A stretch of DNA of 64,000 nucleotides from Cyanophora paradoxa CCMP329 (Eukaryota > Plantae > Glaucophyta): the NCBI GenBank assembly GCA_004431415.1, contig QPMI01000005.1, positions 1,240,001-1,304,000 of the forward strand, in the 5' to 3' direction. The position numbers and the translations under genes were made by a program. The number at the start of each line of letters is the position of its first letter. The stretch's first letter is position 1. Under the pieces are notes generated by a model. That model was not told the DNA's origin. It made no database searches and saw only the letters and a program-made list of their open reading frames with translations. Shown piece by piece: positions 1 to 64,000 of this stretch.

Positions 1-2789
1 ACGAGGCGGCGACGCAGTTTGGATGGGAGGAGCACCTCACGGGAGCCCGCGCCCTCGGGTTCCTGCGCGAGGGCGGTCAGGATCGGGACGAGTTCGCCGC
101 CCGCAACGGCCGCTTCATCGCGAACCGGCGCGAGGCGTTCCGGAACCTCTTGGAGTCGGCCCTCGTCGACCGCAGCGCGACGCGGCTCTTTGAGGAAGAG
201 GACGAGGACGTGGACGGGGAGGGCATCGTTTTACCCGCCTCGGCGGGGCGGGCCGAGGCCGCCGCGATCCCCTCGTCCTCTTCCTCGTCGTCCTCCGCGT
301 CGGACGAGGCCGAGGGCGAGGGCGGAGGGGAGGAAGAGGCGGAGGCGGAGGGCGAGGGCGAGGGCGGGGCCGCCGACGGGGGCGGCGAGGGCCCGTCCGC
401 CGGGCCCGTCGACCGCGGCCAGTTTACGCTCGCCGCGTCGTCCATGGGCGCCACGCTGCGGGCGCAGTTGGCCGCGTTCAAAACGTGGCGAACGGCCGTC
501 CTCGAACCTTCGCGGCGCGGGGCGCGCGTGGAAAAGGACTCGACTCTCTCGAACGACCTGTGCAACTTTCAGCGGCTGCTCGGCTACGTCAACACGCGCG
601 AGACGATCGACGGCGAGCTCACCCTGGACTCGGTCCTCGGGCGCATCGATGCGGCCGAGATCGTGATGCGCTTCCTTCGGTACCTCAAGGACGAGCGCGG
701 GGCGGCGCCCCTCACGCAGGTCAACTACCTCTCCTCCATCCTCTCGGTCGCCGGGTTCCTCCACACCCGCTCCGGCGCGCCGCCGGGCAGCGAGTCGGAC
801 CTGCAGCGCGCGCTCAGGAACCTCAAGGTGCAGACGTGCGCGCCGGCGGCGGCGGGGGGACTCACCGAATCGCGTCGCAGGGCCAGCTGCAGACCGAGGC
901 CCGGTCGGCGCGCAAGTGGGCCGCGCGGCAGGTGTGGATCGAGTACGAAGAGGTTCTGGAGGGTCGAATCAAGGCCTACGAGGCGTTTCGGGCCGAGGAG
1001 GGCGAGCGGGCGCGGGCCAAGCACCTCCGGGACGCGCTCGCCCTCGGGATGCTCTCGCTGTGCCCCGCGCGCGTCGCCGTGGTGAGGAAGCTCCGGATCG
1101 GCGACACGCTCACGCGCGAGGGCGGCCGGTGGTGCCTCTCGCTGCTGCGGATGCGGGATGAGCCCGGGGACGGCGAGGACGAGGGGCGGCTGGCGCACAA
1201 GACGGCCAAGATCCACGGCGCCATGCGAGCGACGCGTCCCCGCCCGCCCGCCCGCCGCCGGTCCCAAGCTGACGCCCCGTCCCTCGCGCAGCGTCGTCCC
1301 GATCGCCGAGCCGCTCCAGGAGCTCTTTACCCAGTACACGGAAGAGCACCGGGCCGCCCTCCTCGCCGACGGCGCCCGGGGCTCGGACCCGGGCTTTATC
1401 TTCTGCAAGTACGACGGCGGGCCGATGAGCGTCACGGATTTACCGCGTACTTTAAAAAGGTGAGCGTACCTCGGTCCCCCCGTCGGCGCGCCCCGACGAC
1501 GACGACGCCCGCCGCCGCCAGGCGACGCTCCGCTGGACGAAGAAGGAGATCCGCCGCGCCTCCTGCGCAGCGTCGTGAGCACGTGGGTGCGGGACAAGAG
1601 CGCCGAGGGGCCATCACCGCCGACGTCGCCGACGGGATCATCCGCGGCACCGCCAAGCTGCTGGCCCATACGCCGCGCGTCGCGACGCTCCACTACGACG
1701 TGCACGCCAAGCAGCGCGAGGCGGCGACGGCGGCGGCCTGGTTCGAGCACGCCGCGCTCGAGTACGAGGCCCGCCGCGCCGAGCGGGACCGCCCGGCGAC
1801 GCCGCCGGCGCTCGAGGGGCCGCCGGCGCCCAAGGGACCGTCGCCGCGGAAGCAGAAGAAGGCGGCGGCGAGGGCGCCGCCGGAGCGCGCGAGCGCGATG
1901 GCGGTCGAGGAGCTGCCGCCGGCGCCGCCGCTCCCGTCGCCCGACTCGCCGCTGCCGGGCGGGCGGGCCGCCGCCGTCGGCGCCGCCGTCCCGAGCACCG
2001 CCGCCAAGGGGCCAAGGGACGGGACGACGGCGGGAGCGAGGAAGAGGACGGGGGAGCTCGGAGGAGGAGGACGAGGAGGACGAGGAGGATCCCGGCGACC
2101 GCGTGCGCCGCCTCCTCTTCCCCCACAGGATCCCGCCCGCCGCGCCGCCGCCGCCCCCGACGCCCCCGCAGATGGAGCGCGAGCTCGCCGAGGCCGAGAA
2201 CCGCTGGTGCGCGGCGTGCAGGACGATCTTCGGCACCCGAAAGGGCCTGGCGCGGCACCGCGGTCACTGCAAGGGCGCGGGGACCCCGGACGGCAAGATC
2301 GTACCGTCCGGGGTGCCCGTCGCCGTGCCGCCGAGATGCCGCCGCCGCCGCCGGTCGCGTGGCACCTGCGCTGGATCAGCCCGGCGCCCTCCGGCCGCGC
2401 GGCGTGTACGCGGCGCTCGCCTCGCGCGGCGGGGACCCGCTCCCACGATCCTGGTGGCGCGCGCGCTCCTCCCGCCGTGCCGCTCCCGTCGGGCCAGTAC
2501 GAGAGCCGCCTGACGCTCCTGCGGCACTACGGCTCGCTCTACGTCGCCGTGACCGAGGGGAGCGCGGCGGACTACACGTACCGTCGGGCCTCGTCGAGGT
2601 GGAGTACCGCGGGAGCAACGGCGCCATCGACCTGGTGACGCGCTCCAGCGAGATCGCCCAGCGCCTCGGCCTGGGGCCGCCGCGGCGCCCTCGCCGCCCC
2701 GGCGGCCGAGCAGGACGGCGGCGGCGCCGTCGTGCGCAGGACGGGGCGGCGGCGCGGTCGGCCCCCAAGTCGCTGCGGCGCGGCCGTGA
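1..2789 (+). CDS. 3' part of the same Ulp1-tyrosine recombinase gene (duplicate copy, more frameshifted)
   Basis: Identical to 59454-62261 apart from indels. Recombinase motifs lie in ORFs 150..1085, 485..2638 and 1158..1463. Confidence 0.8.
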
Positions 2790-3186
2790 GGGGGGACGGG
2801 CGGGTGAAACGCAGAAAGAGGGGTCCCGCGCGGCGCACGGCGGGACGGCGCGATGGAGGTGGATCCGACGGCCCGGCCGCCGACGCCGCGCCTCCCATCG
2901 GCCTCCCGCTCGCCCCGCCGGCCCTCGGAGACGTCCCGCCCCAGGGAACCGTGCTGCGCCCGATCGCGAGGATCCTGCCGCCCGTCGGGCCGTCGGCGAA
3001 GCGGGAGCGGCGCGAGCGGGAGGCTGGGCGGGCGGGACGGCGCACCCCGCACTCTATGGCTTTGCCGCGCCGGCGCCGCCGCGCCAGTAGGATCCGTCCC
3101 CGCCTTTGCGCACCTGCTGTCGAGCGTGAGAAACGAGTAAATAGATGCGGGGCGGACGGGCACCCGCCAGAACGACGCGCGTAGCC

Positions 3187-3953
3187 ATGGTTGAGGGGAC
3201 GGCGGGGCGCAGCCTGCAGCGGCAGATCCGCCAATGGAGGAAAAGGAAGCGACGGCGGCGACGGGGACAGAGTCCGGCGGGAGCGCGCCCGACCGGGCCC
3301 CGCCGCCGAGGGGAAGAAAGAGCCCGCCACGCCGCCGCCGTCGGATCGCGAGCCGACGCCGCCGCTCCGCACTCCCGGCAAGATCCTTCCGCTCCACCTA
3401 AGGTACAAGAAGCAGGTCGGCCGACGCGGCGCGCCCGCTCCCGCCCCGCCGCCCGCGCCCTCACCTCGTTGCCGCGCAGCTGGTGACCTACATCATCCGG
3501 AACGAGGCGGCGAGGCCCGTGGCGTACGTGGGCTCGACGAGCGACATGCAGCGCCGCCTGCGCGAGCACAACCACGGTCCGAGGCCGCGTGCGCCGCGCC
3601 GCGCCCTCCATCCGAACCCGCTCGCTGCGCAGGGAGCAAGTTCAGCTACACCAAGGGCAAAGGTGCGCCGGCCCGCCGGCCGGCCGGTCGCGCGCGCGCA
3701 CGCGCACCGCATCCACAACGCCTCGGCAGGTCCGTGGAGCGTGGTGTGCATCGCGCACGGCTTCAAGAGCGTGGCGGTGTGCCGGGCGTTTGAGCGCTCG
3801 GTCAAGGACGGCGGCGGAGGGCTCGAGCGCAAAAAGGGCGTCATGAGGCGTCTCGCCGCCGAGTTTAGCTCGCCGGAGACGCCCATCGCGGTCGAGGAGC
3901 TGGCGGAGGAGGACGCGGGGTCGAGCTCGCAGGGCTCGGGCGAGGGCGGGTAG
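3187..3953 (+). CDS. SLX1-like GIY-YIG endonuclease (3 introns)
   Basis: Spliced product LVTYIIRNEAARPVAYVGSTSDMQRRLREHNHG-SKFSYTKGK-GPWSVVCIAHGFKSVAVCRAFE matches the GIY-YIG/SLX1 pattern (YVG-T, RRLRxHN, PW, GF, FE). Confidence 0.8.
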
Positions 3954-4753
3954 CCGGCCGGCGGATCGCTGGATCCACGCGGTACCTGCCGGGATGCGGG
4001 AGCGCGTGAGCCGCGGCCGGGCGATGACCGGGAGCGGCGAGGCGGCGGGCGCGGGGGGGGCGCTCCCGCGATATAGCTAGCGTTAGCTAAGGTGTGAACC
4101 TCTTTTAGATGCGATTGCTACCGATTGAAAGGGGAACGGACGCACGGGCTCGCCGGCGATGCCGCGGGCCGCGGCGGATCGACGGGGAGATGGAGCGAGG
4201 CGGCCAAGGGATGCGCGAGCGTACGGGCGCCGAAAGGGGGTGCACGGCGCAGCGCTGCCGCGGAGAGGGGCGCCGCATCCGTAGCACGCTGTACCCCCTC
4301 GGGCTCGCCATCGAAATCGATCTCGGCGTGCGGCCCGCCGCGGGCGTTAAGTTTGTTGGATTCCGGATCTATGGCGCCTCCAACTCGCATTCGTTTGCGT
4401 CTATCGCCCGGCGCCCTTTGCGGCCGAGGGCGGCCTCGCCCGTCGTGCCGCCCGGGTCCGGCGGCCGTGTGCGGGCGTCGGCGCGTGTGGATTCGCGGTC
4501 CTGCGTCGTCTGCGCGCTTCGGAGTGCCGGTGCGCTGCGGCGCTTTGCAGGGACCGCTCGCCCGCCGGCCGATCCGGCCCGGCGCGGTCGGGCGGGCTCC
4601 GGGAGCGTGTGCGCTACGTTTGTATTGGTCCGACACGGCTATCTGTGCGCAGCACGTCGCGCTCGTCTGCCCCGTGCAGACTAGTGCTCCGGCGCGCCGC
4701 GCCGGTCTAGATCTGGCCCGGACCGTCCGGGCGCCCGCCGACCGCGCGGGCCC

Positions 4754-5617
4754 TCAGTCGCTGCCCTCGCTCGGATCCGGCGGCGCAGCTGGATGTCCTG
4801 CGAGCGAGAGGCCGGCGTCGGGGCGAGAGGGCGGCATAGAGGGCGCGGGCGGGCGCCCTAGGCCTCGCGATCGGCCGGCGCCGGCGCCGCGCGCTTTCCC
4901 ACCTTTGGAGCGATCGTGATCCGGTTGCGGTGGATTGCCAGCAGGTTTGCTTCGTCAAAGGTTCTAATCAGGTGCATTTCCGTCGCCTCGCGAAGCGCCA
5001 GGATCGCGTCCGACTCCAGCGCAGCTCATCGGCGTCGAACCCGGCCTCTTCGCGGCGCTTCTTCTCGAAATGGGCGATCTCCTTGACCTGAAGGTACGCG
5101 CCCCGCCGCACTCTTACGTCGGCCCCGGCCCGCACGGGGCGCGCGACGGAGCGCACCAGGCGCTCAAAGGGCGCGTAGGCGATGAGCGGATCGAAGCTCT
5201 TCTGGTACTTTCGGATCTGCAGGGGTGCGCGTGCGGCCGCCCCGGTGCGGGGGCGCGGGGCGGGCTCTCCGGTTAGCAGAGGCCGCGCGCGGCGAGGGCG
5301 GAGAGGGGGAACGGGACCTCGCGGAGCGCGACCGTCCTGTTGCACCCCCGGCTCGCCCCGCTCAGCCGCCGATCGCGCGATGCCCGGCCGGCGGGACGGC
5401 GGGCGCACCGGGACGGTACCTGCGAGCGGCGGTCACGCGGCGCCGGCGGCGGCGGCGCGCGCGAGGGGTGGGAGGCGGGCGGGGGCGGAGCGGCCGCCTG
5501 TGCGGTTTCTTGACGCCGCCGGCCGCCGGCGCGCTCTTCCGCGCGGCTTGGACGAAAGGCGCTTCCGCGGCGCTTTGCTCCCGTCGAATGCCTGGCCGCT
5601 TGCTTGATGCGTGCCAT
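4754..5617 (-). CDS. Divergent histone H3 variant (CenH3-like fold, near-canonical tail); 5 introns, several single-base frameshifts
   Basis: Reconstructed protein [137 protein letters not shown].RRIR aligns residue by residue with H3. About 5-6 restored bases, mostly in G runs, are needed, so it is either miscalled or a pseudogene. Confidence 0.88.
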
Positions 5618-5732
5618 GGTGGGCCGCTCTCGGCGCGCCCCCCCACTGTTACGATTTCCACCCGCTCGTATTTGTATGTTTGAAATGAATCTTATTGCAT
5701 TCAAATAAACATGTACAAGGGACAGCTCGAAG

Positions 5733-7620
5733 GCGCTGCGGATCCGGACGAGTGCCCGGCGGCGTTCCTTCTCCGGGACGGCGTGCCGCCGCCCTCGTCG
5801 GGCCGCCCACCGCATACCGCGCTCTCGGAACGGCCTGCGGAGCGGAAGTTTACCTCGAGGCGGCCCGGCGGCGGGGGCGAGCGGGGGCCCACCTCGCCGG
5901 ACGCTAACGTTTACTTCCCAGGTCGTTTCCGGACGGCGTTACACGCACAGCCGGTCGCGAGGGCGCTGCGGACGAGTGCCCGTCGTCGGAGGCGTTCCTT
6001 CTCCGGGACGGCGTGCCGCCGCCCTTGTCGGGCCGCCCAGCGCATACCGCGCTCTCGGAACGGCCTGCGGAGCGGAAGTTTGCCTGACGATCGCGGCGGC
6101 GCGGCGGCGGGGCGAGCGGGGTGCCCACCTCGCCGGACGCTAACGTTTACTTCCCAGGTCGTTTCCGGACGGCGTTACACGCACAGCCGGTCGCGAGGGC
6201 GCTGCGGACGAGTGCCCCGTCGCCGGAGGCGTTCCTTCTCCGGGACGGCGTGCCGCCGCCCTTGTCGGGCCGCCAGCGCATACCACGCTCTCGGAACGGC
6301 CTGCGGAGCGGAAGTTTGCCTGACGATCGCGGCGGCGCGGCGGCGGGGCGAGCGGGGTGCCCACCTCGCCGGACGCTAACGTTTACTTCCCAGGTCGTTT
6401 CCGGACGGCGTTACACGCACAGCCGGTCGCGAGGGCGCTGCGGACGAGTGCCCCGTCGCCGGAGGCGTTCCTTCTCCGGGACGGCGTGCCGCCGCCTTGT
6501 CGGGCCGCCCAGCGCATACCACGCTCTCGGAACGGCCTGCGGAGCGGAAGTTTGCCTGACGATCGCGGCGGCGCGGCGGCGGGGCGAGCGGGTGCCCACC
6601 TCGCCGGACGCTAACGTTTACTTCCAGGTCGTTTCCGGACGCGTTACACGCACAGCCGGTCGCGAGGGCGCTGCGGACGAGTGCCCGTCGCCGGAGGCGT
6701 TCCTTCTCCGGGACGGCGTGCCGCCGCCCTTGTCGGGCCGCCCAGCGCATACCACGCTCTCGGAACGGCCTGCGGAGCGGAAGTTTGCCTGACGATCGCG
6801 GCGGCGCGGCGGCGGGGCGAGCGGGGTGCCCACCTCGCCGGACGCTAACGTTTACTTCCCAGGTCGTTTCCGGACGGCGTTACACGCACAGCCGGTCGCG
6901 AGGGCGCTGCGGACGAGTGCCCCGTCGCCGGAGGCGTTCCTTCTCCGGGACGGCGTGCCGCCGCCCTTGTCGGGCCGCCCAGCGCATACCACGCTCTCGG
7001 AACGGCCTGCGGAGCGGAAGTTTGCCTGACGATCGCGGCGGCGCGGCGGCGGGGCGAGCGGGTGCCCACCTCGCCGGACGCTAACGTTTACTTCCCAGGT
7101 CGTTTCCGGACGGCGTTACACGCACAGCCGTCGCGAGGGCGCTGCGGACGAGTGCCCGTCGCCGGAGGCGTTCCTTCTCCGGGACGGCGTGCCGCCGCCC
7201 TTGTCGGGCGCCCAGCGCATACCACGCTCTCGGAACGGCCTGCGGAGCGGAAGTTTGCCTGACGATCGCGGCGGCGCGGCGGCGGGGCGAGCGGGGTGCC
7301 CACCTCGCCGGACGCTAACGTTTACTTCCCAGGTCGTTTCCGGACGGCGTTACACGCACAGCCGGTCGCGAGGGCGCTGCGGACGAGTGCCCCGTCGCCG
7401 GAGGCGTTCCTTCTCCGGGACGGCGTGCCGCCGCCCTTGTCGGGCCGCCCAGCGCATACCACGCTCTCGGAACGGCCTGCGGAGCGGAAGTTTACCTCAA
7501 GGCGGCCCGGGGCGGGGCGAGCGGAGACCTACCTCGCCGGACGCTAACGTTTACTTCCAGGTCGTTTCCGGACGGCGCTATACGCACAGCCGGTCGCGAG
7601 GGCGCTGCGGACGAGTGCCC
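5733..7620. repeat. Tandem array A, ~236 bp unit, about 8 copies
   Basis: CTAACGTTTACTTCC recurs at about 5904, 6140, 6376, 6611, 6844, 7081, 7315 and 7544. Confidence 0.97.
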
Positions 7621-8512
7621 GCGCGCCCTGCTGGCGGACGGGGAGCTGGCGGCCGGGTGGGGCAACTCCCGGCGATGCTAGAGGAACGGAGCTCGGCGGG
7701 GATCGCAGCTGAATCCGAAATCCATCATTGCGCTCGAGCGAGATCTAGGGGCTGCTGCGGTTTGGTTCGGTTCGATGCGCGCAGCTCCACTCGTAGCAGT
7801 TGGAGTCGACGAAACGCAACTATCGCAAGTATACGTAGCGTCGCAAGCCGGCTCCATCGATATCGGTGCACGCCGGAGCAACTCGACGGTGCAATGTTGT
7901 ACGCCGGCGAGAAACCGCCCCCATATAACAAACGCGTACCCCCTCCGCTTAATCGTTTGGTGCGACGATTAAGACTCTCGACACTGCGACTCGGTGCGGC
8001 CGAGACCGCGACGGAATCCGCATTTAAATGTGTTGCTCGCCTCAAAATACAAGCAAAGCCCGCACGCGCCGGCGTAACCGAGATTCGGATGCGCCGTGCG
8101 TCAACGTTGCCCGCGGCGGGCGAGACGGGACTGGAGCTCGCTGAAGCGCACTTATTACGAGTTTAATTGCGTATACGCGTACATTGGTGTGGTTGGAGAT
8201 CGGTACAGTGCAAGGACACGGGATTTGTACGGCACTCGGACCATGCACAGGGACCGCCAAGGGCGGGCGCGTCACGGCGGCCGTTCCGGCGGCGGTAGTG
8301 ACTTTCACGCAAGGCACCTTTCGTCTTTAAAGTTTGCACGGCTGGATCGTTCCGGATGGCGCCGCCGGCGCCGTCCGCCGGCCGGGTCAGGGGCCCACCG
8401 CACGTGGGCCAACCCCGCACCCCCGGGGGGCCGGCCTGGGGGCACACCACATAAAAGGAAGCGCCCGCAGGGTGGGGCTACCATCGGCGCTGCCCCCGGG
8501 ACGAACGCGATC

Positions 8513-9206
8513 ATGAGCTCATCCGCCACCTCCAACGTCAAAGCCGATGCCCCTGCGCAGCCTCTCCCCCAGCCCGCGCCCACCACGACCGAACCCGATG
8601 TCGCCCGCCCGCCCTCCCGCCGCCCAACGCGGCGCCACGCGGACGACGCCGGCAACGTGATCGACGCCGTGTGCTCCCGCTGCGCGAGCGCAAGCCGGCG
8701 TCGGCTTTTACCCCTCCAAGCTCATCGCGCGGTCGTACGAGTGCCGCGCCTGCATCACCACGCTCGAGCGCGAGAAACGCGCCCTGTGGCGATCCATGCA
8801 CCCACCGCGCGAGCGCGTCAAGCTGGGTCCCATCTCGAGCGAGCCCCGGACGGAGCGGCGCTGCGGGAGGTGCAAGCAGACGAAACCCATCGCCGAGTTT
8901 TCCGCCAAATGCCGCCGGTGCCACGCGTGCTCGCGCGAAAAGAACAAAAACTGGAGGAGGCGGCAGGCGGAGATACGCGATCGCTACGGTGCCTCCGCAG
9001 CGCCCTCGTGAGCATCGTCGGCGGCATGGGGTGCCCGCGGACGTGGCTCGCGCGCTCGCCGAGCTGGGGACGAGCGTCTGCACGAGGCCCTCGCGCGCGC
9101 CGGCGCGGCGGATGCGGAGACCTCGCCCACCACGACCGCGACGGAGGTGACCTCGCCCCGCGGCGCAGAGACCGATGGGATCCAAGAACTCGAGGTTTCC
9201 GCGTAG
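8513..9206 (+). CDS. Tandem Cys4 zinc-finger protein (CxxCxxxKPxxxF...CxxC twice), frameshifted
   Basis: Across frames: CSRCA-ERKPASAF...YECRAC and CGRCKQTKPIAEFSAKCRRCHAC. CATAAAAGG at 8450 lies upstream of the ATG. Confidence 0.6.
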
Positions 9207-9456
9207 GTAAGAATCGATATAGAAATAGATATTCTATGTTCTTTGCAAATTACATTCCAAGGGTACAAAAATTGGTTACCAAGATCGCACGTAACGCGAT
9301 GCACCTACGCGAGCGGGTCGTGCCGTGGGGGAGAGTGTGAGATTTCTTATTGCAATGCGCGGCGGTGGGTAAATTGAACACCATAAGTCGCGTACACGCC
9401 GAGTAAAAACGACCTAATGCAAACTCTCTACATTACGGAAATGAGGACCAAATAAC

Positions 9457-11485
9457 TCACTCCTGCATCGAATCCTTATCGTGCGCATCGTCGCCGTCGG
9501 TGTCCGAGTCGTCATTGGCGCATTTTTTTCTCGGCGACCTTTGCACGCTTAGCCGACTTGCGTTTTCCGCCGGTCGCATCGTCGCCGTTTGCGTCGTCGC
9601 TCTTGGTGCGCTTCTTCTTCGTCGTTTTCTTCTCCGCGACTTCCTCGGCGGTCTTCGGACGCACGGACGTCTCGCGCTCTTCCTTGGTTACCTGGTCGTT
9701 GTTGGGGGTTGGTTTGACCTTGCGCGCCCATTTCTTTGACTGCGTCTTCCAATCCCAGTTCGAGTATTCGACGAGCAAATTCCACAGGTAATCATCCGTA
9801 TCGCCCTCGAAGAGCTGGTGGACCTTGAGGCCAAACTCCTCCTCGCTTTCGTGCTTGGCCACGAGAACGTCCTCCAGGACGGCCCGCAGGTCGTCTCCGA
9901 GGGCGGCTAGCTTGCCTCCGTGGGCGGCCTTTTGCATTCGCTTGGCCGCGTTGACCGTGTTGAACCTGGCCAGTTCCTCCTCGTCCACTCGTCCGTCGGT
10001 TGCGTACAGCGCGTAGAGAATCTCGATCGCGAGTAAGACGCGACTCTTGAGGGCCATCTTCAGCGCATGGAGCCTGGCTTTACCAAATACCTCGACAGCG
10101 TCGCGGGGTTTTTGGGCGCCGCGCACTCTTCCACAAGCTGCGACAAGTCCTCTTGGGTAGGATATCGCACTTGAATCTGACGTCGACGTCGGTGAGCAAC
10201 TTTGAAAGCTTCTTCGGGTCTTGTACGTGCCGGCGTGAGGCTCTTTGAACAGCGGTAGGTAGTGATTGTCCCGCGGCTTTTTGGTCGCGCTGGGCACCCC
10301 ACCTTTGCCGACGGGGCAGCCGCCTCGTTTCCCGCGACAGCCGCCTCCTGGGCGACAAAGGGAAGCGTTTGGCGAGGTGCCGCGTGATCACCTCGCGCCC
10401 ACCTCGGACACCGCGTCCTTGGTCGGGCACGTGTCGAGGTCGTCCGACGCGGTCACGTAGATCGCCCGTTGTTTTCGCCGAGGTCCACGCGGGTCGCGTC
10501 GACCGGGAAGCTTCCGATGACGCGTCCCTTCCAGACGACGAGGACCGTCCGACGCCAAACTCGAACGGACGCTTGGCGTACGGTCCGTTGGGGTCCGGAC
10601 GACCGCGGTAAATGATGACGTCCTTGTCGCGGACGCATTGACCGTCGTCTAGGACCGCCCCGTACAGCAGGCACGACTTGATGGGAACCCCGTTGATCGA
10701 AACGAAACAATGACCCTCTTTGTCCTCCGAGTCGATTGTGGGGTAGAGGGCCGCAAGGAACTCGCGAAACGAGGCGATCGAGTCCGCCTTGCGGTTCGCC
10801 AGGACGAGGTCCGCGTCCGTTTCGACCCAGCTCGCGTGGGTCCCGTTGTAGTTGAACAGCGTGACGCTCGTCGCGCCACCCCCGTTCTCCGCGTCGAGGG
10901 TTCGCTGGTGCGCAAACTCGCGTTGCACGTGCTCCACGAGCGCGCCGGCGAGCGTCGAACCGGCGACGGACCGGAGGCAGTCCAGCAGCCCGGACTCGGT
11001 GATCTTCTCGCCGTGGGCCTTTAGGCCGGCAAACCGCGCAACGTGCTGCACCTTTTGTCCCTCGAGATTCTGCACGTTGAACAGCAGGAGAGCGTGGTAA
11101 TCGCCGCCCTTGCGCGTCAGCACGACGGTGACCTCGGCCCCGAGGCGTACGCCGCGTAGATCAGCCCGCACCCGTACCGCGAGAGCGTACCCTTGCGCGA
11201 GTCGTCCGGCGCGCGCCCCAGCTCTCCAATCCGGAGCAGAATCTTCGAGGGGATGCCGCCGGACCGGTCACGAAAGGTCAGGGTCGGCGCGGGGTTGCCC
11301 GAGTCGCCGAGATCCGCGTGAAGGATGTCGACCGCGCGCTCCTTGGGCTTGCCGGCCGCGGAGACGAGCGCGTTGTCGATGATCTCGGCCTTGTCTCCGA
11401 ATCCGGGCGTCTTGAACGTTGCGCCGGCGACGAGGTGGTCGGCGGAGACGGTAATGGGGGCTCCGTGGGGCGGGACGGTCGCCAT
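9457..11485 (-). CDS. MORC/SMCHD1-like GHKL ATPase with charged C-terminal tail (frameshifted across ORFs 11117..11521, 10080..11171 and 9512..10297)
   Basis: Bergerat motifs AEIIDNA (N box), FRDRSGGI (G1) and SRYGCGLIYAA (G2), followed by VTVVLTRK. TATA-like box at 11525-11532. Confidence 0.65.
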
Positions 11486-11713
11486 TCTCCGGTGGGGGTG
11501 TGCACGAGGGGGCCGCGACACTCCCTTTTATGTAGTACGTGGCCCGTCCCATCCCCCGGGGCCCTGCGGGAGGGAGGGGGCGCGCGGGGGGAGGAGGAGG
11601 GGGTGGGGCGGCGGCGGGGAGGGGTGGGCGGGGGCCGAAATATGGGTACGTGAAATCTAAGGGCACGTGGCATACGACTGCCCGACGGACCGGGAGTATG
11701 AAGCTGGCCGCGA

Positions 11714-12805
11714 GCTATTTTTAGGTACAGTAGTTTAGTGCTACAGTAGTTGAGTTCCGGGTCCGCTCCCCGGGCGGGCCGGCCGGCGCGACCACGCTTG
11801 CCGTCGCAACGCCGGGTACACGAAATGTAAACCACGGAGGGGGGGGGATGAAGCGTGAGATATTTTGGAGGGGGTGGAGGGGGGTGGAGGGGGTAGGGTG
11901 GGGGGGAAGGGTGGAGAGGGGCGTGGGGAAGGGTCAACGAGGGGAAATCGAAGGGTCGGCGAGGGGTAGCGCCCGACATATACCATGGTATATATGCACA
12001 GTAGTTTAGTACGACAGTAGTTGAGTTCCGGGTCCGCTCCCCGGCCGGCCGCCCGGTCGGACAAAGGGGGGTACCCTGTCTCGTACGAGGGGGGGGGAAG
12101 AAGTCACAGTAGTTTAGTGCCACAGTAGTTGAGTTCCGGGTCCGCTCCCCGGCCGGGGATCCGCGCCTGTTTTAATGTATTACACTATACAATATTATAT
12201 TATCTTTTTTCAATTTCAAATTCAAACCTAGAAAAGATAGAAGATAGTTACTACTGCATCACAGTATACATACATTATCTTTTTTTGGTTTTGAATTTGA
12301 ATTCAAAAATAATATATATAATGTATTATATTGCAATATAATGCGGGCGGAGCCCCAGCCGGGGAGCAGACCCGGAACTCAACTACTGTGGCACTAAACT
12401 ACTGTGACTTCTTCCCCCCCCCCCCCCCCCCCCTCGTACGAGACCGCGTACCCCTTCTCTCCGACCGGACGGCCGGCCGGGAGCGGACCCGGAACTCAAC
12501 TACTGTCGTACTAAACTACTGTGCATATATACCATGGTATATGTCGGGCGCTACCCCTCGCCAACCCTTCGATTTCCCCTCGTTGACCCTTCCCCACGCC
12601 CCTCCACCCTTCCCCCCACCCTACCCCCTCCATCCCCCTCCACTCTCTCCAAAATATCTCACGCTTCATCCCCCCCCCCCTCCGTGTTTTACATTTCGTG
12701 TACCCGGCGTTGCGACGGTAAACGTGGTCGCGCCGGCCGGCCCGCCCGGGGAGCGGACCCGGAACTCAACTACTGTAGCACTAAACTACTGTACCTAAAA
12801 ATAGC
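11714..12805. repeat. ~1.1 kb imperfect palindrome (arms 11714-12164 and 12347-12805, AT-rich centre); candidate replication origin or terminal junction
   Basis: The arms are reverse complements (gctatttttaggtacagtagttt... / ...aaactactgtacctaaaaatagc). Each arm carries three ~45 bp boxes ACAGTAGTTTAGTGCTACAGTAGTTGAGTTCCGGGTCCGCTCCC; a seventh box lies at ~12831-12888. Confidence 0.9.
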
Positions 12806-13003
12806 GCCGGGCCGCGCCGGACCGCCGACCCCGGGAGCGGACCCGAAACTCAACTACTGTGGCACTAAACTACTGTACCTAAAAATAGATAGCCCGGCGG
12901 GTCAGGGGCACGAATCTATAAAAGGAAGTTCCTCGCGTGGTACCCTCCCGCACCTGGGGCCCCTCCCACACCGCCCCCCTCCCCGTTTTACCTCTCGCAA
13001 AGC

Positions 13004-14319
13004 ATGGCAGAATCCGTAATCGCGTCAACCTCGGCCCCGAACTCGAACCCGTCAGCTCGGGGGCGCAAGCGTCCCGCCCCGTCGAGATCTCCTCCGCCGC
13101 CCCTGCTGACGTTTGATACCAGTCCCTTTCCGACCGAGATACTCGCCATGATCGCGTCGTACGTCGATCCCGCAGACCTCGAGGCGCTCTTCGAGGCCGG
13201 ACCCGAGGGCAAAGCCGCCGTTCTTCGTGCCGAGCAGCTCATGCCGTGGTGGCGCCGACGCGGTGGGTGCCGTGCGCTCGGGCGGAACGACAAGGGCGCC
13301 CTGTGCGTCTCGGGAGACCTGCGGGTCCGACGCGTGGCGGCCGACGCGACGGGCGCCTGGATCGTCGTCGAGCTCGAGCGCGGGCCCGGGGCGTGGGACG
13401 GCGGCTCGCTGCTGCGGGTCAACAACGAGGGCCTCCACGAGGAGCTCCCGCCGGCCGCGCTGCTGCAGCTGGGCGTCCGACCGCACCCGGCGGCGGGGCT
13501 CTGGGTGGACGGGACGGCACGGTGCGGGTGGTGGGGCTTGCTGCGCCGGGAGAGGGTCCAAGCCCGCCCCCCGCCGGGGGCGACCCGAGCGCGGCGCCCG
13601 TGCTCGTCTGCTGGCGGCCCGGCGCCGCGCCGCAGGTGGCGGTGCGCTACGGGACGCCGAGGGCCTGCGTCGCCGCGGGCGCCGGGATTCAGCCTCTTGC
13701 CGTTGCGTGGGCATTCGAGTCGCGGGGAAGGGCGCTCCTTCTCGTGCCGTCAAACGTGGCGCGCGTCGTCGCCGTCGACGCCTGCACCTGCGCTCCCACC
13801 GAGGTGAATCTGAACGTTGGAGGGGGTCCTCTAGAGGAACGGCTGCACGCGATTCCCGTCTGCGGCGGCTGGATCGTTCGGCGGACCGACGCGCGCGCGG
13901 GCGGACCGGTAAACGAGACCCGTCCCACAAACGACGCGCTTGGGCACCTCGTGCGCGCCGACGGGACCGTAGAGGCCCTAAAGGGCCCGTCCGTAGCCGG
14001 GCGCGCGGCTCCGTGCCACGTTGTGGGCACCATCTGCGTCGCCGCCAACGAGCACGGTCGCGCCTCGCTCCTCTCCATCACGCGCGGGAAACAGGACGGC
14101 AGCCGCGAGATCGTCCCGATAGCCCCGAACGAGGCGCCGGACCTCTACGGACTCTACCGCGCGTGGCCGAGGGAGACCGTTTACTGGAGCGAGTGCGAGG
14201 ACGGCGTCCCGCGCCTCGCGTTTCTGGTCCGGCCCGGGACGAGGGTGCTTCAGATCGTGAACGTGGCGAACCGGCGCCAGCTGGGCCGCGAGATCTCGCG
14301 GGCGCTCGGAGGAGTGTAG
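13004..14319 (+). CDS. F-box protein with beta-rich C-terminus (frameshift near 13560)
   Basis: FDTSPFPTEILAMIASYVDPADLEAL is F-box-like; the protein continues in ORF 13246..14319. TATAAAAG at 12917. Confidence 0.65.
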
Positions 14320-14682
14320 CGCTGTTCATCCGCGCCGGCGCCGATGACGGGGTCGGATGCAAAATAGTGCCGCAGCGGCAAATAATGCCTGGGAGCGTGT
14401 GCGCGATTCGAGGTTTTTGGTAACTGGCGTGAAGTCAATTTACATTGAATGCTGCCTTTTGCAATATACAGTCGCACAACCGGAAAGAGGGGCTCGCGGT
14501 AAAATTCTGTATGCGGGGGGGCGTCTTGAATCGTAATTCTATGATATAAGCCCCAACGGGTTCTATAATATAAGATACAATATAAGCTATACAAATTCCA
14601 TCCGTTTCCGAGGGCGCACGGATAGGTCCGGCAATGTTCGTATTTCCTTATGCACTCTCAAACACGCATTGCTCTCTACATC

Positions 14683-17600
14683 TTACTCTATCTGCACGCC
14701 GAGAATATCAAATCCTCGGCGCGGGATAACCAGAAACCGCTTCCGCCGCCCCGAGACGTCGCAGGTCGTAAACGCAGCGTTACCTCCATCGGGGAGCACG
14801 CCCGTTGCATCCGCATCCGAGGTCCAGTGATTTACCTGCCACTGACGAACGGCGGACCGTCCGTTGAGGCCTCCCCGACCGGTGTTGGCCAGGAAAAATC
14901 CCGGGCCCTCGTGGCCCATAAACGTCCACATCTTGAAAATCTCGACGTCCGCCAGCACCCGTCCCGCGGGTCCCGCGCCGAGTATCACGAGCCGTCGCCC
15001 GCCGGGGCCCGCCCTCGTCGCCGCCACGTAGCCGTAAAATTGCCGCACGTCCTCCAGGGTCGCCGCGAAGCGTTCCCGCACCGCCCTCGCAATCTCGGCC
15101 TCCAACGCGCCCCGCGCCTGGGCGGCAAACGTGCGCAGGGCCTCGTCGAGACCCGGGGCCTCGGCGGCGCGGCGTAGCACGTCGTGGCACTCGAACTCGG
15201 CGTCCTCCCCGAGGGCGGCGAGCGTCTCGGGCAGCATGTCCACGTGCGGGTTCGTGGGCGGGTCCGGGCGCGCCGCCGCCTCCTCTTCCTCTGGCGTCGC
15301 GTTTCGCCCCTCTTTCCGTCGCTCCATGGCCGCCTTCTTTGCCCGTTTGACCTTGCGTTCGAGCGCGTCCCGCGCCGCCACGATTGTGGCGGCGAGGTTG
15401 ACCCGACCGAGGCGGCGGGCAAGGGCCTCGGCCCGTTCGACTTCGTCCGTTTCCATCCCGGTCCGCCGCCGCCTCTCTTGGGCGCGCCGCACGATGCACG
15501 CCGCCGCGAAACGGGTTCCCGTCATCAGGGACCGGCCCTCGAGGCGACGGGGCTCATCGTTGCTCTTCGGACCGCCCTTGCCCCCGTTGGTCGCGAGCGG
15601 GACGCCCAGCAGCTCGTGCGCCCACCGCAAGATCTCGTACATGGTCCGGCGGAGCTCCTTGACCGCCATGGCGCACCCCAGGGGCCGCCCGTGCGCGTCC
15701 GCCGTCGCGCCCAGGGCGCGCAGGCGTGCGGCCTCGGTCAGGATCGCGGCGTCGTCGGCGCCCTCCGGAACCATCACGGTAAACGGGGCCGCAGAGCGCA
15801 GCTGGGCAAGCCGTCGGACCCACAGGACCGCCCGCTCGCGCGCCACGTCGGCGGCCTCGGCCAGGGCCGCCGCCACCCGGCCGGAGAGGTCGCGGCCGAG
15901 GGTAAACGGATCTTGTCCCTCGCAGAGCGTCCCCAGCGCCGCCGTCGCCTCGCCCCCGCGGGGCGCGCCCGGCACGAGGGCGGTCCGGAGGGCGTCCCGC
16001 CCCGCGAGCATTGCCCGCAGCTCCTCGAGGTCGACGCGCGCCACGTCCGCGTCCGACGGTGCGGGAACGCCGCCGTACAGGGCGGCGCGGGCGGCGCGGC
16101 GGTGCGCGGGGCGGAGCAGGGCCCTGCGGAGCGCCTTGACCGCCTCGGCCGGGTTGATGGGCCCGCCGTTGTCGGCCTTCCAGGGGTAGCGGCCCGCGTT
16201 GAGGAGATCGGTGCATCGCGACGACTCTAGAGCGGCGAGATACCCGCCGACGAGGGCGGGATCGACGGCGATGCAGCCCAGCAGGGCGGCGGCGAGGTGG
16301 TCCGGGAGGAGCGACCGCGAGAGGGCCTCGACGGCAACGCGCTTGGCGGCCGGACCCGTAACGCACAGGCCTGCGCCCTCGATCACGAGCTGCGCGAGCG
16401 GGGCCGCCCCGGGCGCCCCGTCGGCGTCCGTCCCGTCGACGTCCGCAAGGGCCCGCAGCGCCGGCAGCGTCGCGCAGCCGGTCAGGCGGAGAATCTCTAC
16501 GGCACCGCGCGACTCGTGAAGCAGGTCCCTGTAATCCCGTGAGTGCGACGAGGAGCCGTTCCAGCCGAGCTCGCCGCACATGCCGCCACGGAAGAGCCAA
16601 CGGATCGTGTCGTGCAGGGCGAGTTCAAACTTGCGCTTTCGCCGTCCCGCCGGGTCCTGGGCGTACCTCAGGGCCTCGTCCACGCCAACCTCCTCGCTGC
16701 GCGAGAGCGCCAGCGAGGTCGACGCAAACGCGAGGTCGGCGGCGTGCCGCTCGGCGTCGCAAAAGTGGACGGTCCGGTGGGCCCGCACATCGTTGTATAT
16801 CTCGCTCGCGGGGCACGGCCCGCGGCCGACCGCGCACACCTCCTCCTCGACCGGCAGCGGCCGCGCGCCGAGCAGCGGGTGGGCCATAAAGTGGAGCTTG
16901 TAGGCCTGGTGGAGCGCGTCGATCTCCGCCCCGACCCGCTTCTGGTCGAGAAAGTCGACGACGGCGACTCCGATCCCCATCCCGCCGCGCTTGCGAAGCT
17001 TGACGTCGTAGGCCAGGATGATGGAGCGCCGCGAGTGCGATTCGAGGGCCATCTGACGGGCCTGCGCCTCGAGCACCGCGGCGCCGAGCGAGCCGCGCAG
17101 CCGCGTCTTCCCCCCGAGCGGATTCCGGCAGCTGTAGGAACGGACTCCGGCGTCGATCTCCCGGACGTGTCGCTCGCTGTGGGCCCGCACCTGGGCGCGG
17201 CGGTCCGCCAGGATCTCGTCCGCGCGGAGCAGGTCGGACGTCGGCTCGGCGCGCAGCGAGCAGAAGAGGAGGGCGATCGTGGCGAGGAACCATCGAAGGC
17301 GCGGCGTGAGCTGGAACGACAGGTTCACGTCGCCGAGGGCGCCGCCGTGGACGGCGATGCAGCGGTCGAAGCGGACTCGAGGATCGTTGACGGACGTTCC
17401 CTGGGCGACCTGCGCGCGGTGGGTCGGTACGGGGAAAATAACGGTAAAACGGTAAACGGAGAATGGAGGGGGCGGGGGTGGGCGGACCGTGGAGTTGTAC
17501 AGGATGATATCGGCGTCGGCAAACGCCTCGGCGCTGCGGAAGACGAACCGCTCGGAATCCTCGCATCCTCCGACCACGATCTTGATGCGGATGTGCCTGA

Positions 17601-20205
17601 GTTCCGGGATCGCCTCGAGGACGCTTGCGATCCGAAAGAGCTCGTCCTTGGTCGTGCAGGAGATGACCTGCTTGTCGCCCACGAGGGCGTACGCGGCCAC
17701 GAGGAGGGGTGCGTCCGCAACCTCCGCCGCGGTCCAGGTGTGCCGCAGGTTGCCGCCGTCCCGCTTCTGGTAGAGCAGGACGGACGTGTCGTGCTGCTTG
17801 CGCCGGCGGGCCAGGCGCTCGAGCTCCGCGCGCTCGCCGTCCGCCTCGATCGCGTCGTCCTCGGCGGCGCCCATCGGCTCGTCCTGGATCGTGGAGGTCA
17901 CGCCCTCGGGTCCCTCGAGGCCCGCGTCGAGGAGCTTGAGGAAGAACGTGAGCGTCGGGACGGAAAGGTCCGCGTCGGCGATGAGCGTGACGTACGACTC
18001 GCCGAGCTTTATCGCGATGGCGGCGACGGCCTGCTGCCGCCGATCGTCCTTGGAGAGCGTCGCGCCGTTGGCCAGGATCGCGAGGAGCTTCCCGACCTCG
18101 TCCAGGAACGCGCTGTCGTGCCGGTTTACCCCGCTGTGATCGACAAAGTGACGGGCGCTCTCCAACGTCGTCGCGAGGTTCTCGGGAAACGCTCCCCGCT
18201 CCGGCCAGGGCCCGTGGCTCGCGCTCGAGTACGGGATCCATGCCGCCTCCTCCCGTCCCGAGAGCACGTCCTTGTAGCGGGTCTCGTTAACGAGCTCGTC
18301 CTGCTGCGCCCTCGAGTTGAGAAATACCAAGAGCTTCACATTGTTCCCGTCCCGTCCCGACCGCCCGACGATCTCGGGGTTCTCCTGGAGCAGCTTCCAG
18401 ACGAACGTGGACGCCTCCGTTTTGCCCCTCCCCATGCCCAATGGTAGGGCCACGATGATGCGCCGCGCCCCGGCCTCGCGCCGCGCCTGCACCTCGTTCC
18501 AGATGAGGTCGTAATCCACGTACAGGCTCCCGTCGTTTTCGTCCCGAATCACTCCGTCGACGACGTCGACCAGATCGTCGGGACTCGCGAGGGCATCCGC
18601 CAAGAATGCGTCGATCTCGTCGGGCGGCGGGAGCTGCCGCGCCACGGCGAGCGGCCCGCTGACGGTCTTCTTTTGCTCCTTGTCGAGGGCGGCGTACTCT
18701 TGCGCGATTTCCTTCGGGAGCAGGCTCTTTGACGCGCCGCTCGCGATGTCAATGGCGACCGGAATCGCGGCCTTGGCCGCGTCCTGCAGGAGGTCCGAAC
18801 CCCTGCCCGCCTTGGCGAATCTCCGCCGGGCCGTGGCACCCAGGCGCGCCGTCGTTACGCGCGGGGCGCCCGCGGCGGCGGGATCGCCGCAGAGGCGGCG
18901 GTCCATGTCCCCCTCGACGAGGCGCAGCGCCTCGAGGTGCACGTACGGCGGGTGAAACTCGAAGAGCGCGCTTTTGAGGTCGGAGGAGTCGATCCCGGCG
19001 CCCTGGCGGCAGTGGTAGCACGGAAGGAGGACGCTCCGCTCCCGTACCGAGTCGACGATGAGCTTGCCCGCGCGGCCCGCCGCGCCGCACGCGGGGCACG
19101 GCAGCCGGACCGTGTACTCGAGCGAGTTGGTCCAGACCTCCACGGTCAGCGTCGCCGCCGCGACAGAGGCCGGTCCGCTCGGGGCCGGACGGGCGGACCG
19201 AAACCACCTGCTTGCCGCGTCGGCGCGCCCTCGGGTCGCGATGGCCCCCAGCGCCGCCACGATCATTCCGCGCTCCTCCTGCGTTGCCTGGACGGCGAGT
19301 CCGCGCACCTCCCAGGGCTCTTCCGCGTCGCGGACGGGAAGGGCCTCTGCAAACTTCCGCATGGAGGGCATCATCCAGTTGTAGAACGATTGCCGCGCCG
19401 CGACGCAGGCGGGGTCCTCGGCCCCCGTGTGGATCGTGATGCCCTCGCGCCCCGCCTTGCTGGCGAGCATGCGGTGGTCCGGAATGCGCGTGGCGTGTTG
19501 CGCGAACCGGGCGTGAACGTCGCCCGAGACTGCGGCAGGCCCCGGCATGGAGCACGGGATTTTGCGTAAAAAATTGGGCAGGTCGCTCGTCGTCATTCCC
19601 GCGCGGTGCGCGTAGAGGCGGCCCAGAGGAATGAAGTAAAATCTCGTGGGGCCCTCGTAAAACTCGAAGATGAGAAACCCGCCGGCGCCGTCGTACTCGA
19701 GATGAAAGGGGATCTTCCACTCGCGCAGCTTTTCACACCGCTGGAAGACCGCGTTGGCCACCATCCGAACGTCGGCCCGCGCCTGGATGAGCGCCTCGAG
19801 CGGGGCGTTGCGCACGGCGCCGAGCGCCTTGCACAGGGCGATCTTGTCGTGCTGAAGGCCTTCGGGACGGCAGTGCGAGATGCACATCTGACGTACCAGC
19901 CAAAGTCGATTGTGTGCGGGGACGGCAAAGAGGTTGGCGAAACGACCGGATGGGGCCCTCGCGACCGTTGTCCAGGGCGTCCACTTTTGGTCGGCGAGTA
20001 CGAAAACGGGAGAGTTACCTTGTGACGGGTCCGAAATAGTGCCGGCGGGTCGAGAGGCGCTCTCGGGGATCTTGTCGAAATCCATGGTGTCGGGGTCAGT
20101 CGCACAGTCGGCCTCGGCGGCAGATGCAATGCGCTTGGAAGGTCCCTCGCCGTGGGGCCGGGACGGGCTCCTCGTGCGCTTGAGAGGCGCCGCGGGACTC
20201 GCCAT
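14683..20205 (-). CDS. Large origin-binding-protein-like (herpesvirus UL9-like) SF2 helicase with N-terminal Cys4 zinc ribbon; one in-frame intron
   Basis: Walker A IIVALPLGMGRGKT, Walker B AFLDEV, motif III IADADLS, motif V ILYNST/VAQGTS after removing intron 17410-17487, motif VI FQLTPRLR; CPAC...CYHC. The likely ATG is at 20205, downstream of TATAAAAG (20266-20273). Confidence 0.78.
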   Translation of the reverse strand: MASPAAPLKRTRSPSRPHGEGPSKRIASAAEADCATDPDTMDFDKIPESASRPAGTISDPSQGNSPVFVLADQKWTPWTTVARAPSGRFANLFAVPAHNRLWLVRQMCISHCRPEGLQHDKIALCKALGAVRNAPLEALIQARADVRMVANAVFQRCEKLREWKIPFHLEYDGAGGFLIFEFYEGPTRFYFIPLGRLYAHRAGMTTSDLPNFLRKIPCSMPGPAAVSGDVHARFAQHATRIPDHRMLASKAGREGITIHTGAEDPACVAARQSFYNWMMPSMRKFAEALPVRDAEEPWEVRGLAVQATQEERGMIVAALGAIATRGRADAASRWFRSARPAPSGPASVAAATLTVEVWTNSLEYTVRLPCPACGAAGRAGKLIVDSVRERSVLLPCYHCRQGAGIDSSDLKSALFEFHPPYVHLEALRLVEGDMDRRLCGDPAAAGAPRVTTARLGATARRRFAKAGRGSDLLQDAAKAAIPVAIDIASGASKSLLPKEIAQEYAALDKEQKKTVSGPLAVARQLPPPDEIDAFLADALASPDDLVDVVDGVIRDENDGSLYVDYDLIWNEVQARREAGARRIIVALPLGMGRGKTEASTFVWKLLQENPEIVGRSGRDGNNVKLLVFLNSRAQQDELVNETRYKDVLSGREEAAWIPYSSASHGPWPERGAFPENLATTLESARHFVDHSGVNRHDSAFLDEVGKLLAILANGATLSKDDRRQQAVAAIAIKLGESYVTLIADADLSVPTLTFFLKLLDAGLEGPEGVTSTIQDEPMGAAEDDAIEADGERAELERLARRRKQHDTSVLLYQKRDGGNLRHTWTAAEVADAPLLVAAYALVGDKQVISCTTKDELFRIASVLEAIPELRHIRIKIVVGGCEDSERFVFRSAEAFADADIILYNSTVRPPPPPPFSVYRFTVIFPVPTHRAQVAQGTSVNDPRVRFDRCIAVHGGALGDVNLSFQLTPRLRWFLATIALLFCSLRAEPTSDLLRADEILADRRAQVRAHSERHVREIDAGVRSYSCRNPLGGKTRLRGSLGAAVLEAQARQMALESHSRRSIILAYDVKLRKRGGMGIGVAVVDFLDQKRVGAEIDALHQAYKLHFMAHPLLGARPLPVEEEVCAVGRGPCPASEIYNDVRAHRTVHFCDAERHAADLAFASTSLALSRSEEVGVDEALRYAQDPAGRRKRKFELALHDTIRWLFRGGMCGELGWNGSSSHSRDYRDLLHESRGAVEILRLTGCATLPALRALADVDGTDADGAPGAAPLAQLVIEGAGLCVTGPAAKRVAVEALSRSLLPDHLAAALLGCIAVDPALVGGYLAALESSRCTDLLNAGRYPWKADNGGPINPAEAVKALRRALLRPAHRRAARAALYGGVPAPSDADVARVDLEELRAMLAGRDALRTALVPGAPRGGEATAALGTLCEGQDPFTLGRDLSGRVAAALAEAADVARERAVLWVRRLAQLRSAAPFTVMVPEGADDAAILTEAARLRALGATADAHGRPLGCAMAVKELRRTMYEILRWAHELLGVPLATNGGKGGPKSNDEPRRLEGRSLMTGTRFAAACIVRRAQERRRRTGMETDEVERAEALARRLGRVNLAATIVAARDALERKVKRAKKAAMERRKEGRNATPEEEEAAARPDPPTNPHVDMLPETLAALGEDAEFECHDVLRRAAEAPGLDEALRTFAAQARGALEAEIARAVRERFAATLEDVRQFYGYVAATRAGPGGRRLVILGAGPAGRVLADVEIFKMWTFMGHEGPGFFLANTGRGGLNGRSAVRQWQVNHWTSDADATGVLPDGGNAAFTTCDVSGRRKRFLVIPRRGFDILGVQIE

Positions 20206-20401
20206 GCGTCGACCACCGGTCGCGTGGGTTCGGTGAGGCACGTCCCCCTTCGCCTCGGGCACCGTCTTTTATAGGTTACGAGGTCCCCACGCCCGTCCCC
20301 ATGCACGCGGGGGGACGGCCCCTCCCCCCTCGATCGGCGGAATTGTGTCGTGCGGCAATCGAGTACCCGTCCGAGACGAGCGTCAAAAGATGCGTCCCAT
20401 T

Positions 20402-20468
20402 CTATTTTTAGGTACACTAGTTAAGTGCCGCAGTAGTTGAGTTCCGGTACAGTAGTTAAGTGCCGCAG
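20402..20468. promoter_or_regulatory. Isolated copy of the palindrome box upstream of the helicase gene
   Basis: ctatttttaggtacactagttaagtgccgcagtagttgagttccgg matches 11715-11760 at 42/46 positions, followed by a further half box. Confidence 0.8.
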
Positions 20469-20684
20469 GTTCGTGCCCGGTCCGTCGGACGGTCGTATTT
20501 TCGGTTCAACGGTTTTCACGCACCCAAAATCCCGATCGACAGGTGCATTTTTCGCGCCCTTCATCGGCATCGCAATAAGCATGAGGACCCGCTGCGACAA
20601 GATTCTGCGAAAGCTATATATAGATCAACTCCCAGGAGCCTTCTGGCGGTTCCTGCGGCGCTTTATTCTCGTCCCGATCGCGCG

Positions 20685-21548
20685 ATGCATGACACGCAAC
20701 CGTGCCGCTCCCCCTCGGATCGACTCCAACCGTTCTGCTGCCCTCTGCACCCGGACACTCCGGCCGCACCGGCGAGTCCCCGGCCCCTGGAGCACCACCG
20801 TCCTACGGCGAGCCCCGAGCACTCGCTGGCTCGCACCCTCTCGTTTACCCGCGCCGAGATCGGGGCGCTCGGTCTCGTCGAGGTCGTCCTGGGGGATCGA
20901 ATGTGCAGCGGCGCGCGCGTGTGGGATTCCCAGCGCCGCAGCGCGCCGCCCGGCGCGGAGAAGCTCCTCGAGCGCTACCGGGGCGACGGTTATCTCTTCT
21001 ACGATGCCGATGCCGGCGCGATCGCCGTCCCCGTCCTCCTGCGTTGGAGACCGATCCTCGGAGGCCCGGACTGCGAGATTGCAGCGGCGAGCGTGTCGAT
21101 TGACGGCGATCCCGCCGCCGACCACGCGGCCCTCGTCGCGTTTTCCGAGCTTGGGCGCATCTGCCGGATACTCGAGACGGTGTCATACGTCCCACCCAGC
21201 GATCGCCGCCTCGGTCACGGCGTCGAGTGCGCCATCTGCTGCGAGCCCCACGCGCGGCCCGTCGAGCTCTCCCCGTGCAAGCACGTCTTTTGCCTGGCGT
21301 GCGTCGTCCGGCTCTCGGCTGAGCCCCGCCCCCTCGCGTGCCCGGCGTGCCGCGCCGTCCCGTCCGGCATTGCGCTGCTCGAGAAGGAGCACATGGGCCG
21401 TTGGCGGGACGACGCGGCCGGCTACCTCGCCCGCCTCGCCGACGCGGCGACGTGCCTCCCCGCCCGGCTACCCCGCGCTTTTCGCGCCCTCTGCGCGGAT
21501 CCCCGCTGGCTGCTGGCGGGAGATCGCGCGCCCGGACGCGCGCATTGA
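20685..21548 (+). CDS. RING-HC (C3HC4) E3 ligase-like protein
   Basis: CAICCEPHARPVELSPCKHVFCLACVVRLSAEPRPLACPACR. Start codon uncertain. Confidence 0.8.
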   Translation: MHDTQPCRSPSDRLQPFCCPLHPDTPAAPASPRPLEHHRPTASPEHSLARTLSFTRAEIGALGLVEVVLGDRMCSGARVWDSQRRSAPPGAEKLLERYRGDGYLFYDADAGAIAVPVLLRWRPILGGPDCEIAAASVSIDGDPAADHAALVAFSELGRICRILETVSYVPPSDRRLGHGVECAICCEPHARPVELSPCKHVFCLACVVRLSAEPRPLACPACRAVPSGIALLEKEHMGRWRDDAAGYLARLADAATCLPARLPRAFRALCADPRWLLAGDRAPGRAH

Positions 21549-21631
21549 GGGAACGTTTGCGAAACATGCTGTAAAATCGAGTGATATTTGCAAAAGATAC
21601 GGGCGGGGTAAATTAAGATACAAGCGGGGCC

Positions 21632-24001
21632 CTACGTGGCGGCTTTGAGTCGCTTGGACGGGGGCTCGATGGGAGCTGCGCCGCCACCGACCATCTCGTA
21701 CGCGTGGTCGGTGCAAAAGTCCGTGCAGTTTTCGCGGAGGCAGGCCCGCTTCACGGATCCCTTTTCCAGGTTGAGCTTGAAGTAAATGGGCCCCGCGCCC
21801 TTGTGCGGGTCGATCTTGTGCGCTTTGGGATGGTTGGGGTTGGTGTGGAACATGGTGCACACGAACCAGCTCGAGTTCCACGCGCAAAGAAGGCTCCCGT
21901 CGTCGATCCTAGCTTTGAATTTCGGCCCGCGCCTGTCGTCGGAATCGCGCATCCCGTAGGCCTCTAGCACATCCTTCTCCTCGTCCGTCCCCATGACGTC
22001 GAAGAAGCGTCGTCGAAACAGTTTCGAGCACAGGTAGCGCCGGAGCAGATCCCTTCCGCGCTCCTCCTGCTCTCGAGTGCAGGGTCCGTACTCGACCTTT
22101 TCCGACTCCTGTTGGCCGGGCACTTTTACTCCACCTCCGACCTTGTCCGATCGTGCATACTTTTGAATCCGCTCGAGCGCCTCTGGCGGGAGCGGTGTCG
22201 GCGTCCAGCCCGGCAGGGGCCGCATGCAGGCGGCCTGGAGGAGCGGAAGGGAGAGGGTACGGAGCCGCCCCCCGTAGCGCGCCTCGTCGGGCTGCCCGTC
22301 GGGTCCCACCGCCGCGAGGAGGCCCATGACGCTGCTCGGGACGGTCTCCCACCACACGGACGGCTTGGCGCCGGCGATGTTGCTCCGTTTTTCGCGCTTT
22401 GCCGCGCCGAGCATGCGCAGGCTGTGTTTCGCGCTCTCGAGTGGCTGGAGGTCCAGCTTTCCGCCGGCCCACAGTCCGTCCTCGCTCCGGAGCGCCCTCG
22501 CAATGGCCGCGTTGTTCGCGCAGCTGGTCTTCAGGTCCGGAAACGCGATGTGCGTCGACTTTCGCGCCGGGTTGCCCAGCGCGAGGATGCTGCAAAATTC
22601 CGCCGAGATCCCCAGCTTGGTCCGCAGCACCGACTGGATAGCCCGCAACTGGTCGTGCGTCTCGACGAGCGCGCCGTCGATGTCGAGCTTGAGCCGAACC
22701 GCGGGGTCCTTGTCTTCCCGGATCTCGTGCGTGTACCAGGGCGTCCTGGTGTAAATGCAGAGCTGATGATTGCGGAGGATGTAGTCGTTGCACCGACGGC
22801 GAAAAGCGATCTGCTCCGGCTCGGGGAGGTCCTTGGGCGTCACCGAGAGGTAAAATTCCTGGGGCCGCTGGAAGAAGAATTCGCGGTGGGACGGCGGCTC
22901 CTTGCCCTCCTTGTCCAACTTTCGACCGTACCACTGGTCGTACTCGCAGTCCGCATCCCTGACGAACACGCATCCCTCGGTGACCGTGAGGCTGCCCCGC
23001 CGGTACACCTTTTCCTCGGCGTCGTTGGGCGCCTTGCACTCGTCCGCCGGCGCGGACGCGACGGCCGTGGGCTCGGATCCGTCGGCAGCCGGCGCCGTCT
23101 TCGGACCCGCCGGACCGAAATCGGCGTGGTCCATGGGCGGTCCCGTGAGCGTCTTGCATTGACCGCGTTGAAGCGTGGCTTCGAGGAGCCGGTCGCTCAG
23201 AACCCCGAACCAGAACAGCTTGATCTCGTTCCGGAGCGACGGATCCGGGTCCCGTTCGGGATTGCGCGAGAGCGCGGCCCGCGTCGGCCAGAAACCGCTG
23301 TCGGGGTGGACCTGCACGTCGGGCTTCACGCCCTTGCGGTTCACAAAGGTGCTGGTGTCGATGAGGTCGACGACCTTCCTCGGCTCTACACCGGGCGCTT
23401 CGACGACGGCGTCGATGACCTTGGACCCGAAGAGGTCGCGAAGCCAGGAGACGGCGTCCTGCATCCACTTTCCATCGCGCGGGACGATGGCAAAGCTTCG
23501 CGAGACGCTGCGCTCGTGGTCGAAGAGGTTGAACGCGACGCGAAATCCCTTTTTGCCGGTAAAGTAGCGCAGGACGGTCTGCGCTCCGAGCTGCCGCGCC
23601 CGACGGCACACGAGCTCCGACGCCGCGTCGGCCTGGGCGAGCTCGGGGATGGCGGCGCACGCGTCCCCGACCGTCGCGCCGTCGGGCGCGTCCTTGAGCC
23701 ACGCAATCAGCTTGGGATACGAGCCGTGCTCTTTGTCGAACGCGTCAAAGTCGATGACGGTCATGAGATGGAGGCGTTCGCCGGTGCCGTCGGAGCGCTC
23801 AAACTGGGGGAAAATGAGGCACGACATGGTGAGGGTCGAATTCAGCTGGGTTTCCGACGGAATGGGTCTCCAGCAATCCTTTGCCGCGTACCAGATGTCC
23901 GTCCCGCACTTTCCCGTCGCAACGGATCGCTGGTAAGCCTGGTGGGCGGTCCGCGGCTGCGATTTGGTGCGCATGCACCAAACGGGGGTGGGCAACGCCA
24001 T
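21632..24001 (-). CDS. Archaeo-eukaryotic primase (PrimPol/NCLDV-herpes clade) with C-terminal zinc finger and an extra N-terminal AEP-like domain
   Basis: C-terminal domain: LKLDID (motif I), KSTHIAF (motif II), KLDLQP...SLRMLGAAK (motif III) and a C-H-C-C finger (CTMF...H...IYFKLNLEKGSVKRACLRENC). N-terminal domain: VIDFD, YFTGKKGFRV and LIDTSTF. Confidence 0.8.
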   Translation of the reverse strand: MALPTPVWCMRTKSQPRTAHQAYQRSVATGKCGTDIWYAAKDCWRPIPSETQLNSTLTMSCLIFPQFERSDGTGERLHLMTVIDFDAFDKEHGSYPKLIAWLKDAPDGATVGDACAAIPELAQADAASELVCRRARQLGAQTVLRYFTGKKGFRVAFNLFDHERSVSRSFAIVPRDGKWMQDAVSWLRDLFGSKVIDAVVEAPGVEPRKVVDLIDTSTFVNRKGVKPDVQVHPDSGFWPTRAALSRNPERDPDPSLRNEIKLFWFGVLSDRLLEATLQRGQCKTLTGPPMDHADFGPAGPKTAPAADGSEPTAVASAPADECKAPNDAEEKVYRRGSLTVTEGCVFVRDADCEYDQWYGRKLDKEGKEPPSHREFFFQRPQEFYLSVTPKDLPEPEQIAFRRRCNDYILRNHQLCIYTRTPWYTHEIREDKDPAVRLKLDIDGALVETHDQLRAIQSVLRTKLGISAEFCSILALGNPARKSTHIAFPDLKTSCANNAAIARALRSEDGLWAGGKLDLQPLESAKHSLRMLGAAKREKRSNIAGAKPSVWWETVPSSVMGLLAAVGPDGQPDEARYGGRLRTLSLPLLQAACMRPLPGWTPTPLPPEALERIQKYARSDKVGGGVKVPGQQESEKVEYGPCTREQEERGRDLLRRYLCSKLFRRRFFDVMGTDEEKDVLEAYGMRDSDDRRGPKFKARIDDGSLLCAWNSSWFVCTMFHTNPNHPKAHKIDPHKGAGPIYFKLNLEKGSVKRACLRENCTDFCTDHAYEMVGGGAAPIEPPSKRLKAAT

Positions 24002-24037
24002 GACGAGGTGGGGCGGACCCCGCCCGTGCGGGGGGCC

Positions 24038-24090
24038 CTTTTATACGTTCCGGTGGTGGACCGGTCCCCCCTGCGGGTGACTCTATAAAT
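24038..24090. promoter_or_regulatory. Back-to-back TATA boxes (bidirectional promoter)
   Basis: TATAAAAG on the minus strand (24038-24045) before the primase ATG at 24001, and TATAAAT (24084) before the ATG at 24141. Confidence 0.7.
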
Positions 24091-24140
24091 GGGGCGGACC
24101 CCGGGGCCCTCCCCATCCCCCCCCCGCGCGCAATCCGACG

Positions 24141-24554
24141 ATGGGACGGTCCGAGTGGGGCATCCGCATCGCCACCAAGTCCGACGCCGAGCTCCTCGCC
24201 AGCCGCGTCCGGTGCCACAACAACCCGCCCGAGGAGGCCGACCCGAACGACTACGGAGAGCCCCTCCAGATCTACGCGGTTCTCCGGTTCCGAGGCGCGC
24301 TGTGGGCGTGCGCGGGCAACGGCGGCGGGCGCGAGAGCACCTCGAAGTTTCTGGCCTCCGTCCTGCCGGAGCGCATGAAGATCCTCCACCCGTTTCAGAA
24401 GCCCAAGGGATGGGACCGCTGCGAGAACTACGCCTGGATGATGCCGGACCCCGACGTTACGGTATCCTACGAAGACGCTCCCGAGTTTTCGATCGCTCAG
24501 TTTGAGCGGTGGGTTCGGGACGAGATGCCGGCCGGCCCCGGTCGTCGTGTCTAA
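24141..24554 (+). CDS. Hypothetical protein, 137 aa
   Basis: Globular-looking composition; TATAAAT at 24084, divergent from the primase promoter. Confidence 0.65.
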   Translation: MGRSEWGIRIATKSDAELLASRVRCHNNPPEEADPNDYGEPLQIYAVLRFRGALWACAGNGGGRESTSKFLASVLPERMKILHPFQKPKGWDRCENYAWMMPDPDVTVSYEDAPEFSIAQFERWVRDEMPAGPGRRV

Positions 24555-24654
24555 GTGAATGGAAGCCGCGTTGAAGAGTGCCAGAAGGATCGATTTGAGT
24601 GTGTGGTAAATAAAGTCTCGTCGGTCTTTGACGTCCTCGTGAAATGGCACGATC

Positions 24655-26502
24655 GGGGGCCGCGGGGCGCGGACCCAGGGGCAGCGGGGCGGCGGGCGCA
24701 GCGTAGCCCGGCGTGCCGTTCGAGGACGGACTCGGGGCAGAGCGCTGCGCCGTCGTCGCCGCCGCGACGCCCGTCTGCCTTCAGCGCACGGCCCGCGCCC
24801 CCCGTATTCGACCATCGTGAAACGACATGGGAAGTAAGAGAGTGCCGGCGGGCCGCGGACGGTGCGAGCGGGTGCCGCGGGGCGGGGACCAGGGGCGGCG
24901 GGGCGGCGGGCGCAGCGTAGCCCGGCGTGCCGTTCGAGGACGGATTTAGGGCAGAGCGCTGCACCGTCGACGCCGCCGCGACGCCCGTCTGCCGTCACCT
25001 CACGGTCCGCGCCCCGTATTCGACCATCGTGAAACGACATGGGAAGTAAGAGAGTGCCGGCGGGCCGCGGACGGTGCGAGCGGGTGCCGCGGGGCGCGGA
25101 CCAGGGGCGGCGGGGCGGCGGGCGCAGCGTAGCCCGGCGTGCCGTTCGAGGACGGATTTGGGGCTGAGCGCTGCGCCGTCGTCGCCGCCGCGACGCCCGT
25201 CTGCCTTCAGCGCACGGTCCGCGCCCCGTATTCGACCATCGTGAAACGGCATGGGAAGTAAGAGAGTGCCGGCGGGCCGCGGACGGTGCGAGCGGGTGCC
25301 GCGGGGCGCGGACCAGGGGCGGCGGGGCGGCCGGTGCAGCGTAGCCCGGCGTGCCGTTCGAGGACGGCCTTGGGGCAGAGCGCTGCACCGTCGACGCCGC
25401 CGCGACGCCCGTCTGCCGTCAGCGCACGGCCCGCGCCCCGTATTCGACCATCGTGAAACGACATGGGAAGTAAGAGAGTGCCGGCGGGCCGCGGACGGTG
25501 CGAGCGGGTGCCGCGGGGCGCGGACCAGGGGCGGCGGGGCGGCCGGCGCAGCGTAGCCTGGCGTGCCGTTCGAGGACGGATTTGGGGCTGAGCGCTGCGC
25601 CGTCGACGCCGCCGCGACGCCCGTCTGCCGTCACCTCACGGCCCGCGCCCCGTATTCGACCATCGTGAAACGGCATGGAAAGTAAGAGAGTGCCGGCGGG
25701 CCGCGGACGGTGCGAGCGGGTGCCGCGGGGCGCGGACCAGGGGCGGCGGGGCGGCCGGTGCAGCGTAGCCCGGCGTGCCGTTCGAGGACGGCCTTGGGGC
25801 AGAGCGCTGCACCGTCGACGCCGCCGCGACGCCCGTCTGCCTTCAGCTCACGGCCCGCGCCCCGTATTCGACCATCGTGAAACGACATGGGAAGTAAGAG
25901 AGTGCCGGCGGGCCGCGGACGGTGCGAGCGGGTGCCGCGGGGCGCGGACCAGGGGCGGCGGGGCGGCCGGCGCAGCGTAGCCTGGCGTGCCGTTCGAGGA
26001 CGGATTTGGGGCTGAGCGCTGCGCCGTCGACGCCGCCGCGACGCCCGTCTGCCGTCACCTCACGGCCCGCGCCCCGTATTCGACCATCGTTAAACGGCAT
26101 GGAAAGTAAGAGAGTGCCGGCGGGCCGCGGACGGTGCGAGCGGGTGCCGCGGGGCGCGGACCAGGGGCGGCGGGGCGGCGGGCGCAGCGTAGCCCGGCGT
26201 GCCGTTCGAGGACGGATTTGGGGCAGAGCGCTGCACCGTCGACGCCGCCGCGACGCCCGTCTGCCTTCAGCTCACGGCCCGCGCGCCCCGTATTCGACCA
26301 TCGTGAAACGGCATGGGAAGTAAGAGAGTGCTGGCGGGCCGCGGACGGTGCGAGCGGGTGCCGCGGGGCGCGGACCAGGGGCGGCGGGGCGGCCGGCGCA
26401 GCGTAGCCTGGCGTGCCGTTCGAGGACGGCCTTGGGGCAGAGCGCTGCACCGTCGACGCCGCCGCGACGCCCGTCTGCCGTCAGCGCCCGGCCCGCGCCC
26501 CC
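24655..26502. repeat. Tandem array B, 212 bp unit, about 8.7 copies
   Basis: CCCGTATTCGACCATCGT recurs at about 24801, 25013, 25225, 25437, 25649, 25862, 26073 and 26287. Confidence 0.97.
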
Positions 26503-26695
26503 CGACGGGTTCCTTCTCGGCCTTGTCGTGGGAGATGATTTCGAATAGGTAGTTATCGTGTCATTACGTGTAAACTGAAATTTAATATCAAATTAAACAG
26601 GGCGATTCATGATCGATATCATACGACGCATATCTACCTCGATTCGACTCGTTCCTACCGGACGGGTTTCCGTCGCGCCCCTCGTCGCCGCCCCC

Positions 26696-27301
26696 TCACT
26701 CGCCATCCTCGGGAGCGTCCTCTTGCGTCCACGGCTCCGTCGGCACAGAAGGACGGTACGTGCCGCTCTCGGCATCGAATTCCATCTCGTCGATCGACTC
26801 GACGGCAACGTCGCCGCCCAGCCCCGCCTCGCGCATCATCTCCTCGCACAGCGGCGTCGCGTGGACGAAGGCAAGGTTCCGGGCCGCCCCCACCGCCGTG
26901 GGGGCCGGGACGCTCGCCCCGATCCAGAGGCCCGTCACGCCGTCAAGCAGGTCGGCGTCGAGCCGCTCGGCGAGCTCCCAGTCGGCGACGCCGAGGTAGT
27001 AACGCATGCACCAGCCGGGGCCGCGCCCCGCGAGGACGCCGTCGGCCGAGAGGGTCACCTCTTCCGCGCCGTGCACGAGGGCGAGGCGCTCGCGGAGGCG
27101 TCCGGCGAGGGCCGTCGCGTCGGTCCCGCAGACGCCGCCAAACTTGGACGGGCCGGACGGGCGGCCGCGGGCGTCGGTAAAGATGTACTCGTCGTACGCG
27201 CCGGAGCCGTCCAGGTGGACGAGGGGGTAGAGGTCGAGGCCGGCGTTGACGTAGAGGAGACGGCGGGGCGTGGGGCGGGCGGAATGGACGGCGGCGCGCA
27301 T
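26696..27301 (-). CDS. Hypothetical protein, possibly a degenerate Rossmann-like fold
   Basis: LLYVNAGLDLYPLVH...EYIFTD pattern and protein-like composition; followed by an AT-rich 3' region. Confidence 0.55.
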   Translation of the reverse strand: MRAAVHSARPTPRRLLYVNAGLDLYPLVHLDGSGAYDEYIFTDARGRPSGPSKFGGVCGTDATALAGRLRERLALVHGAEEVTLSADGVLAGRGPGWCMRYYLGVADWELAERLDADLLDGVTGLWIGASVPAPTAVGAARNLAFVHATPLCEEMMREAGLGGDVAVESIDEMEFDAESGTYRPSVPTEPWTQEDAPEDGE

Positions 27302-27454
27302 GTTGAGAGGTGGGTGGGGTGATGTGCTTGTGTGGATCGGCCCTCGCGGTCGGGGGACACCTGCTTTTACGCGTTGATTCGGCGATTGGGACCCCGATTC
27401 GTTTAAAAGAGTACGTTTCGATTGCGAAAGCCAAATCCATTGCACCTAGGACGC

Positions 27455-27615
27455 TAGAAGAACGGTCTGACGCGCGGACGAGTGCTCAAAGGGGCGACGT
27501 GGACGTCTACATCAGGAGCCGCCCCCGCCGCCGTGGTAAACTTTTACCGGGACAGGCCGTTGCAACATGGTCGAGTGCGGGAGCTCGACAGAGGCGGACG
27601 GGTGCCGCCGCCCGT
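27455..27615. repeat. Single diverged copy of the 179 bp repeat at 29533-29890
   Basis: Shares gaacgg...gagtgctc...caggagccgccc...cgttgcaacatggtcgagtgcg...cgacagaggcggacg. Confidence 0.8.
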
Positions 27616-27766
27616 GCGTAGCAACATCCAGCACGGGAGCGCGTGCGTTCCCACTCTGACACAGGAAAAACGCATAAATTCGTGCGAAACCGTCTCCCGG
27701 ACAGGGTCCAAACCCGGTTTACCCCACCCTGACCCACTTTCAACCCCCTTTTCCCGCCCTTTTACC

Positions 27767-28561
27767 ATGTGCTGCATCGACGTCGCCGAGACCGTTGTCA
27801 CCCCCGAGGGGCCCGTGTGCCCCCACTGCGGCATCGTCGTCGAGACGCAGGGCCCCCTATGCTCCGCCGCCTCGGACGCGACCGCCGCCGCCGCCGCCGC
27901 CGCCGCCGGCGAGACCGCGCCCGACCTCGGCGCCGCCCTCGGCATGCTCCGGGCCCTCGACCGAGAATCACGCCCCAGCGGCGGGCTCGGCCGCACGACC
28001 GAGGCCACGCTGGAGCGCGTGGTCGACCAGCTCGAGCTGCCGGAGAGCGTCCGGCACCTCGCGCGGCGGGTCATCTTCCCGAAGAGGCTGCGCACGGGGC
28101 GGCGCTCCGACGTTCTCGCGGCGGCGGCCGTGTACCACGCCTCCAAGGCGCTCCGGCACCCCCGGATCCTCGCCGACGTGATGCAAACGTGCCCCGGGCT
28201 CGCGGGACGGCGCGCCCTGGTGCTGCGGGCCATTCGGGACATCCACTTTTTCCAGAAGGAAAACGGCGGCGACGGCGCCGAGTACGTCCCGCGCCCCGGC
28301 GACTACGTCGACATCATCTCGGACCGGCTGCAGCTGCCGCCGGGCGAGCGCGTGCGCGCGCGGCGGCGCGCGGCGCTGCTGCAGCAGCAGTCCTCGCGGT
28401 CCCCGCTGGTGCTCGCCGGCGTCGCGATCTGCGCGGCGACGCCCTCTTCGGTGAGGGACGTCGCGTCGGCCGCCGGGGTCACGCTGGTCGGACTGCGCAA
28501 GGGGCTCGACGCCCTCGGCGTCTGCGCGCTGGCCGAGTCGAGGGTAGGGGTAGAGTCCTAG
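27767..28561 (+). CDS. TFIIB-like transcription initiation factor (compact, intronless, virus-like)
   Basis: N-terminal zinc ribbon (VCPHCGIVVE) and two cyclin-fold repeats: QLELPESV...GRRSDVLAAAAVYHASKALRHPRILADV and PGDYVDIISDRLQLP...RSPLVLAGVAI...VRDVASAAGVT. Confidence 0.88.
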   Translation: MCCIDVAETVVTPEGPVCPHCGIVVETQGPLCSAASDATAAAAAAAAGETAPDLGAALGMLRALDRESRPSGGLGRTTEATLERVVDQLELPESVRHLARRVIFPKRLRTGRRSDVLAAAAVYHASKALRHPRILADVMQTCPGLAGRRALVLRAIRDIHFFQKENGGDGAEYVPRPGDYVDIISDRLQLPPGERVRARRRAALLQQQSSRSPLVLAGVAICAATPSSVRDVASAAGVTLVGLRKGLDALGVCALAESRVGVES

Positions 28562-28735
28562 GAGTTGTGCGAAAATTGTACTCGTACACAAAACGCAGGC
28601 GCCGACTCGCTCGAAACGGACCGGACCCGGCGGAACAGTGCACGGGGTAACGCATAAAGGGGAACGGATCCCACGTGCGGGGGGCATACCTCTCTCACTT
28701 TTTTCAACGCTCCCCACCGACTCTACGACACGTCG

Positions 28736-29374
28736 ATGATCCCCAAAGGCCCCAAGCGGCCCTCCAAGGCGGACAGGGCGAAACTCGAGCGCGCCGTCAT
28801 CCGCGACCGCTACCACGAGCTCAAGGCAAACGCTCTCCTGTTCCGCGCCGTCGGCGTCGCGGCGGCCGACGCCGCGACCACGGCGATCGACAAGATGGAC
28901 ACCGAGGCGAACCCGATCGACAGGTGGGGCGTACCCAAGCGTCGCAAGGCCCTCGGGCGCCTCGCCGAGGCGTATCGCTGGGCGGGGCACGTCGACTGCG
29001 GGGCGCAGGCCCGGAAGCGCAACAACGATGCCGCCGTACTCGCCGGACAGGCCCTCAGGCGTTCCGGCCTCTACAAGACGACCACGGACGAGTTTATACA
29101 AATGGTCGAAAAGTACGATTCCTGGAAGCACCTCGACGACCTCGGCGAAGAGGAATGGGCCCGCTACGTCAAGGTCCGCGCGAGCGCCCGGAACCCAAAC
29201 CCCAACGAGGGATACTACGACGCCCGCCACGCGTTTCTCCTCCTGCGGAGCATCAAACCGCGGTGCTACGAGGTGCAGCGCCGTCAGGACGAATTTCGCC
29301 GCATACACGTCGAGCTCGACGCCCTCCTCCGCCCCGAAAACCCCTCGCCCGCCTCCCCGCCCCGCGATGCGTAA
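28736..29374 (+). CDS. Hypothetical helical protein, 212 aa
   Basis: Protein-like composition; CATAAAG at 28653. Confidence 0.65.
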   Translation: MIPKGPKRPSKADRAKLERAVIRDRYHELKANALLFRAVGVAAADAATTAIDKMDTEANPIDRWGVPKRRKALGRLAEAYRWAGHVDCGAQARKRNNDAAVLAGQALRRSGLYKTTTDEFIQMVEKYDSWKHLDDLGEEEWARYVKVRASARNPNPNEGYYDARHAFLLLRSIKPRCYEVQRRQDEFRRIHVELDALLRPENPSPASPPRDA

Positions 29375-29532
29375 CACGTACGCTTGCGATATTGTACAGC
29401 GCAATGTGAAATGCGGGTCGGAAAGCTCGCTCGGACCCATGAGAGCGGCGCGAACCGTCCCTGCGTCGGCCCGCCGTCGGCCCGCGGTCGGGTCGCTTTG
29501 TTCATGGTCGAGTCATTGTTGTTGGCCGCCGC

Positions 29533-29890
29533 CCCCCGCGCGCCTAACGTGTTTGGGGAACGGGCCGACGGGCAAAAGAGTGCTCGGGGGCGATGCGGAC
29601 GGATGCAGCAGGAGCCGCCCACGCCGACGTTGCAAACGTTTACTCGGACAGTTCGTTGCAACATGGTCGAGTGCGCGCGGGGCCCGACAGAGGCGGACGC
29701 GTGCCGCCGCCCCCCGCGCGCCTAACGTGTTCGGGGAACGGGCCGACGGGCAAAAGAGTGCTCGGGGGCGATGCGGACGGATGCAGCAGGAGCCGCCCAC
29801 GCCGACTTTGCAAACGTGTACTCGGACAGTTCGTTGCAACATGGTCGAGTGCGCGCGGGCCCCGACAGAGGCGGACGAGTGCCGCCGCCC
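29533..29890. repeat. Direct repeat, 179 bp twice
   Basis: ccccgcgcgcctaacgtgtt at 29533 and 29712. Confidence 0.93.
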
Positions 29891-29912
29891 CTGCGCGCCC
29901 AGACGCGCGCCG

Positions 29913-31776
29913 CTACCCCACCGCGTACACTGCGACGCCGCCCCCGCAGGGCACGACCAAACCCCTCTCGTCGGGAGTGAACCGAACCTCGCCGGCCGGC
30001 GGACCCAGCGACGTAGCCCGCCACCCCGCCGGCGCGCGCAGCTCGAGCGGCGGCCTCGGCCTCGCCGCGCCGGGAAAGAGGACGGTCACGCCCCGCACGT
30101 GCCGGGGGCCCGGAGGCCGGCGCGTCGATGCCGGCCCCTGGGGCGGCGTGCGCACCAGCGCAACGATTTCGCCCGAGGGAGAGGGGACGGCCCGCACGTG
30201 GCGGGGGAGGGAGAGCGCCTCGAAGAGGTCCTCGCGCCCCAGCGCCCCGTCCGGCCGCTCCGGCGCGCACCACGCGCCGCTGCGCGGGTCCAGGACCCTC
30301 CAGAGGCCGCCCTCTCCCTCTCCTTCTCGCGCATCAAAGAGGACGTAGCGGTGCTCGACGGCCGAGTCGAGAAAGGGGATGGGCCGGGGCGCGACCAGCG
30401 AGCTGCGCCGGACCGTGGCCACCGAGGCGACGCGGTTGCCGTCCGGATCCCAGACAAACGTCTCGCGGCGGCACCGCACGATGACGCGCCCGCCTGGGAC
30501 CGGCGAGAGCGAGATGACGCCGCAGACGGAGCGCAGAATTTGCGCCGGCCCGTCGGGCGGGTGGTGAACGAGTCGCGCCGTCTGGGGCGTCCAGGACCAG
30601 GGGCCCACCCGCACGGCGGGCAGGGGCGGGCAGGGCACCGGCGAGGGCGGGCGGACCATCTCGTGTTCGCCCGAGCGCGGCGTTGCACTCCGGGGCCGCC
30701 ACGCAAACGCCTGCCCGCTCGTCTCCACGTGTGCGGCCGGCGGGAGGCCCTCGGCGCGGCCTATGGCCGTCACGATGCCGGCGATGGGGCCCAGCCGGTC
30801 CAAGACGGATCCGTCCCGCAGATCGATCGCCTCGATCGTGGCGCGGGCCCCACGCGTCGCCGCCACCAGCTCGGGGCCCAGGTAGCGCACGATGCGGACC
30901 TCGGAGCCCAAGGAGGGGATGTAGGGAGGGTAAAACGTCAGTGCGCCGCCGCGGAATCGCGCGAGGCGCCCGTCGCCGAGGCCAAAGACAACCTCGGGCC
31001 GCGAGGGCGCCACGCCGAGCGCGGTGGTGGAAAAGGGCGCCCGGCCGCTGTCCGCCACGATGCCGTCCAGAACGCGCCGGAGGGCAAACGCGCAGGTCGC
31101 GTAGTCGATGCAGACGGCGTGCGTTGCGTCGTCGTTGATCAGCAGCTCTCTACGGGGGGCACCCTCCCAGGAGGCGACGGGTCTGCCGCCGAGAACGTGG
31201 GGCGCGAGGTCGGGCGGCGCGTGGTACCCGAGCGCCGCCAGCGAGGGAAAGAGGCGGCGGGCGCGCTCGTCGGCCGGCACCTCGTCCAGGAGGCGCCGCG
31301 AGAGTTTGCAGGCCCGCCGGTGGGCGAGGTACGCAACCGGAGGCGACGCGAGCGCAAGGAGGACGAGTCCGCGCAGCGGCGGAACGTCAGGAGGCGTCGT
31401 TGCGCTTGCGTTTGGTGCCAGAGGGACGCGTCTCGGGGGCGGCGATGCGCCACGCGCGGGCGATGGCGTCGTCATCGCTGCATCCATCCGCGAGGATCGC
31501 GCTCCGGCGCTCGAGCTCGGGAGCGTCCAGGAACTCGGCGATCGCGACGAGGCGGGCGAGCTGCACGAGGGCCTCGGCGGGGTCCTTGGGGAGGGCCACG
31601 TTTCGCGCGCCGGAGAGGACCTCCTCGGCGAGCAACAGGTTCGAGGCGCAGACGGGGACAAGGGGCGGCGCGCCCGAGTCGGCGGGGCACTCCGAGGCCG
31701 TGCTCAGGACGGTCGACGCGGCGAGGAGGCGGGCGGGGCACTCTATGTTGGCGCCGTCGGCGGTGAGAATGCGCAT
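29913..31776 (-). CDS. SKP1/BTB-like N-terminal domain fused to a beta-propeller-like region (frameshift near 31430)
   Basis: MRILTADGANIECPARLLAASTVL...PLVPV...LARLVAIAEFLDAPEL follows the SKP1/POZ pattern. Downstream beta-blade-like repeats (VVFGLGDGRL, IEAIDLRDG, TFVWDPDG, PSPSGE, FTPDE) lie in ORF 29913..31661. Confidence 0.6.
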
Positions 31777-31973
31777 TCCTTTGCCGCCAGCGGAGGCACG
31801 GTCCCCTCGCCTATCCCGCGCGGCCTCCGCACGCGCGCACGTCGCTGTTGGCGGCGCTGGGCCGCGCGGGCTCGCATTTACCCGTTTAACCCCCCGCCCC
31901 GCCCCGCCCCGCCCCGCCCCCATCCACTCTCGGCGCGCAAAAACTAGAAATTGTGCACACGATCATTTGCTAC

Positions 31974-32192
31974 CTAGGAACGGGCGCGGCGCGGGCGGGG
32001 CGCGGGCACGGTCGCGAGGCCGGCGGCGTGGGCCTCGGCGACGGGATCGTACGCGTTGAGGATCTCGCAGATGCGCTCGTCGATCGTAGGATCCTCGGGG
32101 CACGGCGGGAGGTGCTTAAAGTGCTCGATTGTCCAGATGAAGCGGGCGGGCGCGGTCGCGTCGCGGTCGCGGGGTGCGGCGGTGGAGGACAT
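31974..32192 (-). CDS. Small hypothetical protein
   Basis: MSSTAAP...FIWTIEHFKHLPPCPEDPTIDERICEILNAYD; short, so support is weak. Confidence 0.4.
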   Translation of the reverse strand: MSSTAAPRDRDATAPARFIWTIEHFKHLPPCPEDPTIDERICEILNAYDPVAEAHAAGLATVPAPRPRRARS

Positions 32193-32391
32193 GTCTCGGT
32201 GCGGAAGAGTGGCGCACCCTCGGGTCCGCCGCGCCAGCAACCCGCTCGTGCGGCTCCGTTTCGTTCAACTTGGTCCGGCGAGCACCGTACCCCCGCGGGG
32301 GGGAGGGGAGGGGGAGGGGGCCGGCCCTTCACGACGCCGTGCCTATAAAAGACGTGTCCCTCCCCCCCCATCCCGACATCCCCCCGCGCCC

Positions 32392-33561
32392 ATGGAGACC
32401 CTCCCTCTGGCGCTCCAGTCGCACGTCGTCTCCTTTCTCGGCGCCCCCGACGCCGCGCGCCTTGCCGGCGCCTCGCGCGGCATGGATCGCGTCGTCGACG
32501 GGTCCGACGCCTACTGGGCCGAGCAGCTGGCGCGGCGCGGGATCGTTGTCCCCTCGTCGCTCCCGACGGGCGCCGCGCGCGAGATCTTTACCCTGACCGC
32601 CAACTCGACCTGCGCCTCGTGCCGTCGGGGCGCCGACGGGACCAAGTGCCCCCTCGCAGGGTGCGTCGCCTGCGCCCGCTGCCGCGAGCCCGTCGGGGCC
32701 CTGACCGCGGCCGAGCTCGCGGACCTCCCCCCCTCGGCGGCGCGCGGCCTCGCCCGGTTCCCGCACCGTCCGGGCCGGACGACGCTGGCGGTTGCCATGG
32801 CGGAGCGGGACCGACGCGCGCTCCGTCCCGCCCCGCCGCGCGCCGAGTCGTCCAAGGAGCTCGCCGGGCGGTTCGGGCTGAGCCTCAAGTGGTTTGGAAT
32901 CCCCGGGGGCATCCCGGTGGTGGGGTACGACGGGGCAAACCTGGAGGAGCGCTACGATCCCGCGTTTGCGCGCCGCTGGGCCGCGGACCGCCGCGGTCCC
33001 GACCCCGAGGGCGCCGCGCAGCGGATGCGCGAGGGGCGCGCGCGGCGCAAGCAGGTGCTCCTCCATCGCCTCGAGGAGGAGAAGCGGATGCTGGAGGAGC
33101 GCCGCGATCGGATCGTCGAGCGGCTCACCGCCGTTGCGGAGCGGTACGACCCGCCGCTGCAGATCACGGCGGATGTGGAACTGGACCATCGGAACCGTCT
33201 GTACGTGATCTGCGGAAAAGTGGCCCGGGCCAACACAACCGGCTGGCAGCTCGACACGCTGTACCCGCGCGGCGACGAACTCGAGTCGGAGGACACGTAC
33301 AATGCCTTTCCGGGCGTGCGGGAGACCACGTTTCCCGCGTTCTTCCGTCTCTTTGACGAGCAGAAGCCCAACGCCCACCGCGAATATCGACTGGGTCGCC
33401 TCGCCGCGGCGCTCGGGGCGGTGGATGTTGTGATCGCGCGGCCCGAGCCGACGCCGGCGACTCCGCTCTACCTGTACCTGTATGCTGGAGTCAAGGCGCG
33501 CTTTGAGGAGGCGTTGGAGGAGCTGCGGGGCATCCTCGCCTCGCGCGGGAAACGCCAGTAG
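32392..33561 (+). CDS. F-box protein with Cys-rich zinc finger
   Basis: METLPLALQSHVVSFLGAPDAARLAGASRGMDRVVDGSDAYW is F-box-like; CASC...CVACARC. TATAAAAG at 32344. Confidence 0.78.
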   Translation: METLPLALQSHVVSFLGAPDAARLAGASRGMDRVVDGSDAYWAEQLARRGIVVPSSLPTGAAREIFTLTANSTCASCRRGADGTKCPLAGCVACARCREPVGALTAAELADLPPSAARGLARFPHRPGRTTLAVAMAERDRRALRPAPPRAESSKELAGRFGLSLKWFGIPGGIPVVGYDGANLEERYDPAFARRWAADRRGPDPEGAAQRMREGRARRKQVLLHRLEEEKRMLEERRDRIVERLTAVAERYDPPLQITADVELDHRNRLYVICGKVARANTTGWQLDTLYPRGDELESEDTYNAFPGVRETTFPAFFRLFDEQKPNAHREYRLGRLAAALGAVDVVIARPEPTPATPLYLYLYAGVKARFEEALEELRGILASRGKRQ

Positions 33562-33789
33562 GTCCGCTGTAGTTGAGCTATCTGTCGAATATTGATATTG
33601 AATCGACAGTGAAATTCGACTTGGAGATATCTCTAGGGCGGTGCTAACCTCAAAAAGACGATACTGCGGAATTCAATATCACAACTATAGGATCATCCGG
33701 TAAAGCGCACGTTCAAGCGGCTTGGTCAGTGGATCCAGAGCCTCGGTCGTGAGGGCCCGGCGGGGCATACCTCGGGGGCAGCGCGGACC

Positions 33790-35420
33790 GTGGGACGGAG
33801 CGCCGCCTCCCTCGTCGGGCCGCCCACCGCATACCACGCTCTCAGAACGGCCTGCAAAACGGAAGTTTGCGAGCGGAGGGCCTACCTTGCCGGCTGCTAG
33901 TGGACGTTTACTCCCTAGCCCGTTTCCGGACGGCAGTATACGCACAGGTCGCAAGGGCGCTGCGGACGAGTGCCCGGCCCGCCCAGCCCCCTAGCGCCGT
34001 TCCTCCTCCGGGACAGCGCGCCGCCGCCCTCGCCGGGCTGCCCACCGTATACCACGCTCTCAGAACGGCCTGCGCCGCGACATTTTACTTCCCGATCGTG
34101 GCGGCGCGGCGGCGGGGCGAGCGGGGCGCCTACCTCACCGGCTGCTAGTGGACGTTTACTTCCCAGGTCGTTTCCGGACGGCGGTATACGCACAGGTCGC
34201 AAGGGCGCTGCGGACGAGTGCCCGGCCCGCCCAGCCCCCTAGCGCCGTTCCTCCTCCGGGACAGCGCGCCGCCGCCCTCGCCGGGCTGCCCACCGTATAC
34301 CACGCTCTCAGAACGGCCCGCGCCACGATATTTTACTTTCCGATCGTGGCGGCGCGGCGGCGGGGGCGAGCGGGGCGACCTCGCCGGCTGCCAGTGGACG
34401 TTTACTTCCCAGCCCGTTTCCGGACGTTGGTATACGCACAGGTCGCAAGGGCGCTGCGGACGAGTGCCCGGCCCGCCCCGCCCCCTAGCGCCGTTCCGCC
34501 TCCGGGACAGCGCGCCGCCGCCCTCGCCGGGCTGCCCACCGTATACCACGCTCTCAGAACGGCCCGCGCCACGACATTTTACTTTCCGATCGCGGCGGCG
34601 CGGCGGCGGGGGGCGAGCGGGGCGACCTCGCCGGCTGCCAGTGGACGTTTACTTCCCAGGTCGTTTCCGGACGGCGGTATACGCACAGGTCGCAAGGGCG
34701 CTGCGGACGAGTGCCCGGTCCGCCCCGCCCCTAGCGCCGTTCCTCCTGCGGGACAGCGCGCCGCCGCCCTCGCCGGGCTGCCCACCGTATACCACGCTCT
34801 CAGAACGGCCTGCGCCGCGACATTTTACTTCCCGATCGTGGCGGCGCGGCGGCGGGGCGAGCGGGGCGCCTACCTCACCGGCTGCTAGTGGACGTTTACT
34901 TCCCAGGTCGTTTCCGGACGGCGGTATACGCACAGGTCGCAAGGGCGCTGCGGACGAGTGCCCGGTCCGCCCCGCCCCTAGCGCCGTTCCTCCTCCGGGA
35001 CAGCGCGCCGCCGCCCTCGCCGGGCTGCCCGCCGTATACCACGCTCTCAGAACGGCCTGCGCCGCGACATTTTACTTTCCGATCGCGGCGGCGCGGCGGC
35101 GGGGGCGAGCGGGGCGCCTACCTCACCGGCTGCTAGTGGACGTTTACTTCCCAGCCCGTTTCCGGACGTTGGTATACGCACAGGTCGCAAGGGCGCTGCG
35201 GACGAGTGCCCGGTCCGCCCAGCCCCCTAGCGCCGTTCCTCCTCCGGGACAGCGCGCCGCCGCCCTCGCCGGGCTGCCCACCGTATACAACGCTCTCAGA
35301 ACGGCCTGCGCCGCGACATTTTACTTTCCGATCGCGGCGGCGCGGCGGCGGGGGCGAGCGGGGCGACCTCGCCGGCTGCTAGTGGACGTTTACTTCCCAG
35401 GTCGTTTCCGGACGGCGTTT
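33790..35420. repeat. Tandem array C, ~247 bp unit, about 6.6 copies, homologous to array A
   Basis: GTGGACGTTTACT recurs at about 33900, 34148, 34395, 34641, 34888, 35135 and 35382. Shares cgtttacttcccaggtcgtttccggacggcg, gggcgctgcggacgagtgccc and ataccacgctctc.gaacggcctgc with array A. Confidence 0.97.
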
Positions 35421-35565
35421 TACGCACCGCTATCTGATCCGCACCCGCGCGGATGAAACTAAATCCATAAATTGAACCGCTTGAATCGTCGAGCGCTCCT
35501 ACAACTGCTCCGTCCCTCCCGCAAACCCTCCCCCGCCATCCCCTCGCTCCACCACGGGGCTCGGC

Positions 35566-37620
35566 ATGGCCGGCCCCGCCCCCGCCCCCTCGGCGGCCGG
35601 CCCGTCGAGCGGGGCGGCCGGGGCGGACGATGCGGGGGCCGTCAGCCTGCCCAGCGAGGGCGCCCCCAACAACGACGAGGCCGTCCCGCCGCCCGAGCTC
35701 GAGTCGAGGCCCGCGCGCCTCGTCCTCCCCGTCTACTTTTCCGTCTGGAGGGACCCGGACGTCCGCTTCTGCCCCCCGTGCGCCCGCTGCTCGCGCGAGC
35801 GGTGCACGGCACCGTCCTTTGTCCTACCGTGCGCGGCGCGCGCCCTTCTCGAGCGGACGGTCCAGACGAGCCTCGCCGCCGCCATCGACCAGCACCCGCG
35901 GGTCGCCGCGTCGGGCCTCGCCCGAGGGATCGTCTGCGCGACCTGCGCAATTGCGCTGGCGAGCCGGGGCGCCATCGAGGCGGGGCCGCCGCCCCGCGCC
36001 GGCGCGCTGTGCGAGGGCGGGGACGACTGCGACCACTCGAGCGGCCTCGTGCCGTGCAGCCGGATCGACGCATTCCTGTCCTACATGGGGTCCATCGTCG
36101 ACGGCGGCGAGCCGAGATTCTGGACCGAGAGCCAGGCGTCGGCCCGCGGCGTGCTCGTCGCGGCGCAAAGGGCGCTGGACCGCGTCGCCGTTGCGCCGGC
36201 ACCGGCGCTGCCGGCTCCCGCGGCGGAGGCCCCCGCCCCCGCGCCGCCTCCGCCACCGCCACCGCCGCCGCCGGCGGCCCCCAGCCGCCCGCGCCCGAGG
36301 CCGTCCCGTGGCCGGCCCGTCCGAGCCCCGCGCCGGACCGTCGACTCCCAGAAGGATGGCCCCAAGAAGCGCGGTCGGGCGGCCGAGGCCGAGGAGCGCG
36401 ACGAGCTCGAGGACGAGAAAGAGCCGGCGCCGGCGTCCAAGCGTCCCGCACGGGCCTGCGCGGCGCGAGACGGCGCGCAAAAGGACGAAGACGGTCGGGA
36501 CGAGCCCGAGGCGCCCGAGACGGCCCCCAAGCGGCGCCGTAGCAAGTGGAAGTCCCCTTCGGACGAGCGGAAACCGTGGAAGTCGGACAAGCTCATTCGG
36601 GTTTGAACCCCCAGCACCCCAACCCCCGCCCCGCCCCGCCCGCCCCCTCACCCGTCCCCAGGTCCTCTACGGAGCCTATGCGCGGAGGCTTCCCGACGAC
36701 GAGGGCGGCTCGGTGGGCTCGGGGAGCGACGAGGACGGCGCGCCAGACGGCGAGTGGCTGGTCGCGCAGAGAAACGCCTGGGTCGAAGCGTTTGGGCACG
36801 TTCTCGAAGAGGAGGTGGAGGCCGAGGCCGCCGGAAACAAGGGAAAAGAGGCCGCCCACGCGCCCGACCCCGCCCAGAGCCACTGCCTGGAGGCGTACGA
36901 GCGCGGCCTTTGCAGCGGCCTCGACCCCGTCCTCGTCGGTGCGATCCCCTGCACGCCCCCACCCCGCCCTTCCCCTCCGGCGGCGAGCCGCCCGCGCAGG
37001 CCTCCGCCTCGACGCCGACGCGGCGGCGCGGGACGATCTCCTCGACCGAGCGATGGAGACGGGCCAGGCGCGGGCCCAGGTCGTGCTCCTGGTCGCGAGC
37101 GCCGTCCTCGCCGCCCACGAGCGGTACTCGCGCATCACGAAATCGAGGAGGTCGTGGGGCTACTACAGGGCCACAAACGTCGACCCCAAGTACGACTGCA
37201 TCCTCGAAGGTGCGCGCGCCCCAACCGCCCCCGGCCCCGCCGACGCCGACGGCCCGCGGCGGGCGCGTTCCCGCGCGCGCAGCCGCCGGGATCCGGGTGG
37301 AAGACTCGAACGCCAAGGCGGCGGCCTACCTCCGGCTACGGAACCTGGGCCTCACCGTCCGGCGGTTTCCCGGCCTCGCCCGGGTGCAGGGCCACTGCGT
37401 GCACATTGGCGACTTTATCTCGTTCGTCCCGCTGCTGCTCAAGGCGGACGCCGAGGGCCTGGAGGAGATCCGGGAGCGGCTCGCCGCCGAGATCGAGGCG
37501 GTCGAGGGGTTCGAGATCGAGGAGGACCTGCTGGAGGAAAAGGCCGGAGCAGACGCGCGCGCCTCGGACGAGGGCGAGCTCGAGGAGGAGGAACAGGATG
37601 TGGAAGACGGCGGCGCATGA
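35566..37620 (+). CDS. Multi-exon hypothetical protein (Cys-rich N-terminus, Pro-rich and acidic regions)
   Basis: 346 aa first exon, then GT-AG introns (e.g. 36601-36661) linking protein-like segments to a TGA at 37620. Confidence 0.6.
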
Positions 37621-37999
37621 GCTATCCGGCGCTAGCATGCGCTAAACCCCGCCCGGTGGATGGCCGGCTGCGGAGGATCGCGCATTGTAGACCGTCTCAA
37701 CGCTCGGATAACACTGCAAACAACGTATATGATGCGAATGAAACACGTGAAAGTGCCGCGGGCGACCGCCCGGGCCCGCGGCGCGCGGATCGAATCCGGA
37801 GACGGTCCCGTTTCCGGCTGCGCAGCGGCAAACGGACTTTGCTCTACGGAATATGTACTTGTGAGCGCGTATAACCCGTATTCCGTTGCGGTCGGTCGCG
37901 CCGCGCGCCGCGGCATCGGGATCCTTAATCGTCGCGCCGAACGACTAAACGTTGGGGGGGTACGCTCTCGTCATTCGGGGACCTCGCCGCACGGCCGCG

Positions 38000-40190
38000 A
38001 TGCCTCTGGAGAGCAACTCGTTCGGCGAAAAGGTGTTTCCCGTTGCCGAAGCGCTCGATGAGGCCGGGTGGATGGCCAGCTGCATCAACTGCGGCTTCGG
38101 GGCGGCGACGCTGCTCGTCTTGCCGTGCCCGTCCGAGAGACTGGACGATATGGAGCCCCTCGCCGGCGAGGACGACAACGATGGCGAGGACGAGGCGACC
38201 GGCAGGTCGGCGCTGGATAGGTACATTGGCAAGGCAAAGTTCCTCGACGAGCTGCGGCGGAGCACTTCCGAGGACGGTAAGGGCCTCGGCGAGGAGTTTC
38301 GGGAGATCAGCAAAGCTCTGAACTCCGGCCTCGCCGTGCGCTGCGCTCTGTGCGTCGCCGAGGAGACGGGCAAAGGTGCGCATCACAAAGGCCGGGTCGC
38401 GCGGCGAGGCCCCCCGCACGCCTGCCGTCGCCGCCGATAGATGCTAGACGATGCCGCCGCGCTCCGAGCCCGCACGCGCGCGCCGACCTCGTGCCCCCCG
38501 CATGCGCAGCAGGATCCTCGGACGCGCCCGACGGTGCGGCAAGGCGCGCGCCCGCGCCACCGCGCGCCGCCCACGCGCTCATCCGCAGGTTACGTCAAGT
38601 GCAAGTATTGCCCCGAACCACACGACGTGGACGTCCGGACGCTCCAGCCCTCGGAGCGCCTGGAGGCGTTCTTGTGGGCGCGGCGCCTCACCAGCAAGAG
38701 GCGCGAGAACGACGTCAGGGAGAGCATCAAGAAGGTCGAAGAGGCGGAGAAAAAGACCAAGTTCGTGAGAGCGTTCACCGGCTTCTGCTTCAACGCGAGG
38801 TCGGAGGTCCGGCGAGGTCCGCGCCCCACCGGCGAGGCCGGACTTCGCCCGCCCCGCACCTCTGCGCGCGCCCTGATGGACCTCCTGGATCGCAGAGCGC
38901 CCGCGAACCAGCCTCGCGAAGAAGGGTGCGGCCCTCGCGGCGCGCTCCGATCCGCCAGCCATCCCGCCGCTCGATGATCCTTTCGATCCCGTCTGACCGC
39001 ACCGCGTCAGGCAACAATAACGCAAAGGAGAGCAGCGCCGCGTTGGAGGCGGACAAGGCCAAGCCGCCTCCCAAGGACAAGGGCAAGGGAGGTTTGAGAT
39101 GCCCCCGCGCAATCGATCGGGCGCCGCCCGAGCTCACCGGCGGACAATCGCAGCGGCGGAGGCGAACAATGCGGAGGCGCAGAAAGATACGCCGGCAACG
39201 GGACGCGGCTTGCGCACGCAGGAGCAGCGCAAACAGCCCGATCGGCTGAAGATGGACGAACAGCTGCCCCGTGGCAAGACCAGCAAATCCAAGAAGCGCT
39301 CCGGGCCCGGGGATGAGGCGACGGGCGACGAGTCCGGCGGGTCACCGCCCCCCAAGCGGGGCCGCGCCCCCGGCAAGGAGCACCCGCGCAGCGCCGATTC
39401 CGGCGACGAGGAGGGGGCGGGCGTCGCCTCCGCCGACCTTGGCCCGCCGGAGCTCGGCGACGACTCTGTCCTCGACGGGACGGACAAGAGCGAGGAGCGC
39501 CGGCGTGCCCTGCTGGACGACGCCCGCCTCCACAAGGTCCTCAAGTCGGCGTACACCCAGCCCGCCCCCGGCAGCGGAGGCTCGGGGGCCTCGAGCGCGA
39601 AGAAGAAGACGAAGAAGAAATCCGGCGACGGGTCGCAGGGCGCGGAGGCGGGGGCAGAGGGCGGCGGGCCGGCGCACGAGGAGCTGCAGAAGTGCACCGA
39701 TGACCTCCGGAGCGGCGGGGACATCGCCGAGGTCGGCGCGCGCATCGACGGCGCCGTTCTGCAGGCGCTGGAGGCCAGCTTCGCAAAGGCGGAGGACCAG
39801 CGAGTGCAGGCGTGCTTTCTCGTCTCGGCGGGCATCCTGCACCTCTGCGAGAGCCGCGCAAAGGGCAGTACCTACAACCGGCGGACGGACACGCGCGGGA
39901 AGGGCTTTGCCGCGTTCCAGTGGCCCAACGTGGAGAAGGAGGTGGAGGACAAGTTCGGCGCGGTGATGCGGGCGGGCCACTTCCCGGTCAACCAGCGGAC
40001 GTTCAAGGTGTTCCTGAACGTCGGCGCCCTCGTCCGCGAGTTCCGCGGCTACGCCAACGTCGTCGGCCCCGCCCGCGCCCTGGAGCTCTTCCGCGCCCTC
40101 GGCGCCGTCGCCAAGGCCACGGACGACGAGCTGCGCGCCCTCCACGAGAAGCTCGGGGCCGACGTGCCCGAGAACCTCTTCCCCGTGTAG
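38000..40190 (+). CDS. Multi-exon hypothetical protein with CxxC pairs
   Basis: CINC, CALC and CKYC motifs; introns shift the frame between ORFs 37952, 38441 and 39099. Confidence 0.55.
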
Positions 40191-40804
40191 AGCGGACCCC
40201 CCGACCTCTTTCTCGACGCCCTGCCGCGTCTCCCCCATCCCCTCCATCGCCCTCGCCGCCCCCCTCGGGCGCGGCGCCCCGCCGCATTCGTCTCGCTCCG
40301 AGCGCTAGCCCGAGCATCATTTTGCGCGCCGCTGCGGATGTAGAACGCCTCGGCGGCCGAGCGGCGCGTGTACAGTACATAATGAATATTGCAAAAATGC
40401 TTTCCGATTGTCTCCGACATACGACGTCTAGATCTCTCTACGTAAGGGCGGGTCGGGAAGGGGGCGCCGTGTATCATGGCCCAGGAGGAGTGGTCGGGAT
40501 CGGTAGGGCACGGCCGGAGCGGCGCAAAATGATGCTTATGCGCAAGGGCACTACTCGTGCGAGGACCGACCCTTTGGCGGGGTCCGCGTCGGCGCGCCGG
40601 TCCCCGCCGGCCCGCGACGTTCGCCCGCATCCCCCTGGGTGCAAACACTCGGTGATCAATGGCACAGTATACGTAGCTACCGACAATAGGGGCGCACCTC
40701 GGCCTCCCCCTTTAACTCGACGACGTTTCTCGCAGGGGGGAGCTCGGGGCGGTGCGACAAAAACGCCGCAGCACCGCCACCCGTGCGCCCGGCCTGGGAA
40801 TAGG

Positions 40805-43050
40805 TTAGTTGGCGGATGAACCGAGAAAACAAGCGCGAGGCGCTGCGTTGCGCACCGCCTGCCGGCCCCGAGAAATCCACTCCTCGGCCGCACTAGTAAT
40901 AGTGCTGATTATCGTTCCGGCTCCGAGAGTTTCGAAGAGCGTGTGCATACTGAGGATCTTATTCTCGACACTCCGCAATTGTGCATCCCGAAGCCGCGCT
41001 TCGGCATCCATACGCCGCTCCATCGCCTCCAACGTGCGGATATTCTGCTGGTCGCCGATGTTCATCTGTTCGAGGCGCTTCACGACGCCTTTCATCGCCC
41101 TGTTGAACTCCACGAACGCCGCCTCCGAGCCGATCACCTTTTTCGAGAGGGCTCCCTGTTCGCTCCCGACCGACGCCCACGCCAGGCCCTTCTTGCGCGA
41201 TTTCTCGTCCTCCTTTTTGCTCTCGCGGAAGAGTCTCAGGGCCTCCGCGAGGTGTCTCGCCCGCAGCTTGGGCGCCGCGCGCTCCGGCGGAGCTCCGCCG
41301 CCGTTCGAGGCGTCCGCGCCTCCGCCCGCGGTCGCGCCGTCCGGCGGGGCTCCACCAGCCGACGGCGGCGAGCCGCCGGGGGGATCCACCTCCATTCGTT
41401 CCGCACCTCCGCCCGCGGTCGCGCCGGCCGGCGGGGCTCCACCCGACGACGGCGAGCCGCCCGGCGGATCCGCCGCCATTCCTACGGCGGCCGTTTTGGC
41501 GGCCTCCTCCTCCTCCTCCTCCTCCTCCTCCTCGCACAGGTCGGCGGCCTTTTCGATGATCGAGTTCACGGTGCGGTAAGACACCTGGTCCCTCGCCAAG
41601 TCCTCGGCAAATGACTTGATCTCGGCGTCGGAGCAGTCCCACACGTACGCGTAGTCGCCCGAGGCGACCTCGGCCATGTCCACCCGAACGACGCGTTCAA
41701 CATCCTTCTCCGTGGGGTAGCCGAGCTCGATGCTGCGATCACGTTGAGCACCCGAGGTCGTCGCGCAATTGGGCTCGGGTTTGGAGGGCGCACTGCCGCG
41801 AGAATCGATCCAACATGGCGCGGTCCAAAAAGTCCTTGTTGTTCGTCCCGGCCAGGACGAGAATCTGGTTCTGATTCCTCTTTACGAACCCGTCCATCTG
41901 CTGGAGAATCTGCTCGCGTGGGTGTTTAGACGCATTCAAGATCGCCATTGGCGAGCGTGATGGCGAAAGAAGCCGACCTCGTTGAGGACCGCGGCGTCGT
42001 TGGAGCCCTGCTCGCGCTCCGCGGCCATGCTGTCGAGTTCGCTGGGAAAAGGGGCACCGGACGAGCATCAGGGGCCGAGGTTCGGACGCCGGCATAAAAT
42101 CTCGCGGGGCGCACTCGAAGAACACAATCGACGGGGCCATGTTTCGCGCAGCGCAGAACATCGTCTTTGCCGTCGCCTCGGCGACGCCCGTCTGCGAGAT
42201 TTTATCGACGGTTTGCGGCACGGTCCGGCGAGTCCTGCACGCACCCATTTGCTGAGGATGGTCCCGCGCGACACCAGGAAAAAGGTAGCCTTGCACTCGG
42301 AGGCAATCGCCCGAGCGATCTCCGTTTTTCCAACGCCCTAAACGGGGGCGGTTCGAGCCGGATCACCGAGACATAAACCCTCCCCCCGGGGGAGACGCAC
42401 GGGCGGTCCGTACAGCAAAATTCCCTTGCTCCCTCGCGCGTGCACGCCGCGGCAGTACTTCGTGCCCGGATCCATGAGTCGCTTGATTGCCTTTTTGGCA
42501 AAAAGAACCTTGCTTTTGTCACCTGCGGGGCGTTGGTGCACATGGTTTATTTCGTTCCGTGCACGAACCGAGGTCGTCGATCTTCAGCTGATCGTATGTG
42601 CTCGGGTCCTGTATCGTCCTGTAGACGGCGGAAAGAACGGCTTGCGCGTCCTCGGTCCGCCCGCCGGCCTCCTTGATGACCTCGTCGTTGAAGCCCACCC
42701 GCTTCCAGTACGCATCGTCAAAGTCTCCATGCTGCCCGCCCGACGCCTTTGCCGTGCCGGTGCCGCCGCCTCCCCTGGGTTGCGCGGGTTCCTGTACGAG
42801 CCGTCGGGGCGCCTGCTTCGCCCGCGTGCTCTTGCGCGCCCCCTCCTTGGTCGGGCCCCCGACCAGCTCGAGCCACGACTCGGGCTCGGTCTTCTGCTTC
42901 TCAGCGAGCTTTCGCTCGACCGCCCCCCACTGCGTCGCGAGGCTACCGCCCTCCGTCTCGATGCCGAACTGAATTCCGTCCTTGGAGGATCTCGACGCCG
43001 CGTTCTCGCTTTCGGGGTCCTCGACTTTGATCCGGGCTTCGTAGTGCTCC
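40805..43050 (-). CDS. AAA+ ATPase (VPS4/katanin/spastin-like) with C-terminal coiled coil; intron-rich, 5' extent uncertain
   Basis: Spliced motifs KGILLYGPP/GVGKTEIARAIASECKATFF, ILSKW, MFCAARNMAPSIVFF(D)ELDS, ILQQMDGF and VLAGTNNKDFLDRAMLDRF. Confidence 0.85.
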
Positions 43051-43083
43051 TCTGCGCGAGTCCGAGGCGTTTGTTAATTCTTG

Positions 43084-46000
43084 CTACGCGCAGCAACCGC
43101 CCAAAGGCGCACTGGTAAAGGCCCAGATGCTCGTTTTCTCGTCGAGCAGCTCCTCCGCGGGAATCGTGGTGAACTCGTTGACAAAGAGGGCGCGGCGCGG
43201 CATCAGGCGGATGGTCTCCTCGTCGTCCTCGGCGGAACCCGCGTTGGGATTGCGCTGCTCGGCATTCTTGAGCAGGATGAGGACGATGGCGTCCGGCAAC
43301 GGTTTCTTCGAGGTGCCCGACGCGGACCCGGGGAGCACTTTGTGCATAATCCCACGCGCCTTGAACACCCCACCAACGCCCGGCCCACCACAAAAGTAGG
43401 TCTGGTGGAGCATGGTGTACTTGTTGCGGGGACCGGGTCCCTGGTAGAGAACGCAGATATTCTCGCGATGTCTCTGCGATCGAACGGGCGCGCAAATCGG
43501 CGCGTTGGCGCGCGGGCACGGTACCGGCGGGAACGCGGGCATTACTCACGAAAATTCTTTCGCTCGGGATCGTCGGATCGGGCTCCGTTGGTGGGGCGAG
43601 TTCGACCCAGTTCCCGCCGTCCTCCAAGATGCACGTCCTCGACACCGGGTCGTGCGTGTCCCACTTGTCCACATCTAAAAAGGTGTAGTGTTTGTCCACT
43701 TGGAACTGCCGGCGGAACTTTGCGTCCCGCTGACCCGCCTTAAGCTGTCCCGGCAGCTCCCCCTTTTTCGCGGCCGCGCGATCGCGACTGCGCTCTTTCT
43801 GGAGGTCGGTGCGTAGTTGATCCAATTCGCCGTGGAGATGCTCGAGGTAGCTCTCCAGCGCGAACGAGGCCTTGAGTTCTGCACCGGCAAGGGGGGTAAA
43901 AATGCATTTCTTGAGCAAGTTCGCGCGCGTGCACGTATACGTATACGTAAAGACATAGAGCATGCTAGAGTGTACTCTCTCGATTCAGAGGGCGTCGAGA
44001 CGCGCACGTCACGCACCCATGAAGAACACTCCGTACGAGAAGTTTTTGCCAGCGCGTGCAACGATCTGGTCGGCAACGGTTTGCTTGGCGGTCTCGATCG
44101 AGTCGACCGTGTGCTCGAAATGGTCGGGCCCCACAAAGACGGGGCGTTCGGAAGAATCGCCATCGAAAATCGTGCTCCAGCATTCGGACTGCGCAAACGT
44201 TAAATTCGTTAATAAGAGCCGGTTTTGGAGAGTAACTCAATCTGGCGCACCAGCTTCTTCCTGTTGGAGCTCCCGCCCTCGAACGGGAGGAGCACTGCCC
44301 GCATGGGGGTCGACTTTGGAGCGGCGGCATCCGGCGACGTCGACGCCGCCGGCGCCCAGCCAAGCTTCGAAGTGATGTGCTCATGTACGTCTTCCCCCGC
44401 GTTGCGGCTAATTCGATGTTTTCCGGAGAGTGAATTTCCGTCGAGCTCCTCAAAGGTGTAGAACGACTGGAAATCGCCCTGTATATATTGGACGGCGCGC
44501 ATCACCTACGGTGAGGCCCGGGGGCGCCGAAAATACAACGGAGCAAGCACGTACGAGAGAGCTCAATCTCGCCGGCCTCGCCCGATCGATGTTGATGATG
44601 TACTGGGTGTCCAGGCCCTTTATGTGCTTTTCTGCGCGGCCCGAGGCTCCTCAATCGTCTGCTGGAATGCGAGCATTTCCCCCCATCCAAGAGAGATCGT
44701 ACCTGGACGGGCGGCGCCCGCGCTCTCGTCGGGGCCGGCCGCTGCGCTCTCGTCGCGCGGACGCCGGCTCCCGACCGGGGCGACGCTCGACGACGACGCG
44801 TCCGTGCCGGAAGCCGATTCAACGGTCTTGCCAACGTCGTGTAGGTTCCTCACGTTTTTACGGTAGATGTCGTATTTTTGGACGTCGACTTTGTCCGACC
44901 TCACGTCGAGGAAGCTCTTTTGGAGACCCTGTTTGGCCAAGGCCCTACTATCTTTGCTCACGCCGATGGATGTTTCCACGCGCGTCTCGAAAAATTTCGC
45001 GAGGCTTCCGTCTCGAAGGGAAGTCTCGATGATGGTCTTGAGCGCGTGCGCCTCGTTCTTATTGAAGAGAAAGAGCCGAAGCATGATGATGACGGAGCCC
45101 TTTGCGCATCCCAGCAGCGCGACATCTTCCACCTTCAATCCGGATCGGCGAGCGGCGTCCTCGACGGCCGCGCGCATGCGACGCTCGATCTGCGAAAAAG
45201 GAACCTTAGAGATCTAGGGACACACAGAATGATTCTTGAGAGGTTGCCGTTGATGGAATAAGAGGGAATCTATAGGATCGATTGGAACGCACCTGCTGGT
45301 GCACACTCGGTAATTTCGATAAAGCGAGAAAAGCATCGCACATAACCTCCGGCGCACCCTCCCCCATCACCAGCTTGTACACGACTCCATACCGCCCTGC
45401 AGCCGATTCATCTACGGCAGTATTCCGGTCAGGGCAGCGCGGCGCCACCACGGATCAAGATCCTTGGCCCGTACCCTCGATTTTCAACTCCTCCACCTCG
45501 ACCCTGTTGAATTCGAATTCAAAATCAATACTTTTGCCGAGCTCCTCGGACAGCGCCTCCGGTTCGATCAACGGCTCGCATCTGCGCGGCGGTAAAGCCA
45601 CATGAGGGCAGCGCTTCGGACTAAATTCCGCAGGATCGCGCACCGCACTTCTCCCCCGCCCTCGCCGGGGGTCGGATCGGGGGCGGCCTCCGGAGTACCC
45701 GGCAGGCTCTCGACCACCCCGCTCGCGGTGTCGATCGGGTTGCCGGGCTCGCCCCCGTCGGCGGCCGCCGGCGATCGCTCGATCACGGGCACGACATCCG
45801 CCTTTTGCGGGATTTCCAATCCTGTGGTCGAGAATCCGTGTAGAAATAAGCACGAGGTAGCGGAACCGGACACGAAATAGTAATGTAATGGCGAGATCGC
45901 ACGTGCGCAGGCCCTTTCCGGGTCGGCGTCGACGTCCAGCAGTCCCTTTTTGTTAGAAGTACCTGCAGAAGTGACCCAATTCACGCGTTTAATTTGTATG

Positions 46001-46966
46001 CGAGATCGCCGCAGAATGTATTTGAAATGAATATAAGAGTGCTTACTGGCGGCCTCGGCCAGCTCCCACTCGGGGCGCTGCCGCAAAAGTTAACCACGGG
46101 AGCCCAGTTAGTTTTGGTGGCCCTCAGGCGCGTATTATCGACAGCTGTCGAAAGCACTCACCCATGGGCCGCGGTAGAGAATCATGGGGCCGTCGATCGC
46201 GGGCTGGAGCGCGCGGCCGCGGGCTGAACCGCGGGAGAAAAGCATGGTGTCGCCTGTGCTCGACTGGAGCGCGCGGGCGAGCAACCCGTGGAATCGAACG
46301 ACTGGGTAAGATTCCAGATTGTGCTTGTCCACGTATTCGGACAGAATCTCATCCAGCTCCTTGGCGAATTGTGGAGTGAATCTGAAAGCGGGGACCGCCC
46401 CTTCCGGCCACGGCTCCTCGAGGGCGACATTCTGCATAATGAACGGGTGAAAGTCGATCTCCTGCACCGGCAGTTCTCGAAAGATCTCTGCGGGGGCGCT
46501 GAGAATCAGTTTGCAGGTTGATAAAAGAATATCTGCACATGTACACGGGCGCACTTATCAATTTCCGGATCAGCAAATACGACAATGTAGGCGTCCGCCG
46601 CGGCGCCTTCTGGTCGACGTGACCAGGAAGCTCTCGCTCAATAATAGGGATCGCCAGCCTGACACGTTTGATTCCGGACACCGCGGGCTCGTTGATGGAT
46701 TTGAGGACGTCAAGGGCACCGAGGATTGTGGAAATTCGGGACTCGTAACCGCTCAGATACTCCAAGGCCGTACCGGATGGTTCCATGTCGAGGCTTTCCC
46801 AGTGGAGCTTGCCAATTAATGATAACAAGCGCTTTGACACGGCGAAAATTCGGGACGCAAAGGCGTCCTCCAGCCCGAGGTGCTGGAGGATCTTCTCGAT
46901 TAGCTCGTACGGCAGCCGCGGCCTGTCGATGTGGAGGTCTTTGAACTCGTCGGCGGCTTCCTGCAC
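43084..46966 (-). CDS. Multi-exon region beginning with an F-box-like exon; one or more genes, possibly continuous with the AAA gene
   Basis: PRLPYELIEKILQHLGLEDAFASRIFAVSKRL (ORF 46349..46966), then a chain of protein-like minus-strand ORF segments. Exon structure is unresolved. Confidence 0.5.
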
Positions 46967-47872
46967 GCCGTGCAGGTGAAATTCCGTCAGGTTTTCAACC
47001 TTTCACGGGCGCATGCGCAAGTTCGACCGGCGCGCACGCGTTCTGCATTCAGCGCAACCGCCGGCGAATCCTCCGCAGCGGTCGACATCGAAGCTCAATT
47101 GCAAGGTCTGTGGTACGGGCGCACGTCGACGTCACGGTACTGATATCGATTCCGCCGCGGCCGGGCCGGGCTATCGGACGCGTGGGGGCGGTAACGTACT
47201 ACTGCAAATAGATCGCGTGCGTATGCGTATGCAACAAGATCCACGTCGCCGCACGTCGCGGAGGCGGGCAAGTCCGATGTTGGCCCACCGTGGCACCTCG
47301 GGCTCGAGCTCCTGGGCTCGCTATAGCCGAGGAATCGCGCGGCTGCGCTTTGCTCTAGCTATAGGTCTATCGGCCGTTGGACGCTTGCGCTATGTGCCGG
47401 CGGGCCGGGCATGCGCACCGGTCCGCACCACCGGCCTCGTGCGCGAGTCCCCGAATCGAAACGCCAGAGCCGGGAGGGCCTGCGATCCGGTGTATTGCTA
47501 AATTTCGTGCTAGAATCGCCCACGAAACTTCGGCTGTGAGGCAAACACGCACTGCGGCGCGTGTTGCAATTGGCGGGGATGGGGTACACACACACACACA
47601 GCTCTTTGGCCCAGTGGAAGTTACCGTGCACCGTACATGGACGCTTGTCGCACGTGCATATGCATGCAGCCTAAAACTACGAGTACGATATAGTCGAAGC
47701 GCGCGCGAGTAGAGCGGGCCCCGCAGCCGGAGACCAGGACGCGCCCCGCCCGATCGACGAGCCATGCCACCGCGGACAAGGTACTCGCCAACTCGTGTAA
47801 GGCTTTGAGACATAAGAAAGTCGACAAATAAAAGGAAAAAGCTAAACTATGCTTCTAACTCAGTAAGGCCGC

Positions 47873-49599
47873 CTAGACTACCTGCTCCCCAGCGAAAGAA
47901 AGGCCGAGGCGCTCGGCGAGGGAAACGCCGCCCCTCACAATCCACCGCCTCGTCTCCGGCGGCAAGAGAACGTCGGCCTCGGGCGGCCACCCCGCCGCCG
48001 CCGCCGCCGCCGCCGCCGTGGGGACGCCAAGCCGCTCGGCGAGCGGAATCCCGCCCCGAACGAGGCGCGGCGCCTCCGGCGACGAGCGAGGGTCGTCCTC
48101 GGACGCCGCCTCCGAGAAGCAGGTCTCCGCCTCGACGGCCGCGGGGCCCAGGGTCGGCGGATCGCCGGCGGGGACGTCGATCTCCACGGGCTCCGCGGCC
48201 GGCCGGCGCCCGCCCGACTTCGTCGTTTTCTTCTTCTTCTTCTTGCTCTTCTTCTTGCCATTCTTCTTCCTCCTCCTCGTGTTAAAGAGGGCGTCGCTGC
48301 GGCGGCGGCGGCGGATTCTGGGTGGCTTCAGCCACCACGCGCCGCCGGGGCCCGGCTCGAACGGCTCGAGCACGGCGTCCGGATGCGCATCCGCCGCCCC
48401 CGTCCGCGAGCCGGGCTCGCGCATGACCCAGACCTGGGGCCGCTTGAGCTCCCGGGCCTCCACCCGCTTCGTGTGCGCCGACTTCGGGACCAGCTCGCGC
48501 GTCGGGAACTGGCAGAGCGTGTAGCTCTCGAGCTGGCGCAAGAGCTCGGGGAAGAAGCCATGTCCTGCGAGAGAAAGGTAAGATGAGGCCAAAAGGCGCC
48601 GGGCGCGCGGGCACACCGTAGCTGGAGACGATGACCTGCGCGGGGGCGGGAACGGGGCGCACGTCCGCGGTCAGCGGCGGATGGCGCACGAGCGCGGCGG
48701 GACGGCGCCTGCAGAGCGCGAGACCGCGCACCTCCTGCTCGTGGTAGATCGCCACCGAGGCGCAGCAGCTGACGGTCTTCTTCGTGGTGTTGGCCGAGAA
48801 GTACGCATTCGCCCGCGATGGATCGGGATGCGCTGCGTTTATGAACCGGCCCAGAAAGTTCTCCAGCGCGCCGTGGACGTACGTGTCCTTGTCGATCATG
48901 TAGCAGTACCTGCAGGCCGGCGCGTCAGCGCCGGCGCCGGCGCGGCGAGGCGCTCCAACGCACAGCCATTCGCCCGTTTTCTGTATCTGCTCGATCTCGT
49001 ACGGCTCAGGACTCCTCATCAAGATCCTGCGGGGGCGGCGGTCGGCGAGCAGCGCGCGACGGGCGGCGGACCGGCGCCGGCGCGCTGGGCACCCGTCGTA
49101 GAAAGTGATAAAGACCCGGGTGTTCGGGCCGAAGACCTCGACTTCTTCGGGGAGCTTCCCGAGCTCGGCGGCGGCCGCCAGCGCCTCGGGCTGCGCCACC
49201 GCGAACAGCCCCTCGCCTTTGCAGACGGTGGACGGGCCGATGCGGAACTGATCGAACGTTAGAAGAAGGAAAACGAGGGGAAACCGTCGCGAGAACGGCC
49301 CCGACGCGCACCCCCAGCCTCCGCAGGTGCTCCACGCAGAACGGTGTCTTCCTCGTGGAGGCCAAGCACCCATCCCACCGGCACCGGCGCGGGCGCGTCG
49401 CGCGGGCTAGCCGCCTCCGGAGCGTTTCGAGCTGGCCGCGGTCGGCCTTCCGGAGGCGCTGAAGAAAGAGCTCGGTGGCCGTCCTAGGGTCCTGGGGCTC
49501 TTCGGCGGCCGCGGAATCCGCATCGAGAGGATGCGGACCGCAGCCGATCATCCACGGCGTCACTCGGTCCCATCCCTCGCCCTGCGGCTGCGTTGGCAT
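47873..49599 (-). CDS. SET-domain protein with pre-SET Cys/His finger and basic low-complexity tail (several introns)
   Basis: CRWDGC...PFCVEHL, FRIGPSTVCKGEGLFAV (motif I), ITFYDG, YCYMID, LGRFINAAH...ANAYF and IYHEQEVIVSSYG. Confidence 0.8.
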
Positions 49600-49678
49600 C
49601 GCCGACGGCGCCGTACCCTTCCGACCCGTACCCGGTGAGCACCGGAAGCGTCGCCCGGCGCGTCTATCGAACGCGGCT

Positions 49679-52178
49679 ATGGCATTTGACTACTGGGAAT
49701 CAACTTGGGCGTCCCAACGTCCGTTCTGGGCATCTCGACGCCCATCGCCGATCTGACCGATGACGAAGTCGAGGATGCATTCCGGCGAACGATGAGCAGC
49801 CTCAAAGACCCTGCCGCGCTTCAGGTGCGCCCCCCGCGCGTCGCCCGCGCGCCCTCCGCGGTCACCTGCGCATGCGCCCGGCCTGACCGCGCGCCGCTGG
49901 CCACGGGCCGACTTGCGCAGGGCCCAAACTTCCGCCCGGATCCGCAGCAGCTGAATGAATGGTTTTCGACGCTTCGGCAAGCCGCCACGTTCGGTGCGGG
50001 CCCGGCCCGCCCCCCGCGCTCCCGCCGGCGCCTCGGCGGATCCCGCGGCTCAATCGTGCTCGCGCCGCCGCGCGCAGCATACCGGGTGCTGATATCGCCG
50101 GCCGTTCGCGCCGAGATGGCCAAGCACGGCCCGCGCACGCGCCTCGTCGCGGACATCAACCACCTGGCCGCCGAGACGCCCGAAGCCGTTTGCGAGGGCT
50201 GCGGCGTCGACGAGAGGACGAGCGAGCCCCGGCACGTCTTCCCGGAGACGGCGTACATCCAGAGATGCCGGAAGAGCGACGCGACCGTGTTGACGGCCAC
50301 CGTGCTGGGGAACGCCGGCCCGCTGTGCGTTCCGCGCGCCGCTCTCGGGCCGACCGGCGTCCACCTGGAGAACGCGCCCTCGAGGCAAGCGGTCCGCCTC
50401 CGTCGCCCCGCCGCGACGCCCCCCGCCGCCGCCGACCGCGAGCCTCGTCCCATCGTCCCGCCGCCTGCTGCGGCCCTCGCCTCGCCATCCGAGCCCCCCG
50501 CCGCGGCCTCTGGCGCCGCCGCCGCCGCACCCCGCACCCGCCGCTCGGCCTCCGCCGCCGCCGACCCAAAGAACCCGCCGTCACCTCCCTCGGGCGAAGA
50601 GGCGGAGCCCCCCGCACTCGCCCACGCCGAGCCGTCCGGGTGCGGACTCTTCCTTTGCGCCTACTTATACCTCGTTCCGAGGCGCGCGCAGCGAGATCAA
50701 AGTCGGGAAGACCGCGTTCCGCGAACGCACGAGCCTCAACCAGCTGCGCTCCAAGCTGGGCCTCCCGCAGGTGCCGCCGCGCGTGGCGCTCGCCGAATTT
50801 CAGCTGGAGACGGCTCGCGAGTGCGCGAAACGGGCATCGACATCTCGCACTGGTCCGCGGCCCGCCGGCCCCTTGTCCTTTTGCAAATCACGACCGTGCC
50901 CGCGCGCAGCCAAAACGCTCCGAAACTGCTGCCCGAAGGCGAGACGGCGCCGCCGGCAGAGGGCGACGGGTCTCCGAACTCGAAGCCGCCGGCGCCCGAC
51001 AACGCTTCCAAACGGCCCAAGTGCGTGGGGGGCGGTTGCATCCTCTGCGCGAGTCCGCCGTGATCGCTACCGCAGGCGAAAGGCCGCCGAAATCGGCGCT
51101 TCGAGCAGCTCGTCGCCCGAGGAAGCCCCCGCGCCGTGCGCCCGCCCTTTTTCCGGACCGCCGCGCCGCCGGAGCTCGCGCTGACGTATCGTCCGAGCAG
51201 GAAACCGCTCGAGGACCGCAAGGAGTCCGATGAGACCGAGTCGCTCTGGACGTCGATCAAGGAGGAGGACGTCGTCGACCCGGCCGCCGCGTGCGAGATC
51301 TTTCGAACGAAACCTCGCCCAATATAGATGCTCGGCGCTGATGCGGGCTTTTTCAGGAAGACGGAGTGGGAGTCTTCGTCGTTCTTCCAGAAGAGCAGAG
51401 CGGCGCTGATCAAGTTCCTCCGGAAGCACTTTCCCACAACGGAACGACTCGCGGTGCTCAACCAGCTCTCCCTCGAAGGGATCAGGGCCCTCGTCGTTCT
51501 TCTGGCCCGCCGGCTTGGCTTCCCCGAGATCGATGCGTGCGTCTCGGGGCTTTGGGATCTCCCCCCGGGCGCCGCCGACGCATAGTCCGCAGCGAAAATC
51601 AAGTCGGGTCGAAGTTCTGGACGACTTCGGAAAGGACCGACGACGTCCTCGCCGATATGATGTGCGTTTTAGCTCCGCTGTGCCGGAACGTTCTCACGGG
51701 CCTCGTTTTGCATATATTCGCAGAAAGAATGCCATCGCGAAAGCGCAGGAGCAGGCGGTGGCCAGCATCAAGAAGGAACCCGGCATCACGCAGCCGGCGG
51801 AGCCGGGGCCCGGCGAGGAGCGCAAGGAGGACGGCCCGCCCGCAACACCCGCGGCGTCCACATCTCCGCCAAAAGCTGCAGCGTGAGCGCGCCGTGCGGG
51901 GCTCTCCCACTCCGCCGCTTTCCGTCCAACCCGCGTTTCTTTGCGCGGCAGGTCCACGCCGAAGAGCAACGCCGGCGCCGGCGCCTCGGGCGAGAAGGAT
52001 GAACAAGGCCCCCCGGGTCCGCAGCGCCCTTCCCTCTCCCGACCCTCCCGCTGCCCCAGGCGCCACCTGGCGATCCTTTGTGCCGACAGAGCGCCCCTCG
52101 AAACGCGTGGTTTCTGAGGTGGAGGAGGCCCTGCTGCGGAGAATTGAGGTCGGCGTTTCCCCGGCCCCACCGTTTTAA
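49679..52178 (+). CDS. Multi-exon hypothetical protein(s)
   Basis: Protein-like segments separated by GTGCGC...GCAG introns; no family recognised. Confidence 0.45.
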
Positions 52179-52926
52179 CGTCATTTTAACGTGAATCCAG
52201 GCGGAGACAAACCCGGAGAAGAAGCGGAAACTCGAGACCTTGCTCGAACAGACGCGAGAGATGGAGACAGGCAAGGAATAGACCCCGCTCGCGGGCGTAT
52301 CCGCCGCGGAAGCAGAATAGAGCGCGCGCGCGCTCGCGTGGCGGGGGGCGGACTGGATGCGGATGCTCTAGATCCGGTCCGCCTCCCCGCGCCCCAGCCA
52401 CATTCGAGCTGTCGTAATTATTAATGATGACCGCCAGCCGACCGCTCGGCCGAAAGCTGCTTGGGGGGGGTGGGGGTCGCGAGGGGCGCCGGCGGGGACT
52501 GGGGCTACGGGCGGGGCCGAGGCCGCCTTGTGCACGCCATATTCGCGACCGCTGAGGGCTCTGGACGGATTCCGAACCGAACTTTCTCCTCGCGATCGCT
52601 CGAGCGCGCAGATCGTCTGGTGTCCTCGGCGTCCGGGCAAGGTCCGAGTACTGCTTCGGACGGCCCGGCCGGTCCGTGTACTCGACCGGTCCGCACCCTC
52701 GCCCCCTCCCCCTCGCGCCCGGGCCCCTGACGGGCGCCCGCAGAACCCTTCAGGTGCGCCGAGCTCGTCGCGACGAGGCGGTACGGTTACCGTTCCTACG
52801 GTCCCGTCCGCTGGAGGGGTCAGATCCTGCACGTGCGCTCCGGGCCCGCGCGGGGCGCCCTCCTCCATGCGCGCCCGCCCCGACGGCCCCGCCCGCAGCT
52901 CCCGTTCGGCATCGTCCCCGAGGGCA

Positions 52927-54647
52927 TGACGGGCCCGCCGGGCCGGATGGCGGAGCACTTTGGCTCGAAGCTGGGGCTGAGCCCGCCGCCCGTTGACCTG
53001 CTCGCCCTCCGCGCGATCGAGGGGGCCCTGCTCGGGCGCCCGCACGGCCCGCCGCACGCCTCGGCGCTGGCGGCGTGGGCCACGTCCCCCGAGCGGCACG
53101 TCGCGCTCCCCTGCAACCTCCTCGGGGGCGGCGTCGACTCGCGTTACATCCGGAGGCAGCGGGCCGAGGTGCCGCCGCCGCCCCCGCCCCGCGCCGCCCT
53201 CTCACGCGCGCGCCGCAGGGCAAGTTCGCCGCCTACGTCGCGCCGCTCCCGCCGGGCTGCTCCACGGAGGACGAGGCGCGGCACGACTACGTCCTGGACC
53301 GCGGGGCGCAGACGTGCATCTCCCTGAGCGGCGTCCTCGCCGCCGTCCACCTTCCCGGCCTCTTCCGCGAGGGCGCCGGGATCGAGCGGGTCGCCGCCGC
53401 CGTCGCCTGCGCCTCCACGGCCTTCAACTTTTCCGTCCGCCGCAGCACCATGTACAGCGAGGCCCGGGTGCGGGCCGCCGTCCTCTTTCCGCCCGCGGCC
53501 GCGACGTGAACGCCGAGGCAGGACAAGAAGCTGCTCGACGAGGCGCGCGCGGCGGCCGAGGCGGCGCTCCGGACGGGACGGCTCGACGTGATGCGGGAGA
53601 AGCTCGCCGGGCGACCCGGGGGCAAGAGGAAGGCGCCCGCGCCGCCCCCGCGCCTCGCAGCGGCGCGCCCGCCGCGGAGGGCTGCCGCGGGCAAGGCCGA
53701 TAAATCGAAAAAGCGCGGGCCGCGGATCGCCACCGGCTTCCAACGAACCCAGGGCGCGTCTGTCCCGATTCCGGTCCGCGGCCCGCGCCCCCGCCCCGGC
53801 CGCCCGCGCGGGCGAGCCGACCCGCTCTCCCGCGCGCAGATCTCTCTCAACCCGCAGTACGGCTCGGACACGAACGCGAACCGGCGGCTGCACCTCGCGA
53901 ACGGGTACTTTGCCGGTGTGCTCGAGTACCTGTTCCCGGCCCTCTGCGCCTTTGACGTCAAGGCCGGCTGCGACATGGCGGAGATCGCGCTTCGCCTTCT
54001 CGATCGGCAACCGTACAATTACGGTCCGCCATCGCGCGCCGTCCCGCCCTCTCGGGCCCGACGCGGGTTGCGGGCGCGCAGGGTTCTGGTCGATGCAATG
54101 GATGAATCCGCCGGAAACGCGAGCTCGTTTTAAAAATAACCCACCTTTGGATGCCGACACTTTTTCTCCAGGATCGCGACGTCCCACCGGGACAAGAACG
54201 ACGCGCAAGAGGCCTACGCCGCTCTCGTCTACTTTCACCCCGACGGCGCCCGGGACCGGCGGCTGCATCGTCTCCGTTTCCCCACCCTCGGCATCTCGCT
54301 CGACGTGCGACACGGGGACGTCGTCTTTATCCGGGTGAGCGCCCCGGGCCCCCGCCGGCTCTCTGCCCCCGTCTTCCCGGCCGACGACGACCCGATGCGC
54401 CTCCAGGGGCACCTGCTCGAGCACGAGGTCGTGGTGGACGGGGAGACGGATCCCAGGTTCGATGCTTTGGCGGGCGCCCCCCCCCGGCCGCCCTGATCCC
54501 GCTACCGCACGCGCAGGTATTGCATCGTGTTTACCCTCGGCAAGGACCTCAAAGTCGACGCCGATCCCGCCGGCGAGGCGAGAAAGGGTGTGTCTGCCTC
54601 GTCCGACAGCGACTCTTCGAATTCGGAAGGCTAGCTCCGCTGTGTAG
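52927..54647 (+). CDS. Multi-exon hypothetical protein
   Basis: Segments in ORFs 52833, 53075, 53588 and 54305 joined by short introns; no family recognised with confidence. Confidence 0.45.
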
Positions 54648-54689
54648 TTTGACTTTTAAAAATGCAATAACATCAAAAATAATTAGCTT

Positions 54690-55510
54690 CAAGGATGGGA
54701 AGCTTGTGGCATGTCACTGATCATGATCATGAGTCACTTTAACGTTTATAGCACGTATACTAGTTAAAATAATCATATCGATATCAACATGGCATGTCAA
54801 TGAGTCACTAATTAATATAAGTAATGATCGGATCATGATCGCTTGAGCTCGGCTGCATACAGCTGCAGCTGCAGCGTAGTATCATGATCATAATTATATA
54901 ATCATGACTCAGTGAATTCGAAAGCCTTCAATTGAAGGCTTTATAAATAACTTAGTAAGGCATATAGATATCATAGTATCATGATCATAATCATGATACT
55001 ATTAAAGCCTTCAAGGCTTCAAGGCCTTACTCAAATCATTGAATCATAGTATCATGATCATGATCATAATCATGAATCATGAAAGCCTTCAAGGCTTCAA
55101 GGCCTCAGTCATGTATATATTATGATAGATATCATGCATGATCATAGTATCATGATCATGATCACGAAAATCTTCATGATCAAGGCCGGGCTAGAACTTT
55201 TGGAAGGCATTTTGTCATATAGGCAGACTTTTGGATATAGCTATCATAGTATCATGATCATGATAATCATCATGAATTCGAAAGCCTTCAAGGCTCCAAG
55301 ACCTTGGGCCTAGCTATAGTACCTTATCATGAAAGCCTAATTATATATAAGTATACGCGTGCCGCAGTGCGTATGCAACCTATCATAGTATAAGCTTCAA
55401 AATTCGAATTCATGATACGTTACATGTACATGTACATATCCGCGGCCGATGATCCGATGATCGATATCATGATATCGGTCATGATCATCAAAGTACTAGT
55501 ACTAGTACTA
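54690..55510. repeat. AT-rich block of short degenerate palindromic repeats
   Basis: TCATAGTATCATGATCAT four times (~54971, 55044, 55142, 55243) and AAGCCTTCAA(GGCT) four times (~54922, 55005, 55083, 55282); dense CATG/GATC. Confidence 0.85.
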
Positions 55511-55530
55511 CCCCGCACTAGGCCCGTAGT

Positions 55531-55850
55531 AGGTCCTTTGCGAGCGAGCTGTGGTGCAAACGTTTATTTCGACAGACGGAGAGGGTTGGGAACTTAGCCC
55601 GCCCCCGCCGCCGCGCCCCGCCCTCGAGGTAAGATTGCGCTCTTCGGCTCGTTCGAAAAGTGTCTTAGGCGGACGGTCCCGACGGACGGGCCGGCGGGAG
55701 CGCAGTGCCGCCGGGCCGCAGCGCTCGTCTGCCGCCCCCCTCCCCCGCGCCCGAAGGCCCGCACTAGGTCCTTTGCGAGCGAGCTGTGGTGCAAACGTTT
55801 ATTTCGACAGACGGAGAGGGTTGGGAACTTAGCCCGGCCCCGCCGCCGCG
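55531..55850. repeat. Direct repeat of ~75 bp at 235 bp spacing, related to the array core motif
   Basis: aggtcctttgcgagcgagctgtggtgcaaacgtttatttcgacagacggagagggttgggaacttagccc at 55531 and 55766. Confidence 0.9.
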
Positions 55851-57771
55851 CCCAGCCCTTGAGGTACGAGGTGATCGTAGCCGGCGGCGATGAAAGACTC
55901 GTGCACCAGGGCCCTGCGAGGGCCCGGGCGCGGGCTGGGGGCCCCGGATCCGCGGGACCGCCCGGCGGCGCGAGGCAGGAGGCGCACCTGTACGCGAGAC
56001 GGGCCCCGCGGGTGCCGGGCGTCCCTCTAGCGGCCCGCGGGAGCGCTGCGCGCGGGGCACTCGTTAGCTCGGGCGGATTCCGGGAGGGCGGGCGGGCCCG
56101 CCGTCGGCCGACGGTACAGCTTTGCACCTGGGGTCGGCACGTCGCACTCTTGCGCAGCGCTGCTCGTCGGCGGCGACATCCTGCAGCCGGGCGCGGCGCG
56201 GGCCGGGGATGCCGCGCGCGCGAGGCGGACTAGGCGCCGCGGACGACGGCGATGGCCAGCGATCCCTCCGTGCAATCTCTGCCCCAAGAGAGCATAGCTA
56301 AGCATCTACGGGGCGCGCGGCGGGGCGGGGGCGGGAGCGCACCACTTGCGCGGGGCCGGGTCTCGGCCTAGGCCCGCCGGACCGCGACCACGGGCGTGAA
56401 AGAGGTTCCCGGGCCCCACCACGACCCGCGGGAGGCCTCCTTGCACGCCGCCGGGCCGGCCACGCCGCTCGATCGATCCGAGCAGAGACGGGCGGCCCAC
56501 CGGCACCGCCCCCGACTCGGGAGGGAGCTAAAGAGCGCGGAGCCGCACGGGCGGCGCGGCAGACGGCGCGCGCGGGTCGCGAGGTCCTGGGGCGCCCTGC
56601 GGACGGGTGAGCGACGGCAGACGCTTAGAACCGATTGCCGTACGAACCCCGGTTGCATTGGGCGCAAACTTAACGAGAATTTACGCGGCGCCGCTCGCCC
56701 CGCAGAGTTTAGTATGTACCCCCTCGACGGAGGCTGCCGCGGAGCGAGGCGAGCGGCGCTCGGATGCGGCCCCCGCGCGGCGTCGAGGGACTAGAAATCG
56801 TGCGCTACGCCGTACTTGCGAGCGCTGGAGCGCTCCGCGCGCGCGTTTCGGTGCGCGAGGGGCGCGGATCAAATTGCTCTCTTCCGCGGACGGCGCGACG
56901 TAGCGCGAGCCCGTGCAGCCGGAGAGGTCCAAAACCGGGATCCATACCGTGGGATCACTAGCAGCTCGTCGCCCACGCGCGCGCGGGCCGCGCCGGGCGA
57001 CCAGGCGCACTCCACCACGGGACCCTCTGAGAGGCCGAGACGCCCGATCGCGGGCCGACGAGCGGCTCCATAAGGTGGGGCGTGCACTACGATACCGCAC
57101 GCCGCCGCGCCGGGCCGGACGGCGCCGGGTCGGTCCGCACTAGGTCCCGGGCCCCGGGTTCGGGGCATCGGCCTGACGGTGCCGCGCGGTACCGGCCCAC
57201 GAATACGATAGCGTGCACTCTACACGAGAGATTCCGGGAGCGGGTACCGAGCCGAGCGCGTTTTCCTTCTAGCCAGGAGTCATTTTACCAGACGCCATAC
57301 TGGGCGCCGGACGCAATCTAAACGATATACGGCCCGCCTTCGCCCGGTACCAGGCGACGTATCCGCATCTGCCGGACCAAAAGTACTAGATTAAATTGCT
57401 AGTACCGAGCCAAGACCCCTCTCCGAGGTCCCGGTCCGGCGCCGCCCGGCGGCCCCCGAACCCTAGGCCCCCTCACGGCGGCGCTCTCCCGGCCCGCCGC
57501 CCCCGCCGCCCGCAATGCATGCGCAGCCCCGTCGTACTTTTGAGGCCTCCCGCCCCCCGCCGCGCTCTCCTGCGAGGCCGGGCCGGCCGGTCCCCCCCGC
57601 ACGCCCGCCCTTCCCGACGGCCGCCCGACGCCGCCCGCTGTCCCGCCCCCGCGCCCCGCGCGCCTCGCCGTCCCTTGTTACGCATAAAGAAGAGCGCGTG
57701 CACGGGCGGGGACCAAAAGGTGAAGGGCCCGGCAGAGGGGGGAGGGAGGGCCGCGCGGCCCGGCCCGGCCC

Positions 57772-60700
57772 ATGTCGGTCCGCACCGTCCGCGACGGCTG
57801 GGAGCGGATCGAGTTCCGCGGGCCGTTCGGCGATGATGTGCTCCACGTCTTCAAGTCGCCCGACGGCGGGCCCGTCGTGGCGTCTGCCGAGTTCATGAGG
57901 GTGATGAGGAACGCGCCGGGCGAGGCGGCGGAGGAGGCGGAGCGGGTCCTAGCGTCCCGCTACGGCGCGGCGGCGCGGCCGCTCACCGGCTCCGAGGTCG
58001 AGGCGACGATCTTGTGCTGGGAGATGCTCGGCATCGCCCGCCGCGGCGACCTGCACCCCGTGCACAACCCGCCGCGCGTCCTGAACCTACGCGTGTGCGA
58101 GGAGGTGGCCTCGGACGCGTGGGAGGCGAGCGAGAGCCCGCGCCTGCAGGCGGCGTTTGCGCGGTTCGCGGCGGCGATCGAGAGGCGGCGGGCGGAGACC
58201 TTTGAGAGGGTCGAGGTCGCCGTGCTCCGCGCCGAGGGCCTGCGATTCCACGCCTTTCGGGTGCGCCGCATCGAGCACCCGGAGACGACGTGGTACGTCC
58301 CGCTGGCGAGCGTCTCGGCCGCCGTCTACGGCGACGCGCGGGACACCCAGTCGGTCCGCCGCGAGCTCGGGCGGCGGCACCCCGAGGTCGGCGAGGGCTC
58401 GCCGTTCCTCTGGCGCGCCTCGTCCAAGGCCCTCGGAAAGGAGCGCTTCCGCCTCATCTGCCGCACGATCGCTCGCTTCTGCGGCCTGGGGAACGAGGCG
58501 GGCGAGGCGCACCGGACGGCGGCGCGCCAGTGGCTCTTCCTCTCGATCGAGGCGACCGAGCGGCTGCTCTTCAAGCTCCCGGGCCGCGAGCCGGCGCTGG
58601 CCGTCGCCTTTCGCCGCGCGCGGCTCGCGCTGATGGGGGCCGATCCCGCCGAGATCGACCTCGCCGCCCCGATGCCGCCGCCGGTCCGGCGGCTCGCGCT
58701 GTTCGGCCGCAAGGACTGGCTCCAGGACGCCCAGATCGCGAACATCGTGTGCGCCCGCCGCCCGCCGCCCCGGCCCGTCCCGCCACGGCGCGCGCCGACG
58801 CCCGCGCCCGCCCGCCCGCAGCACGCTCCTGCTCGTCCGCGCCGGCCCCCAGATCCGCGTCCGCAGCCTGTACCCGGCCTCGTCCGACATCGTCGCCTCG
58901 AACCTGCGGCGGTACGCGAGGTTGGAACCGGAACGGAGGAAGAGGAAGAGCCTGGGCTACGCCTCGGAGGGTGGAATCGTTCTATGCCCCGTCAGCATCG
59001 GGTACGGGCGACGGACGTCGGCGCGGAGCTGGAGCACCGGCGGGCACTGGTAAAATTGCGCGTACCCCTCCGATTGTACCCCTAACCCCCACCCCTCCCC
59101 TCCCCTCGCAGGATCCTACTCGCCGTCGACGGCGCGACGAGGTCCGCCGGGACCCCCCGTACCCCCCTCCCCTCGTCCGACCCGAAGGAAACTGCGTACC
59201 CCTCGTGCGCAGGCGCCTGCGTTGGTTCGACTCGCTCGGGCTCGCCCCGGACCGCGCCGTCGAGAGGGCCGCCAAAAAGGCCTTTCCGGCGTTCTCCTGG
59301 GGCGTCGACACCGTCGGACGCCTGCAGACGGACTCGTTTCAGTGCGGGATCTGGTGCGGGAGGGGGTGGACTCCCCCTCGCGCCGCGCGGCGCCCGCTCA
59401 CCGGGCCGGGGATGGGGACCGCAGGGTGTGCTTCTTCGCCGAGTCGATCATCAACGAGGCGGCGACGCAGTTTGGATGGGAGGAGCACCTCACGGGAGCC
59501 CGCGCCCTCGGGTTCCTGCGCGAGGGCGGTCAGGATCGGGACGAGTTCGCCGCCCGCAACGGCCGCTTCATCGCGAACCGGCGCGAGGCGTTCCGGAACC
59601 TCTTGGAGTCGGCCCTCGTCGACCGCAGCGCGACGCGGCTCTTTGAGGAAGAGGACGAGGACGTGGACGGGGAGGGCATCGTTTTACCCGCCTCGGCGGG
59701 GCGGGCCGAGGCCGCCGCGATCCCCTCGTCCTCTTCCTCGTCGTCCTCCGCGTCGGACGAGGCCGAGGGCGAGGGCGGAGGGGAGGAAGAGGCGGAGGCG
59801 GAGGGCGAGGGCGAGGGCGGGGCCGCCGACGGGGGCGGCGAGGGCCCGTCCGCCGGGCCCGTCGACCGCGGCCAGTTTACGCTCGCCGCGTCGTCCATGG
59901 GCGCCACGCTGCGGGCGCAGTTGGCCGCGTTCAAAACGTGGCGAACGGCCGTCCTCGAACCTTCGCGGCGCGGGGCGCGCGTGGAAAAGGACTCGACTCT
60001 CTCGAACGACCTGTGCAACTTTCAGCGGCTGCTCGGCTACGTCAACACGCGCGAGACGATCGACGGCGAGCTCACCCTGGACTCGGTCCTCGGGCGCATC
60101 GATGCGGCCGAGATCGTGATGCGCTTCCTTCGGTACCTCAAGGACGAGCGCGGGGCGGCGCCCCTCACGCAGGTCAACTACCTCTCCTCCATCCTCTCGG
60201 TCGCCGGGTTCCTCCACACCCGCTCCGGCGCGCCGCCGGGCAGCGAGTCGGACCTGCAGCGCGCGCTCAGGAACCTCAAGGTGCAGACGTGCGCGCCGGC
60301 GGCGGCGGGGGGACTCACCGAATCGCGTCGCAGGGCCAGCTGCAGACCGAGGCCCGGTCGGCGCGCAAGTGGGCCGCGCGGCAGGTGTGGATCGAGTACG
60401 AAGAGGTTCTGGAGGGTCGAATCAAGGCCTACGAGGCGTTTCGGGCCGAGGAGGGCGAGCGGGCGCGGGCCAAGCACCTCCGGGACGCGCTCGCCCTCGG
60501 GATGCTCTCGCTGTGCCCCGCGCGCGTCGCCGTGGTGAGGAAGCTCCGGATCGGCGACACGCTCACGCGCGAGGGCGGCCGGTGGTGCCTCTCGCTGCTG
60601 CGGATGCGGGATGAGCCCGGGGACGGCGAGGACGAGGGGCGGCTGGCGCACAAGACGGCCAAGATCCACGGCGCCATGCGAGCGACGCGTCCCCGCCCGC

Positions 60701-62261
60701 CCGCCCGCCGCCGGTCCCAAGCTGACGCCCCGTCCCTCGCGCAGCGTCGTCCCGATCGCCGAGCCGCTCCAGGAGCTCTTTACCCAGTACACGGAAGAGC
60801 ACCGGGCCGCCCTCCTCGCCGACGGCGCCCGGGGCTCGGACCCGGGCTTTATCTTCTGCAAGTACGACGGCGGGCCGATGAGCGTCACGGGATTTACCGC
60901 GTACTTTAAAAAGGTGAGCGTACCTCGGTCCCCCCCGTCGGCGCGCCCCGACGACGACGACGCCCGCCGCCGCCAGGCGACGCTCCGCTGGACGAAGAAG
61001 GAGATCCCGCCGCGCCTCCTGCGCAGCGTCGTGAGCACGTGGGTGCGGGACAAGAGCGCCGAGGGGGCCATCACCGCCGACGTCGCCGACGGGATCATCC
61101 GCGGCACCGCCAAGCTGCTGGCCCATACGCCGCGCGTCGCGACGCTCCACTACGACGTGCACGCCAAGCAGCGCGAGGCGGCGACGGCGGCGGCCTGGTT
61201 CGAGCACGCCGCGCTCGAGTACGAGGCCCGCCGCGCCGAGCGGGACCGCCCGGCGACGCCGCCGGCGCTCGAGGGGCCGCCGGCGCCCAAGGGACCGTCG
61301 CCGCGGAAGCAGAAGAAGGCGGCGGCGAGGGCGCCGCCGGAGCGCGCGAGCGCGATGGCGGTCGAGGAGCTGCCGCCGGCGCCGCCGCTCCCGTCGCCCG
61401 ACTCGCCGCTGCCGGGCGGGCGGGCCGCCGCCGTCGGCGCCGCCGTCCCGAGCACCGCCGCCAAGGGGGCCAAGGGACGGGACGACGGCGGGAGCGAGGA
61501 AGAGGACGGGGGGAGCTCGGAGGAGGAGGACGAGGAGGACGAGGAGGATCCCGGCGACCGCGTGCGCCGCCCTCCTCTTCCCCCCACAGGATCCCGCCCG
61601 CCGCGCCGCCGCCGCCCCCCGACGCCCCCCGCAGATGGAGCGCGAGCTCGCCGAGGCCGAGAACCGCTGGTGCGCGGCGTGCAGGACGATCTTCGGCACC
61701 CGAAAGGGCCTGGCGCGGCACCGCGGTCACTGCAAGGGCGCGGGGACCCCGGACGGCAAGATCGTACCGTCCGGGGTGCCCGTCGCCGTGCCCGCCGAGA
61801 TGCCGCCGCCGCCGCCGGTCGCGTGGCACCTGCGCTGGATCAGCCCGGCGCCCCTCCGGCCGCGCGGCGTGTACGCGGCGCTCGCCTCGCGCGGCGGGGA
61901 CCCGCTCCCCACGATCCTGGTGGCGCGCGCGCTCCTCCCCGCCGTGCCGCTCCCGTCGGGCCAGTACGAGAGCCGCCTGACGCTCCTGCGGCACTACGGC
62001 TCGCTCTACGTCGCCGTGACCGAGGGGAGCGCGGCGGACTACACGTACCCGTCGGGCCTCGTCGAGGTGGAGTACCGCGGGAGCAACGGCGCCATCGACC
62101 TGGTGACGCGCTCCAGCGAGATCGCCCAGCGCCTCGGCCTGGGGCCCGCCGCGGCGCCCTCGCCGCCCCCGGCGGCCGAGCAGGACGGCGGCGGCGCCGT
62201 CGTGCGCAGGACGGGGCGGCGGCGCGGTCGGCCCCCCAAGTCGCTGCGGCGCGGCCCGTGA
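57772..62261 (+). CDS. Multi-exon fusion protein: BRO-N-like + Ulp1/SENP (C48) cysteine protease + acidic linker + tyrosine recombinase + Pro-rich + C2H2 zinc finger + AT-hook
   Basis: Ulp1 motifs DWLQDAQI, HW-ILLAVD (His ~59045), WFDSLG and LQTDSFQCGIW. Recombinase motifs LSLCPARVAVVRKL (Arg I), HKTAK (Lys), PPRLLRS (Arg II) and AKLLAHTPRVATLHYD (His, Tyr). CAACRTIFGTRKGLARHRGHC zinc finger; RRRGRPPK AT-hook. Introns at 60281-60333 (GT-AG), 60678-60744 (GC-AG) and 60914-60976, plus several at 58.7-59.4 kb. Residual indels remain near 61.6 kb. Confidence 0.8.
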
Positions 62262-64000
62262 GGGGGGGACGGGCGGGTGAAACGCAGAAAGAGGGGGTCC
62301 CCGCGCGGCGCACGGCGGGACGGCGCGATGGAGGTGGATCCGACGGCCCGGCCGCCGACGCCGCGCCCTCCCATCGGCCTCCCGCTCGCCCCGCCGGCCC
62401 TCGGAGACGTCCCGCCCCAGGGAACCGTGCTGCGCCCGATCGCGAGGATCCTGCCGCCCGTCGGGCCGTCGGCGAAGCGGGAGCGGCGCGAGCGGGGAGG
62501 CTGGGCGGGCGGGACGGCGCACCCCGCACTCTATGGCTTTGCCGCGCCGGCGCCGCCGCGCCAGTAGGATCCCGTCCCCCGCCTTTGCGCACCTGCTGTC
62601 GAGCGTGAGAAACGAGTAAATAGATGCGGGGCGGACGGGCACCCCGCCAGAACGACGCGCGTAGCCATGGTTGAGGGGGACGGCGGGGCGCAGCCTGCAG
62701 CGGCAGATCCGCCAATGGAGGAAAAGGAAGCGACGGCGGCGACGGGGACAGAGTCCGGCGGGAGCGCGCCCGACCGGGCCCCCGCCGCCGAGGGGAAGAA
62801 AGAGCCCGCCACGCCGCCGCCGTCGGATCGCGAGCCGACGCCGCCGCTCCGCACTCCCGGCAAGATCCTTCCGCTCCACCTAAGGTACAAGAAGCAGGTC
62901 GGCCGACGCGGCGCGCCCCGCTCCCGCCCCCGCCGCCCGCGCCCTCACCTCGTTGCCGCGCAGCTGGTGACCTACATCATCCGGAACGAGGCGGCGAGGC
63001 CCGTGGCGTACGTGGGCTCGACGAGCGACATGCAGCGCCGCCTGCGCGAGCACAACCACGGTCCGAGGCCGCGTGCGCCGCGCCGCGCCCTCCATCCGAA
63101 CCCGCTCGCTGCGCAGGGAGCAAGTTCAGCTACACCAAGGGCAAAGGTGCGCCGGCCCCGCCGGCCGGCCGGTCGCGCGCGCGCACGCGCACCGCATCCA
63201 CAACGCCTCGGGCAGGTCCGTGGAGCGTGGTGTGCATCGCGCACGGCTTCAAGAGCGTGGCGGTGTGCCGGGCGTTTGAGCGCTCGGTCAAGGACGGCGG
63301 CGGAGGGCTCGAGCGCAAAAAGGGCGTCATGAGGCGTCTCGCCGCCGAGTTTAGCTCGCCGGAGACGCCCATCGCGGTCGAGGAGCTGGCGGAGGAGGAC
63401 GCGGGGTCGAGCTCGCAGGGCTCGGGCGAGGGCGGGTAGCCGGCCGGCGGATCGCTGGATCCACGCGGGTACCTGCCGGGATGCGGGAGCGCGTGAGCCG
63501 GCGGCCGGGCGATGACCGGGAGCGGCGAGGCGGCGGGGCGCGGGGGGGGGCGCTCCCCGCGATATAGCTAGCGTTAGCTAAGGTGTGAACCTCTTTTAGA
63601 TGCGATTGCTACCGATTGAAAGGGGAACGGACGCACGGGCTCGCCGGCGATGCCGCGGGCCGCGGCGGATCGACGGGGGAGATGGAGCGAGGCGGCCAAG
63701 GGATGCGCGAGCGTACGGGCGCCGAAAGGGGGTGCACGGCGCAGCGCTGCCGCGGAGAGGGGCGCCGCATCCGTAGCACGCTGTACCCCCCTCGGGCTCG
63801 CCATCGAAATCGATCTCGGCGTGCGGCCCGCCGCGGGCGTTAAGTTTGTTGGATTCCGGATCTATGGCGCCTCCAACCTCGCATTCGTTTGCGTCTATCG
63901 CCCGGCGCCCCTTTGCGGCCGAGGGCGGCCTCGCCCCGTCGTGCCGCCCGGGTCCGGCGGCCGTGTGCGGGCGTCGGCGCGTGTGGATTCGCGGTCCTGC
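59454..64000. repeat. Direct repeat copy 2 (matches 1-4504)
   Basis: Same ORF set shifted by 59453 (150..1085 corresponds to the 3' part of 59222..60538; stop 3953 corresponds to 63439). Confidence 0.97.
62667..63439 (+). CDS. SLX1-like GIY-YIG endonuclease (duplicate copy)
   Basis: Same sequence as 3187-3953. Confidence 0.8.

Follow-up and report, generated by a model that had tools for sequence, protein, structure and literature searches.

A divergent, intron-bearing histone H3 family associated with a recombinase-encoding element of Cyanophora paradoxa

A 59,453-bp unit in the glaucophyte alga Cyanophora paradoxa that carries a tyrosine recombinase and a UL9-like helicase also encodes an intact histone H3 of unusual design, in which a strongly altered histone fold follows a nearly canonical tail. 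We analyzed this gene and its surroundings within one stretch of 64,000 nucleotides, referred to here as the window (contig QPMI01000005.1, positions 1,240,001 to 1,304,000; Table 1). The explanation that we favor, with a probability of roughly 0.45, is that the element encodes a replacement H3 that would pair with host H4 and form loose, K9-less nucleosomes, which would help to keep the element active when switched on. An earlier note, made from the sequence of the window, had proposed an independently derived centromeric or element-specific histone. The element-specific part of that proposal is upheld by an intact gene, its location inside a recombinase/helicase element and its membership in a conserved family of three, while a centromeric function appears less likely than that of an element-specific replacement histone.

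The H3 gene is read on the minus strand from an ATG at 5617 to a TGA at 4754 and consists of six exons (5617-5498, 5419-5409, 5336-5318, 5216-5157, 5087-4903, and 4797-4754) separated by five introns of 69-105 bp, one of them GC-AG and four GT-AG. As assembled, the exons contain five frameshifts. Two independent short-read DNA contigs differ from the assembly by gaps alone, contig X2/22 having 0 substitutions and 12 gaps across 4740-5640 (913 letters on 901) and contig X4/14 having 0 substitutions and 17 gaps across 4561-5779. For this reason the frameshifts are long-read sequencing errors and the gene is intact, and a pseudogene reading was dropped. Ten of the 12 gaps in X2/22 are listed as single-base insertions, three exonic and seven intronic; the other two map within 5487-5640 (contigs X16/12 and X18/20), and we assigned two of the five exonic insertions to this interval by inference, so that residue 13 is read as G or A. 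With the insertions the exons comprise 444 nt, corresponding to 147 aa plus a stop, and the frame, for which the earlier note had asked for a check against other reads, is thus confirmed. Comparison of the window's two 4.5-kb repeat copies shows 43 gaps, every one a base that the first copy lacks, and 42 of these lie in C or G runs. At about 2000-14000 of the window, gene models are disrupted by densely spaced single-base deletions in such runs and require correction with short reads.

Protein P0002 (EukProt, Cyanophora paradoxa), which represents either this locus or another copy of it, matches the 66-aa query at every residue; its model independently reads through the break at 5009 and joins exon 3 to exon 4. 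Intron 3 is the only intron of this copy with such outside support, the other four having been placed by splice signals, frame arithmetic, and alignment to the paralog P0018. The score of the H3 exons, 0.2-0.42 per codon, resembles that of other genes of the element. We also considered intron 4, which is in frame, as coding sequence and rejected this on its codon score of 0.006 and its absence from both paralogs, although the P0002 model retains it. By homology of both fold and tail the protein belongs to the histone H3 family: two pieces of the gene match Pfam Histone (E 7.7e-6 and 2.9e-8), 90 of 135 residues are identical to canonical H3, and the best 60 PDB matches are H3 or an H3/CENP-A chimera, a ranking that cannot tell H3 from CenH3 with canonical H3 entries occupying these top 60 places.

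Table 1. Features located in the window, with the evidence for each.
Feature	Position	Strand	Evidence or remark
Divergent histone H3 gene, 147 aa	4754..5617	minus	Pfam Histone, short-read contigs, P0002
Helix-1/loop-1 region with 10-aa charged insertion, common to three paralogs	5028..5066	minus	alignment, paralog DNA contig
GT-AG intron of antisense transcript overlapping H3 exon 5	4972..5024	plus	joint in X15, X16, X17
GIY-YIG nuclease, downstream of H3 gene	3402..3953	plus	Pfam E 1.7e-8
Array A, 236-bp unit x8, 73% GC, upstream of H3 gene	5728..7620		
Imperfect palindrome, 1.1 kb, 23% GC center, 3+4 nested boxes	11706..12813		
Large ORF, UL9-like (origin-binding) helicase domain	14686..20202	minus	Atlas 0.98; cluster with PF02399 on 53% of members
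789-aa ORF, primase-like by motif reading only	21635..24001	minus	by eye
Array B, 212-bp unit x8.7	24650..26501		no BLAST match to array A unit
TFIIB-like gene	27764..28558	plus	Pfam E 5.7e-8
ORF with F-box-like start (by eye); homolog mis-joined to P0014	32386..33558	plus	23/44 identical, E 4e-11
Array C, 246-bp unit x6.3	33792..35430		same-strand homolog of array A (77-82%)
Tyrosine recombinase, intron-split	59342..61564	plus	Atlas 0.96; second copy at window start
Direct repeat of window 1-4504, giving 59,453-bp unit	59454..64000	plus	99.0% identity

The substitutions Q68E, F84W, and T107A, which had been proposed before the frame was settled, are all present in the reconstructed protein; for position 107 as the third diagnostic position of CenH3 we follow the earlier note. 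Two further claims of that note hold as well, namely that loop 1 is lengthened by 10 aa (the segment from helix 1 to LRW has 20 aa vs 10 in H3) and that the tail is mostly canonical (32/39 identical to H3). Further changes are T3I, K9H, K64Y, A114R, K115N, and A127R. Helix N is as in H3 at 17 of 18 positions and H113, D123, L126, I130, and R131 are kept, and helix 2 is identical to H3 at 13 of 30.

Homolog searches revealed a family in C. paradoxa comprised of this H3 and two paralogs of the same design, P0014 and P0018. The insertion is exactly 10 aa long in all three, and a paralog DNA contig matches 47 of the 55 letters at 5013-5067 without gaps. Common to the three are E/D68 (E/D/E), W84 (W/W/W), D/E87, R93, M98, H99, A107 (A/A/A), R114, and R127, and their C-termini are acidic. 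K64 is lost throughout (Y/Y/F), as is K115 (N/G/N), a residue with a role in the nucleosome, and R63 is lost in two of the three. In the two full-length members, this copy and P0018, T3 is lost, K9 is replaced (by H here and by R in P0018, which has a K at position 8), and K4, K14, K23, K27, and K36 are kept; the P0018 tail is likewise identical to H3 at 32/39 positions. In these two proteins four of the seven tail changes coincide in position (P 0.012 under a uniform model), which shared ancestry can explain, and the loss of K9 may represent one ancestral event followed by drift rather than repeated selection. Within the 76 aligned fold positions the paralogs share 52-58 residues among themselves and 39-42 with H3 (41, or 54%, for this copy), and in a tree of 13 rows, none of them a CenH3, they form a 100/100 clade on a branch of 0.88. 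Since the paralogs are far closer to each other than to H3 and form one clade, the alignments indicate that the family is a conserved new design and not a product of decay.

At least one paralog appears to reside in a related element. The first 44 residues of the P0014 model are 52% identical (23/44, E 4e-11) to an element ORF at 32797-32928, and because P0014 thus adjoins a homolog of an element gene we placed it in a sister element; among the paralogs this evidence is limited to P0014. No family members outside C. paradoxa were found in IMG/VR, metagenome, and protein homolog searches; a metagenome scan with the H3 piece and a homolog search with the intron-containing H3 frame as query gave no match, and IMG/VR scans with P0018 and the family alignment returned only ordinary giant-virus H3s and H4-H3 doublets (L001-L006). 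Doublets that are no kin of this family lie at L005:500-1140, on a metagenome contig, and at L006:4700-5300, on a 152-kb viral contig.

Structure predictions were made for P0018, standing in for this copy. In the AlphaFold model helix 1 extends to residue 85 with a local pLDDT of about 80, and the 10-aa insertion is therefore predicted largely to lengthen this helix; the monomer model is weak overall, with a pTM of 0.39 and a TM of about 0.4 to H3. Two P0018 folds modeled with two H4 chains scored 0.69, compared with 0.01 for the best of three controls, on a scale where 51 of 78 solved pairs and 2 of 108 mismatched ones attain the threshold; as a textbook pair the complex may pass by likeness to solved structures. 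At least 80% of contacts agree between the P0018-H4 runs and partner pLDDT is 80-82. The H4 sequence was taken from an unrelated record, and the score covers the whole complex, with the H3-H3' contact not scored separately.

Evidence on transcription comes from five sequencing runs (X15-X19) that we designated RNA-like, a status guessed from splice joints missing in DNA runs, no run being recorded as RNA. In three of the five (X15, X16, and X17, from two studies) contigs on this copy skip 4972-5024 at GT-AG sites of the plus strand, antisense to H3, while retaining the sense H3 introns; the joint is missing from DNA runs X2 and X4. No RNA contig of these three RNA-like runs covers the skipped segment, which is part of sense exon 5. 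The five RNA-like runs, whose contigs drop rare forms, showed no sense mRNA of this H3 copy. A coding function of the antisense RNA was rejected, as all eight of its frames of at least 40 aa score below 0. The sister paralog is spliced in four of the five runs, with 187 letters between two anchors vs 399 in its DNA contig, and the loop differences of the spliced form fit P0014. In this sister H3 (paralog contig X2/23, behind window 5547), a Met at tail position 14 represents either K14M or the start of a shorter tail without K4 and K9. Part of array A (5756-5836) matches contigs in all three RNA-like runs compared, including X19, which has no cover of the gene, and the arrays may thus be transcribed.

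The direct repeat that bounds the unit shows it to be a circle or a tandem (head-to-tail) copy. The earlier suggestion of an episome is compatible with this repeat, but a head-to-tail arrangement accounts for it just as well. The recombinase scores 0.96 in the Atlas to Tyr-recombinase clusters, most commonly of Preplasmiviricota, and matches a PHROG integrase (E 0.007) and Pfam SAM-like (E 0.0066). RING, AAA, and F-box genes also have Pfam support. For the 789-aa primase-like ORF there was no Pfam, PHROG, or PDB match, a homolog search returned the ORF itself alone, and its predicted fold has a pLDDT of 37. Neither Pfam (359 ORFs of at least 95 aa) nor PHROGs (16 proteins) revealed a capsid or packaging family, though introns, frameshifts, and the absence of profiles specific to PLVs reduce the power of this test. 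No IMG/VR relatives of the primase-like ORF, helicase, H3 piece, or recombinase were found, and an Rfam search gave no match. Because the same 0.59 share of the words of this stretch is present in 14 of 24 listed sequencing runs, the element appears to be a stable resident.

Several minor observations concern the remainder of the unit. Ubiquitin-pathway genes lie at 13103-14307, 20835-21545, 31429-31776, 32386-33558, and 46352-47002, labeled as RING (Pfam), one F-box (Pfam E 0.001), and two more F-box-like starts with a BTB-like piece (weak or by eye). Possible chromatin enzymes are TET/JBP-like (53816-54448, plus strand, Pfam E 0.2) and GHKL/MORC-like ATPase (9530-11485, minus strand, E 0.12) genes, and a SET-like ORF (48618-49259, minus strand) was noted from a motif seen by eye only, with no PDB match for the piece; we regard the SET, TET/JBP, and MORC-like labels as weak or by eye. 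Upstream of the recombinase, at 57763-59357 (plus strand), ORFs were seen, by eye only, to contain a part resembling Bro-N and a motif like that of cysteine proteases. Contig depths hint at multiple copies without giving a copy number: in X2 they are 27 for the element and 21 for the paralog vs 4-9 for other short matches, and in X4 they are 160 and 134 vs 50-102. The whole unit (1-59453) is seemingly an undescribed large recombinase element, its proteins being without relatives in the searches run.

Three tandem arrays of 1.6-1.9 kb and 71-76% GC are present in the unit. The earlier note had placed the start codon about 115 bp from one of them, and we find the ATG 111 bp from the first partial unit of array A and 139 bp from the start of the array as called by TRF. 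Arrays B and C have no adjoining H3 gene. That array C is an inverted copy of A was ruled out by its direct orientation. Because array C is a homolog of array A without an H3 gene beside it, the adjacency of H3 and array A carries little weight.

The favored reading is that of a replacement histone, which may have begun with the capture of an intron-bearing H3-family gene of the host. Its altered helix 2 would confer a new chaperone specificity; the protein is predicted to pair with host H4, with the lengthened helix 1 on the nucleosome face, and would be deposited on element DNA. The resulting nucleosomes would be loosely wrapped and unable to carry K9 or K64 silencing marks, and would thereby make the element resistant to silencing, while antisense transcription may repress this copy in culture. 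We favor this reading because the silencing sites K9 and K64 are gone from the family, as are lateral DNA contacts. According to the available text of the sources, acetylation of K64, which neutralizes the residue, makes nucleosomes less stable and counteracts K64me3 (PMC3965291), transposons of a green alga and of plants carry H3K9me (PMC11982613), and single viral H3s and a bracovirus H4 provide a precedent for entry into host nucleosomes (PMC9145170). The element also carries gene-control genes, with Pfam support for TFIIB, RING, and F-box and weak matches for TET/JBP and GHKL. Some observations sit less easily with a replacement histone. H3K27me3 silences transposons in unicellular algae (PMC11982613, in the same portion of text) and K27 is kept here, so loss of K9 alone would give at best a partial escape; in the open-licence literature we found no report of H3K9 methylation in C. 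paradoxa. No sense RNA was seen for this copy. Judged from the residues, W84, D/E87, A107, and the clustering of changes in loop 1 and helix 2 are just as compatible with descent from CenH3, and A114R and A127R at the H3-H3' contact, which may block normal tetramers, are unexplained by the replacement reading.

CenH3 is a functional class (PMC3380720), and the claim of a centromeric histone is supported only in part. Four features of CenH3 are given in the text of PMC7052976 available to us: a loop 1 insertion, loss of the helix-1 glutamine, a divergent fold, and a divergent N-tail. The first three are found here, whereas the tail, at 32/39 identity in this copy and in P0018, is far from divergent or unalignable. 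The accessible portion of PMC4359364, which prints the residues as 69, 85, and 118, also requires a divergent N-tail and phylogenetic grouping; T118 is kept here. In addition, the supplement of PMC5579357, as far as available, names five CenpA candidates of C. paradoxa whose tails are divergent; they are homology calls on old gene models and not validated, and none of them comes from this H3 family.

We therefore weighed three other explanations against the replacement histone. In one, which we think unlikely, the element has a private CenH3, with a fold derived from or mimicking that of CenH3, which loads on the arrays or on AT-rich patches and brings in the host kinetochore for segregation of the circles. 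Beyond the three features named above, this would account for the concentration of divergence in loop 1 and helix 2, the CenH3 targeting region, with helix 2 retaining only 13 of 30 H3 residues while the tail retains 32 of 39, and it would suit an element that appears stably kept in 14 of the 24 listed runs. In the same portion of the PMC5579357 supplement, read by eye, W84, D/E87, and A107 are common states in algal and plant CenH3, and several fungal loops are about as long as this one, but an acidic residue 68 occurs in none of about 95 CenpA entries. The H3-like tail, the predicted helicity of the insertion, and the five other candidates in the host are further points against a private CenH3, as are arrays that are short, GC-rich and, in the case of B and C, without an H3 neighbor. 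Moreover, a recombinase element can be inherited in integrated form without a centromere, and this element persists though this copy shows antisense RNA only. The acidic C-termini of the family are also at odds with CENP-C binding, which prefers hydrophobic tails. A CenH3-derived fold under an H3 tail is a possible origin for the protein, judged by its residues; that capsid-less recombinase elements use such a chimeric histone to mark their own circles as centromeres, or to hijack CenH3 loading, strikes us as improbable.

Alternatively, the gene may be passive cargo or a domesticated host variant, that is, an H3 variant lineage with a role in the host whose copy in the element is now antisense-silenced. 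The five spliceosomal introns, the glitches of the host's CenpA-candidate models at the positions of introns 2 and 4 (by eye), which suggest shared intron sites, and the expression of a paralog while this copy shows antisense RNA would all fit such a history. We find it doubtful, as the P0014-like paralog, which is expressed, has an element-gene homolog joined to it, and all copies have stayed open despite a divergence of 24-32% in the fold, with element-like codon use in this one, which implies long selection on each copy. Quite unlikely, in our view, is a dominant-negative decoy that binds H4 and chaperones, blocks the H3-H3' bundle through R114 and R127, and drains nucleosome (or CenH3) assembly in trans, favoring replication of the element. 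Both arginines occur in all three paralogs, at positions lining the four-helix bundle; residues that contact DNA are lost, pairing with H4 is predicted, and antisense control would suit a harmful product. However, the tail and helix N are H3-like, as in a protein read in chromatin, H113, D123, L126, I130, and R131 are kept, and the sister copy is expressed in ordinary cultures.

Single viral H3s (DSLPV1, sylvanvirus, xenomavirus, and NCLDV MAGs) and the bracovirus H4, as described in the available text of PMC9145170, resemble the present case in that one histone is encoded without partners and presumably enters host nucleosomes, and the viral H3s share its H3-like tail; their folds, however, are 73-87% identical to host-type H3 (54% here) with modification sites mostly kept, and the H3 described here differs from them in its 10-aa insertion, five introns, loss of K9, and carrier without a detected capsid. 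With CenH3/CENP-A it shares the loss of Q68, W84, A107, a longer loop-1 region, and a divergent helix 2, but its canonical tail and helix N, acidic 68, R114, R127, acidic C-terminus, and location on an element set it apart. Mirusviruses (PMC10132985, PMC12768974) are likewise DNA parasites of protists that are associated with the nucleus and carry an H3, and some are intron-rich, episomal, or integrated; in the parts of these papers available, their genomes average 265 kb and include an HK97 capsid module, whereas the present element has 59 kb, no such match in Pfam or PHROGs, and an integrase of the Polinton-like tyrosine-recombinase type. Polinton-like viruses, in the text available from PMC12220804 and PMC10120064, are recognized in part by an integrase (tyrosine recombinase or rve), and those with a tyrosine recombinase are expected to form a circular intermediate; the element's tyrosine recombinase, nearest to Preplasmiviricota clusters, is of this kind, and an SF2-type helicase and possible terminal inverted repeats are further likenesses. 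At 59,453 bp it exceeds their range of 14-40 kb, and unlike them it is intron-rich and carries H3 and TFIIB; of their jelly-roll capsid protein and packaging ATPase none was detected in the Pfam and PHROG searches, limited as described above. Within the same text the word "histone" occurs once, for an RNA stem-loop in PMC12220804. An analogy of logic exists with VANC of Arabidopsis VANDAL transposons (available text of PMC5735166), an element-encoded chromatin factor beside element-specific tandem repeats, although VANC is not a histone and its anti-silencing activity was shown experimentally, while that of the H3 is inferred.

We found no description of the element or of the H3 family in the open-licence literature, and the main text of the C. 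paradoxa genome paper (PMC6704402) does not contain "histone", "circular", "virus", or "plasmid". While single H3s borne by parasites are known as near-copies of host H3, a rebuilt, intron-bearing H3 family in apparently capsid-less elements would, on sequence evidence, be new. In this element family the H3 tail has stayed readable, while the targeting region of loop 1 and helix 2 has been rebuilt along with the lysines that contact DNA and the H3-H3' contact, and such an H3 would give selfish DNA a new means of setting its own chromatin state. If instead the private-centromere reading were true, it would be the first case of a selfish element that encodes a centromeric histone for itself. The family offers a natural test of whether sequence rules for calling CenH3 predict centromere function, and a caution that these rules can flag mobile-element histones in protist genomes. 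Direct testing is feasible, since C. paradoxa is a reference alga kept in culture and many sequenced samples contain the element.

Other non-coding sites of the element may be of interest for its maintenance. The palindrome at 11706-12813, with seven nested copies of a roughly 45-bp box, may represent joined terminal inverted repeats, a recombinase site, or an origin for the UL9-like helicase. An 11-bp motif present in every unit of arrays A and C is a possible binding site, and it occurs singly at 27474 (near the TFIIB gene), at 29871 (in a 178-bp repeat, 29525-29899), and at 23047 (inside the primase-like ORF). Finally, a 920-bp patch at 54640-55560, with 37% GC in an element of 70% GC and with short palindromic repeats, is a possible origin or segregation site.

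Follow-up and report, generated by a model that had tools for sequence, protein, structure and literature searches.

A predicted Ulp1-like protease–tyrosine recombinase fusion in a 59-kb repeated unit of Cyanophora paradoxa

A locus of the glaucophyte Cyanophora paradoxa appears to join a SUMO-type protease to a tyrosine recombinase, which raises the questions whether the two are encoded as one protein, what kind of element carries it and what the protease could do there. The window, i.e., the whole stretch of DNA analysed (64,000 nucleotides of contig QPMI01000005.1), had received a first-pass annotation, whose start (57772) and stop (62261) for the gene were correct. The features discussed here are collected in Table 1.

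Table 1. Positions of the features in the window, with the basis of each assignment
Feature	Position	Strand	Basis or detail
Second copy of 59454-64000, defining the unit	1..4504	+	0 substitutions, 43 single-base homopolymer losses
Head-to-head inverted repeats of ~550 bp	11706..12893	.	14 copies of AACTACTG, AT-rich centre
Candidate origin-binding helicase, 1840-aa intronless ORF	14683..20205	-	P-loop and weak CyRepA1-type match, E 0.034
789-aa intronless ORF, primase-like motifs by eye	21632..24001	-	PPL4, E 0.24-0.36
Perfect 12-6-12 loxP-shaped site	54973..55002	.	Inside AT-rich repeat block (about 54650-55500)
Spliced antisense transcript, likely non-coding	57663..60254	-	Joints in RNA-like runs
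Antisense introns	57884-57986, 58144-58199, 58458-58512, 58904-59199	-	Splice joints
Antisense introns, continued	59322-59401, 59516-59578, 59909-59960	-	Splice joints
TATA-like ATAAAG element, 89 nt upstream of ATG	57680..57692	+	Sequence
Ulp1-like protease/tyrosine recombinase gene	57772..62261	+	Predicted 1318 aa
Exons 1-5	57772-58748, 58822-59049, 59112-59141, 59213-59353, 59425-60280	+	Predicted
Exons 6-9	60334-60677, 60745-60913, 60977-61561, 61635-62261	+	Predicted
N-terminal region, aa 1-302, BRO-N-like by eye only	57772..58677	+	36% identity to relative P0002
C48/Ulp1-like protease domain, about aa 303-520, exons 1-5	58678..59608	+	ESM Atlas and active-site residues
His401; Asp418; Gln450; Cys456	59045-59047; 59229-59231; 59325-59327; 59343-59345	+	Spliced model
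Acidic, Ser/Gly-rich linker between protease and recombinase	59609..59850	+	Sequence
Core-binding (SAM-like) domain of recombinase	59851..60280	+	PF02899, E 0.009-0.011, below cut-off
Recombinase catalytic domain, exons 6-8	60334..61190	+	Atlas, phrog_1, active-site residues
R808; K851; R928/R931; H965; Y974	60523; 60652; 61013/61022; 61124; 61151	+	Spliced model
Zinc-finger-like motif C-x2-C-x12-H-x3-C	61671..61733	+	Sequence; no Pfam match
AT-hook-like RRRGRPPK motif	62217..62243	+	Sequence only
GIY-YIG nuclease gene, directly downstream of fusion gene	62677..63440	+	Pfam PF01541, E 1.3e-6

One predicted protein with two active sites

The architecture proposed earlier holds for a predicted spliced protein in which both active sites are intact, but not on the argument given for it, namely that the fusion is independent of splicing. 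Eight short introns (53-73 nt; seven GT-AG and one GC-AG) have to be removed to join nine exons. The open reading frame 59222..60538, which had been taken to connect the two enzymes, lacks the QCG motif (in another frame, and requiring removal of intron 59354-59424) as well as any recombinase catalytic residue, the first Arg requiring removal of intron 60281-60333; it links only the post-Cys helix, the acidic linker and the core-binding domain. Of 72 splice combinations tested, only two kept the frame open, and these are distinguished by a 9-nt shift of a single donor; third-position GC is 0.88-0.98 in all nine exons. Moreover, an independently made database model, P0001 (1292 aa), has most exons in common with the predicted gene. 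An ATAAAG-type element like that upstream of the gene also precedes several other genes of the 59,453-bp unit described below.

A second C. paradoxa protein, P0002, encoded on a different contig, has the same domain order, with identities of 36% in the N-terminal region, 37% in the protease, 54% in the core-binding domain and 37% in the catalytic domain. Conserved in P0002 are the Asp, Gln and Cys of the protease and, in the recombinase, the first Arg, the Arg-x-x-Arg, the His and the Tyr, while its gene model is devoid of the segments with the protease His and the Lys. Since one frame-keeping splice path carries both active sites and a relative shares the domain order, we regard the predicted protease-recombinase fusion as well supported. 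Word-based protein searches returned P0002 and the protein of the window itself, but nothing else. Scans of viral contigs and metagenomes, sensitive to close relatives only and poorly suited to intron-rich genes, gave no relative; PDB sequence searches with the fusion, helicase-like and primase-like proteins and searches of plasmids and phages gave nothing informative, and Rfam gave no match.

C48 proteases carry a His-Asp-Cys triad in this order, with an oxyanion Gln six residues before the Cys. All four residues, as claimed in the first-pass annotation, are present in the spliced model (H401, D418, Q450, C456). In the ESM Atlas, the protease part scored 0.95, with 28 of 30 matches in C48-bearing clusters, and its neighbours are eukaryotic Ulp1/SENP clusters. 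Pfam C48 (PF02902) was not matched by the split exons, P0001 or P0002, queries that were split or missed the His exon.

The recombinase part scored 0.97 against the Atlas, and one of its three best clusters consists entirely of Preplasmiviricota. Five of the six positions of the tyrosine-recombinase signature R-K-HxxR-H/W-Y are kept (R808, K851, R931, H965, Y974); the His of HxxR is replaced by Arg928, and an Arg also stands there in P0002. Family matches were weak (phrog_1 integrase, E 0.005; XerC/XerD, E 0.005/0.01), all under the cut-offs where these are given. The Pfam domains Phage_integrase, Crypton-type GCR1_C and DUF3435 found no match on the split exons, P0001 or P0002, the latter two being models without the His exon.

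The additional domains proposed earlier are seen only as motifs. The N-terminal region looks BRO-like by eye, but had no Pfam or PHROG match, and its AlphaFold model was unusable (pLDDT 36.5), the fold search finding no match at E 0.001. The presumed C2H2 finger is a motif spaced C-x2-C-x12-H-x3-C that Pfam does not match, and the AT-hook is recognizable as RRRGRPPK, but both are absent from the gene model of P0002.

Seven minus-strand GT-AG joints were found in all four RNA-like runs, from two samples; these runs (X15-X18) were treated as RNA from the GT-AG joints alone, none being recorded as such. They outline a spliced antisense RNA, overlooked in the first-pass annotation, whose 5' end was not found. 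A coding role for it was rejected, its stop-free reading frames of 347-405 codons comparing with a shuffled median of 375. No sense joint of the fusion gene occurred among the 15 joints listed of 52 (eight of the 15 were set aside as chance matches, with sides of only 20-22 nt), and sense introns 1 and 8 were retained unspliced in RNA contigs. The fusion mRNA thus stays a prediction. That all joints seen over the gene are antisense would also fit a gene-model artefact, i.e., adjacent genes or pseudogene pieces for protease and recombinase, with the antisense RNA as the real product of the locus. We consider this highly improbable, as post-Cys helix, linker and core-binding domain lie within one 856-nt exon (59425-60280), P0002 shows the same sequence of domains although only 36-54% identical, and the antisense reading frames are no longer than shuffled controls.

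A 59,453-bp unit with joined inverted repeats

The gene belongs to a unit of 59,453 bp, the start of which recurs at the end of the window, and a circular and self-copying 59-kb element is likely. This repeated unit and its joined inverted repeats had been missed in the first-pass annotation. The repeats meet at TACTG-catca-CAGTA (12252-12266) and, judged from their sequence, are candidates for joined element ends and/or a replication origin. One unbranched 273-nt contig spans this centre in four of four DNA runs; the assembly may have been built from these runs, which are not independent of it. No host junction was seen at the centre, so integration there stays hypothetical. We attribute a low depth of the right arm to the two arms having collapsed in the assembly graph, where arm variants swap in X5 and X9, rather than to biology.

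The loxP-shaped site at 54973 is a second candidate recombination site. It is the sole AT-rich site with 12-13-bp arms in the window, and 0, 0 and 6 of 200 block shuffles gave one; its chance is raised by the surrounding block, which is made of palindromic TCATGA units. The fusion gene is flanked by the GIY-YIG gene and a non-coding block; measured around the circle, ~14 kb would separate it from the inverted repeats, which it does not adjoin.

The unit further encodes cargo of the chromatin and ubiquitin types (a histone H3 variant and SET-like, TET/JBP-like, TFIIB, F-box, RING and BTB proteins); half of its genes are intron-rich. Two copies of AACTACTG (20431 and 20450) lie upstream of the helicase-like gene, for whose product the AlphaFold model was unusable (pLDDT 37.3) and the fold search had no match at E 0.001. 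Pfam and PHROGs, libraries that may miss diverged capsids, matched neither a capsid nor a packaging ATPase in the ORF pieces scanned, where several ORFs are left without assignment, and reverse transcriptase and RNase H were not matched either; no DDE transposase was detected in the unit.

Could the unit be a stable nuclear plasmid that never integrates, with the palindrome serving only as origin and the recombinase resolving dimers or amplifying copies near 54973, like Cre, Xer or Flp? The unbranched palindrome centre would fit, as would the recurrence of the repeat upstream of the helicase-like gene, as expected for an autoregulated origin-binding protein, and the singular, rarely shuffled-up 54973 site. 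However, the TCATGA units favour such sites, and the element seems to have passed through chromosomes, judging from its intron-rich cargo and from the location of the diverged P0002 on a separate contig. We hold this alternative to be rather unlikely.

Another option is a chromosomal tandem array or the remnant of an endogenous DNA virus (PLV- or giant-virus-like) with capsids lost or diverged, in which the fusion gene would be a silenced integrase. Assembly overlap alone leaves a circle and a tandem or collapsed array indistinguishable, and the contig depth of about 2.2-2.5 times that of contigs picked up by chance is a hint, not a copy number. The all-Preplasmiviricota cluster and the methylated giant-virus insertions reported in C. 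paradoxa (PMC12344493) point the same way. Against this stand the intact long ORFs and active sites, the lack of capsid or packaging ATPase matches among the ORF pieces scanned and a size outside the 15-30 kb of PLV insertions, and we judge it clearly unlikely.

Possible role of the tethered protease

The best overall reading, to which we give an even chance, is that the 1318-aa fusion acts as integrase/resolvase of the element and that its tethered SUMO protease lifts host control. The element would copy itself via its own primase-like and helicase-like proteins and be mostly a low-copy circle in the sampled cultures, while the recombinase would excise, integrate or resolve it at the point where the inverted repeats meet. 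For PLVs, inverted repeats beside primase-helicase and recombinase were proposed as both origin and recombination site (PMC11296320). By taking SUMO or a similar tag off the recombinase, or off chromatin proteins where the recombinase acts, the protease may release a host brake comparable to that of SUMO on yeast Flp, and the antisense RNA would keep the fusion gene quiet. Among tyrosine recombinases, SUMO control is known from Flp, whose level, DNA binding and cleavage are reduced by SUMO (PMC6594588). Loss of Ulp1 in yeast also deregulates Flp according to the same source, and the effect therefore has no simple direction. Further points against this reading are the lack of sense joints among those listed, the missing Pfam C48 and Phage_integrase matches, the Arg in place of the HxxR His, the segments absent from the P0002 model, the lack of a host junction at the palindrome centre, the second candidate site at 54973 and the distance of the gene from the inverted repeats.

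From the sequence, deSUMOylation appears the most likely role of the protease and self-processing of a polyprotein a less likely one. A protease acting on targets other than SUMO, which either frees the recombinase at the linker or, as deubiquitinating or deneddylating enzyme, tunes F-box, RING and BTB proteins, would fit the several GG dipeptides of the long acidic linker and the RING and F-box proteins of the unit; Ulp1-like proteases of polintons and PLVs are described as maturation proteases (PMC4981718). The Atlas neighbours are, however, eukaryotic Ulp1/SENP clusters, the linker is poorly conserved in P0002 and no capsid substrate was found, so that such a role would be quite a surprise.

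Relation to known elements

Starships are large cargo-carrying fungal elements with a DUF3435 captain tyrosine recombinase, and the present unit resembles them as a large eukaryotic element with cargo and a tyrosine recombinase, but has no DUF3435 match, long inverted repeats, its own replication-type genes and a non-fungal host. In DIRS/Ngaro elements the recombinase is accompanied by reverse transcriptase and RNase H, neither of which was matched in the ORF pieces scanned here. The yeast 2-micron plasmid, of about 6 kb, relies on Ulp1 and replication provided by the host, and its inverted repeats lie on opposite sides of the molecule, whereas they abut in the 59,453-bp unit. It is likewise a nuclear circle (likely here) with a tyrosine recombinase (PMC6594588).

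Ulp1 domains are indeed passengers of Mutator-type DDE transposons, as stated earlier, and also of Ginger1 (PMC2836005). In Ginger1 the domain is joined to the transposition enzyme, as in the fusion here, and in VANC/KIU to an anti-silencing protein (PMC2836005, PMC13317346). Ginger1 and Mutator/KIU, however, work by DDE chemistry, and Ginger1 has its protease at the C-terminus, whereas here it precedes the recombinase.

Closest to the fusion are oomycete Cryptons: Kojima and Jurka (2011; PMC3212892) describe CryptonF-2_PS and relatives, as well as some CryptonS, as eukaryotic elements in which a tyrosine recombinase occurs together with a C48/Ulp1-like peptidase, and CryptonF-2_PI has inverted repeats of 602 bp, compared with ~550 bp here. 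In that source, Cryptons are listed with 0.35-6 kb and mostly 4-6-bp terminal direct repeats, in contrast to 59,453 bp and ~550-bp inverted repeats here; the peptidase of CryptonS is an additional protein, and the passage on CryptonF-2_PS is silent on a fusion. The exons, P0001 and P0002 gave no match to GCR1_C, a domain of CryptonF, and the unit has replication-type genes. The premise of novelty is thus weakened, and the fusion is a variation on a known pairing, while the one-protein form and its large carrier appear to be undescribed.

With PLVs the unit shares inverted repeats, a recombinase, primase/helicase-type genes (weak assignments here), a GIY-YIG gene beside the recombinase and a Preplasmiviricota cluster among the Atlas neighbours (PMC10120064, PMC11296320). 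It is two to four times larger, outside their 15-30 kb, and differs in having no capsid or packaging ATPase detected among the ORF pieces scanned, intron-rich genes (half of the total) and a protease joined to the recombinase.

The carrier element is consequently more novel than the fusion. It is possible, if doubtful, that it represents a new class of capsid-less nuclear replicons of eukaryotes, of ~60 kb. Such circles would bring along their origin, primase and helicase, a recombinase that carries a SUMO protease, and anti-silencing cargo; they would be kept latent by a spliced antisense RNA and exist in a glaucophyte as at least two diverged families.

Flp, the only well-studied tyrosine recombinase of eukaryotes, is known to be held back by host SUMO, and the Ulp1 domains found repeatedly in unrelated transposons have no settled function. 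A single chain that holds both recombinase and protease, together with two candidate target sites and a likely host that can be cultured, makes this question testable with two point mutants. To our knowledge, nuclear plasmids occur naturally in few eukaryotes; a 59-kb circle maintained stably in a glaucophyte would, if true, represent a novel type of replicon that might serve as a vector.

The protease-recombinase fusion gene

The predicted Ulp1-like (C48) protease and tyrosine recombinase belong to a real, apparently intact fusion gene, which is very probably translated as one chain. The strongest argument for a real fusion under selection is its conservation at the distance of P0002, a gene model of Cyanophora paradoxa from EukProt and the sole relative from word-based protein searches. 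Here, the regions follow the same order (N-terminal 36%, protease 37%, core-binding 54% and catalytic 37% identity), and the Asp, Gln, Cys, first Arg, an identical Arg-x-x-Arg, His and Tyr are kept, the His and Lys segments being absent from the gene model. Scans of viral contigs and metagenomes, which reach close relatives only, gave no further one.

The first-pass annotation had considered the fusion independent of splicing, which did not hold: ORF 59222..60538, translated as given, lacks both the Cys motif and the first catalytic Arg, the Cys exon is read in a different frame, and the catalytic domain of the recombinase starts only beyond intron 60281-60333. What stands of the unbroken frame is a single unspliced 856-nt exon, in which the helix following the Cys leads through the acidic linker to the core-binding domain; this still ties the protease end to the recombinase start. 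The fusion itself is borne out by P0002 and by an in-frame splice path: among 72 splice-site combinations tried for three uncertain introns, two gave an open frame, differing by 9 nt at one donor. Of the eight short introns (53-73 nt), seven are GT-AG and one is GC-AG, and third-position GC is 0.88-0.98 in all nine exons. The host is probably C. paradoxa or a close relative, the genome of this alga being described as rich in GC and in short introns (PMC6704402). P0001, the database model of the locus (1292 aa), has mostly the same structure as our 1318-aa model, but the end of exon 2 with the His and the end of exon 6 with the Lys are missing from it, and it retains intron 7.

The spliced model contains the complete triad and oxyanion Gln proposed earlier (predicted His401, Asp418, Cys456 and Gln450) as well as the predicted recombinase residues Arg808, Lys851, Arg931, His965 and Tyr974, with Arg928 at the His position of the HxxR motif, all assigned by the motif patterns of the two families. 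The protease part is probably active. Profile libraries were weak here, with no Peptidase_C48 match in Pfam for split exons, P0001 or P0002, and weak recombinase matches of P0001 (Pfam Phage_int_SAM_1, E 0.009; PHROGs phrog_1 integrase, E 0.005, residues 665-952; XerC/XerD, E 0.005/0.01). In the ESM Atlas, 28 of 30 matches of the protease part (0.95) fell in C48-bearing clusters, and the neighbours of the recombinase part (0.97) were integrase clusters alongside unnamed ones from eukaryotes and Preplasmiviricota. A BRO-like domain, formerly assigned to the N-terminal region, found support neither in profile searches nor in folding; the proposed finger and AT-hook are motifs only, and their C-terminal region has no counterpart in the P0002 gene model.

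The 59-kb unit and its candidate sites

Window positions 1-4504 repeat 59454-64000 (0 substitutions, 43 single-base homopolymer losses), the signature left when a circle is over-assembled or a tandem array collapses, here with a unit of 59,453 bp. ORF frameshifts in window 1-14000 are likely assembly errors; this stretch shows many single-base homopolymer losses against short-read contigs.

Features of the unit (window coordinates)
Feature	Position	Strand	Details
Histone H3-like gene, diverged, intron-containing	4890-5430	-	Pfam E 1.2e-5; PDB H3 matches
Tandem arrays, 236/212/178/246 bp	5756-7620, 24650-26501, 29525-29899, 33869-35427
Palindrome	11706-12893		Facing ~550-bp arms, AT-rich centre between
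TFIIB homolog, intronless	27767-28561	+	Pfam E 2e-8
Lower-GC multi-exon region	40800-47030	-	F-box E 0.001, AAA ATPase E 2.8e-6; gene boundaries uncertain
SET-domain-like gene, multi-exon	47870-49600	-	Motifs by eye
TET/JBP-like dioxygenase, multi-exon	52800-54630	+	Pfam Tet_JBP E 0.063, one exon
AT-rich block (37% GC)	54650-55500		ATCATGAT-type palindromic units; between TET/JBP-like and fusion genes
Second candidate site	54973-55002		Perfect 12-6-12 inverted repeat
112-bp direct repeat, 95.5%	55520-55631 and 55755-55866		Upstream of fusion gene
Fusion gene	57772-62261	+	Nine exons, eight introns, 1318 aa (predicted)

The sequence AACTACTG occurs 16 times in the window, 14 times within the palindrome arms and twice upstream of an intronless 1840-aa ORF, which has a P-loop and weakly matches CyRepA1 replication proteins (E 0.034). 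A 789-aa ORF shows primase-like motifs (PPL4, E 0.24, weak). In 4/4 DNA runs examined (taken from 14 with full coverage, all possibly the source of the assembly), one unbranched 273-nt contig spans the palindrome centre, and no loose end lay there among the 24 listed (218 more exist); thus, joined repeat ends exist and no integration was seen at this centre. Contig depth (0.73-0.77 of the flanks) and flank depth (2.2-2.5x that of 4-7 chance-placed contigs per run) are hints only. For the centre as crossover site, the chances appear evenly balanced. A rival option is a never-integrating plasmid resolved at 54973. The second candidate site there sits amid palindromic units; shuffling by blocks of 2, 6 and 12 nt yields such a site 0, 0 and 6 times out of 200. 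The tandem arrays, located at module borders, could be partition or origin sites; the 236- and 246-bp arrays are ~80% alike.

The unit falls into two halves, intronless genes at 8500-33560, whose ATG is preceded at a distance of 44-89 nt by a TATA-like ATAAAAG element, versus intron-rich, host-style genes at 35550-63440 and 1-5600. Family matches comprise TFIIB, RING, GIY-YIG, histone H3-like, AAA ATPase and F-box proteins, with a weak TET/JBP match (E 0.06); SET-like and BTB-like genes were identified by eye only, the SET-like one giving no Pfam match. The TET/JBP-like protein is a candidate DNA demethylase, and the H3-like protein, whose loop 1 is two residues longer, could be a centromeric-type variant for element segregation. 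TFIIB homologs occur in large DNA viruses. An endogenous virus remnant or array is a further rival reading of the unit; neither capsid nor packaging ATPase was detected (Pfam, PHROGs) among the ORF pieces scanned, several ORFs being without assignment.

Spliced antisense RNA over the fusion locus

Four runs presumed to be RNA (two samples, two studies) were inspected across 56000-63700, and figures on splicing refer to 15 of 52 joints listed. Seven of these are long-sided CT..AC joints and mark a transcript of the minus strand with canonical GT-AG introns, five of them entirely within sense exons; six have sides of 48-255 nt in 4/4 runs, and the seventh has 156 nt in three runs but 29 nt in the remaining one. 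The other eight, with sides of just 20-22 nt, were discarded. No plus-strand joint was among the 15, assembled contigs losing rare forms, and contigs run unspliced through sense introns 1 and 8. As antisense ORFs (347-405 codons) do not exceed shuffled controls (median 375), the spliced RNA over the fusion gene in the sampled cultures is likely non-coding antisense. RNA-like contigs also cover parts of 56000-57000.

Possible function and relation to known elements

In the most likely reading, the fusion protein would serve as integrase or resolvase of the element, working at the joined repeats, while the tethered protease could strip SUMO or a related tag off the recombinase or off chromatin proteins at the binding site. 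The precedent is yeast Flp: sumoylation is reported to lower its level, DNA binding and cleavage, and Flp is deregulated in ulp1 mutants too (PMC6594588). SUMO as the predicted substrate has an even chance; a self-processing or deneddylating protease is the rival. The chromatin- and ubiquitin-directed cargo would fit a silencing-resistant element in a host which methylates repeats and viral insertions (PMC12344493).

The unit does not fit the features tested for Crypton, Starship and DIRS elements. Inverted repeats, recombinase and primase-helicase are shared with PLVs, which, however, have capsids and 15-30 kb (PMC10120064, PMC11296320); a PLV identity of the unit is at best putative. Ulp1 domains are described at the C-terminus of Ginger1 transposases (PMC2836005) and, without known function, in KIU/VANC anti-silencing genes (PMC13317346). 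Neither a one-chain Ulp1-recombinase nor such an element in Cyanophora was found in the full texts searched (subscription journals, Repbase and bioRxiv supplements excluded), which leaves part of the proposed novelty standing. Yet Kojima and Jurka already report a C48 peptidase for CryptonF-2_PS and its relatives, where it may be fused or separate, and for some CryptonS, where it is an additional protein (PMC3212892). The pairing of Ulp1 and tyrosine recombinase is consequently known, the one-protein form being an apparently new version of it. What makes the gene interesting is chiefly its 59-kb carrier, apparently not described before, and the putative antisense control.
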